This document shows, in pieces, positions 1 to 64,000 of a DNA stretch of 64,000 bases. Position numbers and translations under genes: made by a program. Under the pieces are notes generated by a model that did not search any database, was not told where the DNA came from, and was given only the letters and a program-made list of their open reading frames with translations. This stretch comes from Prorocentrum cordatum (Eukaryota): positions 682,001 to 746,000 of the forward strand of contig CAUYUJ010000002.1 in the NCBI GenBank assembly GCA_963575745.1, in the 5' to 3' direction. Position 1 is the stretch's first letter. Every line of letters begins with the position of its first letter.

Positions 1-223
1 TCTTGGAGCGCTCTTGTGCTGTCTTGGGGGACTCTGGGACGTCTCCGATGACCCCCCTGATCACCCCAGGTGTGCTGGGAAGACTTGGCAAAGCGCCCTG
101 CGAGGCCCAGGGGGCCGCTTCGAGGCCCGTCCGGAGGGATCCAAAGCCCCAGATCCTGGGAGTCCGTTTTTTTTGGGGGGGGGGGGGCCGCCTGGGCTTA
201 TACAAATATAGGAAGAGGAATAC

Positions 224-256
<33 letters not shown>

Positions 257-599
257 AAGAAAGAGAGAGAGAGAGAGAGAATGGAGGAAACGAGAAAATG
301 GAGAGAGAGAGAGAGGGAGAGGGAGAAAAAAAGAGAGAAAGAGAGAGAGAGAAGACAAACAACAATACCTGTCAAGGAACCAAGATGCAGTCAGCAGCCA
401 GCGGCGCAAGCGAAGAAGGATTAGGAGGAGGCGGATGAACGAGGGGCGAAGAGCGAAGAGGATGAGGATGATGATGATGATGATGAGGATGAGGAGGAGG
501 AGGAGGACAGAACAAGAGAAAGAGAGAGACAGAGAAACAAAAAGGAGGCAGCGATAACACAATTAGCCTGGCGAAGAACCCAACCATATGCAGTTGTCA

Positions 600-2815
600 G
601 TGCCGCAGCTGCGGGTTTCATCTTCAGTGGAACTCCCCATAGGACTACGGAACGTGTGAGGGGTGTGCCGAGATGGGTGCCACTGGGGCATTCGGCGAAG
701 CTCCCTATGGGGACATGAAACACGCGCGGGGCGTGCCGACATGGGTGGCGGAAACGCATGTGAGGGCCGCCGCTGGGGCCTCCAGTGGAGCTCCCTTTGG
801 GTCCCCGAAACATGATGCTGCTGCGGGGGGTGTGCCAGGATGGGTGGCGGAGACGCATGTAAGCGCCGCTACTGGGGCCTTCGGTGGAGCTCCCTATGGG
901 GCCACGAAACGTGTGAGGGGTGTGCCGAATTGGGTGCGGGTGGTGACGCATGCGGGCGGTGCCACTGGGGCCTTCGGTGGAGCTCCCTATGGGGCCACGA
1001 AACCTGTTGTTGTGAGGGGTGTGCCGGGATGGGTGGCGGGGACGCATGTGAGCGCGGCCGCCGGGGTCTTCGGTGGGGCTCCCTATGGGGCCACGAAACG
1101 TGTGAGGGGTGTGCCGAATTGGGTGGGCGGGGGTGACGCATGTGAGCGCCGCCGCTGGGGCCTCCGGTGGATGATGGGGCCACGAAACCTGTCAGGGAAG
1201 TGCCGAAATGGGTGTGCGGGACACATGCGCATGTGAGCGCCGCCACTGGGGCCTTCGGTGGAGCTCCTATGGGGCCTCGAAACTGTGAGGGGTGTGCCGA
1301 ATTGGGTGTGCGTGACGCATTGCGGCGGCAGCACTGGGGGCCTTCGGTGGGGCTTCCCCTATGGGGGCCACGATAGTTGTGAGGGGTGTGCCGAATTGGG
1401 TGTGGGTGACGCATGCGGGCGGCAGCACTGAGGCCTTCGGCGGAGCTCCTATGGGGCCACGAAACGTGGGAGGGGTGTGCCGAATTGGGTGTGGGTGACG
1501 CATGCGGGCGGCAGCACTGGGGCCTTCGGTGGGGCTCCCTATGGGGCCACGAAGCGTGCGAGGGTGTGCCGAAGTGGGTGTGGGGGACGCATGCGGGCGG
1601 CAGCACTGGGGCCTTCGGTGGGGTTCCCCGCGGGGCCACGAAACGTGCGAGGGTGTGCGATTTGGGTGTGCGGGCAGCATGCGGGCGGGGGCAGAACTGG
1701 GGCATTCTGTGGGGTCCCTATAGGGCACGGAAAACGTTTTGTGAGGGGTGTGCCGAATTGGGTGTGGGTGACCGCATGCGGCGCGGGCAGCACGGTGTTT
1801 TATTTTCTTTGTTTGTGTGGGGACTGAGTGTTATATTTTCGGTTTGTAGGGTGCTCGCTTTTTCGGTTGAGGTGTGGCTATCTCTTTTTTGATTTCGTTC
1901 TGTCTGTTCATGTACTTTTTTCCTTAATTTCTTTTCCATTTTTTCCGCCTTTTTTTTTTTTTGTTTCTTTCTCTTTGTCTTTCGTTTTTTTCCCTCTCAT
2001 TCCCTTACCATCCTATTTATTGGGGCCACGAAACGTGTGAGGGGTGTGCCGAATGGGGTGTGCGTGAAGCATGCGGGCGGCAGCACTGGGGCCTTCGGCG
2101 GAGCTCCCTATGGGGCCACGAAACGTGTGAGGGGTGTGCCGAATTGGTTGTGCGGGACGCATGCGGGCGGCAGCACTGGGACCTTCGGCGGAGCTCCCTA
2201 TGGGGCCACGAAACGTGTGAGGGGTGTGCCGAATTGGGTGTGCGTGACGCATGCGGGCGGAGCACGTATTGTTTTTTTTTTCATTTTTTGTTGTTTTTTT
2301 TTTTGGGGCCTTTTTGTTTTTTTCTTTTATTTATCTTTTTTTTTTTTTTTTTGTTTTTCTGTGGGGCTCCCTAGGGGCCACGAAACGATGTGATGGGGTG
2401 TGTGGCCGACCGAATTGGGTGCGGGTGTTGACGCATGCGGGCGGTGCCAGTTTTTTTATGGTTTTTTTTTGTTTGTTTTGATGGGCCTTCGGTGGAGCTC
2501 TCTATGGGGCCACGAAACCTGTTGTTGTGAGGGGCGTGCCGGGATGGGTGGCGGGGACGCATGTGAGCGCGGCCGCTGGGGCCTTCGGTGGAGCTCCCTA
2601 TGGGGCCACGAAACGGGTGAGGGGTGTGCCGAATTGGGTGGGTGTGGGTGACGCATGTGAGCGCCGCCACTGGGGCCTCCGGTGGATGATGGGGCCACGA
2701 AACCTGTCAGGGGTGTGCCGAAATGGGTGTGCGGGACGCATGCGCATGTGAGCGCCGCCACTGGGGCCTTCTGTGGGGCTCCCTATGGGGCCACGAAACG
2801 TGTGAGGGGTGCCGA
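600..2815 (+). repeat. ~90-bp GC-rich tandem satellite, interrupted by T-rich tracts
   Basis: TGGGGCCACGAAACG recurs at 2021, 2111 and 2201 (period 90). Consensus is roughly CACTGGGGCCTTCGGTGGAGCTCCCTATGGGGCCACGAAACGTGTGAGGGGTGTGCCGAATTGGGTG...GCATGCGGGCGG. Overlapping ORFs are just repeat translations. Confidence 0.9.
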
Positions 2816-3284
2816 AATGGAGGATGATGACGATGATGATGGTGGGAGGAGGGAGGAGGGGGAGGAGGAGCGGGAGCGTGAGCGGGCGCTGTCTCTTCAA
2901 AACGAGGACCCAACACCACAGGATGGTTGAGAAAAAACGAGAGAGCGAGAGCACAAACAAGCAGACCGGCCAAGGAAGACAAGATGCAGACAGCAGCGGC
3001 GCAAGGGAAGGAGGAGGAGGAGAAGGAGGAGAAGGAGGAGGAGGAGGAGGAACGAGGAGCGAGGAGCGAGGAGCGAAGAGCGAAGAACGAAGAGGAGGAG
3101 GAGGAGGAGGAGGAGAAGGAGCTGGGAGGAGGCTCCGCGGCAGGACCCCAGGTGACCGGCCCCTCTCGGGCGCGTGGCAATGGGGGATGACCGAACTCTT
3201 GGCATTGCTCGTTCGTTCGTTCGTTCGCAAGCCATGTCGCACGACACATCGGCTCAGCAGGGGACAAATCCTTGCCGCGCAGGA

Positions 3285-3898
3285 TAACCGCATGCCGATG
3301 ATAATAAAGGGACCCCCCCCTTCAGTGTTTAGAGTTGATTATCGTCGCCCTATACAATATTCAAATTGGGCGGCGAGCGCTGAGGCCGAACTTCATTATC
3401 ACCTCGAAACGCTATGTTAAGATAGCAACATCAAGCGATGTTGATATAGCAACATCAAGCGAAGCGATCACACTTTTTCAGGATGTGTCAAGCGAAACCA
3501 ATAATTTTGGGAGGCAGACTCAAACGAAACGAGCAATGTTATTATTATTATTATACTTTCCTCTTCTTCTTTTATATTTCTATCTGTCCTCACGCTCGCC
3601 TGAACTTTTTTTTATCCCTGGGGTTGATTATCCATGGAAAATGAAACACATGAGCTACATGAGCTACCCTACACGAGCACTTACAAAAAAACAATTGTCA
3701 TGAGAGATAAGCCATTGTTGAGGATATTTCTATGAAAACTAAACGCCAAGGATGTCTCAAAACGTGCTCGGCTTGGTCTCCTCTTGATCATCTCTTACTT
3801 CGAGATTATGCTGAGGTCTGCTGGGCTACTTTTATTATCTCCCCCTGAACCCCGAACTTTATTATCCCCTAGTGTTTATTCTCACGGGCATGAGGTTA
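3285..3898. mobile_element. MITE-like element with imperfect TIRs, TA-flanked (Tc1/mariner-type)
   Basis: TAACCGCATGCCGATGATAATAAA (3285-3308) is an imperfect inverted repeat of TTTATTCTCACGGGCATGAGGTTA (3875-3898). TA at both ends; AT-rich non-coding interior. Confidence 0.65.
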
Positions 3899-4544
3899 AG
3901 CGGCAATCGTATATTACACCTAAGCAAATATGGGGTCAATGGAAAGGCCATATTGTTTGACAATTGCTTTTCAGATTGGCTGTCTATGCGCTGCAAAACG
4001 AGGGTGCCTGAACAATGCACTTAAAGCTTCGTCTGGGGGGGGGGAGGGAGGCGGGAGAGGAGGGGGCGGAAGGGGCGGGAGGGGACGAGGACAAGACGCC
4101 ATCGCTAGCTTGGCCTGCTCCCAGACAACCGGCGCCCACGTCAGACAAAGTCACCCCCGCGCTCGAACGCCAACCGGTCGCAAAGGCACCGGCGAGCCCG
4201 GTGTCAGAACAGCAGCTCGTAGTGGAGACTGGTCTGGCTGGGAAGCGATCCGCCCGTAGACCACCAGTTGCCGCATCAATACTATAATGCTCAGTCGGTG
4301 CTGACGGGCTTGCCGCCGAACGTCGGCATTGCTCGGACGTGTGCATTTCTGTTCGGCGAGGACCATCGAGGAGCATCCTAGATCATCTGGCCCAAAATGC
4401 ACGCACGAAACCAAACACAGCACAGGGAAGTGACGTCCGAGCGATGGGAAGGACTGGGGGGTGAAGAAAAGGACCTTCAATTGGCCCCTGTAGGGCCCCT
4501 GCTGGCTCCAAGACCCTTTCCTTCACACTCTACTTCGGTCACCC

Positions 4545-4685
4545 GCGATCTGCGATCCTCGATCCGCCATGCTCGATCCTCCATCCGCGATCCTCGATCC
4601 GCGATGCTCGATCCTCGATCCGCGACCCTCGATCCGCTATCCTCGATCCTCGATCCGCGATCCTCGATCCGCGATCCTCGATCCG
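4545..4685. repeat. 7-bp GATCCTC/GATCCGC minisatellite
   Basis: Direct reading of tandem GATCCTC/GATCCGC units. Confidence 0.8.
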
Positions 4686-6211
4686 CACACCACCCGCCCG
4701 AGGTGCAGCGGCTCACGGAGGCCCCAGACCGAGGCCGGCGCGACCGCGCCCCGAGCGGCCGCGGGCCGGGCGCCGGAGGCTCGCTCTCTGGGGCACTGCG
4801 GGCCGGCGGGGCGGCGGGGCCGGGGCCGGGCGCCGCCCCGGGCTGGCTGACGGCGAGGCCGCGGCAGCGGGCTCCTCTTCGGGGGGTCCCCAAAGAGTTG
4901 CTCCTCCTCCTCCTCCTCCCGCTCATTCTCCTCCTCCTCCTGCTCCTGCTCCTGCTCCTCCTGCTCCTGCTCCTCCTCCTCCTCCTCCTCCTCCTCCTCC
5001 TCCTCCTCCTCCTCCTCGCTCCTCGCTCCTCGCTCCTGGCTCCTCGCTCCTGGCTCCTCCTCCTCCTCCTCCTCCTCGCCCGCCTCACTCCGCTCGGCTC
5101 GGCTCCTCCTCGCCCGCCTGCTCGTCCTCTCTCTGTTCCTCGTCGTGCTTCTCAGGGTACGGCGGAAGTGCCGTGAGATCCCAGGCAGCCGGCGTCTCGA
5201 AAAAATCACGACGGGAGGTTTCTGTTCAGAGTTTTCGGCCTGTTCGGGCCCTTATTGGGCCTCGGGACCGTCAAAGAGCGGTTCGGGATGAAAGACCGCT
5301 CCTGGGAAAGTGGTCAAGGGGTCGGGGACCCATGCGGAGAACAAATCGAGACGCCGCTTGTCAGGGATGGCGTAGACCCCAGACATGCTCGCAGGGTGTC
5401 GGAAATCACGACGGGCTGTTGCTGACAGCTTTTTTTGTCTCCCGGGGGCCCTCGTCCGGGCACCGGGGGCCGTCAAGCAAGAAGCGGCTCGGGATGAAAA
5501 GCCCGTTCTGCGGAGCGTATCGGGACTTCTGGGGGTCGACGCTCGGACAAAAATCAAGACGCCGGGGGTCTGGGACTGACGTGCCCTCGGGAGCCTTGAG
5601 ACGGGGGTCAGTGCAAACGGGGGTAAGCCAGATCGCCCGATCTTGCAGGCAAGGCCAGGGTCGCATTGACCTGGGTTTGGGTGCAGGATCCTGCAGGATC
5701 TTTCGCATTGACCCGGGTTTGGGTGCAGAATCTCGCAGGATCTTGCAGGATCTTGCAAGGCCTGACTGACCCGGGTTTGGATTGACCCAGGTCAGCAGGT
5801 CCCCGATCCCAATTCTCTCGAACCGCGCGTTTGCTCACCCAGTTTCGGGGTCCCTGACCCTTCAAGATCGATCCGGCTCGAAAAAAGGCGCAGAAAGATG
5901 GATCCACGGTTCTGGTCGAGTGCGTTTTACGATGTTGCATTTTGTCGAGTCGTCGGAGCTCAGGGTGGGACCGGAAAATAACCAGATCTCCGCCGATACG
6001 TTTGTTTCTATCCTGGCGTTGTTACTCGAGTCCAGCTTTTGCGCTTGTCCTTGAGCCCCCGTGCCTTTACAACCAGATCCGAGACGACAATTTGCCCTGA
6101 AGTCAGGAATCGCGAAATCTGGGGCAGCGGGTTCTCGGTTCGGAGGGACCCCCGCCCCCACCTCCTCTAATTGTGAAAAGTATCCCGGCAAAGCAACCTA
6201 ACAGCGATGTG

Positions 6212-6397
6212 TACTCCAGATTTTGTAATAAACGGGAGGGGGTCTCAACCCTCCCAGACGAGAAGTTTTAGACCCCCCCCCCGTGGGGGAACCCTCCAAA
6301 ACATCGTCCCCAGATCCCCCCAGGCCCTCCAAGATAGCCTGGAAGAGACCCCCCCCCGAAATGAGACCCCCTCCCTTTTATTACGGAATCTGGAGTA
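6212..6397. mobile_element. Short MITE with ~36-bp TIRs, TA-flanked (Tc1/mariner, Stowaway-like)
   Basis: Left end TACTCCAGATTTTGTAATAAACGGGAGGGGGTCTCA; reverse complement of right end TACTCCAGATTCCGTAATAAAAGGGAGGGGGTCTCA. The element proper reads CTCCAG...CTGGAG between TA dinucleotides. Confidence 0.8.
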
Positions 6398-6524
6398 GGA
6401 GCATATTTGGAAGCATTCCCCTTAAGATTCAGATGAGAATCCAGTTGTAGAATTCTGCTGTTCTCGCAGTCGCAGTCGCAGTCGCATTCGCGATGACAGT
6501 CGCAGTGGCAACGGCAGTCGCAAT

Positions 6525-7243
6525 CACAGCCTCAGCCTCAGCCTGCCTCAGCCTCAGCCTGCCTCAGCCTCAGCCTCAGCCTGCCTCAGCCTCAGCCTCA
6601 GCCTGCTTCAGCCTCAGCCTCAGTCTGCCTTCAGCCTCGGCCTCAGCCTCAGCCTGCCTCAGCCTCAGCCTCAGCATCAGCCTCAGCCTGCCTCAGCAGC
6701 TTCAGCCTGCCTCAGCCTCAGCCTCAGCCTGCCTCTCAGCCTCAGCTCGGCCTCAGCCTCAGCCTGCCTCAGCCTCAGCCTCAGCCTCGCCTCAGCCTGC
6801 CTCAGCTCAGCCGCCTCAGCCTCAGCCTCAGCCTGCCTCAGCCTCCTCAGCCTGCCTCAGCCTCAGCCTCAGCCTTCAGCCTCAGTCTGCCTCAGCGGCC
6901 TCAGCCTCAGCCTGCCTCAGCCTCCTCAGCCTGCCTCAGCCTCAGCCTCAGCCTGCCTCAGCCTCAGCCTCAGCCTGCCTCAGCCTCAGCCTGCTTCAGC
7001 CTCAGCCTCAGTCTGCCTTCAGCCTCGGCCTCAGCCTCAGCCTGCCTCAGCCTCAGCCTGCATCAGCCTCAGCCTCAGCCTCAGCCTGCCTCAGCATCAG
7101 CCTGCCTCAGCCTCAGCCTCAGCCTGCCTCAGCCTCAGCCTCAGCCTGCTTCAGCCTCAGCCTCAGTCTGCCTTCAGCCTCGGCCTCAGCCTCAGCCTGC
7201 CTCAGCCTCAGCCTGCCTCAGCCTCAGCCTCAGCCTGCCTCAG
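6525..7243. repeat. (CTCAGC)n microsatellite with CTGC interruptions
   Basis: Direct reading. Accounts for the SASASA/PQPQP low-complexity ORF 6493..7752. Confidence 0.95.
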
Positions 7244-7735
7244 CATTCAAAATGTGGCCCGGGAATGGAGTTCTGGGAACTCGAAGAACACGAAGTGGCC
7301 TGCAGTTGGCTCCGGGCATTCAAAATCATGCCCAGGAATGGAGTTCTGGGAACTCGAAGAACACGAAGTGGCCTGCAGTTGGCTCCGGGCATTCAAAATC
7401 ATGCCCAGGAATGAAGTTCTGGGAACTCGAAGACCACGAAGTGGCCTACAGTTGGCTCCGGGCATTCAAAATCATGCCCAGGAATGGAGTTCTGGGAACT
7501 CGAAGACCACGAAGTGGCCTACAGTTGGCTCCGGGCATTCAAAATCATGCCCAGGAATGGAGTTCTGGGAACTCGAAGACCACGAAGTGGCCTACAGTTG
7601 GCTCCGGGCATTCAAAATCATGCCCAGGAATGGACTTCTGGGAACTCGAAGAGCACGAAGTGGCCTACAGCTGGCTCCGGGCATTCAGAATGTGGCCCGG
7701 GAATGGAGTTCTGGGACCTCGAAGACAACGAAGTG
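7244..7735. repeat. 73-bp tandem repeat, ~6.7 copies
   Basis: CATTCA(A/G)AAT starts at 7244, 7317, 7390, 7463, 7536, 7609 and 7682. Units are near-identical with no unique spacers. Confidence 0.95.
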
Positions 7736-8911
7736 TGTATTTGTTTGCTTAAAACGACTTCCGCGGATTCTCCCCGGATCCTGCCCGGACCCCCATGGGG
7801 AGTCATGAGGCTTTCTTTTGACACCATTAGAAACCTATCAGTCTTCGCTGTTAGGTAAAACATCGATGCGGGAGGTTTGGGATGCAGTTGTCGGCCTCAT
7901 CCGGGGGCCCTCGCTTGGCCTTGGAACCGCCCCAACATCACCCCCGATGGAAATCTATCCCCAGGGAAGGGATCCAGATCTCCAGATTTCTCGTTACAGC
8001 CAAGATGGTCAAATATGGACTACTTCGGGCCCAGGATGGCCACAGATCTGGGTCGGGTAGCTTCTTCGTAGCCGAGACTCGCCGCACGATTAAATCTATG
8101 TAATTCGGCCGATAGGCCCACAGAAGCACCCAGACTGTCGGCCCCTGCTCAACGGGGGAGCGAATCGGATCGGGAGGTTGGGAATGGGTACAGGAAGATC
8201 CTACTCAATATCGCCTTCGGCTGGACATTCCGACGACCCGATGCGGCCCGATGCTTGCGTGGCGCCGTTGTGCATCCTAGCGCAGGCGGTCGGTTTTGGC
8301 TCGGCCGATGCAGCCCGATCCGCCGCACGTCCAGGTTCGAATTGAATCGGGAGGAGACCCCCATCCAGAGATACCCCCACCTCCTCTCGTCGCAAGAAAA
8401 GCACGGCAGGAGATTTCGAGCAGTTGTCGGTCCTTTCTTGGGCCCAGACATTGCCAATCATCTTCGCCGTGGAAGCCAGTCCTGGGAGAGGAGTCCAGAT
8501 CCCGTCGGGTTCAGAATGTGAGAGAAAACGCGAAACACAACGTTGAAGCTCTGGGGATGCGGGGCGAATACCGTCAGCAGTTCCTGCCCATTTTGAGCAA
8601 GGTTTGCGGTCGGTTTCGCCGCGGACGTTGTCCGCGCATGGACAAGAAGTCGTTTGCCAGCAGCGGCCGCTGTCAGTGTTGGACAAGTGTTATGTTGGTG
8701 CATCGTGCCAATTTTTCCGCACCCATTCCTTGTCGAATTTCTTCACGCTTCGCGTCGGTCCACAATGAGGGTCACTTTGTCCCTGGCATGTGCACTCGCT
8801 ACAGCGGCCTATGCGCCTCTGCAGCGAATTATCTCGCTCTGTGGCCCAGACGTTATTCCCGCTCGCTGGATCTGTCCTTCGAGCCGCCGAACGAAAAAAT
8901 ATCCCCACCAG

Positions 8912-8929
8912 TCCGTAGTCTGGCTCAAG
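8912..8929 (+). other. Relict dinoflagellate spliced leader (internally deleted)
   Basis: TCCGTAGTCTGGCTCAAG versus DinoSL DCCGTAGCCATTTTGGCTCAAG: both ends conserved, ~4 nt missing internally. About 86 nt upstream of the ATG at 9016. Confidence 0.75.
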
Positions 8930-9015
8930 GGTCAAGTTTGAGACGCTAGAGTATTGCTGCCTGCAGCTGTTGCGCCCCTCGCTACCTCTCGCAGCTCACT
9001 CCTCGTACGCACGCA

Positions 9016-12000
9016 ATGGCAGTGTTCAGCATGATGGTCTCCCTTCCCGTTTTGCCGATGCTCGTGATCGCTCTCGTGCTCACGACTTGTGCCGCCATCG
9101 AGGACATTTGGTTCTTCGGCATCGAGCCCTACACCATCGTAGTGCCGGTAGGCTTGTCCGTCCAGATCGGCAAGGAGTTGATGCTGGACGAGATCAACAA
9201 GAAGGCCGACCTTTTGCCTGGCTACAGGCTCCGGATGGCACATCAAGACGGACAGTGCAGTGCCGACCGCGTCTCCAACATGTTCCTGGGGAACCTCTTC
9301 AAGGATACATACGAAGTGTTCGCGCCCGGGCTGGACCCACTCACTCTCAACAGAGACGGGGTCGGCGCGGTCTCGTATGACGACTCGAGCATCTTCAACG
9401 AGGTGTGGACCTCTGCAAACATGTCTGGCGGGCCCGTTGGCCTCATCGGAGGCGGGCGTTCAGGGGGAACCATGGCCATCAACAATGTCGCTAACATGGC
9501 CAACGTTCCCATCGTGTCGGCGCTGTCCAGCAATCCAGGGCTCTCCGACCGCAGCAAGTATCCGAATTTCTGGAGGACTGTCATGCCGGACGCCCAGTTT
9601 GCTGGAGCATGGATGGCTACAACGAAGGTCTTGGGCTTTTCAAACATGACCGTGGTCATCGGCGAGACGTCAGTGTGGACCCCCCACGCTGCATCCGTGC
9701 TGAGGCAGTCAGAAGCCCACGGAATGGCCCTAAAGGGCGTGGACCTCAGCGAGGAGTTCGAGTGGCAGGGCGAGCCCCTGGAGGGCTTCGCAGGGTAGCA
9801 GGTGTCTATCAACTCTGTTAGTGCTGCATTCGAGGCCGCGAAAGGCATCCGGCAACAGAACCGCCGGATTGTGCTGACCATGATGTATGACGATCGGCTG
9901 AGGATGCTGTTCTGTGAGTGCCACAAGCTCGGTTTGGACAATTTCATTTTTTAATGGGTCCCGGCTGGCTCGGCGACGGGTTCTGGCGTACGGCCGACGA
10001 CACAGAGTGCTCGATTGAGCAGGTGACGCACCAGGCGAAGGGTTGGATCGTGGCCGATGCACGGTTCTGGCGTTCTGACATGGACACCAGGCTGACCTGC
10101 TCGGACGACATGACCGCCGCGGACTTCCAGGCCAAGTGGTTGGAGAGCCAGCGCATCAACCTTACGACCTTTGGCGGCATCACGAAGGAGGGCATCTTGC
10201 CAACCCACTATGGGGCAGTGGCTGCGGACGCCGTCTGCATGTTCGCGCTCATGCTGCACACCGTTCTGTTCGAGGCGGGCCATTCCCTGGAGGACCTGAG
10301 GCAGCGCAAAACGGCGGTGCATAACGAGATCCAGGAGATCTTCAACAGCACCGATTTCGAGGGGAACAGTGGCCGCATCCGCTTCGAGCCGAACAGCCCG
10401 GATCTTGCCAGCTCCATCGTAGTCCAGCATTTCCAGTCCTTCAGGGAGGACTACGTCGATATCGGGGAGTACAACATCGCGGACGGAGTGCTCACCTTCC
10501 TCGGAGCTTCCGACTTTGAGTTCAAGATGCCTGGAGAGATCTATGCTGCTGGGCCTGCGGGTGCTACCAGCCTTGCTGGTCAGCCAGTGGCCTTCGATAC
10601 TTGTCCTCACGGAATGATTCTGAACTATGCGTCAAACGTCTGCGTGCACTGTGGTGACTCAGAGGTGTTCGTTGATGCACTCTGCGGCTGTACTTGTAAG
10701 GCTGGCTTCGTCTCATCGACGGAGGGCTGCGTCCCTTGTGAGGCGGGCACGTACGTCGACGTTGTCGGGCAGAACGCCTGCATTGACTGCGAGACCGGTA
10801 GGTTCAGCGACGAGGCCGGTGCCACTGCGTGCGAGCTGTGCCCGCGGGGCTCTTTCGCAAACTCCACAGGAAGGGCCAGCTGTACCGACTGCCCGCACAA
10901 GGAGTCCGGGAAGACCACGGGTGGCTTGGGTACAGAGTCAGAAGAGGACTTCCAGTGCGGGGTCGGCTTCAAGCCGGTCGCGAGCGACGGCAGCTGCGAG
11001 ACGTGCGGCGAGGAGGATGAGACTGGCCTCGTGTGCCTTGGCAACGATGTGGTGGATGTGGCAGCAGGCTTCTACGCGGCCGACGAGTCGCTGTCCGTGT
11101 TCCGCTGCTACGGCAACGACCCCACGCTGCGCCGCCGTGGCGGTCTGGCAGGCCAGACCTGCGCACCTGGCCGCGTCGGCATCAGCTGTAGCGAGTGCCA
11201 GGAAGGCTCGATGCCCAAGGAGGATGGCAGCTGTGTGCCGTGCGAGACAGAGGGCAATAGCTCGACGGCCCTGGTGCCCGTGGTGGTCGCCCTCTTGGTG
11301 GGCCTCTCCGCTTTGTACGGTGTCATCGACAGGTTCAATACCGCGAAGTACAGCTACGCCATGCTGCTGCCGCTGGTGGGAAGCATCTTGGTGAGTATCG
11401 TGCAGCAGCTGGCGGTGCTCGGCGCTTTCAAGGCCGCAACCTGGCCTGCGCCGACGACTGGCTTCCTTCTGGGCCTCGAGCTGGGAAGTTTGGACGTCGA
11501 GTTCTTGAACCTTGGCTGTGTGAGACAGATCTCCCCCCTGGGCCGCTTCATCGTGAAACTGAGCATTCTGGCAGTCTGCGTCTTCGTCATCCTCATGATC
11601 CATGTGGTCTCGGTACTAGTGTTCTACAAGGGCAGATTCTCGGACAGGTTGCACATTTTGATCGCCTGTCTGGGCTCATGCGTCACAGTCTTCTACATTT
11701 CTGTGATCTCGGCCGTGCTTGGGCCGATACAGTGCCTGGAAGAACCCGAATGGCAAGTGGACAGCTCGACCCTATCCGTCTGTCGTTTGCTGGGAGTCTG
11801 ATGAGCACTCCGCGATGGTCGCCATCGGCGCAATCGCTCTTCTTATCCCGATCGGCTACCTGGTCCAGTGCTGCTTGACTGCATGGCGCTTCCCTAGAAT
11901 TATGAGTGAGGGCCACGTGTCCTACCTGCAGTCCTACGCGTTCCTTTTCTTCCGTTACAACCCGGAGACCTCCTGGCATTGCCTGGTGCAACTCCTCCGC

Positions 12001-13352
12001 AGCTTGCTGCTGGCGGTAGTGCTGGCGCTCCCTGACGTCGCGTTCCAGCTGATGAGCACGCAGCTCATTCTGGCCCTTCAGCTCTGCAGTGTGGTGTACT
12101 ACCTGCCGTGGCGCGTGCCTGGATCCAACACCCTCGATGCCACGTTCACGGTCGGCGTGGTGGTGGCGTTGGCATGTGCTTCCTTCTATGTAGACGCGCA
12201 CCCAGGTTGATGTCCTGGCTTGGATCTCCATCGTGTCGGTGGCTATCATGGTGTGCTCGACGCCCATCATCGGCGCAGTGGTGCTCTACCGTGAGCTGAC
12301 ACTCAGAGGCAACAAACCGTTCAAGTTCTTCATTTGTCACGACGTGGCTGGCGCCGGTGCCTATGCGCGTCTGCTCAAGATGCACATGGAGAAGAGGGCT
12401 GCCAGGGTAGGCATCGACAATGCTTGCGCTGGCGCCAGTCTCGACACCATCATGGACCAGGTCGGCACGCAGACTGAACGTTTGATCGTTTTGGCGTCGA
12501 AAAGCTTGCTCCAGAGGCACAGCTCCATGAACATGATCATGGCCGCGGAGCGCAAGCAGGTACAGGTGGCGAAGGTGACAATGCCCGAGTACACCGATCC
12601 AGAGGAGGAGTTCATCAATTCGTACGAGACAGACTTCAGCGACTCGTCGGTGCTCGCCAATGGCGGCTTCACAGTTTCGAACGTCAAGGATGCCCTGCGC
12701 TGGTTTCGTGGCCTCCAGGGAATCCCTGTGAGCCGGCAGCTGACCAGCACCTCGCTCGAGGAGATCTGCAACGAGCTGATTGGGAAGGCTGCGCCGCCAG
12801 CGAGCGAGGCTGGTGGCGATCCGCCCCCCAGACATCGCCACTGTGATCGTGCACGACAGCAAGAATTTGGAGGCCACCGCCGCTGCCATGGTCCTGGAGC
12901 GCATGTTGGAGCCGTCCTTCAGGGCTGGCAAGTCGCCGAGGGTGCTGTCCGCTGGCCAGCCTGTGCCCTCCTCGGCCAAGCAGGTCATCCTCCTCTGCGC
13001 CGACGGCATGCTCGAGCAGGAGGCCCCACTTCGTACAATTACGTCGGCGTCCAAGCTTGGCGCGACTTCCTTGCCCATGCTGGCTGGGGACGGCTTCCGC
13101 TTCCCGCCCCTCGACTTCGCCCAGAACAACGAGAAGATCCTCGAGCGGGAGGAGATGGATCTTGTGCTGGCAGCCTTCAAGCCCGTCTCAGTGAGCTTCC
13201 CCGCTGCGTTCGCCACGGGCCAGGTGCTCCGCGTCAACTCCGACGGGATTGCCGCGCGCTTGCTTCACGAGGAATGGACCAAGAGCCTCATTGAGTCGAG
13301 CATGACCAGCGAGAATCAAGTGCCTGACCTTGCAATCATCTCAAGCAGATAA
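9016..13352 (+). pseudogene. Intronless receptor-like gene: signal peptide, periplasmic-binding/Venus-flytrap (class C GPCR/ANF-receptor-like) domain, Cys-rich (GCC2/ephrin-receptor-like) repeats, multi-TM region and C-terminal TIR-like domain(s); disrupted
   Basis: ORF pieces 9016..9798, 9918..11801, 11719..12210, 12233.. and 12780..13352 join into one protein. Motifs: LLPGYRL, PIVSALSSNPGLSDRSKYPNFWRT (Venus-flytrap); CEAGTY...CETGRFS...CPRGSF (Cys repeats); several hydrophobic helices; FKFFICH...AYARLLK...LIVLAS (TIR-like). In-frame TAG at 9796-9798 and frameshifts near 9950 (T6 run), 11740, 12210 and 12780. Confidence 0.8.
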
Positions 13353-13449
13353 TCGCTATCTGCCATGGTGGCTAGGCAGGAAGCATGTTTGTAGGAACTC
13401 GTTTCCTCCCCTGCCTCCTGCCTCGCGCCGCCCTTCACGAACCCATGGG

Positions 13450-13790
13450 TTACCAGCTTCTCCGAAGCGTGACCCAGCAGACCTGGGCAGCGCGCGCCCC
13501 CGCGAGTTTCTCCCTGGGCGTGGCCCGACAGACCCGGGCAGCGCGCATCAACGCTTCCTCTCAGGCGTGACCTGGCAGATCGGGGCAGCGCGCATCCTTA
13601 TTTCCTCCCAAGCGTGACCTGGCAGAGCCAGACGGCGCTCATTGACATCTTCTCCCAAACGTGGCCCGATGTTTTTTGGCAGCGCGCATGCCCATTTTGT
13701 TTCCTCCCAGGCGTGAGCCAGCATTTCCGGGCAGCGCACGTCTACATTTCCTCCGAAGCGTGACCCAGCAGATCCGGGCAGCGCTCCAGG
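13450..13790. repeat. Degenerate ~50-bp tandem repeat (GCGTGACCCAGCAGA...GGGCAGCGCGC)
   Basis: The motif recurs about 6 times just downstream of the receptor gene. Confidence 0.7.
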
Positions 13791-14399
13791 CGATTGATGA
13801 CGACACCGTGGAGGCCGCATGCAGGACATGCTGGCCCACGGTCTGCCCGAGACCTCCTTTGCAGTCGCGAGCCTACTCCCCTTTCTGAGGCCGCGTGGTT
13901 CGGTAGGACATGCTGTCCACGGTCTGCGCGAGGCTGCCTATGGCAGTCGCGAGCCTACTCCCTTCTTTGAGGAGCCTTGTGCGCCTGCTCCTTCGGCACA
14001 AACAAAAGCTCGCTTCATGCCAAGCCAGAGGGGACCAAGTGCAGATGCAGCTGGCAACATTCCAAGAGCTTGGCTTTCATGCGGAGCGTTTTTGTCTCCT
14101 CATCGCAGTGGCCCTGTGCTTTTTGCGATGCCAGGTCTCTGCAGGAGGCAATTCTTCACGCTTCGCGTACCCCCACCAGCCCATCTCAAAATAGCAACTC
14201 TTGCGAAGCATGCCGACAGTCGTGTTTTTCAGGCGTGTTTCCGCCTGCCCCCGCATATCTCCCCTGTTCCTTCTTCCTCCCGCCTCCTTGTACATCCTCC
14301 TTGTGGTGGGAGCGGGAGAAGGACGAGGCGGAGGAGGAGGGAGAGAAAGCGGTGGGAGGCAAGAGGGATTTAGCGGAGACGACGACCACAGCGATGATT

Positions 14400-14505
14400 C
14401 TAACAACGACGACGCACCCGACGACGACGACGATATCGACCGCGACGACGACGACGACCACAACCGCGACGACGACGACGACGACGTCGACGACGACGAC
14501 GACGA

Positions 14506-14562
<57 letters not shown>
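14400..14562. repeat. (GAC)n trinucleotide tract
   Basis: Direct reading. Confidence 0.95.
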
Positions 14563-14563
<1 letters not shown>

Positions 14564-14569
14564 TGGTGG

Positions 14570-17035
14570 GAGTCGTTGGGGCCCGTCGTGGGGTGAGTCG
14601 TTCGGCCCCATCGTCCTTGTGTGAGTCCTTCGGGCCCCTCTTCCTGGTGTGAGTCGTTCGGGCTCCTCGTGGTGTGAGTCGTTCGGGCCCCTCGTCCTGG
14701 TGTGAGCCGTTCGGGCTCCTCGTGGTTTGAGTCGTTCGGGCCCCTCGTCCTGGTGTGAGTCGTTCGGGACCTTCTTCCTGGTGTCAGTCGTTCGGGCTCT
14801 TCGTCGTGGTTTGAGTCGTTCGGGCTCTTCGTCCTGGCGTGAGTCGGTCGGGCTTCTCGTAGTGTGAGTTGTTCGGGCCCTTCGTCCTGGTGTGAGTCGT
14901 TCGGGCTCCTCGTCCTGATGTGAGTCGTTCGGGCTCCTCGTGGTGTGAGTCGTTCGGGCCGCTCGTCCAGGTGTGATTCGTTCGGGCCCCTCCTTGTGTG
15001 TGAGTCGTTCGGGCCCCTCGTGGTGTGAAAAGTTCGGGCCCATCGTCCTGGTGTGAGTCGTTCGGGCCCCTCCTTGTGTGTGAGTCGTTCGGGTCCCTCC
15101 TTGTGTGTGAGTCGTTCGGGCTCCTCGTGGTGTGAGTCGTTCGGGCCCCTCGTCCTGGTGTGAGTCGTTCGGGCCCCTCCTTGTGTGTGAGTCGTTCGGG
15201 CTCCTCGTGGTGTGAGTCGTTCGGGCCCCTCGTCCTGGTGTGAGTCGTTCGGGCCCCTCCTTGTGTGTGAGTCGTTCGGGCTCCTCGTGGTGTGAGTCGT
15301 TCGGGCCTCTCGTCCTGGTGTGAGTCGTTCGGGCCCCTCCTTGTGTGTGAGTCGTTCGGGCTCCTCGTGGTGTGAGTCGTTCGGGCCCCTCGTCCTGGTG
15401 TGAGTCGTTCGGGCCCCTCCTTGTGTGTGAGTCGTTCGGGCTCCTCGTGGTGTGAGTCGTTCGGGCCCTCGTCCTGGTGTGAGTCGTTCGGGCTCCTCGT
15501 GAGTCGTTCGGGCCCCTCGTCCTGGTGTGAGTCGTTCGGGTTCTTCCTTGAGTGTGAGTCGTTCGGGCTCCTCGTGGTGTGAGTCGTTCGGGCCCCTCGT
15601 CCTCGTGTGAGTCGAACTCTCCTCCTTGTGTGTGAGTCGTTCGGGCTCTTCGTGGTGTGAGTCGTTCGGGCTCTTCGTCCTGGTGTGAGTCGTTCGGGCT
15701 TCTCGTGGTGTGAGTTGTTCGGGCCCCTCGTCCTGGTGTGAGTCGTTCGGGCCCCTCCTCCTGGTGTGACTCGTTCGGGCTCCTCGTGGTGTGAGTCGTT
15801 CGGGGCCCTCGTCGTGGTGTGAGTCGTTCGGGCTCCTCGTGGTGTGAGTCGTTCGGGCGCCTCGTCCTGGTGTGAGTCGTTCGGGCCCCTCCTTTGGTGT
15901 GAGTCGTTCGGGCTCTCGTGGTGTGAGTCGTTCGGGCTCCCTCGTCCTGGTGTGAGTCGTTCGGGCCCCTCCGTTCGGGCTCCTCTCCGTTCGGGTGTGT
16001 GAGTCGTTCGGGCTCTTCGTGGTGTGAGTCGTTCGGGCCTTCGTCCTGGTGTGAGTCGTTCGGGCTTCTCGTGGTGTGAGTTGTTCGGGCCCCTCGTCCT
16101 GGTGTGAGTCGTTCGGGCCCCTCCTCCTGGTGTGAGTCGTTCGGGCTCCTCGTGGTGTGAGTCGTTCGGGGCCCTCGTCCTGGTGTGAGTCGTTCGGGCT
16201 CCTCGTGGTGTGAGTCGTTCGGGCCCTCGTCCTGGTGTGAGTCGTTCGGGTCCTGGTGTGAGTCGTTCGGGCTCCTCGTGGTGTGAGTCGTTCGGGCCCC
16301 TCGTCCTGGTGTGAGTCGTTCGGCCCCTCCTTGTGTGTGAGTCGTGGTGTGAGTCGTTCGGGCCGTTCGTCTCGTGGTGTGAGTCGTTCGGGCCCCTTCC
16401 TTGTGTGTGAGTCGTTCGGGCTCCTCGTGGTGTGAGTCGTTCGGGCCCTCGTCTGGTGTGAGTCGTTCCCCCTCCTTGTGTGTGAGTCGTTCGGGCTCCT
16501 CGTGGTGTGAGTCGTTCGGGCCCCTCGTCCTGGTGTGAGTCGTTCGGGCCCCTCCTTGTGTGTGAGTCGTTCGGGCTCCTCGTGGTGTGAGTCGTTCGGG
16601 CCCCTCGTCCTGGTGTGAGTCGTTCGGGCCCCTCCTTGTGTGTGAGGCGTTCGGGCTCCTCGTGGTGTGAGTCGTTCGGGCCCCTCGTCCTGGTGTGAGT
16701 CCGTCGGGCCCCTCCTTGTGTGTGAGTCGTTCGGGCTCCTCGTGGTGTGAGTCGTTCGGGGCCCTCGTCCTGGGGTGAGTCGTTCGGGCCCCTCCTTGTG
16801 TGTGAGTCGTTCGGGCTCCTCGTGGTGTGAGTCGTTCGGGCCCCTCGTCCTGGTGTGAGTTTTCGGGCGCCTCCTTGCGTGTGAGTCGTTCGGGCTCCTC
16901 GTGGTGTGAATCGTTCGGGCCACTCGTCCTGGTGTGAGTCGCTCGGGCCACTCCTTGTGTGTGAGGCGTTCGGGCTCCTCGTGGTGTGAGTCGTTGGGGC
17001 CCCTCGTCCTGGGGTGAGTCGTTCGGGCTCCTCGT
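14570..17035. repeat. Minisatellite with conserved core TGTGAGTCGTTCGGG and three alternating linkers (80-bp higher-order trimer)
   Basis: The core is followed cyclically by CTCCTCGTGG, CCCCTCGTCCTGG and CCCCTCCTTGTG (25+28+27 bp). Accounts for the >1000-aa minus-strand ORFs. Confidence 0.95.
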
Positions 17036-17650
17036 GGGGCCTCTTGGGGGCCTCTTGGAGGCTCCTGGGGCCTCTTGGGGGCCTCTTGGGGGCGTCTTGG
17101 GGGCCTCTTGGGGGCCTCTTGGGGCGTCTTGGGGCCTCTTGGGGGCCTCTTGGGGGCCTCTTGGGGGCCTCTTGGGGCCTCTTGGGGGCCTCTTGGGGGC
17201 CTCTTGGAGGCCTCTTGGAGGCCTCTTGGGAGCCTCCTGGGGGCCTCTTGGGGCCAGCTTGGGGCCTCTTGCGACCTCCTCAGAAGCGCGAATGAGCGCT
17301 GCCCCCTGAGAAGGACAAAATGAGCCCAAAACCTTCGTAAAATCAATGATTTTGCCATGAAGGAAGAGGAGCGCTGAAACCGTAGTAAAATCTATGATTT
17401 TGGCTTCACAGAAGAGGAGAGGTTTTTTTCTCTGGCCCCCCGTCGGGGCCAGAATCCTCGTGAGGGGTGTCGTTTTTTAGCCCTCCCAGGAGTCGAAAAA
17501 GACCCCTCCAACGACCCGCGGAACCCCCTCTCCAGGTCCAGGGGGAGGGGGTAGGGGGAGGGGTAAACCCCTCCCCGAAGGGGAAGAAGGGGGGGTGAGA
17601 ACAGAGCGTGCTCTCTAAACCACTCACGCCCAAAGGGCTGGTGGGATTTA
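17036..17650. repeat. GGGGCCTCTT-rich dispersed repeat family member
   Basis: Tandem GGGGCCTCTT units, ending in CGCCCAAAGGGCTGGTGGGATT. Related blocks at 1-130, 21480-22112 (same end motif), 50300-50950 and 58490-58990. The reverse complement (CCCAAGA/CCAAGAGG) fills the 29-31 kb elements. Confidence 0.8.
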
Positions 17651-20600
17651 GCAGGCAACTTTTTCTTCGTATGTCTAACCTTCGGGGCCTTTTGCCTGGC
17701 TGAGCCAGACGGTGCCCTTGCGGGCCAACATACGAAAGCCATATGAAAGCGAAAGGCAGGTCGTCGCTGCCCTGCCGCATCGCAGCACTCTGGCTGTTGG
17801 CATTTTGATCCCACCTGCCACGGCATTGTTTCCTTGTTCCCGTTGTCGTGGTAGCACTTAAGCCAACGCTGCTTGGGCCCAGGATGCCCTTTGAAGGCAC
17901 AGGAAGACGAATGGCGTCGGCCGTGACCATGTATAGCTCCTTGGCAACGACGTTCAGAGAAAAAAAGAAGAAACAAAAATAGCACATAGACAGCCCACGC
18001 TGGAGTCGTGGACCTTGCCAGGCCCTTCCATCCCTGCGGCCGGTTGCCGCACGGGATTGCGGCCACTGCCTCCCGCGGCGGAGGTCACTGCCGACATGGG
18101 CTTTGGGGTCGTCTGCGCCCCCCTCCCAGGGCAGCCGACTTTGGACGGCAGAGACTGGTGGCTGAAATAACCCACCTCCTGCACTCCACTTTTTTTCACA
18201 TCACAGTGAGCGGCAGCGGTGGGGGAACGAAATTATCCACCGCACCGCCCGCGCTCAGCCCCCCCCCTGGTTCGGAAGTTTTGCGCATGGATGCTTGGGG
18301 TCGCCATCTGTGTTCAGCAGCTTTTGGCTGCGCCCCCTCCGCTCTTCTTCTCATTCACAATGTCTCTGCGGTTTTTCGCTGCGCCCCCCCCCCCCCCGCA
18401 CCATGACCGCCGAGATTGCACTGGACGCAGAAGAAGCGGCCGCCCTGAGACCTTCCCAGGGCGCATCGGTTGGCCGACCCAGCTAGGGTTCTACAGTGCT
18501 CGCCTGGGCACGTCAACGCGCAGCCAACACTCGATGCAGCCCAGTAGCTCGGCAGCTGCCAGCATCCTGTGCGCCCTGGGGTCGGAGGCAGACGGAGTTT
18601 ACACAGGCAGCGAGGTTGGTGTTATGAGGAGGTGCGGTCCTCCCTTCACGTGGTGACTGTCCTCGTTGATCCGCCCCGCATCGAGTGGTCCTGTCCCCGG
18701 ATCCTGGGCTTTGTCGGCGCCCCCCTCCTCCTCCTCCTCCTCCTCCTCCTCCTCCTCCTCCTCCTCCTCCTCCTCCTCCTCCTCCTCCTCCTCCTCCGCG
18801 TCCTCTTTCATTCACAATGTCTCTGCGGCTTTTGGCTGCGCCCCCCCCCCGTGCGATGATTGTTGCGGCCGCAGATGTGCGGTCGCCCTGAGACTGGCCC
18901 AAGGAGCTTCGGTCCCTCGCGGCTGATTCAGCCTTTGTTCTGATACAGGGACGCATTGGCACGTCAGCACGCCCGTGGTCAAGATGTTCCGCGCATGGAA
19001 GCCCAGGGATCATCATCTGTGTCCAGCGGTTTTTGGCTGCGCCCCCCCCCCCTCTCATTCACAAGTCTCTGCGGCTTTTGGCCGCGCCCCCCGATCAACA
19101 GCATAGATAGCATCGACCATTGAAGAGAGTCCGCCCTGAGACCCGCCCATGGAACAGCAGTGCCGACCCAGCCCGGCAGGTCAGCACGCCGCCAGCGAAT
19201 GGTACAGCCCAGCAGCTAGGCAGCTAGCTGCCAACGGTCCGCTTGCCCCGGCTGCGGACGCATCCGTATTCCGCAGGGGCAGAGTGGCAGGTGGTGAGTG
19301 GGGGTGGCTGCCCACCATACCTATGGTGATTGGCCTCGCCGAGTGAGCGGCCCGCATCGAGTGGTGCAGCCTTCTGCGGTCAGTTCGCTCAGCTCTTCTC
19401 GGCGCAGCCACAGCCCCAGTCCTCGCCAGGACATCACATCGTTGTGCCCCCGGACCGCGTGAGCCGGATACGATGTACCAGTGGTAATTTAGAGGATGGT
19501 GGCCCGCCATCCCACAATGACACCGGTGCTCAGCGGCTGGCCGCGCCCCCTCCCGTCCGAGTTTCGCCCTGGTTCTTCGCTGGCCCGTTCATGGCGCTAC
19601 CACGAGGACGTTTCGGCCCGCTGTCAGCACGCCGCCTACGTGCATTACAGCCAACAGCTTGGTCGCCGCCAGGCATCGGCTCCCCACGGGCGTCGGAGTA
19701 CTCGGCTTCCCCGGGCTGCGCGACATATGGGGATCGGGTGCGGCCGTCAACCATACTTTCGGTGATACCCGATGTTTGGTTTCGCCAGGGAGTGGCCCTG
19801 CACCGAGTGGTCCAGCCTTCTGCAGTTCGTGGGCGCTCCCCTAGCAGATCAGTCTGCTACCAGTCCCCGTCAGTACCTTGCATCATTTTGCCCCCGAACC
19901 GCGAGAGTCGGATACGATGTGCACGCACTGGCTACAGGCTGGAGGTGGCTCGACCTCGTGAACACACACCAGTGGTCGTCCCCTTCTGGTGGCGCTATGA
20001 CGGGCTTCAGCCACACCTCTGCGTCAGTGAGCCATGACGAGTCAGTCCCTCCTCTTTTGCCGCACCGCCGCTCCTCGTGGTGCTGCAGTGAGCCATGGCT
20101 GGCGCTCGCTTTGGCCCCTTCTCCCTCCCTCCCGCCTCTTGGCTTCGCCTCCGAATGTGGATCGGCCGGAATTTGGCGCCGAAGCGGCGACTTCTCGCTC
20201 CCGTTCTGCCGCCGGTTCATGCCTGCGTCCCCACCTGTCGGGACGTTTGGACCGGTCACCTTTTGACGCAGTACGCGTCTTAATGAGGGTCATTTTGTCC
20301 CTGGCGCGTGCACTTCGCCAGTGCGGCCAATTATCTTCGCACCGCGCCCCAGACGTTGACCCGCTTCAAGTCCCTCGCCTTGGAGCCGCGAGCCAAAAAG
20401 TATCCCCACCAGTTTCGGCCCTGGCATCCGCACCCAGTGCAGCTTGCAGCTCACGCGAAGCGCCGTTTAGGCAGCTGAATTTGGCAGTTTAGGTGCGCGG
20501 TTCTAGTTTGCTCCTGTTGTCAATTAGTAGGCCCGCGCCCCGGATTTACGACTCGCCGCTTGCGCTTACGCTTGCGGCCGCGACCAGAAAAAAAAAGTAC

Positions 20601-22240
20601 TCCACCAGTTCGCATTCAATGCGATTCGAGGCTGTCGGACCACCTGGCTTTGGCCACCCTGGTACTCTGCAGCTCGCTGATGTTCACGCCCTACATTGGG
20701 CACACAAGTCGGCTCTTGGCAGTCGGTTCACTTGGCTTCGGCCACCCTGGTACTCTTGCACTTCCGTGGGTGCCTACGCCCCTGCGTCCAATTCACTCGC
20801 AGCTTGCAGATCCTGGCAGCCGACCACCCTGGCAGCCAACTCATCTCTGCAGCGCGCTGCATGCGTGCACCCTGGCAGTGCAGCTCCCCAGCAGTTGCCG
20901 TCAGCCCCCTTCCACTCGCCGGCCTGGCCGCCGAGGTGCCGCGTGAGGCTTCGGCCCACCGCTTTAGGTGAATTCGTCATTGCGCGGCCCGCTCTGACTG
21001 GACTCGCCGCTGGCGCTTTCGCCTGCGGCCGTTGACCAAAAAAATATCCCCACCAGTGGAACAGGGCGTTGAGCCCTGTTCCGCCTTGAGACGGGCGCCG
21101 CTCGCTTCGCTGTTTATCTCTTTGCTTTGGCGCGGCCCGCCCTAGCTTGCACGGCGTTCAACCCTTTTTTCGCGCACCCGCATTAAAAAAATGCCCACCA
21201 GCTTGTTCAGAAATGTTGCCCAGAGAGAATTGATGTGAAATAACACGAAGAGACACATAGAGCGAAGCAAAGCCAGCAACCAGGATGAACAGAGAGACCC
21301 GTCGGAACAAGGGGGGGCATTGGAGGGCCTTTGCGGGCCATCCGTGGGGCCCGCGGGGGGGAGGAAAAGGGGCAGGAGGAGGAGGCGGAGAGGAGGAGGA
21401 GGAGGAGGAGGAGGAGGCGGAGAGGAGGAGGAGGAGGAGGACGAGGAGGAGGAGGAGGAGGAGGAGGAGGAGGAGGCAAACTGCCTCTTGGAGCTCTCGT
21501 GGGGCGCTCTTGGCGCCCTCTTGGGACCCTCTTCGGGCTCTTGGGGTTTCCCCGGGAGCCATGAAGGGCCTCTTGAGGCCATCATGAGGAGGGGGGGGCC
21601 AGGTTGGTTTTCCCCATGGGGCCATCAACATCGCCTCTTGGGGCCCTCTTGGGGCGCTCCTGGGCCGCTCTTGGGCGCTCTTGGGGCGTCTGGGCCTCTT
21701 GGGCCCCTTGTCGGTCTCTCTCGGGTCATCGCGGGGCCATACTGAGGCTTCGAAGGCGCATCTGAAACAAGAAGGCGAGACGGCACCAGTGTTTGAAGGA
21801 TGTTGGTCTTTTGGGGGGTTCCTCAGGGGGGTCCGAGAGCATGTGGAACCGTCCTCTTGGCGGTATGCCAGAAACTATCTTGAACCATCGCTGGCTATCG
21901 TGAGCCATCTTGGAGGCCATCTTGGAGCATCGGAGGCCCTCTCGGAACCATTTTGAGGGAAGATGGACCCTCTAACACATCGCGGCTCACCCCAAGAAAA
22001 GCTCAGGGAGGAGAGGTGGAGGATACCCTTCCACTGAGGGAGAAAAACATACATTTTCAAGAACGAATGAACTCGCCAGGCCACCTTCGCCCAAAGCGCT
22101 GGTGGGATTATTTCAGGGACCTATGAAGAGGGAAATTCGAGGGAGGGTTCCATTGCACTATCGTTGATGCGTTTTGGGTTCACAATGGTCTTCCTCATCC
22201 TCCTCCTCCTCCTCGTCCTCCTCCTCCCCTTCTCTCAGTG

Positions 22241-22286
22241 GCTATTTTGGTTCAAAGCATTATGGGTCGAGCCGTGTTGGCCAGAG
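22241..22286 (+). other. Three tandem degenerate DinoSL relicts
   Basis: GCTATTTTGGTTCAAAG, CATTATGGGTCGAG and CCGTGTTGGCCAGAG each resemble (G)CCATTTTGGCTCAAG with increasing decay. They lie directly after a (TCC)n tract. Confidence 0.6.
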
Positions 22287-24169
22287 CCGTCCTGCGGATG
22301 ACCCCTTGGTTCGCGCGCGTTTGCTGCGCCCTGGGCTCGGTGGACCGCGATCGCGCGTCGAGGCCGGCTGTGCAGAACACGCATGCAAGAGAGCGCGCTC
22401 CCAAGGCGCAGCGTCTCAGACTCAAACAGTGGCGAAGCGTCTCGGCTTGCCTATACGGCCACCAAATCATGTTCTGAGAACGTTTCGTGATTTCCACGAA
22501 TTTTTTTTGGAACGCTTCTGGCTGCTACTCTCTTGTCTTAGCACATTGGGTTTACATTATAATGTAACGTGTTTCGTTGTTCGAGCATTCTTTTGTTCTG
22601 AGAACGTGTCGTGATAGGCCTACAGGAATGCCAGGACGGTCGGTCCCTGCTCAAAAGACGGAAAGTTACCTGTCACGCGCGCCGAGTGCCGCCCGGCGGA
22701 TTCTCGGGCGCGTCGTCGGCGGACCTGTTCGGGGCGGCTGCGGGTCTTCCGCTGGGACGCGGCGACGGCAGTGCGCGTGCTGAGGCTTATCGTCTTCCCC
22801 TCGCTGCACCTTGACAGTTCGCAGTGCCGTCACCCAGCTTGCCAGAGCGCGCGTGCGGACTGTCTCTGCCGCGCTGCGACGTAAACAGCGTGCTGAAGCT
22901 TCGCCGTTCGCGCCCAGTGGTTGCCTGCCGCGCGGCGTGCTTGCGCTGCGCGTGCGGGGCCGCGGTCTGGCCGCCGTCCTGGGCCCCGCCCGCGCGGCAG
23001 GTGGCGGAGGCAGCCGCTGCGGAGGCAACTGGGGAGGTCGACGTGGTGCAGGAGCCGAGCGTGACGGAGTACGAGCAGCATGCGACGACGGACGGCGTGA
23101 GCGAGATCGTGCGCGAGGATTCGGAGGCGGCTGGGCGGCGCGTGGCTCCCTCAGTGGCCGCAGCGGAACGTTGGCGCGGCCATGGCGCGTGGTTACCGTG
23201 AGCACGGCGTGTGGGGTCGCTTCGTGCGCGGTGAATGGTGAGGCGGGTGTCGACATGGTCGCCGACCGGCTCGCGGACGAACTGGCCTGGCCGGCGCCGA
23301 TGGCCAGCGCTGCGCAGACTGGCGGCATTGGGCAAGAGCGACGTTGCCCCAGAGGCTGAGTCGGTTGCTGGATACGGACGTTGCACAATGAGGGGGCGAG
23401 CCCTGACGTGGCCCTACAGGGCTCCCACTGTGGCCCAACAGGGGCACGGAACGTGCACGCTTCTCCCCCCCCGTTTTATCGCCCCCCTATGTGCAAGACA
23501 CGCCCTGCGCAGTTGTGGCCCCGCTATTTCGTTCCGAGGGCGATGGCATGCCGCGGGTGTGATCGGAACGCAGATGGGGAGGCGGAGTGCGAGGAGGCGG
23601 CCGCGGAGCCGTGGAGACCGCTGCGCTTCTGGGCACGACGTATCTAGCCTTATTGGGTGAGGGCCGTTGATTGTAACCCTCAGGGCGTCGTTGCCTCTCC
23701 AACGGGCGTGGTCGGAGGAGGGGGGGCAGGAGAGACGGGGCTGGTAGCGCTACTATTCGCGCCCGCCGCCTGCGCCGTCTAGAAAATCCCTGGAATTATG
23801 CATTTCCAGACGCCGCCAGCGCGAATCGCGACGTGGCCGAGAGGGGTGGATGGCGGGCAGGGCCGGTCACGCGCGAGAGAGCGAATAGCAGACTGACTTC
23901 CACTCCGACAGCCTCGGGGTGGTCGGGCGGCCCAGCGTGGGTGTGGTTGTCACGCCCATGTCTGCCACTTTTCCTCCTGCGTCTCTCTGCGTCCCCTTCT
24001 GTGCCGCCGTCGTGGTTCACAAGGGCCCTTGAATCACCTGTCGCGCAGGCGACGGGCGCGCCCTGGCCCCCGTAAAAAGAAAGAAAACGTGCTCGCTCAC
24101 AGCACGGGCCCCCCGATTTGTATTTCGTGTTTCTTTGTTTTCCATGCAGTCACTCCCGTGCATTCTACA

Positions 24170-27100
24170 ATGGCAGCGGAGCCTGCGATCCACGAGGGGG
24201 GTCAGGCCACTTTTCCTGTCACTCGACTTTCGCGTGACAAATTCCATATTATTACCCTGTTCTCCCCGCTTCCCACCCTCTTGCGCCGAGCGCCGCCATG
24301 GATCCTGGTTCTTCCAGATGGCGCCCAGCTTCGAGAGGTCCAGCGGATCTTTTCTCACAGCCAGGACAGAATTTTTGTGTTGGAAGCGGAGGACGAGGAA
24401 ACGTTCCATGGGCAGGTGATGACGGCGTGGGCTGGTCAGATCAAGACCTGGGCCCGTTGGTTCTCGCAGCCCTGGATGGCGACACAGCCCAATGCGCAAT
24501 CATCCTCATCAAGTTGGAACGCGCGGGGCCGCGGTTCGCCGGTTGTTCCAGATCGGCTGAACACGCCTCCGCGGGGACAGGCCATGCCTTTCGCTCCTGG
24601 TGTTCCGATTTATTGGGGAGATGCCACTGCCAGATCTTTCGATCGCCAGAGGGGGCAATATCCTGCGCAATCGGAGGCCCAAAAGATACCAAACGACCAA
24701 CCTCCCACTTGGGATGGAAAAGATCCCGATGCTCGTGTAGGTCCTTGCGTGGAGGAGTTGCAGATGTGGCTCGCTACCACCAGATCCCTGCAGCCACAAC
24801 GCGGCCACGGCATCTACCACTACGCCAGGGATGACCTCACGACCGAGATCAACGAAGTCACCGAAGACCAGCTGTCTTCGCAGGACAGCGGGCAGGTCGC
24901 GGTCAAATAACGAGGCTTTCGCCGATCACCAAGACCGCAGGATGCCGACGGCCTTTGACCAGCTTTTCTATTCGGACGACGCCATGCGCAAGCGAGGCGA
25001 ATCCCCGGTCAAGTAGATCGCTCGCAAGCGAGTGTTCTGCCGAGAACTCGCAAAGCACTTGGTCATGCTGGGGGGATTGAAAGGGTACGTGTTGCAAAGA
25101 GAACCCGAGCTCAGTGAAGCTGCTCGGAATGCGGACGAGCGCTGCACTGATGGGGGGCATGTGATTTTGATCTGGCGCGCGAGAAGCTTCGGAAGTTTAA
25201 GCGACCACTGCCGCCCGGTAAATGAGGTGGACATCGCATCCATGGAACGAGCGCCGCCTCGCACTTCGTCGGACGCCGTGGAGGCGACTGCGAGTGCGAG
25301 GACCAGGGGTCTGATCGCGATGACTTCCAATGGATTGCCGTGGGGCAGTCTCCGTTTGCCACGCCCGAGTCCTACGAGGACGAGGTCTTGACAGAGGCTC
25401 TCGACTTCATGGGCGACGACGACGCACTCTTCGCAGCTGGGGACATGTCCGAGGATGTGGTTCTGGATGAAGATGAGGCCATCGCCATCTACGCCAATCA
25501 CAGCCATGTGCGACAGCATCTACGCGAGCGGAAGCTTGGACGCGGCTTCTTCGAACAGCGCCTCCCGGAGGTAAGTTCAGAGGCCCCCGCGAGGGAAAGC
25601 GTCGAGGGAAGCGAAGTAGACATGTTCGACCGAAGCGGCGGGCCGATAGAGTCAATCGATGAGTCGCTCGAAGTGTGAACGACGCGGGAAATGCGGCACC
25701 CGACTCGGGGCCGCGCGAACGAGCCAGACGCGCGAGGGCGCAGGCGGCAAGCAGGCTTCGGCGGTTTCCACGCTGTTCTCCTTGAAGCAGATGGGGCTCT
25801 GCATGGCGTCGCAGCCCGCGTCAGCCTGGAGTTGACCCGCTTGCCTTTCTCATCTTTGCACCTTCTGACATTGGCGAGCAGGTTTTCAGCGGACTTCATT
25901 CAGGCGCACGTGGTTTCGGATTAGCGGTCGCTGGAGCTGAGCGCGGGGTCCGCGGCAAAGACCAGCTTGATGCAATGGTGAGATATCTTGGATATACGTG
26001 CGGCTTGAAGCCAGCGCAGATACCCACTCTTGAAATTGGCGCCATGGCGTTAGAGGATCTCCCAAGTATCTCTCCAGCTGGACCCTACCTGTTGCCGCGG
26101 CAAAGTGCGGTGCTCTCGCGGTGCATCTGATTGTCTGCGACATGCCGCATTGCTTCAAGTGGAGATGCTCAGGCAGCTCGGCGCGGCTCTTGACCTTCCA
26201 GGCGGTGCCATCACTTGGAAGGCGCTCGACGGCAGGCAATCGAGGAAGCGCGACGTCGGGGCAGGCAGGCGCGCTGCGATGAACATCTCCAGTCGCCCCG
26301 ATGATGGCTGGCAGAGATAGCAGAACATCAGACAAGTCTCTCCGAAGACTCAGGGATGTCACCAGGTCGTCGAGCCCGAGGATCCCGCGCTCTACGCGAA
26401 TCCGCAGGCACCCCCCAGTCAAACCAGTTTTTCCCTGTGCAAACTGCCGCCCCCCCCCGGCACCTTGCGCGATGCTGACCCGAGCGGGGCGCGCCCCCGC
26501 CGGGCAGAAGCCGCAGCCCGATATTCCAAGCGCCGGCAGGTCCAGCCAGTCTTTGACCCCCCGAAAAGCGGACGTGGAAATGGTACCAATTGTGCTTGAA
26601 GCTATTCACCATCCTGGGTCGCGCGGCCACGAAGCGCCGCGCGGGGGCGCGCGTCGGCGCGAACGCTTGCAAGAAAGAACTCGCTCGGGGACGCCAGGGG
26701 CCCGGGCCGCGAGACTGCGCCGCCCGCGCCTCGCCCCCGCGATCCGAGGCCCTTCGTTCGAGCCCTGGAGATCTCCAGCGGGCAGCGGTTCGCGGCGGGC
26801 AAGAGGCTGGAGCACGACGGCGCAGGCGCCGCGAAGACCGATCAGGCCGCGCGCAGGCGCCCCGAGGAGGCCAGGCGCCATCGGGGCAACAGCAGGACCC
26901 TCTGGTGGACACGCGACGATTGCCGGATGCGCTGGGCGAGGCGCCCCGCCGAGGGTTTCATCGGCACGGGCAGACCAGCCCACCGGGAACAGGCGACGTT
27001 CGGGGCGCACGCGAGCCGCGCCTTCAAGGATATCTACGGGAAAGACTTCGAGCACTGCGAGCGGCGCATGCGGACTCACGGGGCAGGCGAGCCAGCGACG

Positions 27101-29061
27101 CATCACGAACTCTCCCGTTTGGCAGATTTCGCCGCGGAACGCGAGATGTGCGAGGCCACCGTGGACGGGGGCGGTTTCGAGGCGATCGCGGAGGAGACCG
27201 ACGTCCAATGGATTCGCAGGCGCGCCCGTGCACGTCTCGAGCCCCGCGACAGGCTTCTTTCGCTCAGCCATTTCCGTCGCCTCACCTTCTGCGGGCGATT
27301 TCACCAACGAGCGGATGACAGAGTTTGTCTACTCAGATGGCACGACCGAATTCGTTCAGGATGCCTGGTCTGGCCCATCTTGCGACCGTGCCTTGGCCAA
27401 GAAATGGACCGGCCGCGCCTTCTGTTACCGCGGGGCTGCCACTGGCGCGACGTTCATTCGCGCGCTGCCGGCGATGTCCCCAGGGCACCTGTCCCAGCCA
27501 GGTTGGAAAATTTGTTTCTCCAGATGCTTCCAGCGACAGGCTGGCTGGTCCAGCACGCGGCAATCGCATGGCTGTGCTTCGAGGTGCTCCAGGTGGTCCG
27601 TGGCAGTCAGCCGCTTTGCGGGCCTCGGCTGACGCCGCCGAGGCTCGCGAAGGGAAATGCCAGATTCAATATCGTTGCAGACCCAATGGGAATACACTTC
27701 TGCTTCGGAGCTCGACGAGGGCGGCATCGGCGCGATTTCTTATCAACGGGCCAAAAAGATTAAGCAGGCACTCGGAGTGAACAGCACCAGTCTCAGTCTT
27801 CTCTTGGGAGCCCCACCTCAAGAATATGGGCCTGAAGAGACTCCCGTCGATGATCCCGACGCCGAACCTGATGGCGACGGCGAGGCGCCGGCTCAGCCCG
27901 ACCAGGCACCTACGGCAGACCAGATGATCGACCCCTAAGCCCGCCCACGATAATTCTGGCCACCCTGGAATTCGAGATGTCGCTCGACTTCTGAGACGGG
28001 GCTGTGCTAGGCCAGAAGTGGCACGCTGGGTGCTGAAAAACCTTCAGTGCGACGAGCGCGATGCGCGCAAACGACCCTATGCTCGAGGCCCCGCTACTGC
28101 TCCCAAGTCTTTTCGATTCAGTCATTCTGTTGGCATTGGATTGGTTTGGCTGAGGCCAAGTACCCACTCGATGATGCGCCGTTTTGGACCAGTATCATAT
28201 ATTGGGGCACTTCTTGTTTCAGTTGGTTGGACATGTGGGGGGCAGGAAAGCCAGCAGAGGTACTATGGCAAGCATATGTGCTCACATGGGCACGCGCGTT
28301 TGGCATGCCAGTTGTTGTCGCGGATCTTGGATCGGAGTTCCAGGGAACGTTTGCAGATCACACGCAAAACAACGGCGCTTGCCCATTCCCTGCGGACGCC
28401 CGGCTTCCATTGCAAAACGGTCGAACGGAACGTGCTGGAAAATAATGGAAACGACAGTTCCATTTAGCCGTCACCCGTCCATGCGGTAGTTCCAGGTAAT
28501 CCAGCCGAGTGGTATGCTATGGGGGGGGCTGTGTTGCTCTGCCCGGAATTGTGGCCATAATCGGAGTGGTTTCTCATGTATGCAACGGGTTTCCTGTTTT
28601 ACACAACGTCTACCAGCGACATTGCTCCCCGGTGATCCTATAGACCCCGAGTACTTGTAGACCGACCCAGTACAGGAATTCCACCGAGCTGAAGACCTAC
28701 GCCGAGCCGCCATGAAAGTTTGGACTGCCATGGATAGTGGAACGCGACTACTTCGAGTCCTCCGCGCGCGACACCGCATGCCACCAGCTTTCACGGAAGT
28801 CCAACTCGTTCTTTGTTGACAAGGACGAGTCGGCCCGGGGGAATGGTTTGGGCCTGGTGCGAGTATCCGACCTACTGCCGGTGGGGCTTGGACCAACGTG
28901 CGCGGAGCGTTGTGTCGCGCGTCGAATGAACAAGTCTGTAGCGCCATACAAGATGCAAGCAGAGACATCGATATTGTCAATCGTTATCGCCGCGACCTCT
29001 ATTGACCTCGAGCGCACGCGCGGCGCTTGTCGCTATGTCGACGTCACCAGAGAGGGCAATA
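24170..29061 (+). mobile_element. Decayed Ty1/copia-like retrotransposon, 5' part (gag, protease-like, integrase)
   Basis: Gag-like PPTWDGKDP...LQMWLATT...YARDDL (~24700-24900). Protease-like LPV...LLQVEMLRQLGAALDL (~26090-26220). Integrase Zn region HDNSGHP...LQC (from 27946). Integrase core WARAFGMP..VADLGSEFQGTF...PLQNGRTER (28290-28435). Downstream GPGEWFGPG. Many stops and frameshifts. Confidence 0.8.
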
Positions 29062-30353
29062 TATACATATAACGGCGCACCGGGTCCGGGGGCCCGGGGC
29101 CGGGACCCCGACCACAAATGTGCGCCCCGGGGGGCCCGGAGGCTCGTCGGGGCTTGCCGGAGGCCTCCCCGGTCAGACAAGACGGCCCCAGGAGCGCCCA
29201 AGACGACCCAAGAAACTTCCAAGAGGCCTCCAAGAGGGCTCCGAGATGCTGAAGATGGCCTCCAGACGTCCAAGGACGCCCCCAAGAGGCCCCAAGAAGC
29301 CTCCAACATGCGTCCCAAGAGGGCCCCTAGACGCAAAAATTGGCCCATTCCCTTTGTAAAACGTACATTTTCAACAAAGTTGTCTTTTGGGCTTTCCGAC
29401 GTTACAGGACGGCCCAAGAGGCGCCCAAGACCGCCCCAAGACGGCCCAAGAAGCTTCCAAGAGGGCCCCAGGACAGCCCAAGAGGGCCCCAAGACGGCCC
29501 AAGAGGCGCCCAAGATGGCCCAAGAGGGCCCCAAGACGGGCCCAAGAGGGGGCCCAGAGGGGGACCACGAACCGCAAGCTCGAGCCTTCCGCCCCAAGAG
29601 GCCGCCAGGAGGCCCCCAGGAGGCCCCTCAAGAGGCCCCAGGAGACCCCAGACGTCCAAGGACGCCCCCAAGAGGCCCCAAGAAGCCTCCAACATGCGTC
29701 CCAAGAGGGCCCCTAGACGCAAGAATTGGCCCATTCCCTTCGTAAAACGTACATTTTTAACAAAGTCGCCTTTTGGGCTTTCCGACGTTACAGGACGGCC
29801 CAAGAGGCGCCCAAGACCGCCCCAAGACGGCCCAAGAAGCTTCCAAGAGGGCCCCAGGACAGCCCAAGAGGGCCCCAAGACGGCCCAAGAGGCGCCCAAG
29901 ATGGCCCAAGAGGGCCCCAAGACGGGCCCAAGAGGGGGCCCAGAGGGGGACCACGAACCGCAAGCTCGAGCCTTCCGCCCCAAGAGGCCGCCAGGAGGCC
30001 CATCAGGAGGCCCCTCAAGAGGCCCCAGGAGACCCCCAAGAGGCCCAAAGGAGGCCCAAGGACAGCCCAAGAGGGCCCCAAGACGGCCCAAGAGGCGCCC
30101 AAGATGGCCCAAGAGGGCCCCAAGACGGGCCCAAGAGGGGGCCCAGAGGGGGACCACGAACCGCAAGCTCGAGCCTTCCGCCCCAAGAGGCCGCCAGGAG
30201 GCCCCCAGGAGGCCCCTCAAGAGGCCCCAGGAGACCCCAGACGTCCAAGGACGCCCCCACGACGCTTCGCGTCACCAATTTCTTCTCACAACGGTTCCTG
30301 GGTCTGTGACTCGACAGAACCTAAGCGCGCGCGAAGCGCGCGCGTGGTTCTAG
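29062..30353 (+). mobile_element. Non-autonomous Helitron-like element, copy 1
   Basis: Starts TATACATATAACGG. Ends with hairpin GCGCGCGC-GAA-GCGCGCGC (30325-30343) followed by GTGGTTCTAG. Interior has CCCAAGA repeats with an internal ~386-bp duplication. Confidence 0.8.
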
Positions 30354-31442
30354 TATACATATAACGGCGCACCGGGTCCGGGGGCCCGGGGCCGGGACCC
30401 GACCACAAATGTGCGCCCCGGGGGGCCCGGAGGCTCGTCGGGGCTTGCCGGAGGCCTCCCCGGTCAGACAAGACGGCCCCAGAAGCGCCCAAGACGGCCC
30501 AAGAAACTTCCAAGAGGCCTCCAAGAGGGCTCCGAGATGCTGAAGATGGCCTCCAGACGTCCAAGGACGCCCCCAAGAGGCCCCAAGAAGCCTCCAACAT
30601 GCGTCCCAAGAGGGCCCCTAGACGCAAAAATTGGCCCATTCCCTTCGTAAAACGTACATTTTTCAACAAAGTTGCTTTTTGGGCTTTCCGACGTTACAGG
30701 ACGGCCCACGAGGCGCCCAAGACCGCCCCAAGACGGCCCAAGAAGCTTCCAAGAGGGCCCCAGGACAGCCCAAGAGGGCCCCAAGACGGCCCAAGAGGCG
30801 CCCAAGATGGCCCAAGAGGGCCCCAAGACGGGCCCAAGAGGGGGCCCAGAGGGGGACCACGAACCGCAAGCTCGAGCCTTCCGCCCCAAGAGGCCGCCAG
30901 GAGGCCCCCAGGAGGCCCCTCAAGAGGCCCCAGGAGACCCCAGACGTCCAAGGACGCCCCCAAGAGGCCCCAAGAAGCCTCCAACATGCGTCCCAAGAGG
31001 GCCCCTAGACGCAAAAGTTGGCCCATTCCCTTCGTAAAACGTACATGTTCAACAAAGTTGTCTTTTGGGCTTTCCGACGTTACAGGACGGCCCAAGAGGC
31101 GCCCAAGACCGCCCCAAGACGGCCCAAGAAGCTTCCAAGAGGGCCCCAGGACAGCCCAAGAGGGCCCCAAGACGGCCCAAGAGGCGCCCAAGATGGCCCA
31201 AGAGGGCCCCAAGACGGGCCCAAGAGGGGGCCCAGAGGGGGACCACGAACCGCAAGCTCGAGCCTTCCGCCCCAAGAGGCCGCCAGGAGGCCCCCAGGAG
31301 GCCCCTCAAGAGGCCCCAGGAGACCCCAGACGTCCAAGGACGCCCCCACGACGCTTCGCGTCACCAATTTCTTCTCACAACGATTCCTGGGTCTGTGACT
31401 CGACAGAACCTAAGCGCGCGCGAAGCGCGCGCGTGGTTCTAG
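30354..31442 (+). mobile_element. Non-autonomous Helitron-like element, copy 2 (head-to-tail with copy 1)
   Basis: Same 5' end and same hairpin+CTAG 3' end. The pair sits between host A29061 and T31443 with no target-site duplication. Confidence 0.8.
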
Positions 31443-32575
31443 TCCCATATCCCCTGGAGAGGAACCTTCTGCGCGACCCTGAAGCGGGAGAGGCCGATGA
31501 CAATCTCGACGATGCAGACATGACTATTGACCAGGAGCCACAACCGCCAACGCCAGAATAACCAGAGATACAACCAATGGCGGGATTCCATGACGATCCT
31601 GGACTGGCACGCGCGGCACCCCAGAGTGACGCTCGACAAATGCGACCTTGTTTAGACACCGCATCCTCTACTGAACCGCAGAGCAAGCCCGGCTCGAGGC
31701 AGCCCTCCGCGGAAGAGGCGCCGGGGGGGGCCTCCAGCGCCGCTGCCCGAGGCTCAGGCATGGCGTGGGCCGCGCATGCGTCTTCGCATTTACCGCCGCC
31801 AGCGCCGACTGCGATGGCGCCTCCGGAATTCCCATCTGCGGGCTCCGCAGGTGAACTTGTTTCATGCTACGCGGGCAGCAAGCAGAATGTTCAGGTGGCA
31901 GATGATTTGTCGGGGGCGCGCAGAACTCCTGATTCGGACACCATTCACACTGCCCGTCAATCAGGAGCCGCCTATCTCAACACTTCGAGTTCATCCTTCA
32001 CCCTGGAGAAACGGACTGAGCAAGAAACGCATCTCATTCCCTCCTCTTGACCATCTTATACAGCGGTTTCTTGGACCTACTGGCAGCCGCCACAATGGGC
32101 GGTCAGAGATCTGCGCAGCAGGACCCGACGGCACCAAAACAGCACGCATTCACCGAGCAGCTGCCGCTGCAAAAATGCACCGCAAAATCCCTCAACGTAT
32201 CATTCCGTCTCGTTGGCGCGACATAAAAAAGATGAGGGAGCCCACTATGACGGCAAGGAAAACGATTCTGCTGCCCCGCTAAATCGAGATGGCTTATCCA
32301 AGGGTTTCATGTTCCCGACGTTGCTGTGCTGAGCCGCGCAGCACCTGCGCCCTCCACAGCAGACGTACCTCATGCTCTACAATATCTGTCCTCCATGCAG
32401 GCTGAGGCCTTGGCAGGCGACGCCAAGTCGGCCTTCGCTCCAGGACGCGGGGAGGACGTCTTTTTGCTTCACCCCCCGCGGGCGGAATCCCTGGCGAAAA
32501 TCCCAACGAAGTGCGCGCGATCGAACTCAGTGTCCCGGCAACGAGCGTCGCAGCAAACGCCATGAGAGCGCTTCC
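31443..32575 (+). mobile_element. Decayed Ty1/copia-like retrotransposon, 3' part (linker and N-terminal reverse transcriptase), truncated
   Basis: IIPSRW (~32200); KSRWLIQGFHVPD at 32281-32319; APAPST...GDAKSAF (~32340-32436); frame-shifted LFASPPRGGIPG. These are copia RT (RVT_2-type) motifs. The sequence is cut off by a minisatellite at ~32580. Confidence 0.8.
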
Positions 32576-32577
32576 GG

Positions 32578-32730
32578 ATACACCTAGTTACACCCAGTTA
32601 CACCCAGTTACACCTAGTTACACCTAGTTACACCTAGTTACACCTAGTTACACCTAGTTACACCTAGTTACGCCCAGTTACACCTAGTTACACCTAGTTA
32701 CACCTAGTTACCCTCAGTTTCCCTCAGCTA
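32578..32730. repeat. 10-bp (CACCTAGTTA)n minisatellite
   Basis: Direct reading. Confidence 0.95.
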
Positions 32731-33119
32731 CCAGAGTTAAGGCATGACGCAATCAGTCTGATTCGGAGTGCAGGCATTCGAACCTGGAACCTCGGTCCTC
32801 GATCCTCGCCTCGGTCATCGATCCTATCCTCGGTCCTCGATCCTGGCTTCACTTTTCAAGACAACCTCGCCGGCACATCGGCGATACATCGCCGATGCAT
32901 CGGCGACATCGGCGATGCATCGACGACGCCAGCGCGGAGGAAATCGAGCTCCACATCGGGCCGCATCGCCGATGCATCGACGATGCGGCGCGATCCTCCA
33001 ACCCCATCTGCTCGGACCCAGGGGGGCCAGGAAGAGGGGGTGGTGCGCATTGGGGCCAAAAGCATGGGGCGCGGACGAGCGGGGGCTTTGGAGCGTGTTG
33101 AACAAAGAGGCAGAAGAAG

Positions 33120-33545
33120 AAAAGCAAAAAGGTTAATAATAATAATAATGTCAATAATAATGATAAGAGTGATAAGAATGGTACGAGTTATACGAACATA
33201 ATGATTATACTCATACTCTGATGATCATAGACATCACAACTACTGATAGTACGTATATAAAAATACATATGATACGAATAGGAATGCGAATACGAATGCG
33301 AGTACAAATACGAATGCGAAGAGCAATCATGAAAACAAGAAAACAATACCAAATACAACATAACAAGAAACAATGGTAAGCATCAGTGTTATGACGAAGA
33401 GGGCGAAACATACGAATAAGAAAATAATAATAATGTAAATATAGGAAAATCATAATAAGAAGAAGAAGAGGAAGAGGAATAAGGAGAAGACGAAAAATAA
33501 GAAGAGGAAGAGGAGGAGGAGGAGGAAGAAGAAGAAGAAGAAGTC
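33120..33545. repeat. A-rich low-complexity tract (AAT/AAG/GAG degenerate repeats)
   Basis: Direct reading. Confidence 0.8.
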
Positions 33546-34814
33546 ACAGTCCTGACCCCCTGTCGGGCGCCTGGTGTTTTCAGGACGCCACACCCGGTCT
33601 CCGGCGGCCTCTCAAGGGACGATCCAGGCACAGTTGGGGGGCCGCTCCTGGCGAGGCGCGGCTGCGGCTGAGCATCCGGAGGCTGGCAAAACCCCAGTGA
33701 GCCCACGAAAACGCCAGCAAAGAACCTCCCTGGACGAGGCCCTACACCTTGCGAGTGATGGGAAACGCAATTTTCCTTCAAAAACCGCACTCAATGAGCC
33801 ACAATAGCGTTTCCCATAACTCTAAGCTATGGGAACCGCAATCCCGGACGACTGCCGCCCTGTAGTCCCTCTCTGGCGCCCCCGATGATGCCTCGATTGC
33901 GCCTGAAAATCTGGGCCCCTCCCGTTTCTGTCGGTCCCTCGGACCCCTCATGTGGGCGGTCTCGGAGACCCTGAACCCAAAATTGTTGTCATCTCTTGGG
34001 GGGACATCTTCTACTTCCGACGACCTTCCGCCGCCCTTCCGCTGCCTTCCGCCGAGGAAGATATGACAACTCCTTCGACCCTTGAAGGCAAGGCCCTTTC
34101 TGATACGCCCAACGTGGCGTTTGCAGCCTGCCGGATAGTTCTCTGGAAAACCTGGCCTCGTGGCGACAAGGACGCGCTGGCACTCCCAGCCAAGGCCCAA
34201 AACCGCCAAGAAGCCTACGGCCAGGGACTGTTGCTGAGCGTGTCGCAGCGGCGCCCCTGGCGGCACGCTATGCCTTGGCGAGCTGATAGCGTGTCGCTCC
34301 GCTCCGCGGGGCGGGAGGCTGGCAGGAACTCGAGGAGATGACGCTGTGCGCTGTGGGACCGGATCGTGCTTAGCATGCGGCGCCGCAGCGTGGCGAGCCA
34401 GAACCGGCGGCGCCACGCGCCTCCTCCTCCTCCTCCTCCTCATCCTCCTCCTCCTCCTCCTCCTCCTCCTCCTCCTCATCATCCCCCTCACCATCACCAC
34501 CGCCACCATCCTCCTCCTCCTATTCCTCCTCTTCCTTTTCCTCGTTGTCCTCGACCCACCATGTTGTTCACCCCCGCTGTCCGTCACAATCATATTCATC
34601 TCCTCATCGTCATACGCATCGCCATCAACATCAGCATCATCATCATCACCATCATCATCATCATGAGGTCGCGACCCCGGAAAACCTGACGCCCCGAAGC
34701 ACGAGGGGAGGAGGAGGAACAACAACAACAGGAACAGGACACGGATAAGGGAGGGGGGAGGAAGGAACATGAGGGAGGCAGAGCAGCGAGGAAGAATGGC
34801 GGAAGAAGATGGGA

Positions 34815-35341
34815 AAGGAGGGGGCGAAGGGAGGTGTTGACACAGGGGCGCCGCTGTCCCCCGCAGTTTTCCCTCAGTTTCGTTTCAGTTTTTGCGTCAA
34901 AAAGAGGTTGCAGTTGTAGGGTACCAAGCCGCAAACGCAGCGCCAGGAAAGCTAAATGCAATCGAGAGGAAACTGAGCGCAACTGACGGAAACTGAAAGG
35001 AGGGGGCGAAGGGAGGTGTTGACAAAGGGGCGCCGCTGTCCCCCTCAGTTGTCCCTTAGTTTCGTCTCAGTTCCTTTCGTCAGAAAGAGGCTGCAGTTGT
35101 AGGATACCAAGCCGCAAACGCAGCGCCAGGAAAGCTAAATGTAACCGAGAGGAAACTGAGGGAAACTGAGTGTAACTGAGGGAAACTGAGTGTAACTGAG
35201 GGAAACTGAGTGTAACTGAGGGAAACTGCGTGTAAGTGAAAGAAACTGCGTGTGACTGAGGGGAACTGAGTGTAACTGAGGGAAACTGAGTGCAACTGAA
35301 GGACACTGAGTGTAACTGAGGGGAACTGAGTGTAACTGAGG
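34815..35341. repeat. ~180-bp direct duplication followed by a (GGAAACTGAG TGTAACTGAG)n 20-bp repeat
   Basis: AAGGAGGGGGCGAAGGGAGGTGTTGACA occurs at ~34815 and ~34997. The 10/20-bp units span 35150-35341. Confidence 0.85.
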
Positions 35342-35399
35342 GGTCCGAACCGGCTCCGTCCGACGCCGCGCGCGGCCACAATAAAAATGCTGACAGAAG

Positions 35400-38300
35400 G
35401 TCATGGGTCACCGGCACCCCAGGCTGGCGCAGAAGCCTTCTGACAGCGTTAAAGGAGCACGGCTTCGCTTGCCATCCCCTGGGGCCCTGCGTTATGCTCA
35501 TGCACCAGACTGTCGACGGACGCCCCGAGCAATTATCCGGACTCGTTGTCACCAGAACAAAAGATCTGTTTGGAGGCGGCGTTTGTGATGGCGGCATTTG
35601 CGATAGATTAGTCGATGCCATTTCTCGCCTTCGCAAGCGGTTCACACTCGGAAAATGCATGGAACTCACGCGGGGGGGGCGCCGCTGAGCGCGGCGGGCG
35701 CACTCGGCGACAACGCAAAACATTCGACTTCACAACCTCTATGGCGCGGCACCTTGCAGGATGAGCTCAACCGATCAGCCCCCCGCGGGGGCGCCGCAAG
35801 AACCCCGGGCTACCGGCCGCGCCGGAGGAGATTGCAGCCGCGCGCGGGCGGCGTGGGAAACTTATTGGACGCGCCGAGAAGGTGTGCCCAACGGCCCGGG
35901 GGGCGCATCTCTCCCCCTAGCAGCGGGGCGCAGCGGGCCGCGCGGGCGGCCGACGAGGCGCGGCCGCAGCCGAGGGGAGAGGGCCCCAAGAGGGACCCGG
36001 CGCCCTGCCGGCGGCGCGGCGCGCCAGTGCCAGACAACGACCAGATGCTGCGAGCCTGCGCGGGCTTCCAGCGCAGGCCCCGGCACAGGCGGCGAGACCC
36101 GCTTCAGAGGCGGCTCGCCTGGCCCACGGGCGAGAGACGCCGCAGACGGGGGCAGGCGCATCCTCGAGCGGGCGATTCACGTCCGGAACGCGGCGCCGAA
36201 GGACAGGCACGCGGCGCCCGGCGCCGACGAAGACGGGGAAAGAGGTTGAGGCGGAGGCGACGGCGAGGCCGAGGGCCGACAGGAAGGGCGCCGAGACGCG
36301 GGCGACCGCGGCACAGGCGCAGGGCGGCTGCGACTGCGAGGAGAAGGGAAGCAGGAGAGGGAGAGGAGGGGGGAAGGGCGCCCACTGCCGAAGCCAGGAG
36401 GGAGGTCAGAGAAGAACGGGGGGGAGGCTCCGCCGCAGAAGCCAGGGGGAGGGGGCTGAGGAGGAAGAAGAGGAGGGAAGGGCGCCCGACGCCAAAGGCA
36501 AGATGGGGGGTCAAGGAGGCAGGGGGAAGAGCGCCCGTGGCCGAAGGCAGTCGGGCGGCAAGGAAGGCGAAGCAACTGCTGCAAAAGACAGGGGGGCTGC
36601 AAGGAAGGGAAGGCACCCGACGCAGAAGACAGAATGGAAGACACCTCCAACTACCGCAGCCGGGCCAGCCTGACGGCCCCGCTGTTGCACCGCCCCCCCC
36701 TGCCCATTTCCAAGGCGAGAGGTCTCGCCGAAGCAGACGCCGCACTGCGGCGCAACAGACAAAGACCTCTCGTTGGAATAGGAAGCTGATGTAAGTACTC
36801 GCGCGTAGCATTTTCATAAGACTCGAGCGCGCTGGGAGCTCTGCCCCGATGGTCGAGGCCAGCGCCACGCGCGAGGGCTTGGCCGAGGCCGAGCGGGCTA
36901 CCCCGTGGATCTTCATTGCGAAGGACTACCGATGCGAACGCAGACCGACACGCCATGAACCCAGAAATCCAGCTTGCGCAGATCATGGGGCAGCGTCATC
37001 GCCATGACCGAATCCTTGCGCGATAGTATCAGTCGGGAGAAATTTCGCCACGACCGAGATGCGAGCAGCCCGGGAGATTGTTGTGATTCGGGGTTTCTTG
37101 GGGAACCTCGGTGGTCAGCGTCGCCAGTTCCCGTGCAATCTGAATCCCGCGGCAGTGTGACGCTGGCTACCGGGAAACGCAATCCGATACCAAATATGTC
37201 GAAGAATATTCTTCTGCCGAACTCTACATCTTCCCGCGCGTCTCCTTGCGCTCCTCCGAAACGTTCCCCCCCCTCTACGCGGCCTGCTGCCGACTCAGAG
37301 CTTTCGACGCGCGATTCCTTCGATGGCCCTAATCGCGCAGTGGGCGCGTCAGCATGTCATGAGGCATCGCCGTTTACAGCATGCGATTTTGGCTTCGTGG
37401 CCGGCCCCCCCCCCCTAGGCCGCGGAGCCACGCCGCCGGGGGGGCCAGCGCCTGGCCCCCTGGTCCGTCTGCTCGACGACCCACCAGCCACAGAAGGAGA
37501 GCAGGATGCAGGTCGATTTCGACGGCGACGACATGGACTACATCTTTTGCGACTGCGAGGAATACGATTGCAAGGTGGACGAAAAGGAGGTCAGCTCAGG
37601 TGGCTCTCCGGCTGCAGCGGTCGATGACACCTGGGGTGATCCTCGAAGGTCTATGAGTCAGGATTTCGACTCATCCGCTAAAGGCCCAGCGCCAGCTGCG
37701 CCCCCCCCGAAACATCTTCGCGCGCGGCTCTTTTGCGAACTTCGAGCAGAGGCACTCGAGGGGACTCGCCCAGACGCGAGGTACCGGGATCCCGCGGGCC
37801 TGGGCGCTCTGGGAACTGCAGAGATCGACGAGGAGTTGCGCGACGAGCAGCGCAGTCCACAACTATGCGGAACCCGCACTCCCTGGACAGTCTTCTGTCC
37901 GAGGGCCAAGGCATCATCGTCCGCGACGGCGGCGCAGCGACGTCGTGAACCTGGCGCCCATGGAGGACACCGACAAGGAGGGTATGTCATCCGAGGCTGT
38001 CCAACTCAGGGAGGAGAGGATGAAGACACGGGGTGGCAGGATCATGCGCCGCCGTTCGCGAGCTTGCGACGAGGGTGCGTAGAGTGGACGAGTGCAACAA
38101 GACCCTCGAGGAGCACGCTGACCGCCTCGAGCTCCCTGCGCCCGCCCAACGAGTGGGCGCCACCTGATTCGGCACCAAATTCCCATCACCTCAGGGGACA
38201 CGTTGCGATCTTTACGGCCACGAGTCAACGCCTCGAGCTGGAGGTGCGCCGCCTGGACAAGGTGGCGGACAGGATGGAGGCCATGGAGGGCGGCCCGGCC

Positions 38301-41300
38301 CCCCCTCGGACGAGGGCCATCAAGTTGCAGGCAGAGGGAGACGACGCCCGAGCTGAGTGTCAACGGCTCAAGCAAGAGCGGCGCCTCGAGCTGCAGCAGA
38401 CCAGGGAAGCGTTGATCAAGCAGCGAGGCGAGGCGGAGAACGGACTCGTCTACGCCCGAAGTCTATTTGAGGCACTGGGGCACGACGACGCAGAGGCGCG
38501 CGACCCCGAGGCCGCAAACAAGGCGAGTTATATTCAGGGGCTGCCGACCTTCCATTGGTTCGCGGCGCGCTCGGGGATGCAAACGCACGCAGCGCGCCAT
38601 GGAACACATGTTTTATATGAACAACACGCGCAGTCCTGCTACAACGTCCACACCTGGGTTTCCTGGAACCGCTACATCACGAAGATGCAACGAGTGCGAA
38701 CCCACGGGATTAAGTGCGCCCTGAAGGACAAGAGGGGCAACTTCAGTTGGCTGGTGGATCCGCGGGAACCGGCGGATGGCCAGGGGGGACTTCGAGAAAC
38801 TACCAGGAATAATTTAGGCCGCGCGCCCTGGGGTAAACGGACTCGCCCCTTGGCCTTCCAGGCCGTCGAAGCAAAAGCGTCGAAGGCGCCGTCTGAACAG
38901 GAAGATCACGCGCCGGGCCGCGCGGGCCGAGGGCGCGGGTTCGAGCGAAGGCGACGACGAGCAGGAGGAAGATCCCAGCGGCGGACCACCCGGCGCAGCA
39001 TCCGGTGACGGCCCCGCCGGCGACTCCCCGCAGCATCTCCACGCGCCCTGCGAAGCCTGCCCAGGAAAGAAGCCCTCGGCCGATGCAGAAGAAGAAGCAC
39101 AAGAAGAGCTGCAAACCAAGGAGCCAAAGCCGCCCCGGGAGTCGGCTTCCGGCGAATCTGTTGCAAAGAGAGGGTCCGAGAGATCCGCCTTTGCTTCCTC
39201 GTCGGCACAGCGTCTTCACGCCGAAGAAGACATCGTTGACGACGCGGCCAAGGAGACAGTCGAGGAGACGCAGGCGCCCAACGACAAGCCGCCACTCCCC
39301 AGGCCGAAGTTAGTCGGGGCCGTCGGTGTCTACGTTTTGGTGCCCGACGAGCACGACAAGATTCGCCGTCCAGGCCCATCGTCGGAGCACCAGGGTGAGT
39401 TCTCCGCGCGCGGTCGCTATTCAAGCGGGGCGGATCGACAGAAAGGTCATGGGCGCTGCCCACGAGCGGAACCTGGATTTCGAATACGCCACCAGGTCCG
39501 CGGCAAGTTGGGGGCCTGAGGAAGAAGTTGGACTGTGCGTTTCTCTGGGCAACTTGGCAGGGATTCCGAATGACTAGACAGCGGTTCCACCTCTCGCGAA
39601 CTACGGGGCCCTCCTCCTGGAACATCCCTGGGCCAATGGGCCGCGCAAGCGTTCTCGCGGCGAGGTGGAGTACCGGGGTTGTTGGAGTCTAGGAGCTCGC
39701 CCCTGCTGGATACGAGCGCCACGTCTGGGTCAACGTGGGCGACCTTCGTCTGCAGCGGGGCCCGCTGCCCGCGCTCCAGCAGCCACTGCGCTATGTCGCG
39801 GCGGCGGGGAAGCAGCAGATTCCGCGGGCGAAGCGAGACATGGCGAGGGGCAAGACGGCGGAAGGCCAGGGCACAGACGCGGGCCAGACGACGCAGGGCG
39901 AGCCGTCCGATACAAAGGAGGAAAACGGACGCTGGCCGACCGACGACGCGATCTATTCGCTGGCGCTGAAGAGCCGCACTCGACAGACGCGGGACACGGA
40001 GACGTTGGCATGTTTGCATCCGTGCCCGAGATGTCCGACCTTTCATGTCTGGATGAAGCTGTCGACGTCTGTGCTCATCGAGATTGCTATCGACATGACA
40101 CGATCAAGTCGTGCAATGCTCTTGAATCCGACATCGCGGTGCACTACTTGATGACAGCAGTCGAACCCAGTGATCACGAGCCGCCCCATGGGCGTTTCAA
40201 GGCGCGCGCAGAGGCCGAGACCAAGGGCCCCGCGACCACTCGCCCTGTGTCAGTGCTCGCCTGGAGGAACTTCAGCGACCTACCAGGTTGGGCCCCCGCG
40301 GCGCTGGCTCTGGCCAGCAGCGTGAACCACCGCGACCTTCCGAGAATCGGCATCTACCCATGGTGCCCAACTCATGAGGAGAAGAAGCTCATCAACGACA
40401 GCTGGGGGGGAGTTGGCGAAGGACGGCGAGGCGGCTCCACAGGGGGAATGGAGCAGGTCGAGGACCGCGGGTAGCACGGACATGAAAACAGGCTGGAACG
40501 CCTTCTGCAAAACGACTCCGAGTTGTCAGGCGCCGCGTGCCCTTCTCAAGGGTTACATAGACAGCACTCCGCCAGCTGGGGGAGCCATAGGGGAGGCCAC
40601 GAAGTCCGCGACGATCATCGACCAGTACATCTCCACTCTGGTGACCGAAAGATCTCCACCAGAAAAGGGCCAGCTACTCCTCGAACCCGAAGAACACTAC
40701 ACCAGTTCCCACTGGGGGGAGGCCTACAAGCTGACCGGAAAGAAGAAGTATGTTCTCGACAAGATGATGAGCTCCAGCTGGACAGTATGTACCGAGGTTG
40801 ACGCGACGGGGGGCCACCTGATCGACGGTCTCTGTCACTGCGATTGTTTGTTTGACGTCCTGGTTCTGGATGACCATTCTGGGATATTCAAGTGTCCAAA
40901 GGACCCCACGTCTGTCGCGGGCGTCTCACGGGACTCATCGAGGGCCCTCGCGTGCAGGGCCCGATTGCATCCAAGTGGGCAATGGTGGATCATGGATATG
41001 TCGATGGCGCACGCCAGGGAGATGCAGCAAGCTAAGGGGCTCAGCTATCCGGGTGCCGACATCCAGACCGCCCACCACGGCACCGCAGCCCTTGCTTCTA
41101 TCTGGAGCAAGGACGGGTTGTACAAGTTGGAGTAGGGACCCTCGATCGAGCACGGGCAAGATTTTCGGCGTTTTTTGTGAAAGAACACCGCGCCGCACCT
41201 CCTGCGCTCACTACATGGTGCACCTGTCTTGTGAAGTTGGCCCTGAGATGAACATGTGTGCATTATTTGTCGACGTACAGGTGGACCGCAAACGCCACGC

Positions 41301-42130
41301 AGGTTGTCCCAAAGCGCATGTTTACCAGCAGCGGTGCCAAACCAAAAAGCAGTACCTACTACGCCGCCAAGCTCTGGTTCCACACTGCGGCGATGAGGGA
41401 GATCCGGGACAACATATAGACAAAGCAGCAAATCGTTGGATGGTAGGCTATGGAATCGCACGGCCCGGATGTACCTTACGGCACAGGCCATTCCCACCGC
41501 GTCTCCGAGCGTCCACGCGTACTCGGACGAGAAGATCGAAGACCCCGACTTGACGACTCGAGGCCAAGCTGATACCCAAGCACGGGGCATGGGTTCCTCC
41601 ATGGACCAAAGAGCTCAGCGCAGCATCCCGCTACCTGGAGCGAGTTGGATACCAGTACGACCTCCGCCCGATCCGCAGAACTTCATGGACGAGTTGGGGG
41701 AAGCTGCGGACGAATCAGGATCTGGTAAATGGAGCCACGATCGGACAGTCCATTCATGGCACTTTCCGAAAGACGTTTTCAAGGAGTACGTGTTCGTGTA
41801 GCCGTACCGGCTGTACGTCACATGCGCTTTGGGACTACGTGGGAAGACTACGGGATCTGAGTGGCTACGACTACTGAGCATTACAAGCGGAACTTCACGG
41901 ACTTAGGCGAGGCGGCGTTTGTGCTGCAAGACAGGAGATGTGGTTGTCATGCCCATGTCAGCCGTTCTTCCTCCTGCGCCTCTCTCTGTACTCCCTTGTG
42001 TGCCGCCGTTGTGGCTTACAAGGGTCTTTTGTTACTTGGCTCGCAGGCGATACAGTTACCCCCGTACAGTCCACAGTGGGTCAGGTCATGCGCTGCCTCC
42101 CTGCGGACGGGCTGCATGTGCGCGAACTGT
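35400..42130 (+). pseudogene. Unassigned, heavily degraded coding-like region
   Basis: Non-repetitive sequence with protein-like + strand segments in shifting frames (37506..39008 acidic/coiled-coil, 39665..40474, 40374..41135). No family recognised. Confidence 0.3.
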
Positions 42131-42868
42131 CTTTCTGTAGTATCGTATTATTATTCTCCCCGTCCTCCTTATCCTCATCTTCCTCCTCATCCTCCTCATC
42201 CTCTTCCTCTGCAAGTGCTCAATCTGAGTGTTACTCTCTCTTCCCCGGCTACGCGCTGAAAGTGTGGCGCCCCCTTCCGTGAATCATGCTTATCCATCTG
42301 AACGTTTTGTTTAATGACAGACGTTATTTCAGGATCGGCTTGTTTTTCCCGTCGTCCCGAACGGCCCTCTCGCCCCAGCGCGGCCCCCTCTTCTGGATCG
42401 GTGTCCTTCCTCATCTTTGTCTGCCCGTTCCTTTCTCCTCCTCCGCCTTCCCCCAGTTATCCTGCCCCTCCCTCTTCCGTTCCTGGTCCTGCTGCTGCTG
42501 TCCTTCGTCCTCCTCCTCCTCTTTTCCGCATTTCCGTTTCCCTCCTGCTACTCCGCTTGCTCATCCGCCACCTCCTCATCCTGCTCCTCTTCCCTTTCCT
42601 CCTCCTCCTCCTCCTCCTCGTCCTCCTCTTCCTCCAATGCACACAGTTCCCATTTGTGTTGGTGTTGGTTCCAGGCAGGCTCTGACACCCCCCGGCCCGC
42701 CCCTCAGCGCAATATGAAGCGATGGGTGGGTGGTAGGGTGTCAAATACGGCGCAAGCGCACATGGCTTGTCCTCCTCATGTCTCCTCCCGCCTCCTGTTC
42801 CTTCTCCTCATCATCACCGATCCTCGACGATCGGCTATGTTTGTATTTGCGCTCTCCTCCTCCTTTGG

Positions 42869-42898
42869 AGCCATTTTGGCTCAAGCCATTTGATTGAG
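42869..42898 (+). other. Tandem relict DinoSL upstream of RuBisCO
   Basis: AGCCATTTTGGCTCAAG (42869-42885) is a perfect 17-nt match to the 3' part of DinoSL. It is followed at once by the decayed CCATTTGATTGAG (42886-42898). Confidence 0.92.
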
Positions 42899-42957
42899 AC
42901 CGTTTTTGCAAAACCAGCTTGTCGACTGTGCGAGCTCGGCTCAGCCCTACTAGCACA

Positions 42958-45900
42958 ATGGCCCAGCGCGCCTCGCTTGGGGCTGCCGCTGGCCTGGCGG
43001 CCGTCGCTTGCTTGAAACACGGCCAGTCCTTCGTGTCCTCGCAGGGTGCGCCCCGCGCCGCCGTCGAGGAGACGCTGCAGGCTTCCCCTGCAGATGCGGC
43101 CCCCGCCCTCCGCGGCGCCGCGCACGCCCAGCAGCCAAACCCCACGGGGGGAGCGGCGGCCCTGGCAGCGCCGGCGGCCGCGGCCGCCCTCGCCGCGGCG
43201 GTCGGGTCCAAGCGCCGTGGTCGCGCCAGCAAGTTGGCGGCCGGCCAGCTCTCGTCCGTTGTTCCAGTCCGCTCGCGCGCCAGCGTGGCCCGCCGGGCCC
43301 TGGACCAGTCGAGCCGCTACGCGGACCTCTCGTTGACGGAGGAGGACTTGATCAAGAACGGCCAGCACGTGTTGGTGGCCTACATCATGAAGCCCAAGGC
43401 GGGCTATGATTACCTGGCCACCGCGGCGCACTTCGCGGCGGAGTCCTCCACTGGCACGAACGTGAACGTGTGCACTACCGATGACTTCACCAAAACTGTG
43501 GACGCGCTCGTGTATTACATCGATCCTGAGAACGAGGAGATGAAGATCGCCTACCCGACGGCCTTGTTCGACCGCAACATCACCGACGGTCGCGCCATGA
43601 TGTGTTCGGTGCTGACCCTGAGCATCGGAAACAACCAGGGAATGGGCGACGTCGACTACGGCAAGATCTACGATATCTATTTCCCGCCGCAGTACCTGCG
43701 CCTGTTCGACGGGCCGTCGTGCTGTGTGATCGACATGTGGCGCATCCTGGGCCGCGGCACGGTCGGCGGTGGCTTGGTGGTCGGCACCATTATCAAGCCC
43801 AAGCTCGGCTTGCAGCCGAAGCCCTTCGGCCAGGCCTGCTATGGCTTCTGGCAGGGCGGCGATTTCATCAAGAACGACGAGCCGCAGGGCAACCAGACGT
43901 TCTGCCAAATGAACGAATGCATCCCCGAAGTCGTGAAGGCCATGCGTGCGGCCCAGGAGGAAACGGGCCAGGGGAAGCTGTTCTCCGCCAACATCACGGC
44001 GGATGATCCGAACGAGATGATCGCGCGTGCCAAGTACATTCTGAACCAGATGGGCCCGATGGCGGAGAATTGCGCATTCTTGGTCGACGGCTACGTGGCT
44101 GGTGGCACTGCGGTGACCGTTGCGCGCCGCAACTTCCCGAAGCAGTTCCTGCACTATCACCGCGCCGGCCACGGCGCAGTGACCAGCCCGCAGACTCAGC
44201 GTGGGTACACCGCCTTCGTGCACACCAAGCTGTCGCGCGTCATCGGTGCCAGCGGCATCCACACGGGCACGATGAGCTTTGGCAAGATGGAGGGCGACGC
44301 TTCGGACAAGAACATCGGCTTCATGTTGCAGGACGACGTCGCCGACGGCCCCTACTACCGCCAGGAGTGGGAGGGCATGAAGCAGACCACCCCGATCATC
44401 TCGGGCGGCATGAACGCCTTGCGGCTGCCTGCGTTCTTCGAGAACCTGGGCCACTCGAACGTCATCCTGACGGCTGGCGGTGGGGCTTTCGGGCACAAGG
44501 ACGGGCCGAAGCAGGGTGCGATCTCGTGCGCCCAGGGCGAGGAGTCGTGGAAGTTGTGGAAGGCAGGCACCTACGGCGACGTTAGCCTGTCGGACGGCGT
44601 CGTCGAGTACGCGAAGACGCACGAGGAGCTCAAGGGCGCGTTCCTGACGTTCCAGAAGGATGCGGACCAGATCTACCCTGGCTGGAAGGAGAAGCTCGGC
44701 TACACGGGCGAGTCCTCCGTCCAGGCGGCCAGCTTCAACTGGCAGAAGAAGGATTTGGCCGCGGCGTTCGTTGGCGCCAGCAATGCTCGCAAAGCGAGCT
44801 CCGTGGCCCGCCGGGCCCTGGACCAGTCGAGCCGCTACGCGGACCTCTCGTTGACGGAGGAGGACTTGATCAAGAACGGCCAGCACGTGTTGGTGGCCTA
44901 CATCATGAAGCCCAAGGCGGGCTACGACTACTTGGCCACCGCGGCGCATTTCGCGGCGGAGTCCTCCACTGGCACGAACGTGAACGTGTGCACTACCGAT
45001 GACTTCACCAAAACTGTGGACGCGCTCGTGTATTACATCGATCCTGAGAACGAGGAGATGAAGATCGCCTACCCGACGGCCTTGTTCGACCGCAACATCA
45101 CCGACGGTCGCGCCATGATGTGTTCGGTGCTGACCCTGAGCATCGGAAACAACCAGGGAATGGGCGACGTCGACTACGGCAAGATCTACGATATCTATTT
45201 CCCGCCGCAGTACCTGCGCCTGTTCGACGGGCCGTCGTGCTGCGTGATCGACATGTGGCGCATCCTGGGCCGCGGCACGGTCGGCGGTGGCTTGGTGGTC
45301 GGCACCATTATCAAGCCCAAGCTCGGCTTGCAGCCGAAGCCCTTCGGCCAGGCCTGCTATGGCTTCTGGCAGGGCGGCGATTTCATCAAGAACGACGAGC
45401 CGCAGGGCAACCAGACGTTCTGCCAAATGAACGAATGCATCCCCGAAGTCGTGAAGGCCATGCGTGCGGCCCAGGAGGAAACGGGCCAGGGGAAGCTGTT
45501 CTCCGCCAACATCACGGCGGATGATCCGAACGAGATGATCGCGCGTGCCAAGTACATTCTGAACCAGATGGGCCCGATGGCGGAGAATTGCGCATTCTTG
45601 GTCGACGGCTACGTGGCTGGTGGCACTGCGGTGACCGTTGCGCGCCGCAACTTCCCGAAGCAGTTCCTGCACTATCACCGCGCCGGCCACGGCGCAGTGA
45701 CCAGCCCGCAGACTCAGCGTGGGTACACCGCCTTCGTGCACACCAAGCTGTCGCGCGTCATCGGTGCCAGCGGCATCCACACGGGCACGATGAGCTTTGG
45801 CAAGATGGAGGGCGACGCTTCGGACAAGAACATCGGCTTCATGTTGCAGGACGACGTCGCCGACGGCCCCTACTACCGCCAGGAGTGGGAGGGCATGAAG

Positions 45901-48900
45901 CAGACCACCCCGATCATCTCGGGTGGCATGAACGCCTTGCGGCTGCCTGCGTTCTTCGAGAACCTGGGCCACTCGAACGTCATCCTGACGGCCGGCGGTG
46001 GGGCTTTCGGGCACAAGGACGGGCCGAAGCAGGGCGCGATCTCGTGCGCCCAGGGCGAGGAGTCGTGGAAGTTGTGGAAGGCAGGCACCTACGGCGACGT
46101 GAGCCTGTCGGACGGCGTCGTCGAGTACGCGAAGACGCACGAGGAGCTCAAGGGCGCGTTCTTGACGTTCCAGAAGGATGCGGACCAGATCTACCCGGGC
46201 TGGAAGGAGAAGCTCGGCTACACGGGCGAGTCCTCCGTCCAGGCGGCCAGCTTCAACTGGCAGAAGAAGGATTTGGCCGCGGCGTTCGTTGGCGCCAGCA
46301 CGCTCGCAAAGCGAGCTCCGTGGCCCGCCGGGCCCTGGACCAGTCGAGCCGCTACGCGGACCTCTCGCTGACGGAGGAGGACCTGATCAAGAACGGCCAG
46401 CACGTGCTGGTGGCCTACATCATGAAGCCCAAGGCGGGCTACGACTACCTGGCCACCGCGGCGCACTTCGCGGCGGAGTCCTCCACTGGCACGAACGTGA
46501 ACGTGTGCACCACCGATGACTTCACCAAAACTGTGGACGCGCTCGTGTATTACATCGATCCTGAGAACGAGGAGATGAAGATCGCCTACCCGACGGCCTT
46601 GTTCGACCGCAACATCACCGACGGTCGCGCCATGATGTGTTCGGTGCTGACCCTGAGCATCGGGAATAACCAGGGCATGGGTGACGTCGACTACGGCAAG
46701 ATCTATGACATCTATTTCCCGCCGCAGTACCTGCGCCTGTTCGACGGGCCGTCGTGCTGCGTGATCGACATGTGGCGCATCCTGGGCCGCGGCACGGTCG
46801 GCGGTGGCCTGGTGGTCGGCACCATTATCAAGCCCAAGCTCGGCTTGCAGCCGAAGCCCTTCGGCCAGGCGTGCTATGGCTTCTGGCAGGGCGGCGACTT
46901 CATCAAGAACGACGAGCCGCAGGGCAACCAGACGTTCTGCCAAATGAACGAATGCATCCCCGAAGTCGTGAAGGCCATGCGCGCGGCCCAGGAGGAAACG
47001 GGCCAGGGCAAGCTGTTCTCCGCCAACATCACGGCGGATGACCCGAACGAGATGATCGCGCGTGCCAAGTACATTCTGAACCAGATGGGCCCGATGGCGG
47101 AGAATTGCGCATTCTTGGTCGACGGCTACGTGGCTGGTGGCACTGCGGTGACCGTTGCGCGCCGCAACTTCCCGAAGCAGTTCCTGCACTATCACCGCGC
47201 CGGCCACGGCGCAGTGACCAGCCCGCAGACTCAGCGTGGGTACACCGCCTTCGTGCACACCAAGCTGTCGCGCGTCATCGGTGCCAGCGGCATCCACACG
47301 GGCACGATGAGCTTTGGCAAGATGGAGGGCGACGCTTCGGACAAGAACATCGGCTTCATGTTGCAGGACGACGTCGCCGACGGCCCCTACTACCGCCAGG
47401 AGTGGGAGGGCATGAAGCAGACCACCCCGATCATCTCGGGCGGCATGAACGCCTTGCGGCTGCCTGCGTTCTTCGAGAACCTGGGCCACTCGAACGTCAT
47501 CCTGACGGCTGGCGGTGGGGCTTTCGGGCACAAGGACGGGCCGAAGCAGGGTGCGATCTCGTGCGCCCAGGGCGAGGAGTCGTGGAAGTTGTGGAAGGCA
47601 GGCACCTACGGCGACGTTAGCCTGTCGGACGGCGTCGTCGAGTACGCGAAGACGCACGAGGAGCTCAAGGGCGCGTTCTGACGTTCCAGAAGGATGCGGA
47701 CCAGATCTACCCTGGCTGGAAGGAGAAGCTCGGCTACACGGGCGAGTCCTCCGTCCAGGCGGCCAGCTTCAACTGGCAGAAGAAGGATTTGGCCGCGGCG
47801 TTCGTTGGCGCCAGCAATGCTCGCAAAGCGAGCTCCGTGGCCCGCCGGGCCCTGGACCAGTCGAGCCGCTACGCGGACCTCTCGTTGACGGAGGAGGACT
47901 TGATCAAGAACGGCCAGCACGTGTTGGTGGCCTACATCATGAAGCCCAAGGCGGGCTACGACTACTTGGCCACCGCGGCGCACTTCGCGGCGGAGTCCTC
48001 CACTGGCACGAACGTGAACGTGTGCACTACCGATGACTTCACCAAAACTGTGGACGCGCTCGTGTATTACATCGATCCTGAGAACGAGGAGATGAAGATC
48101 GCCTACCCGACGGCCTTGTTCGACCGCAACATTACCGACGGTCGCGCCATGATGTGTTCGGTGCTGACCCTGAGCATCGGGAACAACCAGGGCATGGGTG
48201 ACGTCGACTACGGCAAGATCTATGACATCTATTTCCCGCCGCAGTACCTGCGCCTGTTCGACGGGCCGTCGTGCTGCGTGATCGACATGTGGCGCATCCT
48301 GGGCCGCGGCACGGTCGGCGGTGGCTTGGTGGTCGGCACCATTATCAAGCCCAAGCTCGGCTTGCAGCCGAAGCCCTTCGGCCAGGCCTGCTATGGCTTC
48401 TGGCAGGGCGGCGATTTCATCAAGAACGACGAGCCGCAGGGCAACCAGACGTTCTGCCAAATGAACGAATGCATCCCCGAAGTCGTGAAGGCCATGCGTG
48501 CGGCCCAGGAGGAAACGGGCCAGGGGAAGCTGTTCTCCGCCAACATCACGGCGGATGATCCGAACGAGATGATCGCGCGTGCCAAGTACATTCTGAACCA
48601 GATGGGCCCGATGGCGGAGAATTGCGCATTCTTGGTCGACGGCTACGTGGCTGGTGGCACTGCGGTGACCGTTGCGCGCCGCAACTTCCCGAAGCAGTTC
48701 CTGCACTATCACCGCGCCGGCCACGGCGCAGTGACCAGCCCGCAGACTCAGCGTGGGTACACCGCCTTCGTGCACACCAAGCTGTCGCGCGTCATCGGTG
48801 CCAGCGGCATCCACACGGGCACGATGAGCTTTGGCAAGATGGAGGGCGACGCTTCGGACAAGAACATCGGCTTCATGTTGCAGGACGACGTCGCCGACGG

Positions 48901-49315
48901 CCCCTACTACCGCCAGGAGTGGGAGGGCATGAAGCAGACCACCCCGATCATCTCGGGCGGCATGAACGCCTTGCGGCTGCCTGCGTTCTTCGAGAACCTG
49001 GGCCACTCGAACGTCATCCTGACGGCTGGCGGTGGGGCTTTCGGGCACAAGGACGGGCCGAAGCAGGGTGCGATCTCGTGCGCCCAGGGCGAGGAGTCGT
49101 GGAAGTTGTGGAAGGCAGGCACCTACGGCGACGTTAGCCTGTCGGACGGCGTCGTCGAGTACGCGAAGACGCACGAGGAGCTCAAGGGCGCCTTCCTGAC
49201 GTTCCAGAAGGATGCGGACCAGATCTACCCTGGCTGGAAGGAGAAGCTCGGCTACACGGGCGAGTCCTCCGTCCAGGCGGCCAGCTTCAATTGGCAGAAG
49301 AAGGAGTTGAGCTGA
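42958..49315 (+). CDS. rbcL: Nucleus-encoded form II RuBisCO polyprotein: plastid-targeting presequence plus 4 tandem RuBisCO units
   Basis: ATG at 42958. A ~113-aa presequence (hydrophobic signal, SFV motif, Ala-rich hydrophobic stretch, KRRGR). Units starting ALDQSSRY at 43297, 44815, 46332 and 47849. Form II catalytic motif GGDFIKNDE in each, plus [10 protein letters not shown] and [12 protein letters not shown]. Single-base deletions near 46300 and 47678 break the frame. Stop at 49313-49315; no introns. Confidence 0.97.
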
Positions 49316-50989
49316 TCGCTCCAGGACCCATTAGATTACGCACCCGTTTCGTACATCACGCATCTTGTTGGTCATGCACGTGTGTTTCAGCAGTTCAGGT
49401 TCGAGTGCATTGTGAGCATTCCATTTGCGCAGACCGTTTTCGAGTCGGCCCGCTTCTCAAACCGTTTCTCGTAGAGCCAGCTTGGTAAGCATGTCAGCGA
49501 ACTGTGTGCAATGGACACAGTAGTCGCGGCATTCGGATGCTCAGGTCCGTTTTCAGACAAGCATTTTGCCAGCTGTCCAGCTCTGCATTTTACGCGCCGA
49601 GTACAAATCAGACGTTTGCTCTGAAGCCAAAAAACTAATCCGAAGGATGAGCAGCTTTCTAAGGACATCCTGCCGTTCTTGCATCTGCGGCCCATCCGTA
49701 GTTATTATCGCTGGCCATATTTCGCTCAGAGCGCTCCAGCTCGTACGTCCATCGCCCGTGCATCCTTAACCGTGCATCCCTATGCTCCTTTCGCGACCTG
49801 GGCTTAGAAATGTCCGAAGGGCCGCGCACCCTGCCGCCGCCCCCAACCTCCTCTGACTGTCTGTGTGGTTACGCTCGTTCGGTTGGTTCGTTGGTTGGCT
49901 TGTCGGTTGGTTCGCCTGCAACTCGGCGTGCTGCGAGTTGGCTAAGCATACTGTGGGTCAGCTTGTGCGAATCTGTAATACACCATGGGTGCCCTCGGGA
50001 ACGCCGCCTCTTCGCGGCCTCGGAAGTGCGTGTGTTCCTCGTTGAGCTGGACGCTTCGCGTAACCCCACCAGTCCATCCAGGGACGATGCCCAGGCAAGT
50101 TGCCCTGATCAGGGATGTGCAGGCGAATGCATTGGAATAGAAGGCTGGGTGAGAAGTCGCACCCCAAGAGGGGAGGAGGGAGGAGGAATCGGAGGAGGAA
50201 TCGGAGGAGGAGGAGGAGGAGGAGAACGAGGAGAACAGAAGTAGGGACAGGGGGGAGTGGGGGATGGAGGATGAAGGAGTAGCAGAAGGCCAGAGACCTC
50301 TTGTATGCCTCCAGGAGTTTCTTCGGATTTCTTTCGAGAGGTTCGTGGAGTCCTCTTGGGACGTGTTGGGGGTCTCTTGGCAGTCCCGGGTAGCCTCTTG
50401 AGGCGTCTTGGGTGCTTTTGGGGGGCATCGTGAAGGCTCTTAAGGGTATCTTGGGGGCATGGTTGGGGCATCGTGGGGGCCTCTCGGGGCCGTCTTGGGG
50501 CACCCTTAGTAGCTTCGGGGGTCATCTTGGAGCCATCTTGGAAGAGATCGATCAAATGAGAGGTGCCTCTGGGGGGGGCCTCTTGGGGCGTCTTGGGGGT
50601 CTCTCGGGTGCCTCTTGGGGGCATCTTGGGCGCCTCTTGGGGGCTTCTTGGGGCTCCTGGGCATCTTGGGGCCATCTTCGTCGTAGAGGAGTTGATTTGA
50701 GTCTCCGCGCCGAGGACTCTTGGGGCGTCTTGGGTGGCCTCTGGGGGACCTCTGTGGGGCCAGTCTCTTCGGGGTTGGGGGCATGCTGGGGGCCGTTCGG
50801 GGCCTCCTGGAGGGCCCAGTTTGAGGCACCCTTGGGAGCCGTGGGGGCCAGCTTTGGGCCAACTTGGAGGACCCCCCCCGCTGCAAACCCATGGGGAGGA
50901 GGTAGGGGGAGGAGTCGAGACACCATCCTGGATAGCAAGTCGTCTAGCTCACTCCCCACCCCCCCCCAACACATATGTAAAACCCGAGC

Positions 50990-52410
50990 CTCAGCATGTT
51001 CAGCGGTCGTCTTTGGATGGACAGCTACTCAGAACTAAAACCGAGCCCATGTGCGCGACGCTGGGGCGAGGTGCGCCACGCGCACCACGGCACCATGCGC
51101 GCCAGGCACCCCTGGGGCCCGAGCGTGCCAGGCACGCCTGGTGCGCCAGATGCGCTACGTGCTCCACGTGCACCAGGTGTGCCGCATACTCCAGGCGGCG
51201 CCAGGTGCACTACGTTCTGGGTCACGTGCAGAGTGTGTCAGGTGTGCGTGCGCACGTGACAGCACACATCGGGAAACATGTCGGCACCCATCACCCTTGT
51301 CGAAAACCTATGCCCATCATGGTGTCTGGTGTGCCTGCACACAGCAGGCCATGCGCCACCACCCCCGCCGTCCCTGTCAAAAAAACACTTGACAGTGATC
51401 GCGGGGTGGCTGCGCATGATGCAGATTTAGCCGCGATGTGCATTGTGTAATATTGTTTGACAGAGATGGTGACCCTGCGTACAGCAGGCAACAATACAAG
51501 GTGCCCGCGGGCCCCACGAACATGATTCAAGACTTTGCCTCCAAGTGTACTGTCTAGTGTTTTTGACAGGCATGGTGGGGAGACCGCATCGGGTTGGTTG
51601 CGCAGGCTCCGAATTTCAAGGTAGAGTGTGTTTTGTATTGGATGTTGAAAGGGATTGTTGGGGGATGGGGAGCACAGGGGTCGGCATTGTTCTGGTTGGT
51701 TGCCAGTCGCTTGGGGGGGGGATTGTACACAAATCGGGGACAGCGATCCAGACACCCTCCCCGCCCGCAAAGTGTCTCGTTCACTCCCACCCGTCCTCCC
51801 ACACCAAGTAGTACCCTGGCCTCAGTGGGTTCAGCGGTCGTCTATGGATGGTGGAAATAAATACAGACCCATGTAAGCGATGGGGCGAGCTGCGCCACGC
51901 GTGCCATGCGCTCCAGCTGCGCCAGGTACGGCCCAAGCGTGCCAGGCACGCCTCGCGTGGCAAATGCGCCTTATGCTCCACGTGCGCCATGTGTGCCGCA
52001 TTGTCCAGCCGCGCCAGGTGCGCCACGTCCGAGCACGCTCAGGGTGTGCCGGGTGTGCCCGCGCACGTGGCAACACGCATCGGGAAACATGTCGACCCCC
52101 CACTACCCTTCTTGCCAACCAGTGCACACTCGCGGCGGGGACGCTATCATGGTGTCTGGTGGGCTTGCACACAGCAGGTAACATGCCAGCACCCCCGCGG
52201 TCCTTGTCAAACACCGATGGACACTGATCGCGGGGTGGCCGCGCATGATCCAGATTTTGCCGCGAAGTGAATACTGTATTGTTCTTGACACGGATGGTGG
52301 TCTTGCGCAAAGCAGGCAATATGAGGGCACTCCTGTTGTCGCGGCCAACAAACAGTGAAAAGTGTTCGTGGGGCCCACGAGCATGACCTAAGATTTTGCC
52401 CCGAAGAGTG
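50990..52410. repeat. Diverged direct duplication, period ~830 bp
   Basis: TCAGCGGTCGTCT(T/A)TGGATG at ~51000 and ~51831. ATCGGGAAACATGTCG and TGATCGCGGGGTGGC are present in both copies. Confidence 0.8.
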
Positions 52411-52529
52411 CTTCGTATTGTTTTGGTTGACAGGGATATTTGGGGGGGGGCGGGGGCATTTTGTCCTGCGCTCCCCCCCTCCCCCATGCCATCCTTGCCT
52501 CTGCGCCATCTGCATTTCGACCATTCCGG

Positions 52530-53780
52530 CACACCCCTCACGCGCTTCGTGGCCCCATCCCCACCGCAGGCCCACGTGGCCGCGGCCGCATGCGTCCGCC
52601 ACATCCAGTACAGCGCTTCGTAGCCCCATTGGAGCTCCCCCGAAGGCCCCACTGGCCGCGGCCGCATGCGCCCGCGCCGCCCAGTACAGCGCTCCGTGGC
52701 CCCATTGGAGCTCCACCGAAGGCCCCAGTGGCTGCGGCAGCATGCGTCCGCGCCACCCAGTACACCGCTTCGTGGCCTCATAGGGAGCTCGACCGAAGGC
52801 CCCCCTGGCCGCGGCCGCATGCATTGGCGCCACCCTGTACAGCGCGTCGTGGCCCTAAAGGAAGCTCCACCGAAGGCCCCACTGGCCGCGGCCGCATGCG
52901 CCCGCGCCACCCAGTACACCGCTTCGTGGCCCCATACGGAGCCCCACAAAAAAACAATGGCTGCGGCCGCATGCGCCTGCCCCACCCAGTACTGCATTTC
53001 GTGGCCCCATCGGGAGCCCCACCGAAGGCCCCAGCCCAGCACAGCCATTCGTGGCCCCAACGGAAGCTCCACCGAACGTTCCAGGAGCCGCGGCAGCATA
53101 CGCCCGCGACACCCAGTACAGCGTTTCGTTGCCTCATGGGGAGCTTAACCGAGAGCCCCAGTGGCCGTGGCCGCATGCGCCCGCGCCATCCAGTACATGT
53201 TCGTGCCCCCCCCCCCCAAGGAAGTCCACCGACGGCCCCAGACGCATCCCCGCCACCCAGCGCAGCGCTTCGTAGCCCCATAGGAGCTCCACCGAAGGCT
53301 TCAGTAAGCGCGGCAGCATTCGTCTGCGCCACCCTGTGCAGCGCTTCGTGGCCCCATAGGAAGCTCCACCGAAGGCCCCACTGGCCGCGGCCGCATGCGC
53401 CCGCGCCACCCAGTACAGCGCTGCGTGGCCCCACACGGAGCCCCACCAAGAACCACCCAGTACAGCACTTCGTGGCCCCACACGGAGCCCCACAACGAGC
53501 CACCCAGTACAGCGTGTCGTGGCCCCCCCAAGGGGGTTCCACCGAAGGCCCCGGTGTCAGCGGCCGCACGTGTGTGCCCCACCCAATGCAGCGCTTCGTA
53601 GCCAGCTCCACCGAAGGCCCCAGTGGCCGTGGCCGCAAGCGCCCCCCCTGCCGAGAACAGTGCTTCGTGGCCCCACAGGGCGCTCAGCGCTCCACAGAAG
53701 ACCGCAGTGGCCGCGGCCGCATGCGTTTCCCTCACCCATTACAGGACACCTCTCACGCATTTCGTGGCCTCATAGGGCGT
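52530..53780 (-). repeat. Satellite of the same ~90-bp family as 600-2815, opposite orientation, variant subfamily
   Basis: TTCGTGGCCCCATAGG(G/A)AGCTCCACCGAAGGCCCCA is the reverse complement of the 600-2815 consensus. The other half of the unit differs (GGCCGCGGCCGCATGCG...CCAGTACA). Confidence 0.9.
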
Positions 53781-55503
53781 GTCTTCGAAAGCGGTATCAC
53801 GACGCGGTGGTCACAGCTGCATCTGGTTGGGTCTTTCGCCAGTGAAGTTTTATATTCCCAGGTTCCAGTATACTTTAGGGGCTTTCCTACTTGAAGAGTC
53901 GAGGTGCTGTTTGTTTCCTTCCTAAGGGAGCGGGATGAAGCCCAATGTACTTTCGACGCCTTCCTGCTTCATGTCTCTACCCACTTCTTGCGAACGATGG
54001 GTACGGCAGGTTGGAATCGCCCCGACGCAGCGACCTCGCCGCGGGCGTTCAAGGTTCAACGCCGCCAACAACCCTGGATGCCGGTGGGGGCCTGAAATCC
54101 TGTCATTCTGGAGAACCGCAAAACAAGCGCCATCTTGGACGCAAATTATGCCATTCTGCGCGTTGTGGGCGCCCTCGTCATTCGCTTCCCCTCAGGCCCC
54201 GACCTGTTCGAAATCCACAGATTCTGAAATTATGTGGATCAGGCCTGCGTCGTGCACGCGTCGTAAATCCACAGAATTTCTGTTAATCTGTAGATTGGGA
54301 CTCCGTCGTGGATCCACAGAATGTCCTTCAATGTGTGGATGATAGCCGCCTCCCTGGCGATTCGGATCCCGTGGCCCCGTTTCACATACTCGGATGAATT
54401 TGCAATCTGTAGATTTTCAGTGCGTCGGGTACACGTCCCGAATCAACAGAATATGACAATCTGTGGATTTGATGCGGCCCCCAGAGGGACCCGAGACGAC
54501 GAGACATTCAGCGCCATAATCAACACATTTCACAAATCTGCAGCTTTCGCCTGCTCCGGGTTGAGCGGCTTGGCCCCTCTCCAGATTCAGGGGGGGTCGG
54601 CACCCAACAACAGCCCAGAAACGGCCGATATCAGGCAATCGGGCGGTCGAAAAGGAGCGGATGGTTCAGGGCTGCACGATCCGCCCGGTGTGGGAAACCA
54701 GCGCAAGGGTCATCACGACACGAACCTGCCGCACAGTCCAGATGTTGAAGCAAGGGCCATTTGGGGCTCGTTGTTGTCATGCATTGTTCTGCCGATCGGC
54801 GCGGGCCGTGCCCCCATCCCCATCCCCTCCGCTTCCTCCTGCTCCTCCTCATCCTCCTCCTCCTCCTCCTCCACCTCCTCCTCCTCCCCCTCCCCTCCTC
54901 CACTCCTCCTCCTCCTCCTCCTCCTCCTCCTCCTCCTTCCTCCTCCTCCTCCTCCTCCTCTTCCTCCTTCTCTTCTTCCCTCCTTTCCTCCCCCTCCCCC
55001 CCCACCCCCATGGAGTAGATCTTGGCTGTTTGGGGCGCCTGTTTTGAGCAAGTGGAGCCTCCCCCATAGGACGCACTGTTACAAACAGTCTCACTAAGCA
55101 GAGGTCCGGAGCCAGGACCGCCCCCCCTCGCTCCCCCTTCTGCACAATGTCGAAACGCCGAATAAGAAAACGCTCACGATCTGCTTGTCGGGCCGCACGT
55201 GAGAGGGGGCAGGCCTTCTCAGACACCGGCGGGGCTTCTCAGAAGCCCCTCGCGCCCTCCGAGACACCGTCCGTGGTTCGGGAGATGGCTCACAAAGCTC
55301 TTCCAGAGGCGCGGTGGTTTCTGAGAAGTCTCGCCGCCGTCTGAGACGGCCTGCCCCCACCTGACTTCCCCCCTGGGCTCGCCGCCGAGTATCCACTTCC
55401 CCTGAGATCCGACGGCGCAAAAGAATGCAGCACCGTGTGAACAGTCACGACCAGAGCCCAGCACCCGGCGGAGCGCGACACTCCCAAACTTGCCCCCCTC
55501 GAC

Positions 55504-55676
55504 TAAAGTCGGGCCTGTCCCTCTACAGGGGGAACGTTATGTTCAAAAATAGTCGAAAAAATAGTCAGGGGACGATGTTTTGGAATCATCTTTGCGAGCA
55601 TGTTGGGGAGCCTTCTCGGGGTACTTCTCATTCTTCGTCCACAATCCCCCCCTGCAGGGGGACAGGCCGGACCTGC
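55504..55676. mobile_element. hAT-like MITE, family copy A
   Basis: TAAAGTCGGGCCTGTCCCTCTACAGGGGG...CCCCCTGCAGGGGGACAGGCCGGAC; homologous to 59857-60031. Confidence 0.65.
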
Positions 55677-57600
55677 CCCCTCGGCGTGCCGAGGTTCGGC
55701 TGGACGCCGCCCGCGGCCTCGGGCCGCCGCCGTCGGGGCCCGGGCGCGGGGGCCCCGGCGCCTCGGGGGCGCGGGGCACGTCCCGCGCGCTGGAGGCGGC
55801 CCTTCGCGCCCTCGGCGCGCTGGGGCAGGCGCTGGCCGCCTGCCAGGAGGGCGCCGCCGCCGAGGCTCGGAGGCGGGAGGAGTGGTGGGCCTGTCGTCCG
55901 CCACCACCACCACCACAAGTTGGAGGGGGAGGGGGTCCTCCTCCTCCTCCTCCTCCTCCTCCTCCTCCTCCTCCTCCTCTTCGTCCTCCTCCTCCTCCTC
56001 CTCCTCTTCGTCCTCTTCCTCCTCGTCCTCCTCATTCCCCCCATCCAACTCATGGTGGTGGTGGTGGAAAACAGGCCCATCAAGGAAGGGCACGGGCAGA
56101 GAGTCAAGCTAGGGGGAACGATGGGGGGGTCGGGGGTTCCGGGAGTATCCGTTGGTTCTCGGCGGCTTTCCAGCCTCGGGGCGCTCTCCGTCAGCTGCGC
56201 CTCGTCGAGGGCACTCTGGGGGTGCCTAGATCGTTTCGATCGGCCGCCGGGTAGCCGAGTTATGGCCCGAAAGCCACTTGGGGATAGGCTCCAAAGGGAA
56301 CGCATCGATCCCGAATTCCCCCATTGATCGCCGATAGGGGCCTGATAGCCCCACCCAGCCGAGGAACGTGCGGATTCGAGATCGGGAGCCTGTCGCCCAT
56401 TCATTGGCGATGTATCGCCGATTCCACTTCGATGTTTCCTCCCCTGTGCCAGGCCGTCCCCCCCCTACCCTTGCCCTCTTTCCGACGTGCCTTCCTTGCA
56501 GAAGATGCGGGTTGCAAAATTGCAAACACATGTCCCGATGTGGTTTGTTTGTCTGGATGGTCTTCGAATGGTTTGTTTCGAAGTTGGGGGTGTTTGTATG
56601 CGCGTGCATAAAAGTAGATTGCACATGTACATATATTTGCATATCGTGTATATAAACATACATATATATATATATATAGCGATGCGATGCGTGGCCGATG
56701 CATTGGCTATGCGGTGCGATCATCCGCCCCGATCTACTCGGACCCATCTACGAGGCATCTGGGCTCGGAGAGGAGGGGATGTGGTTTTCGAGCCGCTTCT
56801 GAGATCGGATAAGAAAAACGGCTGAAACATCAGAAATTGGCTAAGCTCCGCGCGGATGTTTTGGATCGGCGATGAGCCCCCCATGCGTCGCCTCTGGCGC
56901 GCCCCCTGGCGCGCTCCGCGCGCCACAGGGGGGGGTCTAGCGCCCATCCAAGAAGTCCGCGCGGACCTCCAAATACATGTTCGCTGAGCTTTTGTCTCAG
57001 ACAGAAGACCGTTCTTGCATCCCTGAACGATCATGGGCGTGACTGGGGAGGGGGAGGGGGACGGTCACGTCACGATTCGCGCCAGAGCCGTCTGGGAGTG
57101 TGAATTACATGGCGCCAGCGCGCGTCGTGACGTGACCTGGACGGGGGATGCGTTGGGCGTGGGGCGGTCACGGGCGCTATCGCGAATGATCGAAAACGGG
57201 CCGTTCAGAGAACGTCCACCCAGACAAGTCGACTGGGGAAATTTGCACGTTCGTTCGACAATGGCATTCGAGTGGTCTCCTGTCGGTTTCGCTAATCGAC
57301 GTGCGTTCCGCTGGATACATCCGGTTTTTCTGGACGTCGGTTAGCTACCCCGCTGGGGTCCCCTCTGAATGCGGTGCCGTGCGCACGTGGAGTGCCCTTG
57401 GTAACTTTGGTTGAACGGCGGTCTGCTAGAGGGTGTTCTGTCAATCTCCAAGTGCTGTCAAGGCGCTGAAATCAGCAGCCACGCGCTGTGGGGGGTGGGG
57501 GGAGAGGAGGAGGGCTTCTCAGGAGCACCCCTGCTTCCTAGAAGGCGCGGGCCTTATCTACAGATGTAAGGCCTGGGCCTTCTAAGAAGCAGCCTCCTTC

Positions 57601-58139
57601 TAAGAATCGGGGGTGGACAGAACCCCCACCATGACAAGTCGATCAGTGGATTGTCCGTTTTCTATTCTCGAGAGGGCGCCGCGGCCGTTGTCTTCCAGGC
57701 TTGCGCACGCCAGGCTTGGGTCCGAGGTCGTTTCCACTAAACCACGCTTGACTTAAAGGAGGTCCTGCCCATCCCCGAAAGGAAGCCCTCCCCCCTCCCT
57801 CCGCCCCCCTTTTGGTGCGCACCGCCAGAGTAAGGACCGCGTGGGGCTCGGGAGGGGCTCCGGTTGTCGGGCCGTCCCCGGAGCCAGGCCGGGGAGCCCC
57901 CTTCGCGGCCGAGGCGCACCGTGGCCTCAGGGAAGCCCCTCGCTCCTTAGCCAACGTTCTGTCGGGGGTGGACAGAACCCCCGACAGTGACACGTCGATT
58001 AGTGAATTGTCCGTTTTCGGTTCTCGAGAGGGCGCCGTGGCCGTTATTTTCCAGGCTTGCGCCCGCCAGGTTTGGGCCTCAGGTCGTTTTCACTAAGCCA
58101 CGTTTTACTGGAGGGGGGTCTGTCCATCCCCGATTCTTG
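57601..58139. mobile_element. MITE-like element with TIRs and internal duplication
   Basis: AAGAATCGGGGGTGGACAGAACCCCC at the left end and GGGGGTCTGTCCATCCCCGATTCTT at the right end. The left ~170 bp is repeated from ~57960. No TSD seen. Confidence 0.6.
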
Positions 58140-59287
58140 CTGCAACGCTCCCTGCTCAAAGTTCCTTACAGATGCTGACGCCATTCCGCCGACCCCGCGA
58201 GAATGAAGGAGAATGAGGACGAGGATGAACTGGACGGCGACGACACGACGGCGACGATGATGACGACGACGACGACGACGAGGACGACGGGAATGTTTTT
58301 GATGTTCTGGGGCCTTGTCGAGGTCGCCCTCGTGAAGCTTTTTTGGGTCAAGTGAGTGTCGGAGGTCGTCGCTGGGGCCTTTTTTAGTTCCAACTTGGTC
58401 GGGGCGGGTTCCTGCGGGATGGGGGTGCGGCAGGGAGTCGGCTCATTATGTTTAAAAGTATACATGCTCATAACGTCCTCTTAGACGCGGCTCTTGGTGT
58501 CTCGGGGGCCTCATTTGGGCCGGTATCCTGGCGGCGGTCTCGGGGCGGAGGGCTCGAAATGCCGATCTGTCTTCCCCTCTTGGGGCTCCCTTGCGGTTCT
58601 CTCGGGGCCGTCTTGGGCTGTCTTGGGGGCCGCTTGGACCATCTTGGGGCCCTCTTGAGCCGTCTGGGGGCCCTCTTCGGGGCCTCTTGGGCCGTCTTGG
58701 GGTGGTCTTGGGAGCTTTCTGAGTCGTCTTGGAGCGCCAGAGGCCCGAAACGGCGCTAACACTAAACCATGCAAAGCTTATGGCACATCCATGATTCGGG
58801 CCTCTTGGGGGGATTCTCTTGCGGTGTCTTCGGTGCCTTCTGGGCCGTCCGGACGACGTGTAAGGCGTCTTGGAGCGCTCCGTGGGCCGTCTCGGAGCCC
58901 TTGTGGCCCGTTCCGGGACGGTCCTCAGAGCAAGGTCGGGGAACTTCGTCGCGGCCGGCGCTCGCAGTGGCCAGGAAAGCCCCCCCGTTCTTTATTCCAT
59001 TTTCCAAGGGCGCCCTCGAGGGCGCGAAGTTTTTCGCGCTTCGCGGTTCGGCTCCGATTCCTCATCCTTCTCTTCTCCCCCGGGAGGCGGCGCGAGAGCG
59101 CGCCGTTGCTCGCACGTCGCGCTTCGCGCAGCGCGAAACGCGAAGCGCGAAGTTGGGAGCCGTTGTTCTCCGATCTTGTGGCACGATGAAGGGTTTTGGC
59201 GGTCCGCGCGGACTTTTCAGAGCGACTGTGGGCCCACCCCCCCCTGGCAGCGCCCTCCGCGCGCCAGGGGGAAGGGGGAATCCAGAA

Positions 59288-59448
59288 TTAAGTTGGACAT
59301 GTCGCTCTACAGGAGGAATATTCAAAAATAGTCCATACATAGTCTGGGGACTTTTAAACAAAAGAATCACTATTTACGGGTATGCTTTACCTATTTTTTG
59401 ATTTTTTGTCGTCCAACATCCCCCTGTAGGAGGACATCCCCGACCTAA
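59288..59448. mobile_element. hAT-like MITE, family copy B
   Basis: TTAAGTTGGACATGTC...GACATCCCCGACCTAA, flanked by ATCCAGAA and ATCCAGCG (6/8 match, decayed TSD). Confidence 0.65.
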
Positions 59449-59856
59449 ATCCAGCGCCGGCCCGAGTAGGCCTCGCAGATTTTGGGGTTCAAGAGACGGA
59501 GATCTTGCAGAAGGATCCTGCAGAGCCAGGGGTGGGTGCATTGACCAGGGTTTGGATGCAGGATCCTGCAGGATTTTGCAGGATCCTGCAAAGCCTGACT
59601 GACCCAGGTCTGCACTGACCTGGGTCAGTAGATCCCCTGAGATTTCCCAAATATTATGCTTGCGCCTTCTTTCCATCCTCTAGAACGGAGGAGCAATAAG
59701 TCATTATAGTGGTACGTTCCAAGATTTCGAAGATTCTCATGGATTCCCAAGATCCCCCAATGTTCCGTATGGGCTCCTGGATGGAGCCTTGCATTGCAGC
59801 AAATATTGGAACGTATATTGTGCCAATATTGTCATGGCATCTCTCCCGTCCTACTG

Positions 59857-60031
59857 TTAAGTCGGGCCTGTCCCCTACAGGGGCATTTTCGACGAAAAGT
59901 TAAACATACCCCCGAAATAGTCCAAAAATAGTCTGGGGACTATTTTTGCATATTTTTAACCTTTTTGGAGTACGTTTGGGATTATTACTTTTCGTCGAAA
60001 ATCCCCCTGTAGGGGGACACGCCCGACATAA
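59857..60031. mobile_element. hAT-like MITE, family copy C, with perfect 8-bp TSD
   Basis: TIRs TTAAGTCGGGCCTGTCCCCTACAGGGGG and CCCCCTGTAGGGGGACACGCCCGACATAA. TCCTACTG is duplicated at 59849-59856 and 60032-60039. Confidence 0.85.
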
Positions 60032-60417
60032 TCCTACTGTGGAAGAAGCAGGTCTGCATGAACAAACTTTTGGAGCTCCGCGCAGATTTCTCGGATCGGT
60101 GCGCGCGGAGCGCGCCTGGGGCGGCGCCTGAGGCGCCGCTTGAGGGGCCCAGCGCCGACCCAAGAGACTTGCGCGGAGCTCCGAAAGCTTCTGTGCTGGT
60201 TGTAACTCTTGCTCTCTGTACTAAACGTCATGCCGGAGGCCAGGCGCCTCTGCGAGCAGGTGGCCGAGGGCCTCCCGGAGTGCATCAGGGCTTGCGGGAG
60301 CATGGAGGAGCGCCTCGAGCAGCTCGGCCAGGCCGAGGCCAGCCGCGGCGGGGGCCCAGCTGCGGTGGTCGGGGCGCGCGCAACGGGGCTCAGCGCCAAC
60401 GGGGTTCCGCCCAGGAA

Positions 60418-60760
60418 GAGGGGGAGGAGGAGGAGGAGGAGGAGGAGGAGGAGGAGGAGGAGGAGGCGGAGGAGGAGGAGGAGGAGGAGGAGGAGGAGAG
60501 GGAGGAGGAGGAGGAGGAGGAGGAGGGAGGGAGGAGGAGGAGGAGGAGGAGGAGGAGGAGGAGGGGAGGAGGAGGAGAGGAGGAGGAGGAGGAGGAGGAG
60601 GAGGAGGAGGAGGAGGAGGGGGAGGAGGAGGAGGAGGAGGGGGAGGAGGAGGAGGAGGAGGAGGAGGAGGAGGAGGAGGAGGAGGAGGAGGAGGAGGGGG
60701 AGGGGAGGAGGGGGAGGACGAAGGAGGAGGAGCAGGAGGAGGAGGAGGAGGAGGAGGAGG
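60418..60760. repeat. (GAG)n trinucleotide tract
   Basis: Direct reading. Confidence 0.95.
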
Positions 60761-61724
60761 ATCCCTAAGTCCGGATTTGGGCTCAGCTGGGCTGGAGAGC
60801 CGCTCGCGCCCCGGGAGGTGGCCTCGCGTGTGACTTTGGGAAGTTCCCCCCGCCCTCGAAAAAATCAGCGCATTTTTCCCATGAGTTGGCCGAGACGGGT
60901 TTGCGCTGAGCCGAGTTGGTCCACGCCCCAGGCGGAGGCGTGCCTCTGCGGCAGCGTCTTTCACGCCGACTGCATCTTCTGTCGGAGGTTCAGGGGCAAC
61001 ATCAGGGGGGGATCGACTCAGGGGGGGTCCGATACTCGAGGTTTTCGGACGTTTTCGTGGGTCCTCGGCGCCTTTCTGGCCTCGGGCTGCCTTCCAGCGG
61101 CTGCGCCTCGCCGAGAGCAGTCGAGGGGTGCCCAGATCGTTCCGAACTCGCCGAGAGCGTTCAAAGGGATGCCCAGATCGCTCCGAGCGGCCGCAGGAGG
61201 CCCGAGCTGCGACTCGAAAACCACCGGGCGCTGGGCCCAGCTTGGCATCGCTCGGACGTGTGCATTTTTCCTTCAGCGAGGACCATCGAGGAGCATCCTT
61301 GATCATTTGGCGAAAAAGCCACGCACGAAACCGAAAAAAAACACAGGGAATGAACGTCCGAGCGTTGGCCAGCCAGGAGGGAGCGCATCGACCCCCGATC
61401 GCCCAATCCTCGCCGACTGGGTCTTGACAGCCCCCACCGCCCAGGAGCGGGCGGACTCGCGATCGAGGGCATGTCGCCGACCTCTCGGCGACGTCGCCGA
61501 TCTATCGGCGATGTCTCGCCGAGTCGAGCTCGGTGCTTCCTCCCCTGAGCCGGTCCCGATCGGACGAAAGTGGGGGAGGGGGAAAGGGGGGCGGGCGAAG
61601 TCTGCCGCGCGCAGCTAGTTTCGGCCTCGCCGCCGGGCGCTTCCCGCTAGGGAAGACCAGTTGCGAGAGCTGATTCGCTGATCCCCCCTTTAGTTCCTCA
61701 CCACCCCTTTCTAAGAGAAGCGAG

Positions 61725-62498
61725 GGATGACGATGAGGATGAGGATGATGATGTCGATGATGAGGATGAGGATGAGGATGAGGATGAGGATGAGGATGAA
61801 GATGAGGATGATGATGGTTAGCATGAGGAAAAGGGCGAAGAGGAGGATCAGGATGAGGATCACGGTGGGCACAAGGTTGAGGATGAGGACGAGGACGAAG
61901 ACGATAATGAGCACGAGGATGAGGATGAGGATGCAGATGGGGATGGGCATGAGGATGAGGATGAGGATGAGGGGGATTGTGCCGATGACAATGCCGATGA
62001 CGATTACGATGGCGTCCACGATGATGATGATTGTAATAGGAAGACTAGTAGAAATAAGAATAGTAATAACAATAATAAGACTGATGATGATTATGATGAT
62101 GATGGTGGTGATGATGATGACGTTGACGATGATACTGATGATGTTTCTGATGCTGTTGCTGATGCCCATGCTGCTGATGCTGATGCTGATCCTGCTGATG
62201 CTGCCGCTGCTGCTGCTGTTATTGCTGCTGCTGATGATGATGACGATGACAATGACGATGCTGCTGCTGCTGATGATGGTGATGATGATGATAAATGTGA
62301 TGACTATGATGATGTTGATGATCATGATGATGGATATGATGATGCTGATGATGATGCTGATGATGATGATGATGCTGATGATGGTGGTGATGATGCTGGT
62401 GATGATGAATATGATGATCCTGATGATTATGATTATGATGATGATGCTGATGATGGTGGTGATGATGCTGATGATGATGATGATGCTGATGATGATGC

Positions 62499-62539
<41 letters not shown>

Positions 62540-62546
62540 CTGATGC

Positions 62547-62612
<66 letters not shown>
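61725..62612. repeat. (GAT)n-based degenerate trinucleotide tract
   Basis: Direct reading. Produces the poly-Met/poly-Ile artefact ORFs. Confidence 0.95.
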
Positions 62613-62614
<2 letters not shown>

Positions 62615-62816
62615 TTGGGGCCGCCCATCAAGAGGCCGTTGTTTGTCGTCAGGTACTGTTCGGATATGTTACAATTCAGAGGGGTACCCCAGCAGGTATT
62701 CCCAGGGCCAGGCTGAAGACAGATAATGAGTTCTTGCACCGTCGCCATATTTTGGCTCAAGAAATATATCCCCTCCCATCCATCATCAGAGTTTGGGGGA
62801 GGAGGATTGCTTTGCA
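62613..62816 (+). mobile_element. Putative 5' LTR (204 bp, TG...CA) of a copia-type retrotransposon
   Basis: Starts TGTTGGGG exactly where the (GAT)n tract ends. Ends TTGCA immediately before a PBS-like TGG. The 3' LTR lies outside the window, so the LTR cannot be confirmed here. Confidence 0.7.
62738..62761 (+). other. Near full-length DinoSL-like sequence inside the putative LTR
   Basis: ACCGTCGCCATATTTTGGCTCAAG versus ACCGTAGCCATTTTGGCTCAAG: one substitution (A>C) and a 2-nt insertion. Confidence 0.85.
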
Positions 62817-62830
62817 TGGTAGCGCGGAGC
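62817..62830 (+). promoter_or_regulatory. Primer-binding site, probably for initiator tRNA-Met
   Basis: TGGTAGCGCGGAGC lies directly after the LTR-terminal CA and resembles the yeast Ty1 PBS (TGGTAGCGCC). It implies a tRNA with A73 and an A1:U72 pair, typical of eukaryotic initiator tRNA. Confidence 0.7.
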
Positions 62831-62891
62831 ATGTTCTGATCCACGGCATTTCTGCTGAGTGACTCCAGGGAGTCACGGGTCAGCTTCCGCC

Positions 62892-64000
62892 ATGGAGCAG
62901 CAGGTGCAGCTGCAAGCGCAGCAGATTGCAGAGCTGAGAGATTTATTGCAAAGGCAGTCGCAGGAGCTCCAGAGGATGGCCGCGGCCCAGCCAGCAGCAC
63001 CAGCGCAAGCAGCAGCACCAGTGCCCCCAGCAGTGCCACGACGCATGGAAGGTATCTTGGACAGCAAGATAGTAGGGAAGGTCAAGCAGTTTGACGGCCA
63101 ACGTTCTTCATGGAAGACCTTTGAGTTTCACTGGAAGGCCTACTTGGTGGCCAACGATTTTCGTTTCAGAAGGATGTTCCAGGCCATCGAAGATGAACCT
63201 GATGTGGCAATGCTGGTGAACGACGTAGGCAGTGTGAATAATCCAGATTTCGAGCCTCTCTCCAGCCAGCTGTACTTTATGTTGGTGCTGGCGATGCCAG
63301 AGGACAGCACGGGCGAGAGCATCATCTCCAATACACCAGAGGGAGAGGGCGCCCTGGCATGGAAGAAGCTCTTGAACGAGTACTCTCCCAACGAGCCTGG
63401 GGACATAGTGGGACAGTTCAGGAAGATTCTAGGTACGGTGTTCCCCAAGGATGCGGACATTGTCACGGAGATCATGAAGCTGGACAAGGAGATCGCCCGC
63501 TACGAGAAAGCGGGTGGCGAGACGGTGTCGGCGAACGTCTCGCGTGGCATCCTCCTGGGGGCTCTCTCAGAGGAACCTGACCTCCAGAAGCACTTGTTCC
63601 GCAACCTTCGTAGTTTGCCCACCTACGCCGATATGCGAGCGGAGGTGGTGAATGCCCTTGCAGCCCAGAGGAGCGTGAACGACGACGCCATGGACATCGG
63701 TGCGCTCAAGGGCGGCAAGGCGAAGGGCGGCAAGGCGAAGGGCGGCAAGGACGGCAAGAGCAAGAAGGGCAAGGGCTACGACTCCCAGTCCTCCGAGAAG
63801 TGGCGCAGTTACTGTGAGAAGCCGAACCACGTCCGCTCTGAGTGCCGCAAGAAGGCTGCTGATGATCGCCGACGGGATGCAGAGGAGGCCGCGACGAAAG
63901 CCAAGCATGACAAGAAGGATCGCCAGAAGCAGCGGAGAGCTCAGGCTAAGGCTGGAGCCTTGTCTGCTGGCACAGCGCCGTCACTACCGACTACAGGGAC
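62892..64000 (+). CDS. Copia-type Gag (start of gag-pol), open to the window end
   Basis: Manual translation from ATG 62892, absent from the ORF track because it has no stop in the window: MEQQVQLQAQQIAELR...GKVKQFDGQRSSWKTFEFHWKAYL...QLYFMLVL...EGALAWKKLLNEY...MDIGALKGGK...WRSYCEKPNHVRSEC. The CX2CX4HX4C knuckle has its first Cys codon as CGC. Confidence 0.85.
   Translation, partial: MEQQVQLQAQQIAELRDLLQRQSQELQRMAAAQPAAPAQAAAPVPPAVPRRMEGILDSKIVGKVKQFDGQRSSWKTFEFHWKAYLVANDFRFRRMFQAIEDEPDVAMLVNDVGSVNNPDFEPLSSQLYFMLVLAMPEDSTGESIISNTPEGEGALAWKKLLNEYSPNEPGDIVGQFRKILGTVFPKDADIVTEIMKLDKEIARYEKAGGETVSANVSRGILLGALSEEPDLQKHLFRNLRSLPTYADMRAEVVNALAAQRSVNDDAMDIGALKGGKAKGGKAKGGKDGKSKKGKGYDSQSSEKWRSYCEKPNHVRSECRKKAADDRRRDAEEAATKAKHDKKDRQKQRRAQAKAGALSAGTAPSLPTTG

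Follow-up and report, generated by a model that had tools for sequence, protein, structure and literature searches.

A full-length, mutated copy of the spliced leader that dinoflagellates carry (DinoSL, here SL) lies inside the long terminal repeat (LTR) of a Ty1/copia-type retrotransposon at the end of the window, the 64-kb stretch of DNA analysed here. The match is beyond chance, it recurs among other copies of the element, and its mutations have been inherited together with the rest of the LTR. SL-like blocks were also found in the LTRs of related elements from other sources.

Results

Limits of the element and its LTR

The element starts near the window end on the plus strand, with a 160-bp LTR, a primer-binding site (PBS) and an open gag frame. 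The 5' LTR (62657..62816, +; TGTTCGG...GCTTTGCA, of the TG...CA form) was delimited by the boundary seen in other copies and by the CA abutting the PBS. Homology ended at 62657 in three Logan contigs of two sequencing runs (X1 twice, X6 once). Upstream of this position the three contigs carry related purine-rich stretches, ..CATGCCTAAGAACAAG and ..CATGCCTGAGGAGAGG, which look like the polypurine tract expected before an LTR. Because homology stops at 62657 behind this tract, the LTR was placed at 62657-62816, 160 bp. The original prediction was a 204-bp TG...CA segment starting at 62613, and this boundary was wrong by 44 nt. Positions 62613..62656 (no strand assigned) are host flank between a (GAT)n microsatellite and the element, since in contigs of other copies the alignment never extends upstream of 62657. 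The TGA/GAT repeat itself occupies 62082-62614.

Contigs of other copies begin at 62657, 62660 and 62671, which indicates that the upstream part of the LTR is family-wide. In contigs that run from the purine tract through the LTR to the PBS, related elements have the same LTR behind their 3' end, and so does L003, a metagenome relative described below. The window copy's own 3' LTR and its target-site duplication fall outside the window. The LTR of the window copy ends TGCTTTGCA, similar to the LTR end TGCTTTGGCA of a Symbiodinium element in supplementary file 8 of Chen et al. 2018. No second copy of the element was found in the 64-kb window by blastn or tblastn.

The SL-derived block

The block ACCGTCGCCATATTTTGGCTCAAG is located at 62738-62761 (+) and is followed by exactly 55 nt and then by TGGTAGCGCGGAGC at 62817. 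Aligned with the 22-nt DinoSL (DCCGTAGCCATTTTGGCTCAAG), it matched at 21 of the 22 SL positions; the differences are an A>C change at SL position 6 and a 2-nt AT insertion, so that the genomic variant reads ..CGTCGCCATATTTTGG.. The block is therefore a full-length SL footprint, from 5' ACCG to 3' CAAG. When the LTR was shuffled 5000 times (mononucleotide shuffles), its local alignment score was never reached. When both strands of the window were scored in 250-nt tiles (1020 tiles), an equally high SL score was obtained at only two places, the block and a relic SL before a RuBisCO gene (42865-42885). These results show that the SL-like block in the LTR is beyond chance.

The block divides the LTR into 81 nt upstream (62657..62737, +) and 55 nt downstream (62762..62816, +). 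We infer the upstream part, which is common to other copies, to be U3; the downstream part, delimited by direct reading, would be the remainder of R plus U5. Since the 81 upstream nt are shared by copies, the block is not at the 5' end of a retro-copied unit. Directly 3' of the block stands AAATAT, with no GT splice donor. No other copy was present in the window and Rfam gave no SL RNA match, although Rfam may have no dinoflagellate SL RNA model; its matches in the window were chance C/D-box matches in the GAT repeat only. Folding of the SL-to-PBS RNA gave z = -2.2 for the window element and +0.3 for L003; the predicted hairpin was not significant and no significant structure was shared.

The relic before the RuBisCO gene (AGCCATTTTGGCTCAAG at 42869-42885) begins at AG, is canonical over the last 17 SL nt and lacks the AT insertion, which indicates that the host's own SL is canonical across these 17 nt.

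Direct reading thus found the motif at its predicted place, and likewise the PBS and the open gag frame, and the predicted near-complete DinoSL 55 nt upstream of the PBS does lie within the LTR, behind 81 nt of family-shared LTR sequence. Its predicted position, about where U3/R should begin, is also reasonable, as the block is mid-LTR, where such a border could be.

Conservation of the block among family copies

The 24-mer, with its AG>CG change as well as the inserted AT, recurred in contigs of four sequencing runs; the runs whose contigs carry the variant block are X2, X5, X6 and, probably, X1. In three of these contigs (X2 rec 9, X5 rec 17, X6 rec 29), all differences from the window copy fell at 62724, 62739 or 62852. 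As these differences are all elsewhere, the CG and the AT insertion are shared. Most family contigs have T at 62739 (C>T), so the 5' end of their block reads ATCG instead of ACCG. Judged by its recurrence in four runs, the SL-like block is a family feature and not a one-off, and the suggested check on whether copies keep the motif with its AG>CG change and insertion gave a positive answer. The related check, on both LTRs of an element, was answered in part. The same LTR stands at the 3' end of elements in the contigs with purine tract, LTR and PBS, and SL-like stretches are present in both LTRs of four Symbiodinium elements in the Chen et al. 2018 supplementary files, but two of these four are weak.

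Gag, Pol and the class of the element

The frame opened by the ATG at 62892 leaves the window at 64000 (62892..64000, +; 369 aa read), and was assigned to copia-type gag from the reading frame and its protein relatives. Behind a Lys/Gly-rich stretch, the protein has a zinc knuckle (about 63807-63854) that is degenerate and lacks the first Cys. Pfam applied to the ORF itself gave a sub-threshold C2H2 match only. Its Gag relatives numbered 929 proteins at E<=1e-3, and it aligned at E values of 1e-90 to 1e-54 with proteins bearing Retrotran_gag_2 and zf-CCHC. The long relatives combine RVT_2, Retrotran_gag_2, zf-CCHC and a C-terminal SAP domain. The closest one is a 1703-aa RVT_2 protein (P0151) named Prorocentrum cordatum, with 98% identity over 211 aa. 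RVT_2 was detected in P0151, P0153, P0099 and others, and is below the Pfam cut-off in most relatives. In a polyprotein alignment of the relatives, an H..H..C..C motif lies N-terminal of the reverse transcriptase region, which we take to be the integrase zinc finger. By its Gag, and by the RVT_2 Pol of its relatives (the window copy's own Pol lies outside the window), the element is of the Ty1/copia type, so that the prediction of an LTR retrotransposon was borne out. None of the N-termini of 159 relatives showed a read-through of the SL.

Primer-binding site

The PBS of Ty1 begins TGGTAGCG, complementary to the 3' end of the initiator tRNA. The PBS of the window element, TGGTAGCGCGGAGC (62817..62830, +), is a candidate of the same initiator-Met-tRNA type. 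It has an extra GC relative to TGGTAGCGGAGC, and one divergent X1 contig, in which 2 nt are missing at 62822, gives this same 12-mer. TGGTAGCGGAGC also stands directly after the LTRs of the Symbiodinium elements in Chen 2018 files 7, 8 and 10. There are no tRNA genes in the window.

SL-like blocks in related elements

L003 comes from a metagenome, and its Gag is about 50% identical to that of the window element. It was retrieved through Gag alone and is therefore unbiased for the SL motif. Its layout is a pol C-terminus with a SAP domain, a purine tract (GAGGAGAGG), an LTR at 376-543, a PBS at 546 and gag. The SL block of L003, ACCGTAGCCATTTGGCTCAAG, is located at 469-489, 56 nt before the PBS and 54 nt before the LTR CA, and is near-canonical, with the T run shorter by one T. 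When the LTRs of the window element and L003 were aligned pairwise, the SL block was the only long conserved run and the upstream part was unalignable.

SmTCL1-4 are heat-activated Ty1/copia-like elements of Symbiodinium microadriaticum, as described by Chen et al. 2018 (PMC5776459). The SL scores of the LTRs in their supplementary files are hand counts, with scoring as for the window tiles. In both LTRs of SmTCL3, 55 nt separate ..ACCTTGAACCTTTGGCTCAAG from the LTR end; this block is identical on four scaffolds and is a strong SL match; by hand count this recently active element retains about 16 of the 22 SL positions. The element in file 8 has ACCGACGATGGCTCAAG in both LTRs, a moderate match in which the SL middle is missing. 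Both LTRs in files 7 and 10 have a weak SL-like stretch, placed at LTR positions 92 and 90. By hand scoring, two of the four SmTCL LTRs reached a score found in at most 2.8% of background tiles; 3-9% of 250-nt tiles contain an 8-9-mer SL match, a score that the file 7 pattern does not reach. The T run of the SL is gone in files 7, 8 and 10 (GATGG, ATAGG and TGTGG), while other SL parts are retained. TTTTGG or TTTGG is retained in the window element, L003 and SmTCL3.

In all six LTRs the SL-like blocks share one orientation and start 61-104 nt into the LTR, in a sample (n=6) of which four come from one species and one paper and in which two of the six matches to the SL are weak. The distance from block to LTR end was 55 nt in the window element, 54 nt in L003 and 55 nt in SmTCL3, and 40, 130 and 172 nt in the others.

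Database and literature searches

The pattern TTGGCTCAAG N{45,65} TGGTAGC occurred in 95 stretches of viral_contigs and at least 120 of genome_contigs. These were rejected as chance matches; among the 216 matches listed, in 218 loci, the 5' part of the SL was recovered within 3 edits in L003 alone. Neither the Gag alignment nor the Pol alignment A3 had a match in viral_contigs. The exact SL 16-mer GCCATTTTGGCTCAAG was found in at least 151 stretches of viral_contigs (IMG/VR bins), and none of the 151 loci listed (640 kb) contained copia gag/pol relatives. The three 'giant virus bins' behind these loci had no relative of P0153 and no RVT_2, which carries little weight because control genomes were equally blank.

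Our literature searches, which took in supplementary files 2 and 7-10 of Chen et al. 2018, gave no account of an SL inside an LTR. The main text of that paper (PMC5776459) has no occurrence of 'spliced leader' or 'DinoSL', so the SL-like block is not described there. An acoel genome paper returned by these searches names both terms only separately.

Discussion

Origin and position of the block

The shared variants show that in the window family and in SmTCL3 the block has been inherited, mutations included, as ordinary LTR DNA and is not renewed from the host SL in each cycle. For its origin and place we give an even chance to the following explanation: the block marks the U3/R border, i.e. 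the 5' end of the genomic RNA, and reverse transcription brought an SL copy into the LTR, where it has since been passed on as DNA. The origin would lie in an SL-capped element RNA that was reverse transcribed. The leader would have been copied in the minus-strand strong-stop cDNA, and regeneration of the LTRs would have placed the SL in both of them. Its persistence and recurrence across lineages may reflect an RNA 5' end at the block. An SL copy in the 3' LTR could then serve as a landing place for SL-ended strong-stop cDNA, and transcripts starting at the block would resemble host mRNAs.

Several observations run counter to a U3/R border. The inherited variants in the window family and SmTCL3 mean that the block is not reset to the canonical SL, which argues against constant use of a trans-spliced RNA with full-length strong-stop cDNA. 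The same variants are equally compatible with a block lying in U3. The unequal distances to the LTR end, the two weak matches, the sample of six LTRs and the ATCG in most family contigs also count against it.

We weighed five other explanations. Transcription might, as originally suggested, start from the first base of the block, giving an SL-like RNA end without trans-splicing that serves translation, export or stability. The full length of the block fits such a self-encoded leader, unlike the usual 5'-truncated retrogene relics, of which the window relic starting at AG (42869) is an example. Inherited variants are also expected of a genome-encoded RNA end, as seen in the window family and in SmTCL3 on its four scaffolds, and the internal AG acceptor is missing in the window element, SmTCL3 and the file 8 element. 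However, SmTCL3 keeps only some 16 of the 22 SL positions and file 8 has no SL middle, so a working mimic is seemingly not required, and most window-family contigs have T at the second block position; we regard this explanation as unlikely, and a functional effect of the lost internal AG is likewise unsupported. Quite unlikely is a landing pad in current use, in which trans-splicing joins the SL to the RNA at the block's terminal AG, the strong-stop cDNA ends in anti-SL, and the first strand transfer relies on the SL of the 3' LTR as its R homology. The block does terminate in AG, the near-canonical SL of L003 would be expected if a reset had happened not long ago, three families are nearly alike in their distance from block to LTR end, and all dinoflagellate nuclear mRNAs are reported to be SL-capped (Song et al. 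2017, PMC5585692). This mechanism predicts a reset to the canonical SL in each cycle, yet the CG and the AT insertion are common to four runs and near-identical SmTCL3 copies share a diverged block. Avoiding the reset would require regular early strand transfer inside the SL, for which our data gave no support.

A core promoter in U3, in which the SL relic supplies a TTT(T/G) box and transcription starts about 25-35 nt downstream, seems to us similarly improbable. The hypothesis is already published for retrogenes: Song et al. 2017 (PMC5585692) proposed the TTT(T/G) box as the basal promoter of SL-tagged retrogenes. The retained TTTTGG/TTTGG of the window element, L003 and SmTCL3 fits it, and the inheritance of variants is compatible with a U3 position. 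Against it, files 7, 8 and 10 are without the T run though other SL parts persist, conservation of the SL ends is no worse than that of the T run, and R plus U5 would measure only about 20-30 nt. The blocks may instead be passive relics, roleless and decaying, left in each family by a single aberrant strand transfer that brought in an SL or part of a host 5' UTR. Unequal decay among the blocks, a role that can at most be inferred, and the abundance of SL relics in dinoflagellate genomes (the exact 16-mer stretches in IMG/VR bins alone) favor this. We assign it a still smaller chance, in view of the single orientation and similar start in all six LTRs, the near-identical spacing in three families of different hosts, the persistence of the block between the window element and L003 while the remaining LTR diverged past alignment, and the two SmTCL LTRs whose hand-counted scores are rare among background tiles. 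Finally, the block could be no LTR feature at all, being a fragment of an SL RNA gene, part of an element that landed in an array of SLs, or a copia mRNA that was trans-spliced and then retrocopied in processed form. SL-gene-targeting retrotransposons do exist in other SL-using organisms. But AAATAT follows the block instead of a GT donor, Rfam gave no match beyond chance, and SL-like blocks stand in both LTRs of the four SmTCL elements in the Chen 2018 files. Moreover, the 81 shared nt upstream of the block, behind the element's own purine tract, mean that the SL is not at the end of the inserted unit, and this last explanation has next to no probability.

Relation to SL-tagged retrogenes

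The U3/R border explanation can be extended to host genes. Dinoflagellate copia elements would use the host SL as the start of R; their RNA would be SL-ended, either spliced or encoded, and the cDNA would land on the SL of the 3' LTR. The 22-nt homology could then let the cDNA of an SL-capped host mRNA jump to element RNA in the particle, making the elements the long-sought maker of the thousands of SL-tagged dinoflagellate retrogenes. We consider this extension unlikely. The original suggestion that SL homology could drive the formation of host retrogenes in this window found no support: apart from 13 nt of the SL itself, the only other SL relic (42865-42885) and the LTR have nothing in common.

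The block nevertheless touches the question of which reverse-transcribing element makes the thousands of relic-SL-tagged dinoflagellate retrogenes. Reviews name Ty1/copia as a candidate retrogene maker, without direct evidence (PMC6050394, PMC5585692). An SL-derived block in copia LTRs is a concrete sequence link between retrogene formation and copia elements, and element replication may be tied to trans-splicing. Two cautions follow for practice: retrogene screens by SL relic may catch LTRs, and cDNA libraries primed with DinoSL may contain amplified element RNAs to which no leader was ever trans-spliced.

Comparison with known systems

The SmTCL elements are the nearest known counterpart. 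According to the Chen et al. 2018 files and annotation, they share with the window element short TG...CA LTRs (118-269 bp in SmTCL), the copia domain order and the SL-like block, which begins 62-104 nt into the SmTCL LTRs and in SmTCL3 ends as far from the LTR end as in the window. They differ in host (Suessiales versus Prorocentrum-like), their LTRs are unalignable by eye with that of the window element, and decay has gone further in their blocks.

Retrogenes of dinoflagellates with a relic spliced leader were reportedly described by Slamovits and Keeling in 2008, and are treated by Song et al. 2017 (PMC5585692). Like the LTR block, such a relic SL is a DNA copy of the 22-nt DinoSL made through reverse transcription of SL-capped RNA. 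It marks the 5' end of a retrocopy and usually lacks the first bases, whereas the LTR block is of full length, internal to the repeat, present in both LTRs and inherited through retrotransposition. SLACS, CZAR and CRE of trypanosomatids and NeSL-1 of nematodes are SL-gene-specific non-LTR retrotransposons. Like the window element, they are retroelements physically tied to SL sequence. They insert into SL RNA genes and the SL remains outside them; in contrast, the window element is an LTR element with the SL inside its terminal repeat, and its block is no SL RNA gene.

LTR elements have the order U3-R-U5, and R is needed at both RNA ends for minus-strand transfer. In Ty1, R is element-specific and delimited by start and poly(A) sites within the LTR itself, whereas the candidate R start of the window element is a host RNA-processing tag. 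The block would be an unusual case, in which such a tag was taken into the terminal repeat of a retroelement.

Spliced leader block in the LTR of the window element

On direct reading of the window, the SL block ACCGTCGCCATATTTTGGCTCAAG occupies 62738-62761, and the primer binding site (PBS) TGGTAGCGCGGAGC begins at 62817, 55 nt past the block. The SL-like string, the PBS and the open frame were thus present where the original prediction had put them. Compared with the 22-nt dinoflagellate spliced leader (SL), the block carries one substitution (A of the internal AG to C) and an AT insertion. In 5000 mononucleotide shuffles of the LTR sequence, its alignment score was never reached. When both window strands were scored in 1020 tiles of 250 nt, a score of at least 33 against the SL was reached only by the block and by a relic SL at 42865-42885. 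The observation is real, the LTR boundary excepted, and the structural description of the element and its block is secure.

A second decayed SL, CCATTTGATTGAG, comes after the relic SL (TTGGAGCCATTTTGGCTCAAG). The first relic reads AGCCATTTTGGCTCAAG and shows that the host's own leader is canonical, free of the AT insertion, over its last 17 nt. The two relics are immediately followed by a tandem form II RuBisCO polyprotein gene (whole region 42865-49312), in which the RuBisCO_large N-terminal and catalytic domains repeat with a period of ~1518 nt.

LTR boundary and flanking sequence

The LTR had been predicted as a 204-bp segment from 62613, but the homology of other copies ends at 62657. The boundary was examined in Logan contigs of four sequencing runs (X1, X2, X5 and X6), with 32 of 260 pieces among the matches listed. 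Among these, homology was lost exactly at 62657 in three contigs from two runs. Upstream of this point they carry related purine-rich sequences (..CATGCCTAAGAACAAG and ..CATGCCTGAGGAGAGG) rather than random flank, which look like the polypurine tract (PPT) at the 3' end of the element interior. Their order would therefore be PPT-LTR-PBS-gag, as expected if the assembler collapses both LTRs of a multi-copy element. Set by this homology limit, the LTR spans 62657-62816 (160 bp, TGTTCGG...TTTGCA), and 62613-62656 upstream of it is host flank outside the element.

Very long microsatellites flank the element, namely (GAT/TGA)n from 61725 to ~62614, (AGG)n at 60413-60761 and (CCT)n at 54826-54997, and produce long spurious ORFs on both strands. 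The repeat of (GAT)n type nearest the element was located at 62082 to ~62614. The window also contains a GC-rich tandem repeat at 52559-53447 (77-nt unit, ~6 + 2.6 copies, roughly 81% matches) and an ORF with Ephrin_rec_like repeats at 9918-11798. Other long window ORFs, such as 14080-17476 on the minus strand, gave no Pfam match.

Element type

The gag ORF runs open from the ATG at 62892 to the window end (369 aa). Pfam gave no match on the ORF itself, and a full HMMER search found 929 relatives at E<=1e-3. Long relatives contain RVT_2, Retrotran_gag_2, zf-CCHC and a C-terminal SAP domain. Closest to the ORF is an RVT_2 protein of 1703 aa named Prorocentrum cordatum at NCBI (98% identity over 211 aa); 8 of the 11 matches in the search that found it bear this species name. 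The window thus most probably derives from P. cordatum or a closely related organism. Because relatives of its ORF carry copia domains, the element is classed by sequence as Ty1/copia type, an ordinary member by Gag and pol. A SAP (DNA-binding) domain ends the polyproteins of this copia lineage (relatives P0153, P0007 and P0129, and positions 3-281 of the metagenome locus L003), an unusual C-terminal pol addition.

The Gag zinc knuckle of the window copy (63807-63854) lacks the first Cys of the C-x2-C-x4-H-x4-C found in relatives. Compared with TGGTAGCGGAGC, the 12-mer that comes after the LTR in three Symbiodinium elements, the PBS of the window copy (62817-62830) contains an extra, duplicated GC. 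Among the matches listed, one divergent X1 contig without 2 nt at 62822 restores TGGTAGCGGAGC. The knuckle and PBS changes suggest that, despite the open frame, function may be reduced in the window copy or in its subfamily.

Inheritance of the block within the family

Among the matches listed, three contigs span the whole block, which rules out a one-off: X2 rec 9 (62671-62851, 2 letters different), X5 rec 17 (62716-62866, 1 letter) and X6 rec 29 (62718-62873, 2 letters and 1 gap). Every difference was placed at 62724, 62739 or 62852; the CG and the AT insertion are therefore common to them, and inheritance of the variants was observed directly. X1 rec 2 has one difference without an assignable place, and X1 rec 1 is 12% divergent; for X1, the variant block is probable. 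Most listed contigs carry T at 62739, so the family majority reads ATCG.. and the window copy ACCG... From X1, 192 pieces aligned with identities from <90% to >99%, indicating that the family has many copies. All four runs may derive from a single cosmopolitan species, and their contigs demonstrate inheritance within a family, not selection.

SL-like blocks in other families and hosts

Metagenome contigs were searched using a Gag alignment as query, a search that takes no account of the SL motif. Three loci were found; two had no upstream sequence, and the third, L003, shares ~50% Gag identity with the window element. In L003, the pol C-terminal SAP domain (3-281) is separated by the purine tract GAGGAGAGG from an LTR starting at 376 (TGTAGAG...). 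The SL block ACCGTAGCCATTTGGCTCAAG at 469-489 is the canonical SL minus one T. The LTR ends with CA at 543, 54 nt past the block, followed by TA, the PBS TGGTAGCGGAACGCC at 546, and gag from 686 with a frame switch near 1164-1189 (a true frameshift or an error of assembly). The block score was not reached in any of 5000 shuffled L003 LTRs, and the block was the only long conserved run in a pairwise alignment of the window and L003 LTR regions.

The SmTCL elements are Ty1/copia-like elements of Symbiodinium microadriaticum, compared here from the annotated sequences that supplement Chen et al. 2018 (PMC5776459), whose main text never mentions the SL. File 9 is SmTCL3 per the alignment file; file 10 is taken as SmTCL4 from file order alone. 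Both LTRs of each element (files 7-10) carry an SL-like block. SmTCL3 (LTRs 3866-4044 and 12860-13038) carries ..ACCTTGAACCTTTGGCTCAAG, an exact 11-mer ending at LTR position 124, 55 nt from the LTR end, and identical on four scaffolds. File 8 (118-bp LTR) has ACCGACGATGGCTCAAG at positions 62-78, 40 nt from the LTR end, after which comes the PBS TGGTAGCGGAGCA. File 7 (LTR 3430-3677) has ACCGCGAGCCATAGGCAGCAAAACAAG at positions 92-118, 130 nt from the end, and file 10 (LTR 1762-2030, our own reading of both LTRs) has only GTGTGGCTCAAG at ~87-97, 172 nt from the end.

These blocks were scored by hand against the background of 250-nt window tiles, where an 11-mer match occurred in true SLs only, a 9-mer in 2.8% of tiles and an 8-mer in up to 8.6%. 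Matches of 8 or 9 nt both scored above the file 7 pattern. On these scores the window, L003 and SmTCL3 are strong cases, file 8 is moderate, and files 7 and 10 are weak. Position and orientation were directly observed: each of the six blocks lies in sense orientation and begins 61-104 nt into its LTR. By sequence comparison, the block reaches beyond the window copy to other families and hosts.

Origin and present role of the block

A full-length SL footprint in mid-LTR, in both LTRs, would be the expected outcome had reverse transcription of an SL-capped element RNA at one time reached the RNA end and yielded a product that went through the full cycle. We infer from this how the block arose and that it would sit at the U3/R border; for the mechanism as a whole, the chances appear evenly balanced. 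Copying of trans-spliced RNA to the very end in every cycle would restore the canonical SL in the block, yet neither the window family nor the recently amplified SmTCL3 shows such a reset. Since variants are inherited without reset, the block is at present transmitted at the DNA level, and it would either encode the RNA 5' end or belong to U3.

The current role of the block was considered under four readings. It could serve as a landing pad for strand transfer. It could mimic the leader, but the SmTCL3 and file 8 blocks are far from the SL, which argues against strict mimicry. A TTT(T/G) promoter, proposed for retrogenes by Song 2017 (PMC5585692), could also reside in the block, but the T run is lost in three LTRs. 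A purely passive relic is at odds with the position common to the LTRs and with survival of the block in LTRs otherwise diverged past alignment. The original prediction further suggested that SL homology drives retrogene formation. This is possible, but found no support within the window, where the RuBisCO relic and the LTR have only the SL in common.

Comparison with known systems

An exact 16-nt DinoSL match occurs in more than 151 IMG/VR stretches (L219-L369), many from 'giant virus bins' (behind L229, L228 and L223); some (L244, L286) carry several copies at 50-nt spacing. These are either dinoflagellate DNA binned with giant viruses or viruses with SL-tagged genes. An SL RNA gene was ruled out for the window block by the missing GT donor after it and the lack of an Rfam match. 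In the text returned by full-text literature searches, no account of an LTR containing an SL was found. The SmTCL elements are closest in architecture to the window element. In contrast to the SL relics of retrogenes, the block is internal, full length and present in both LTRs.
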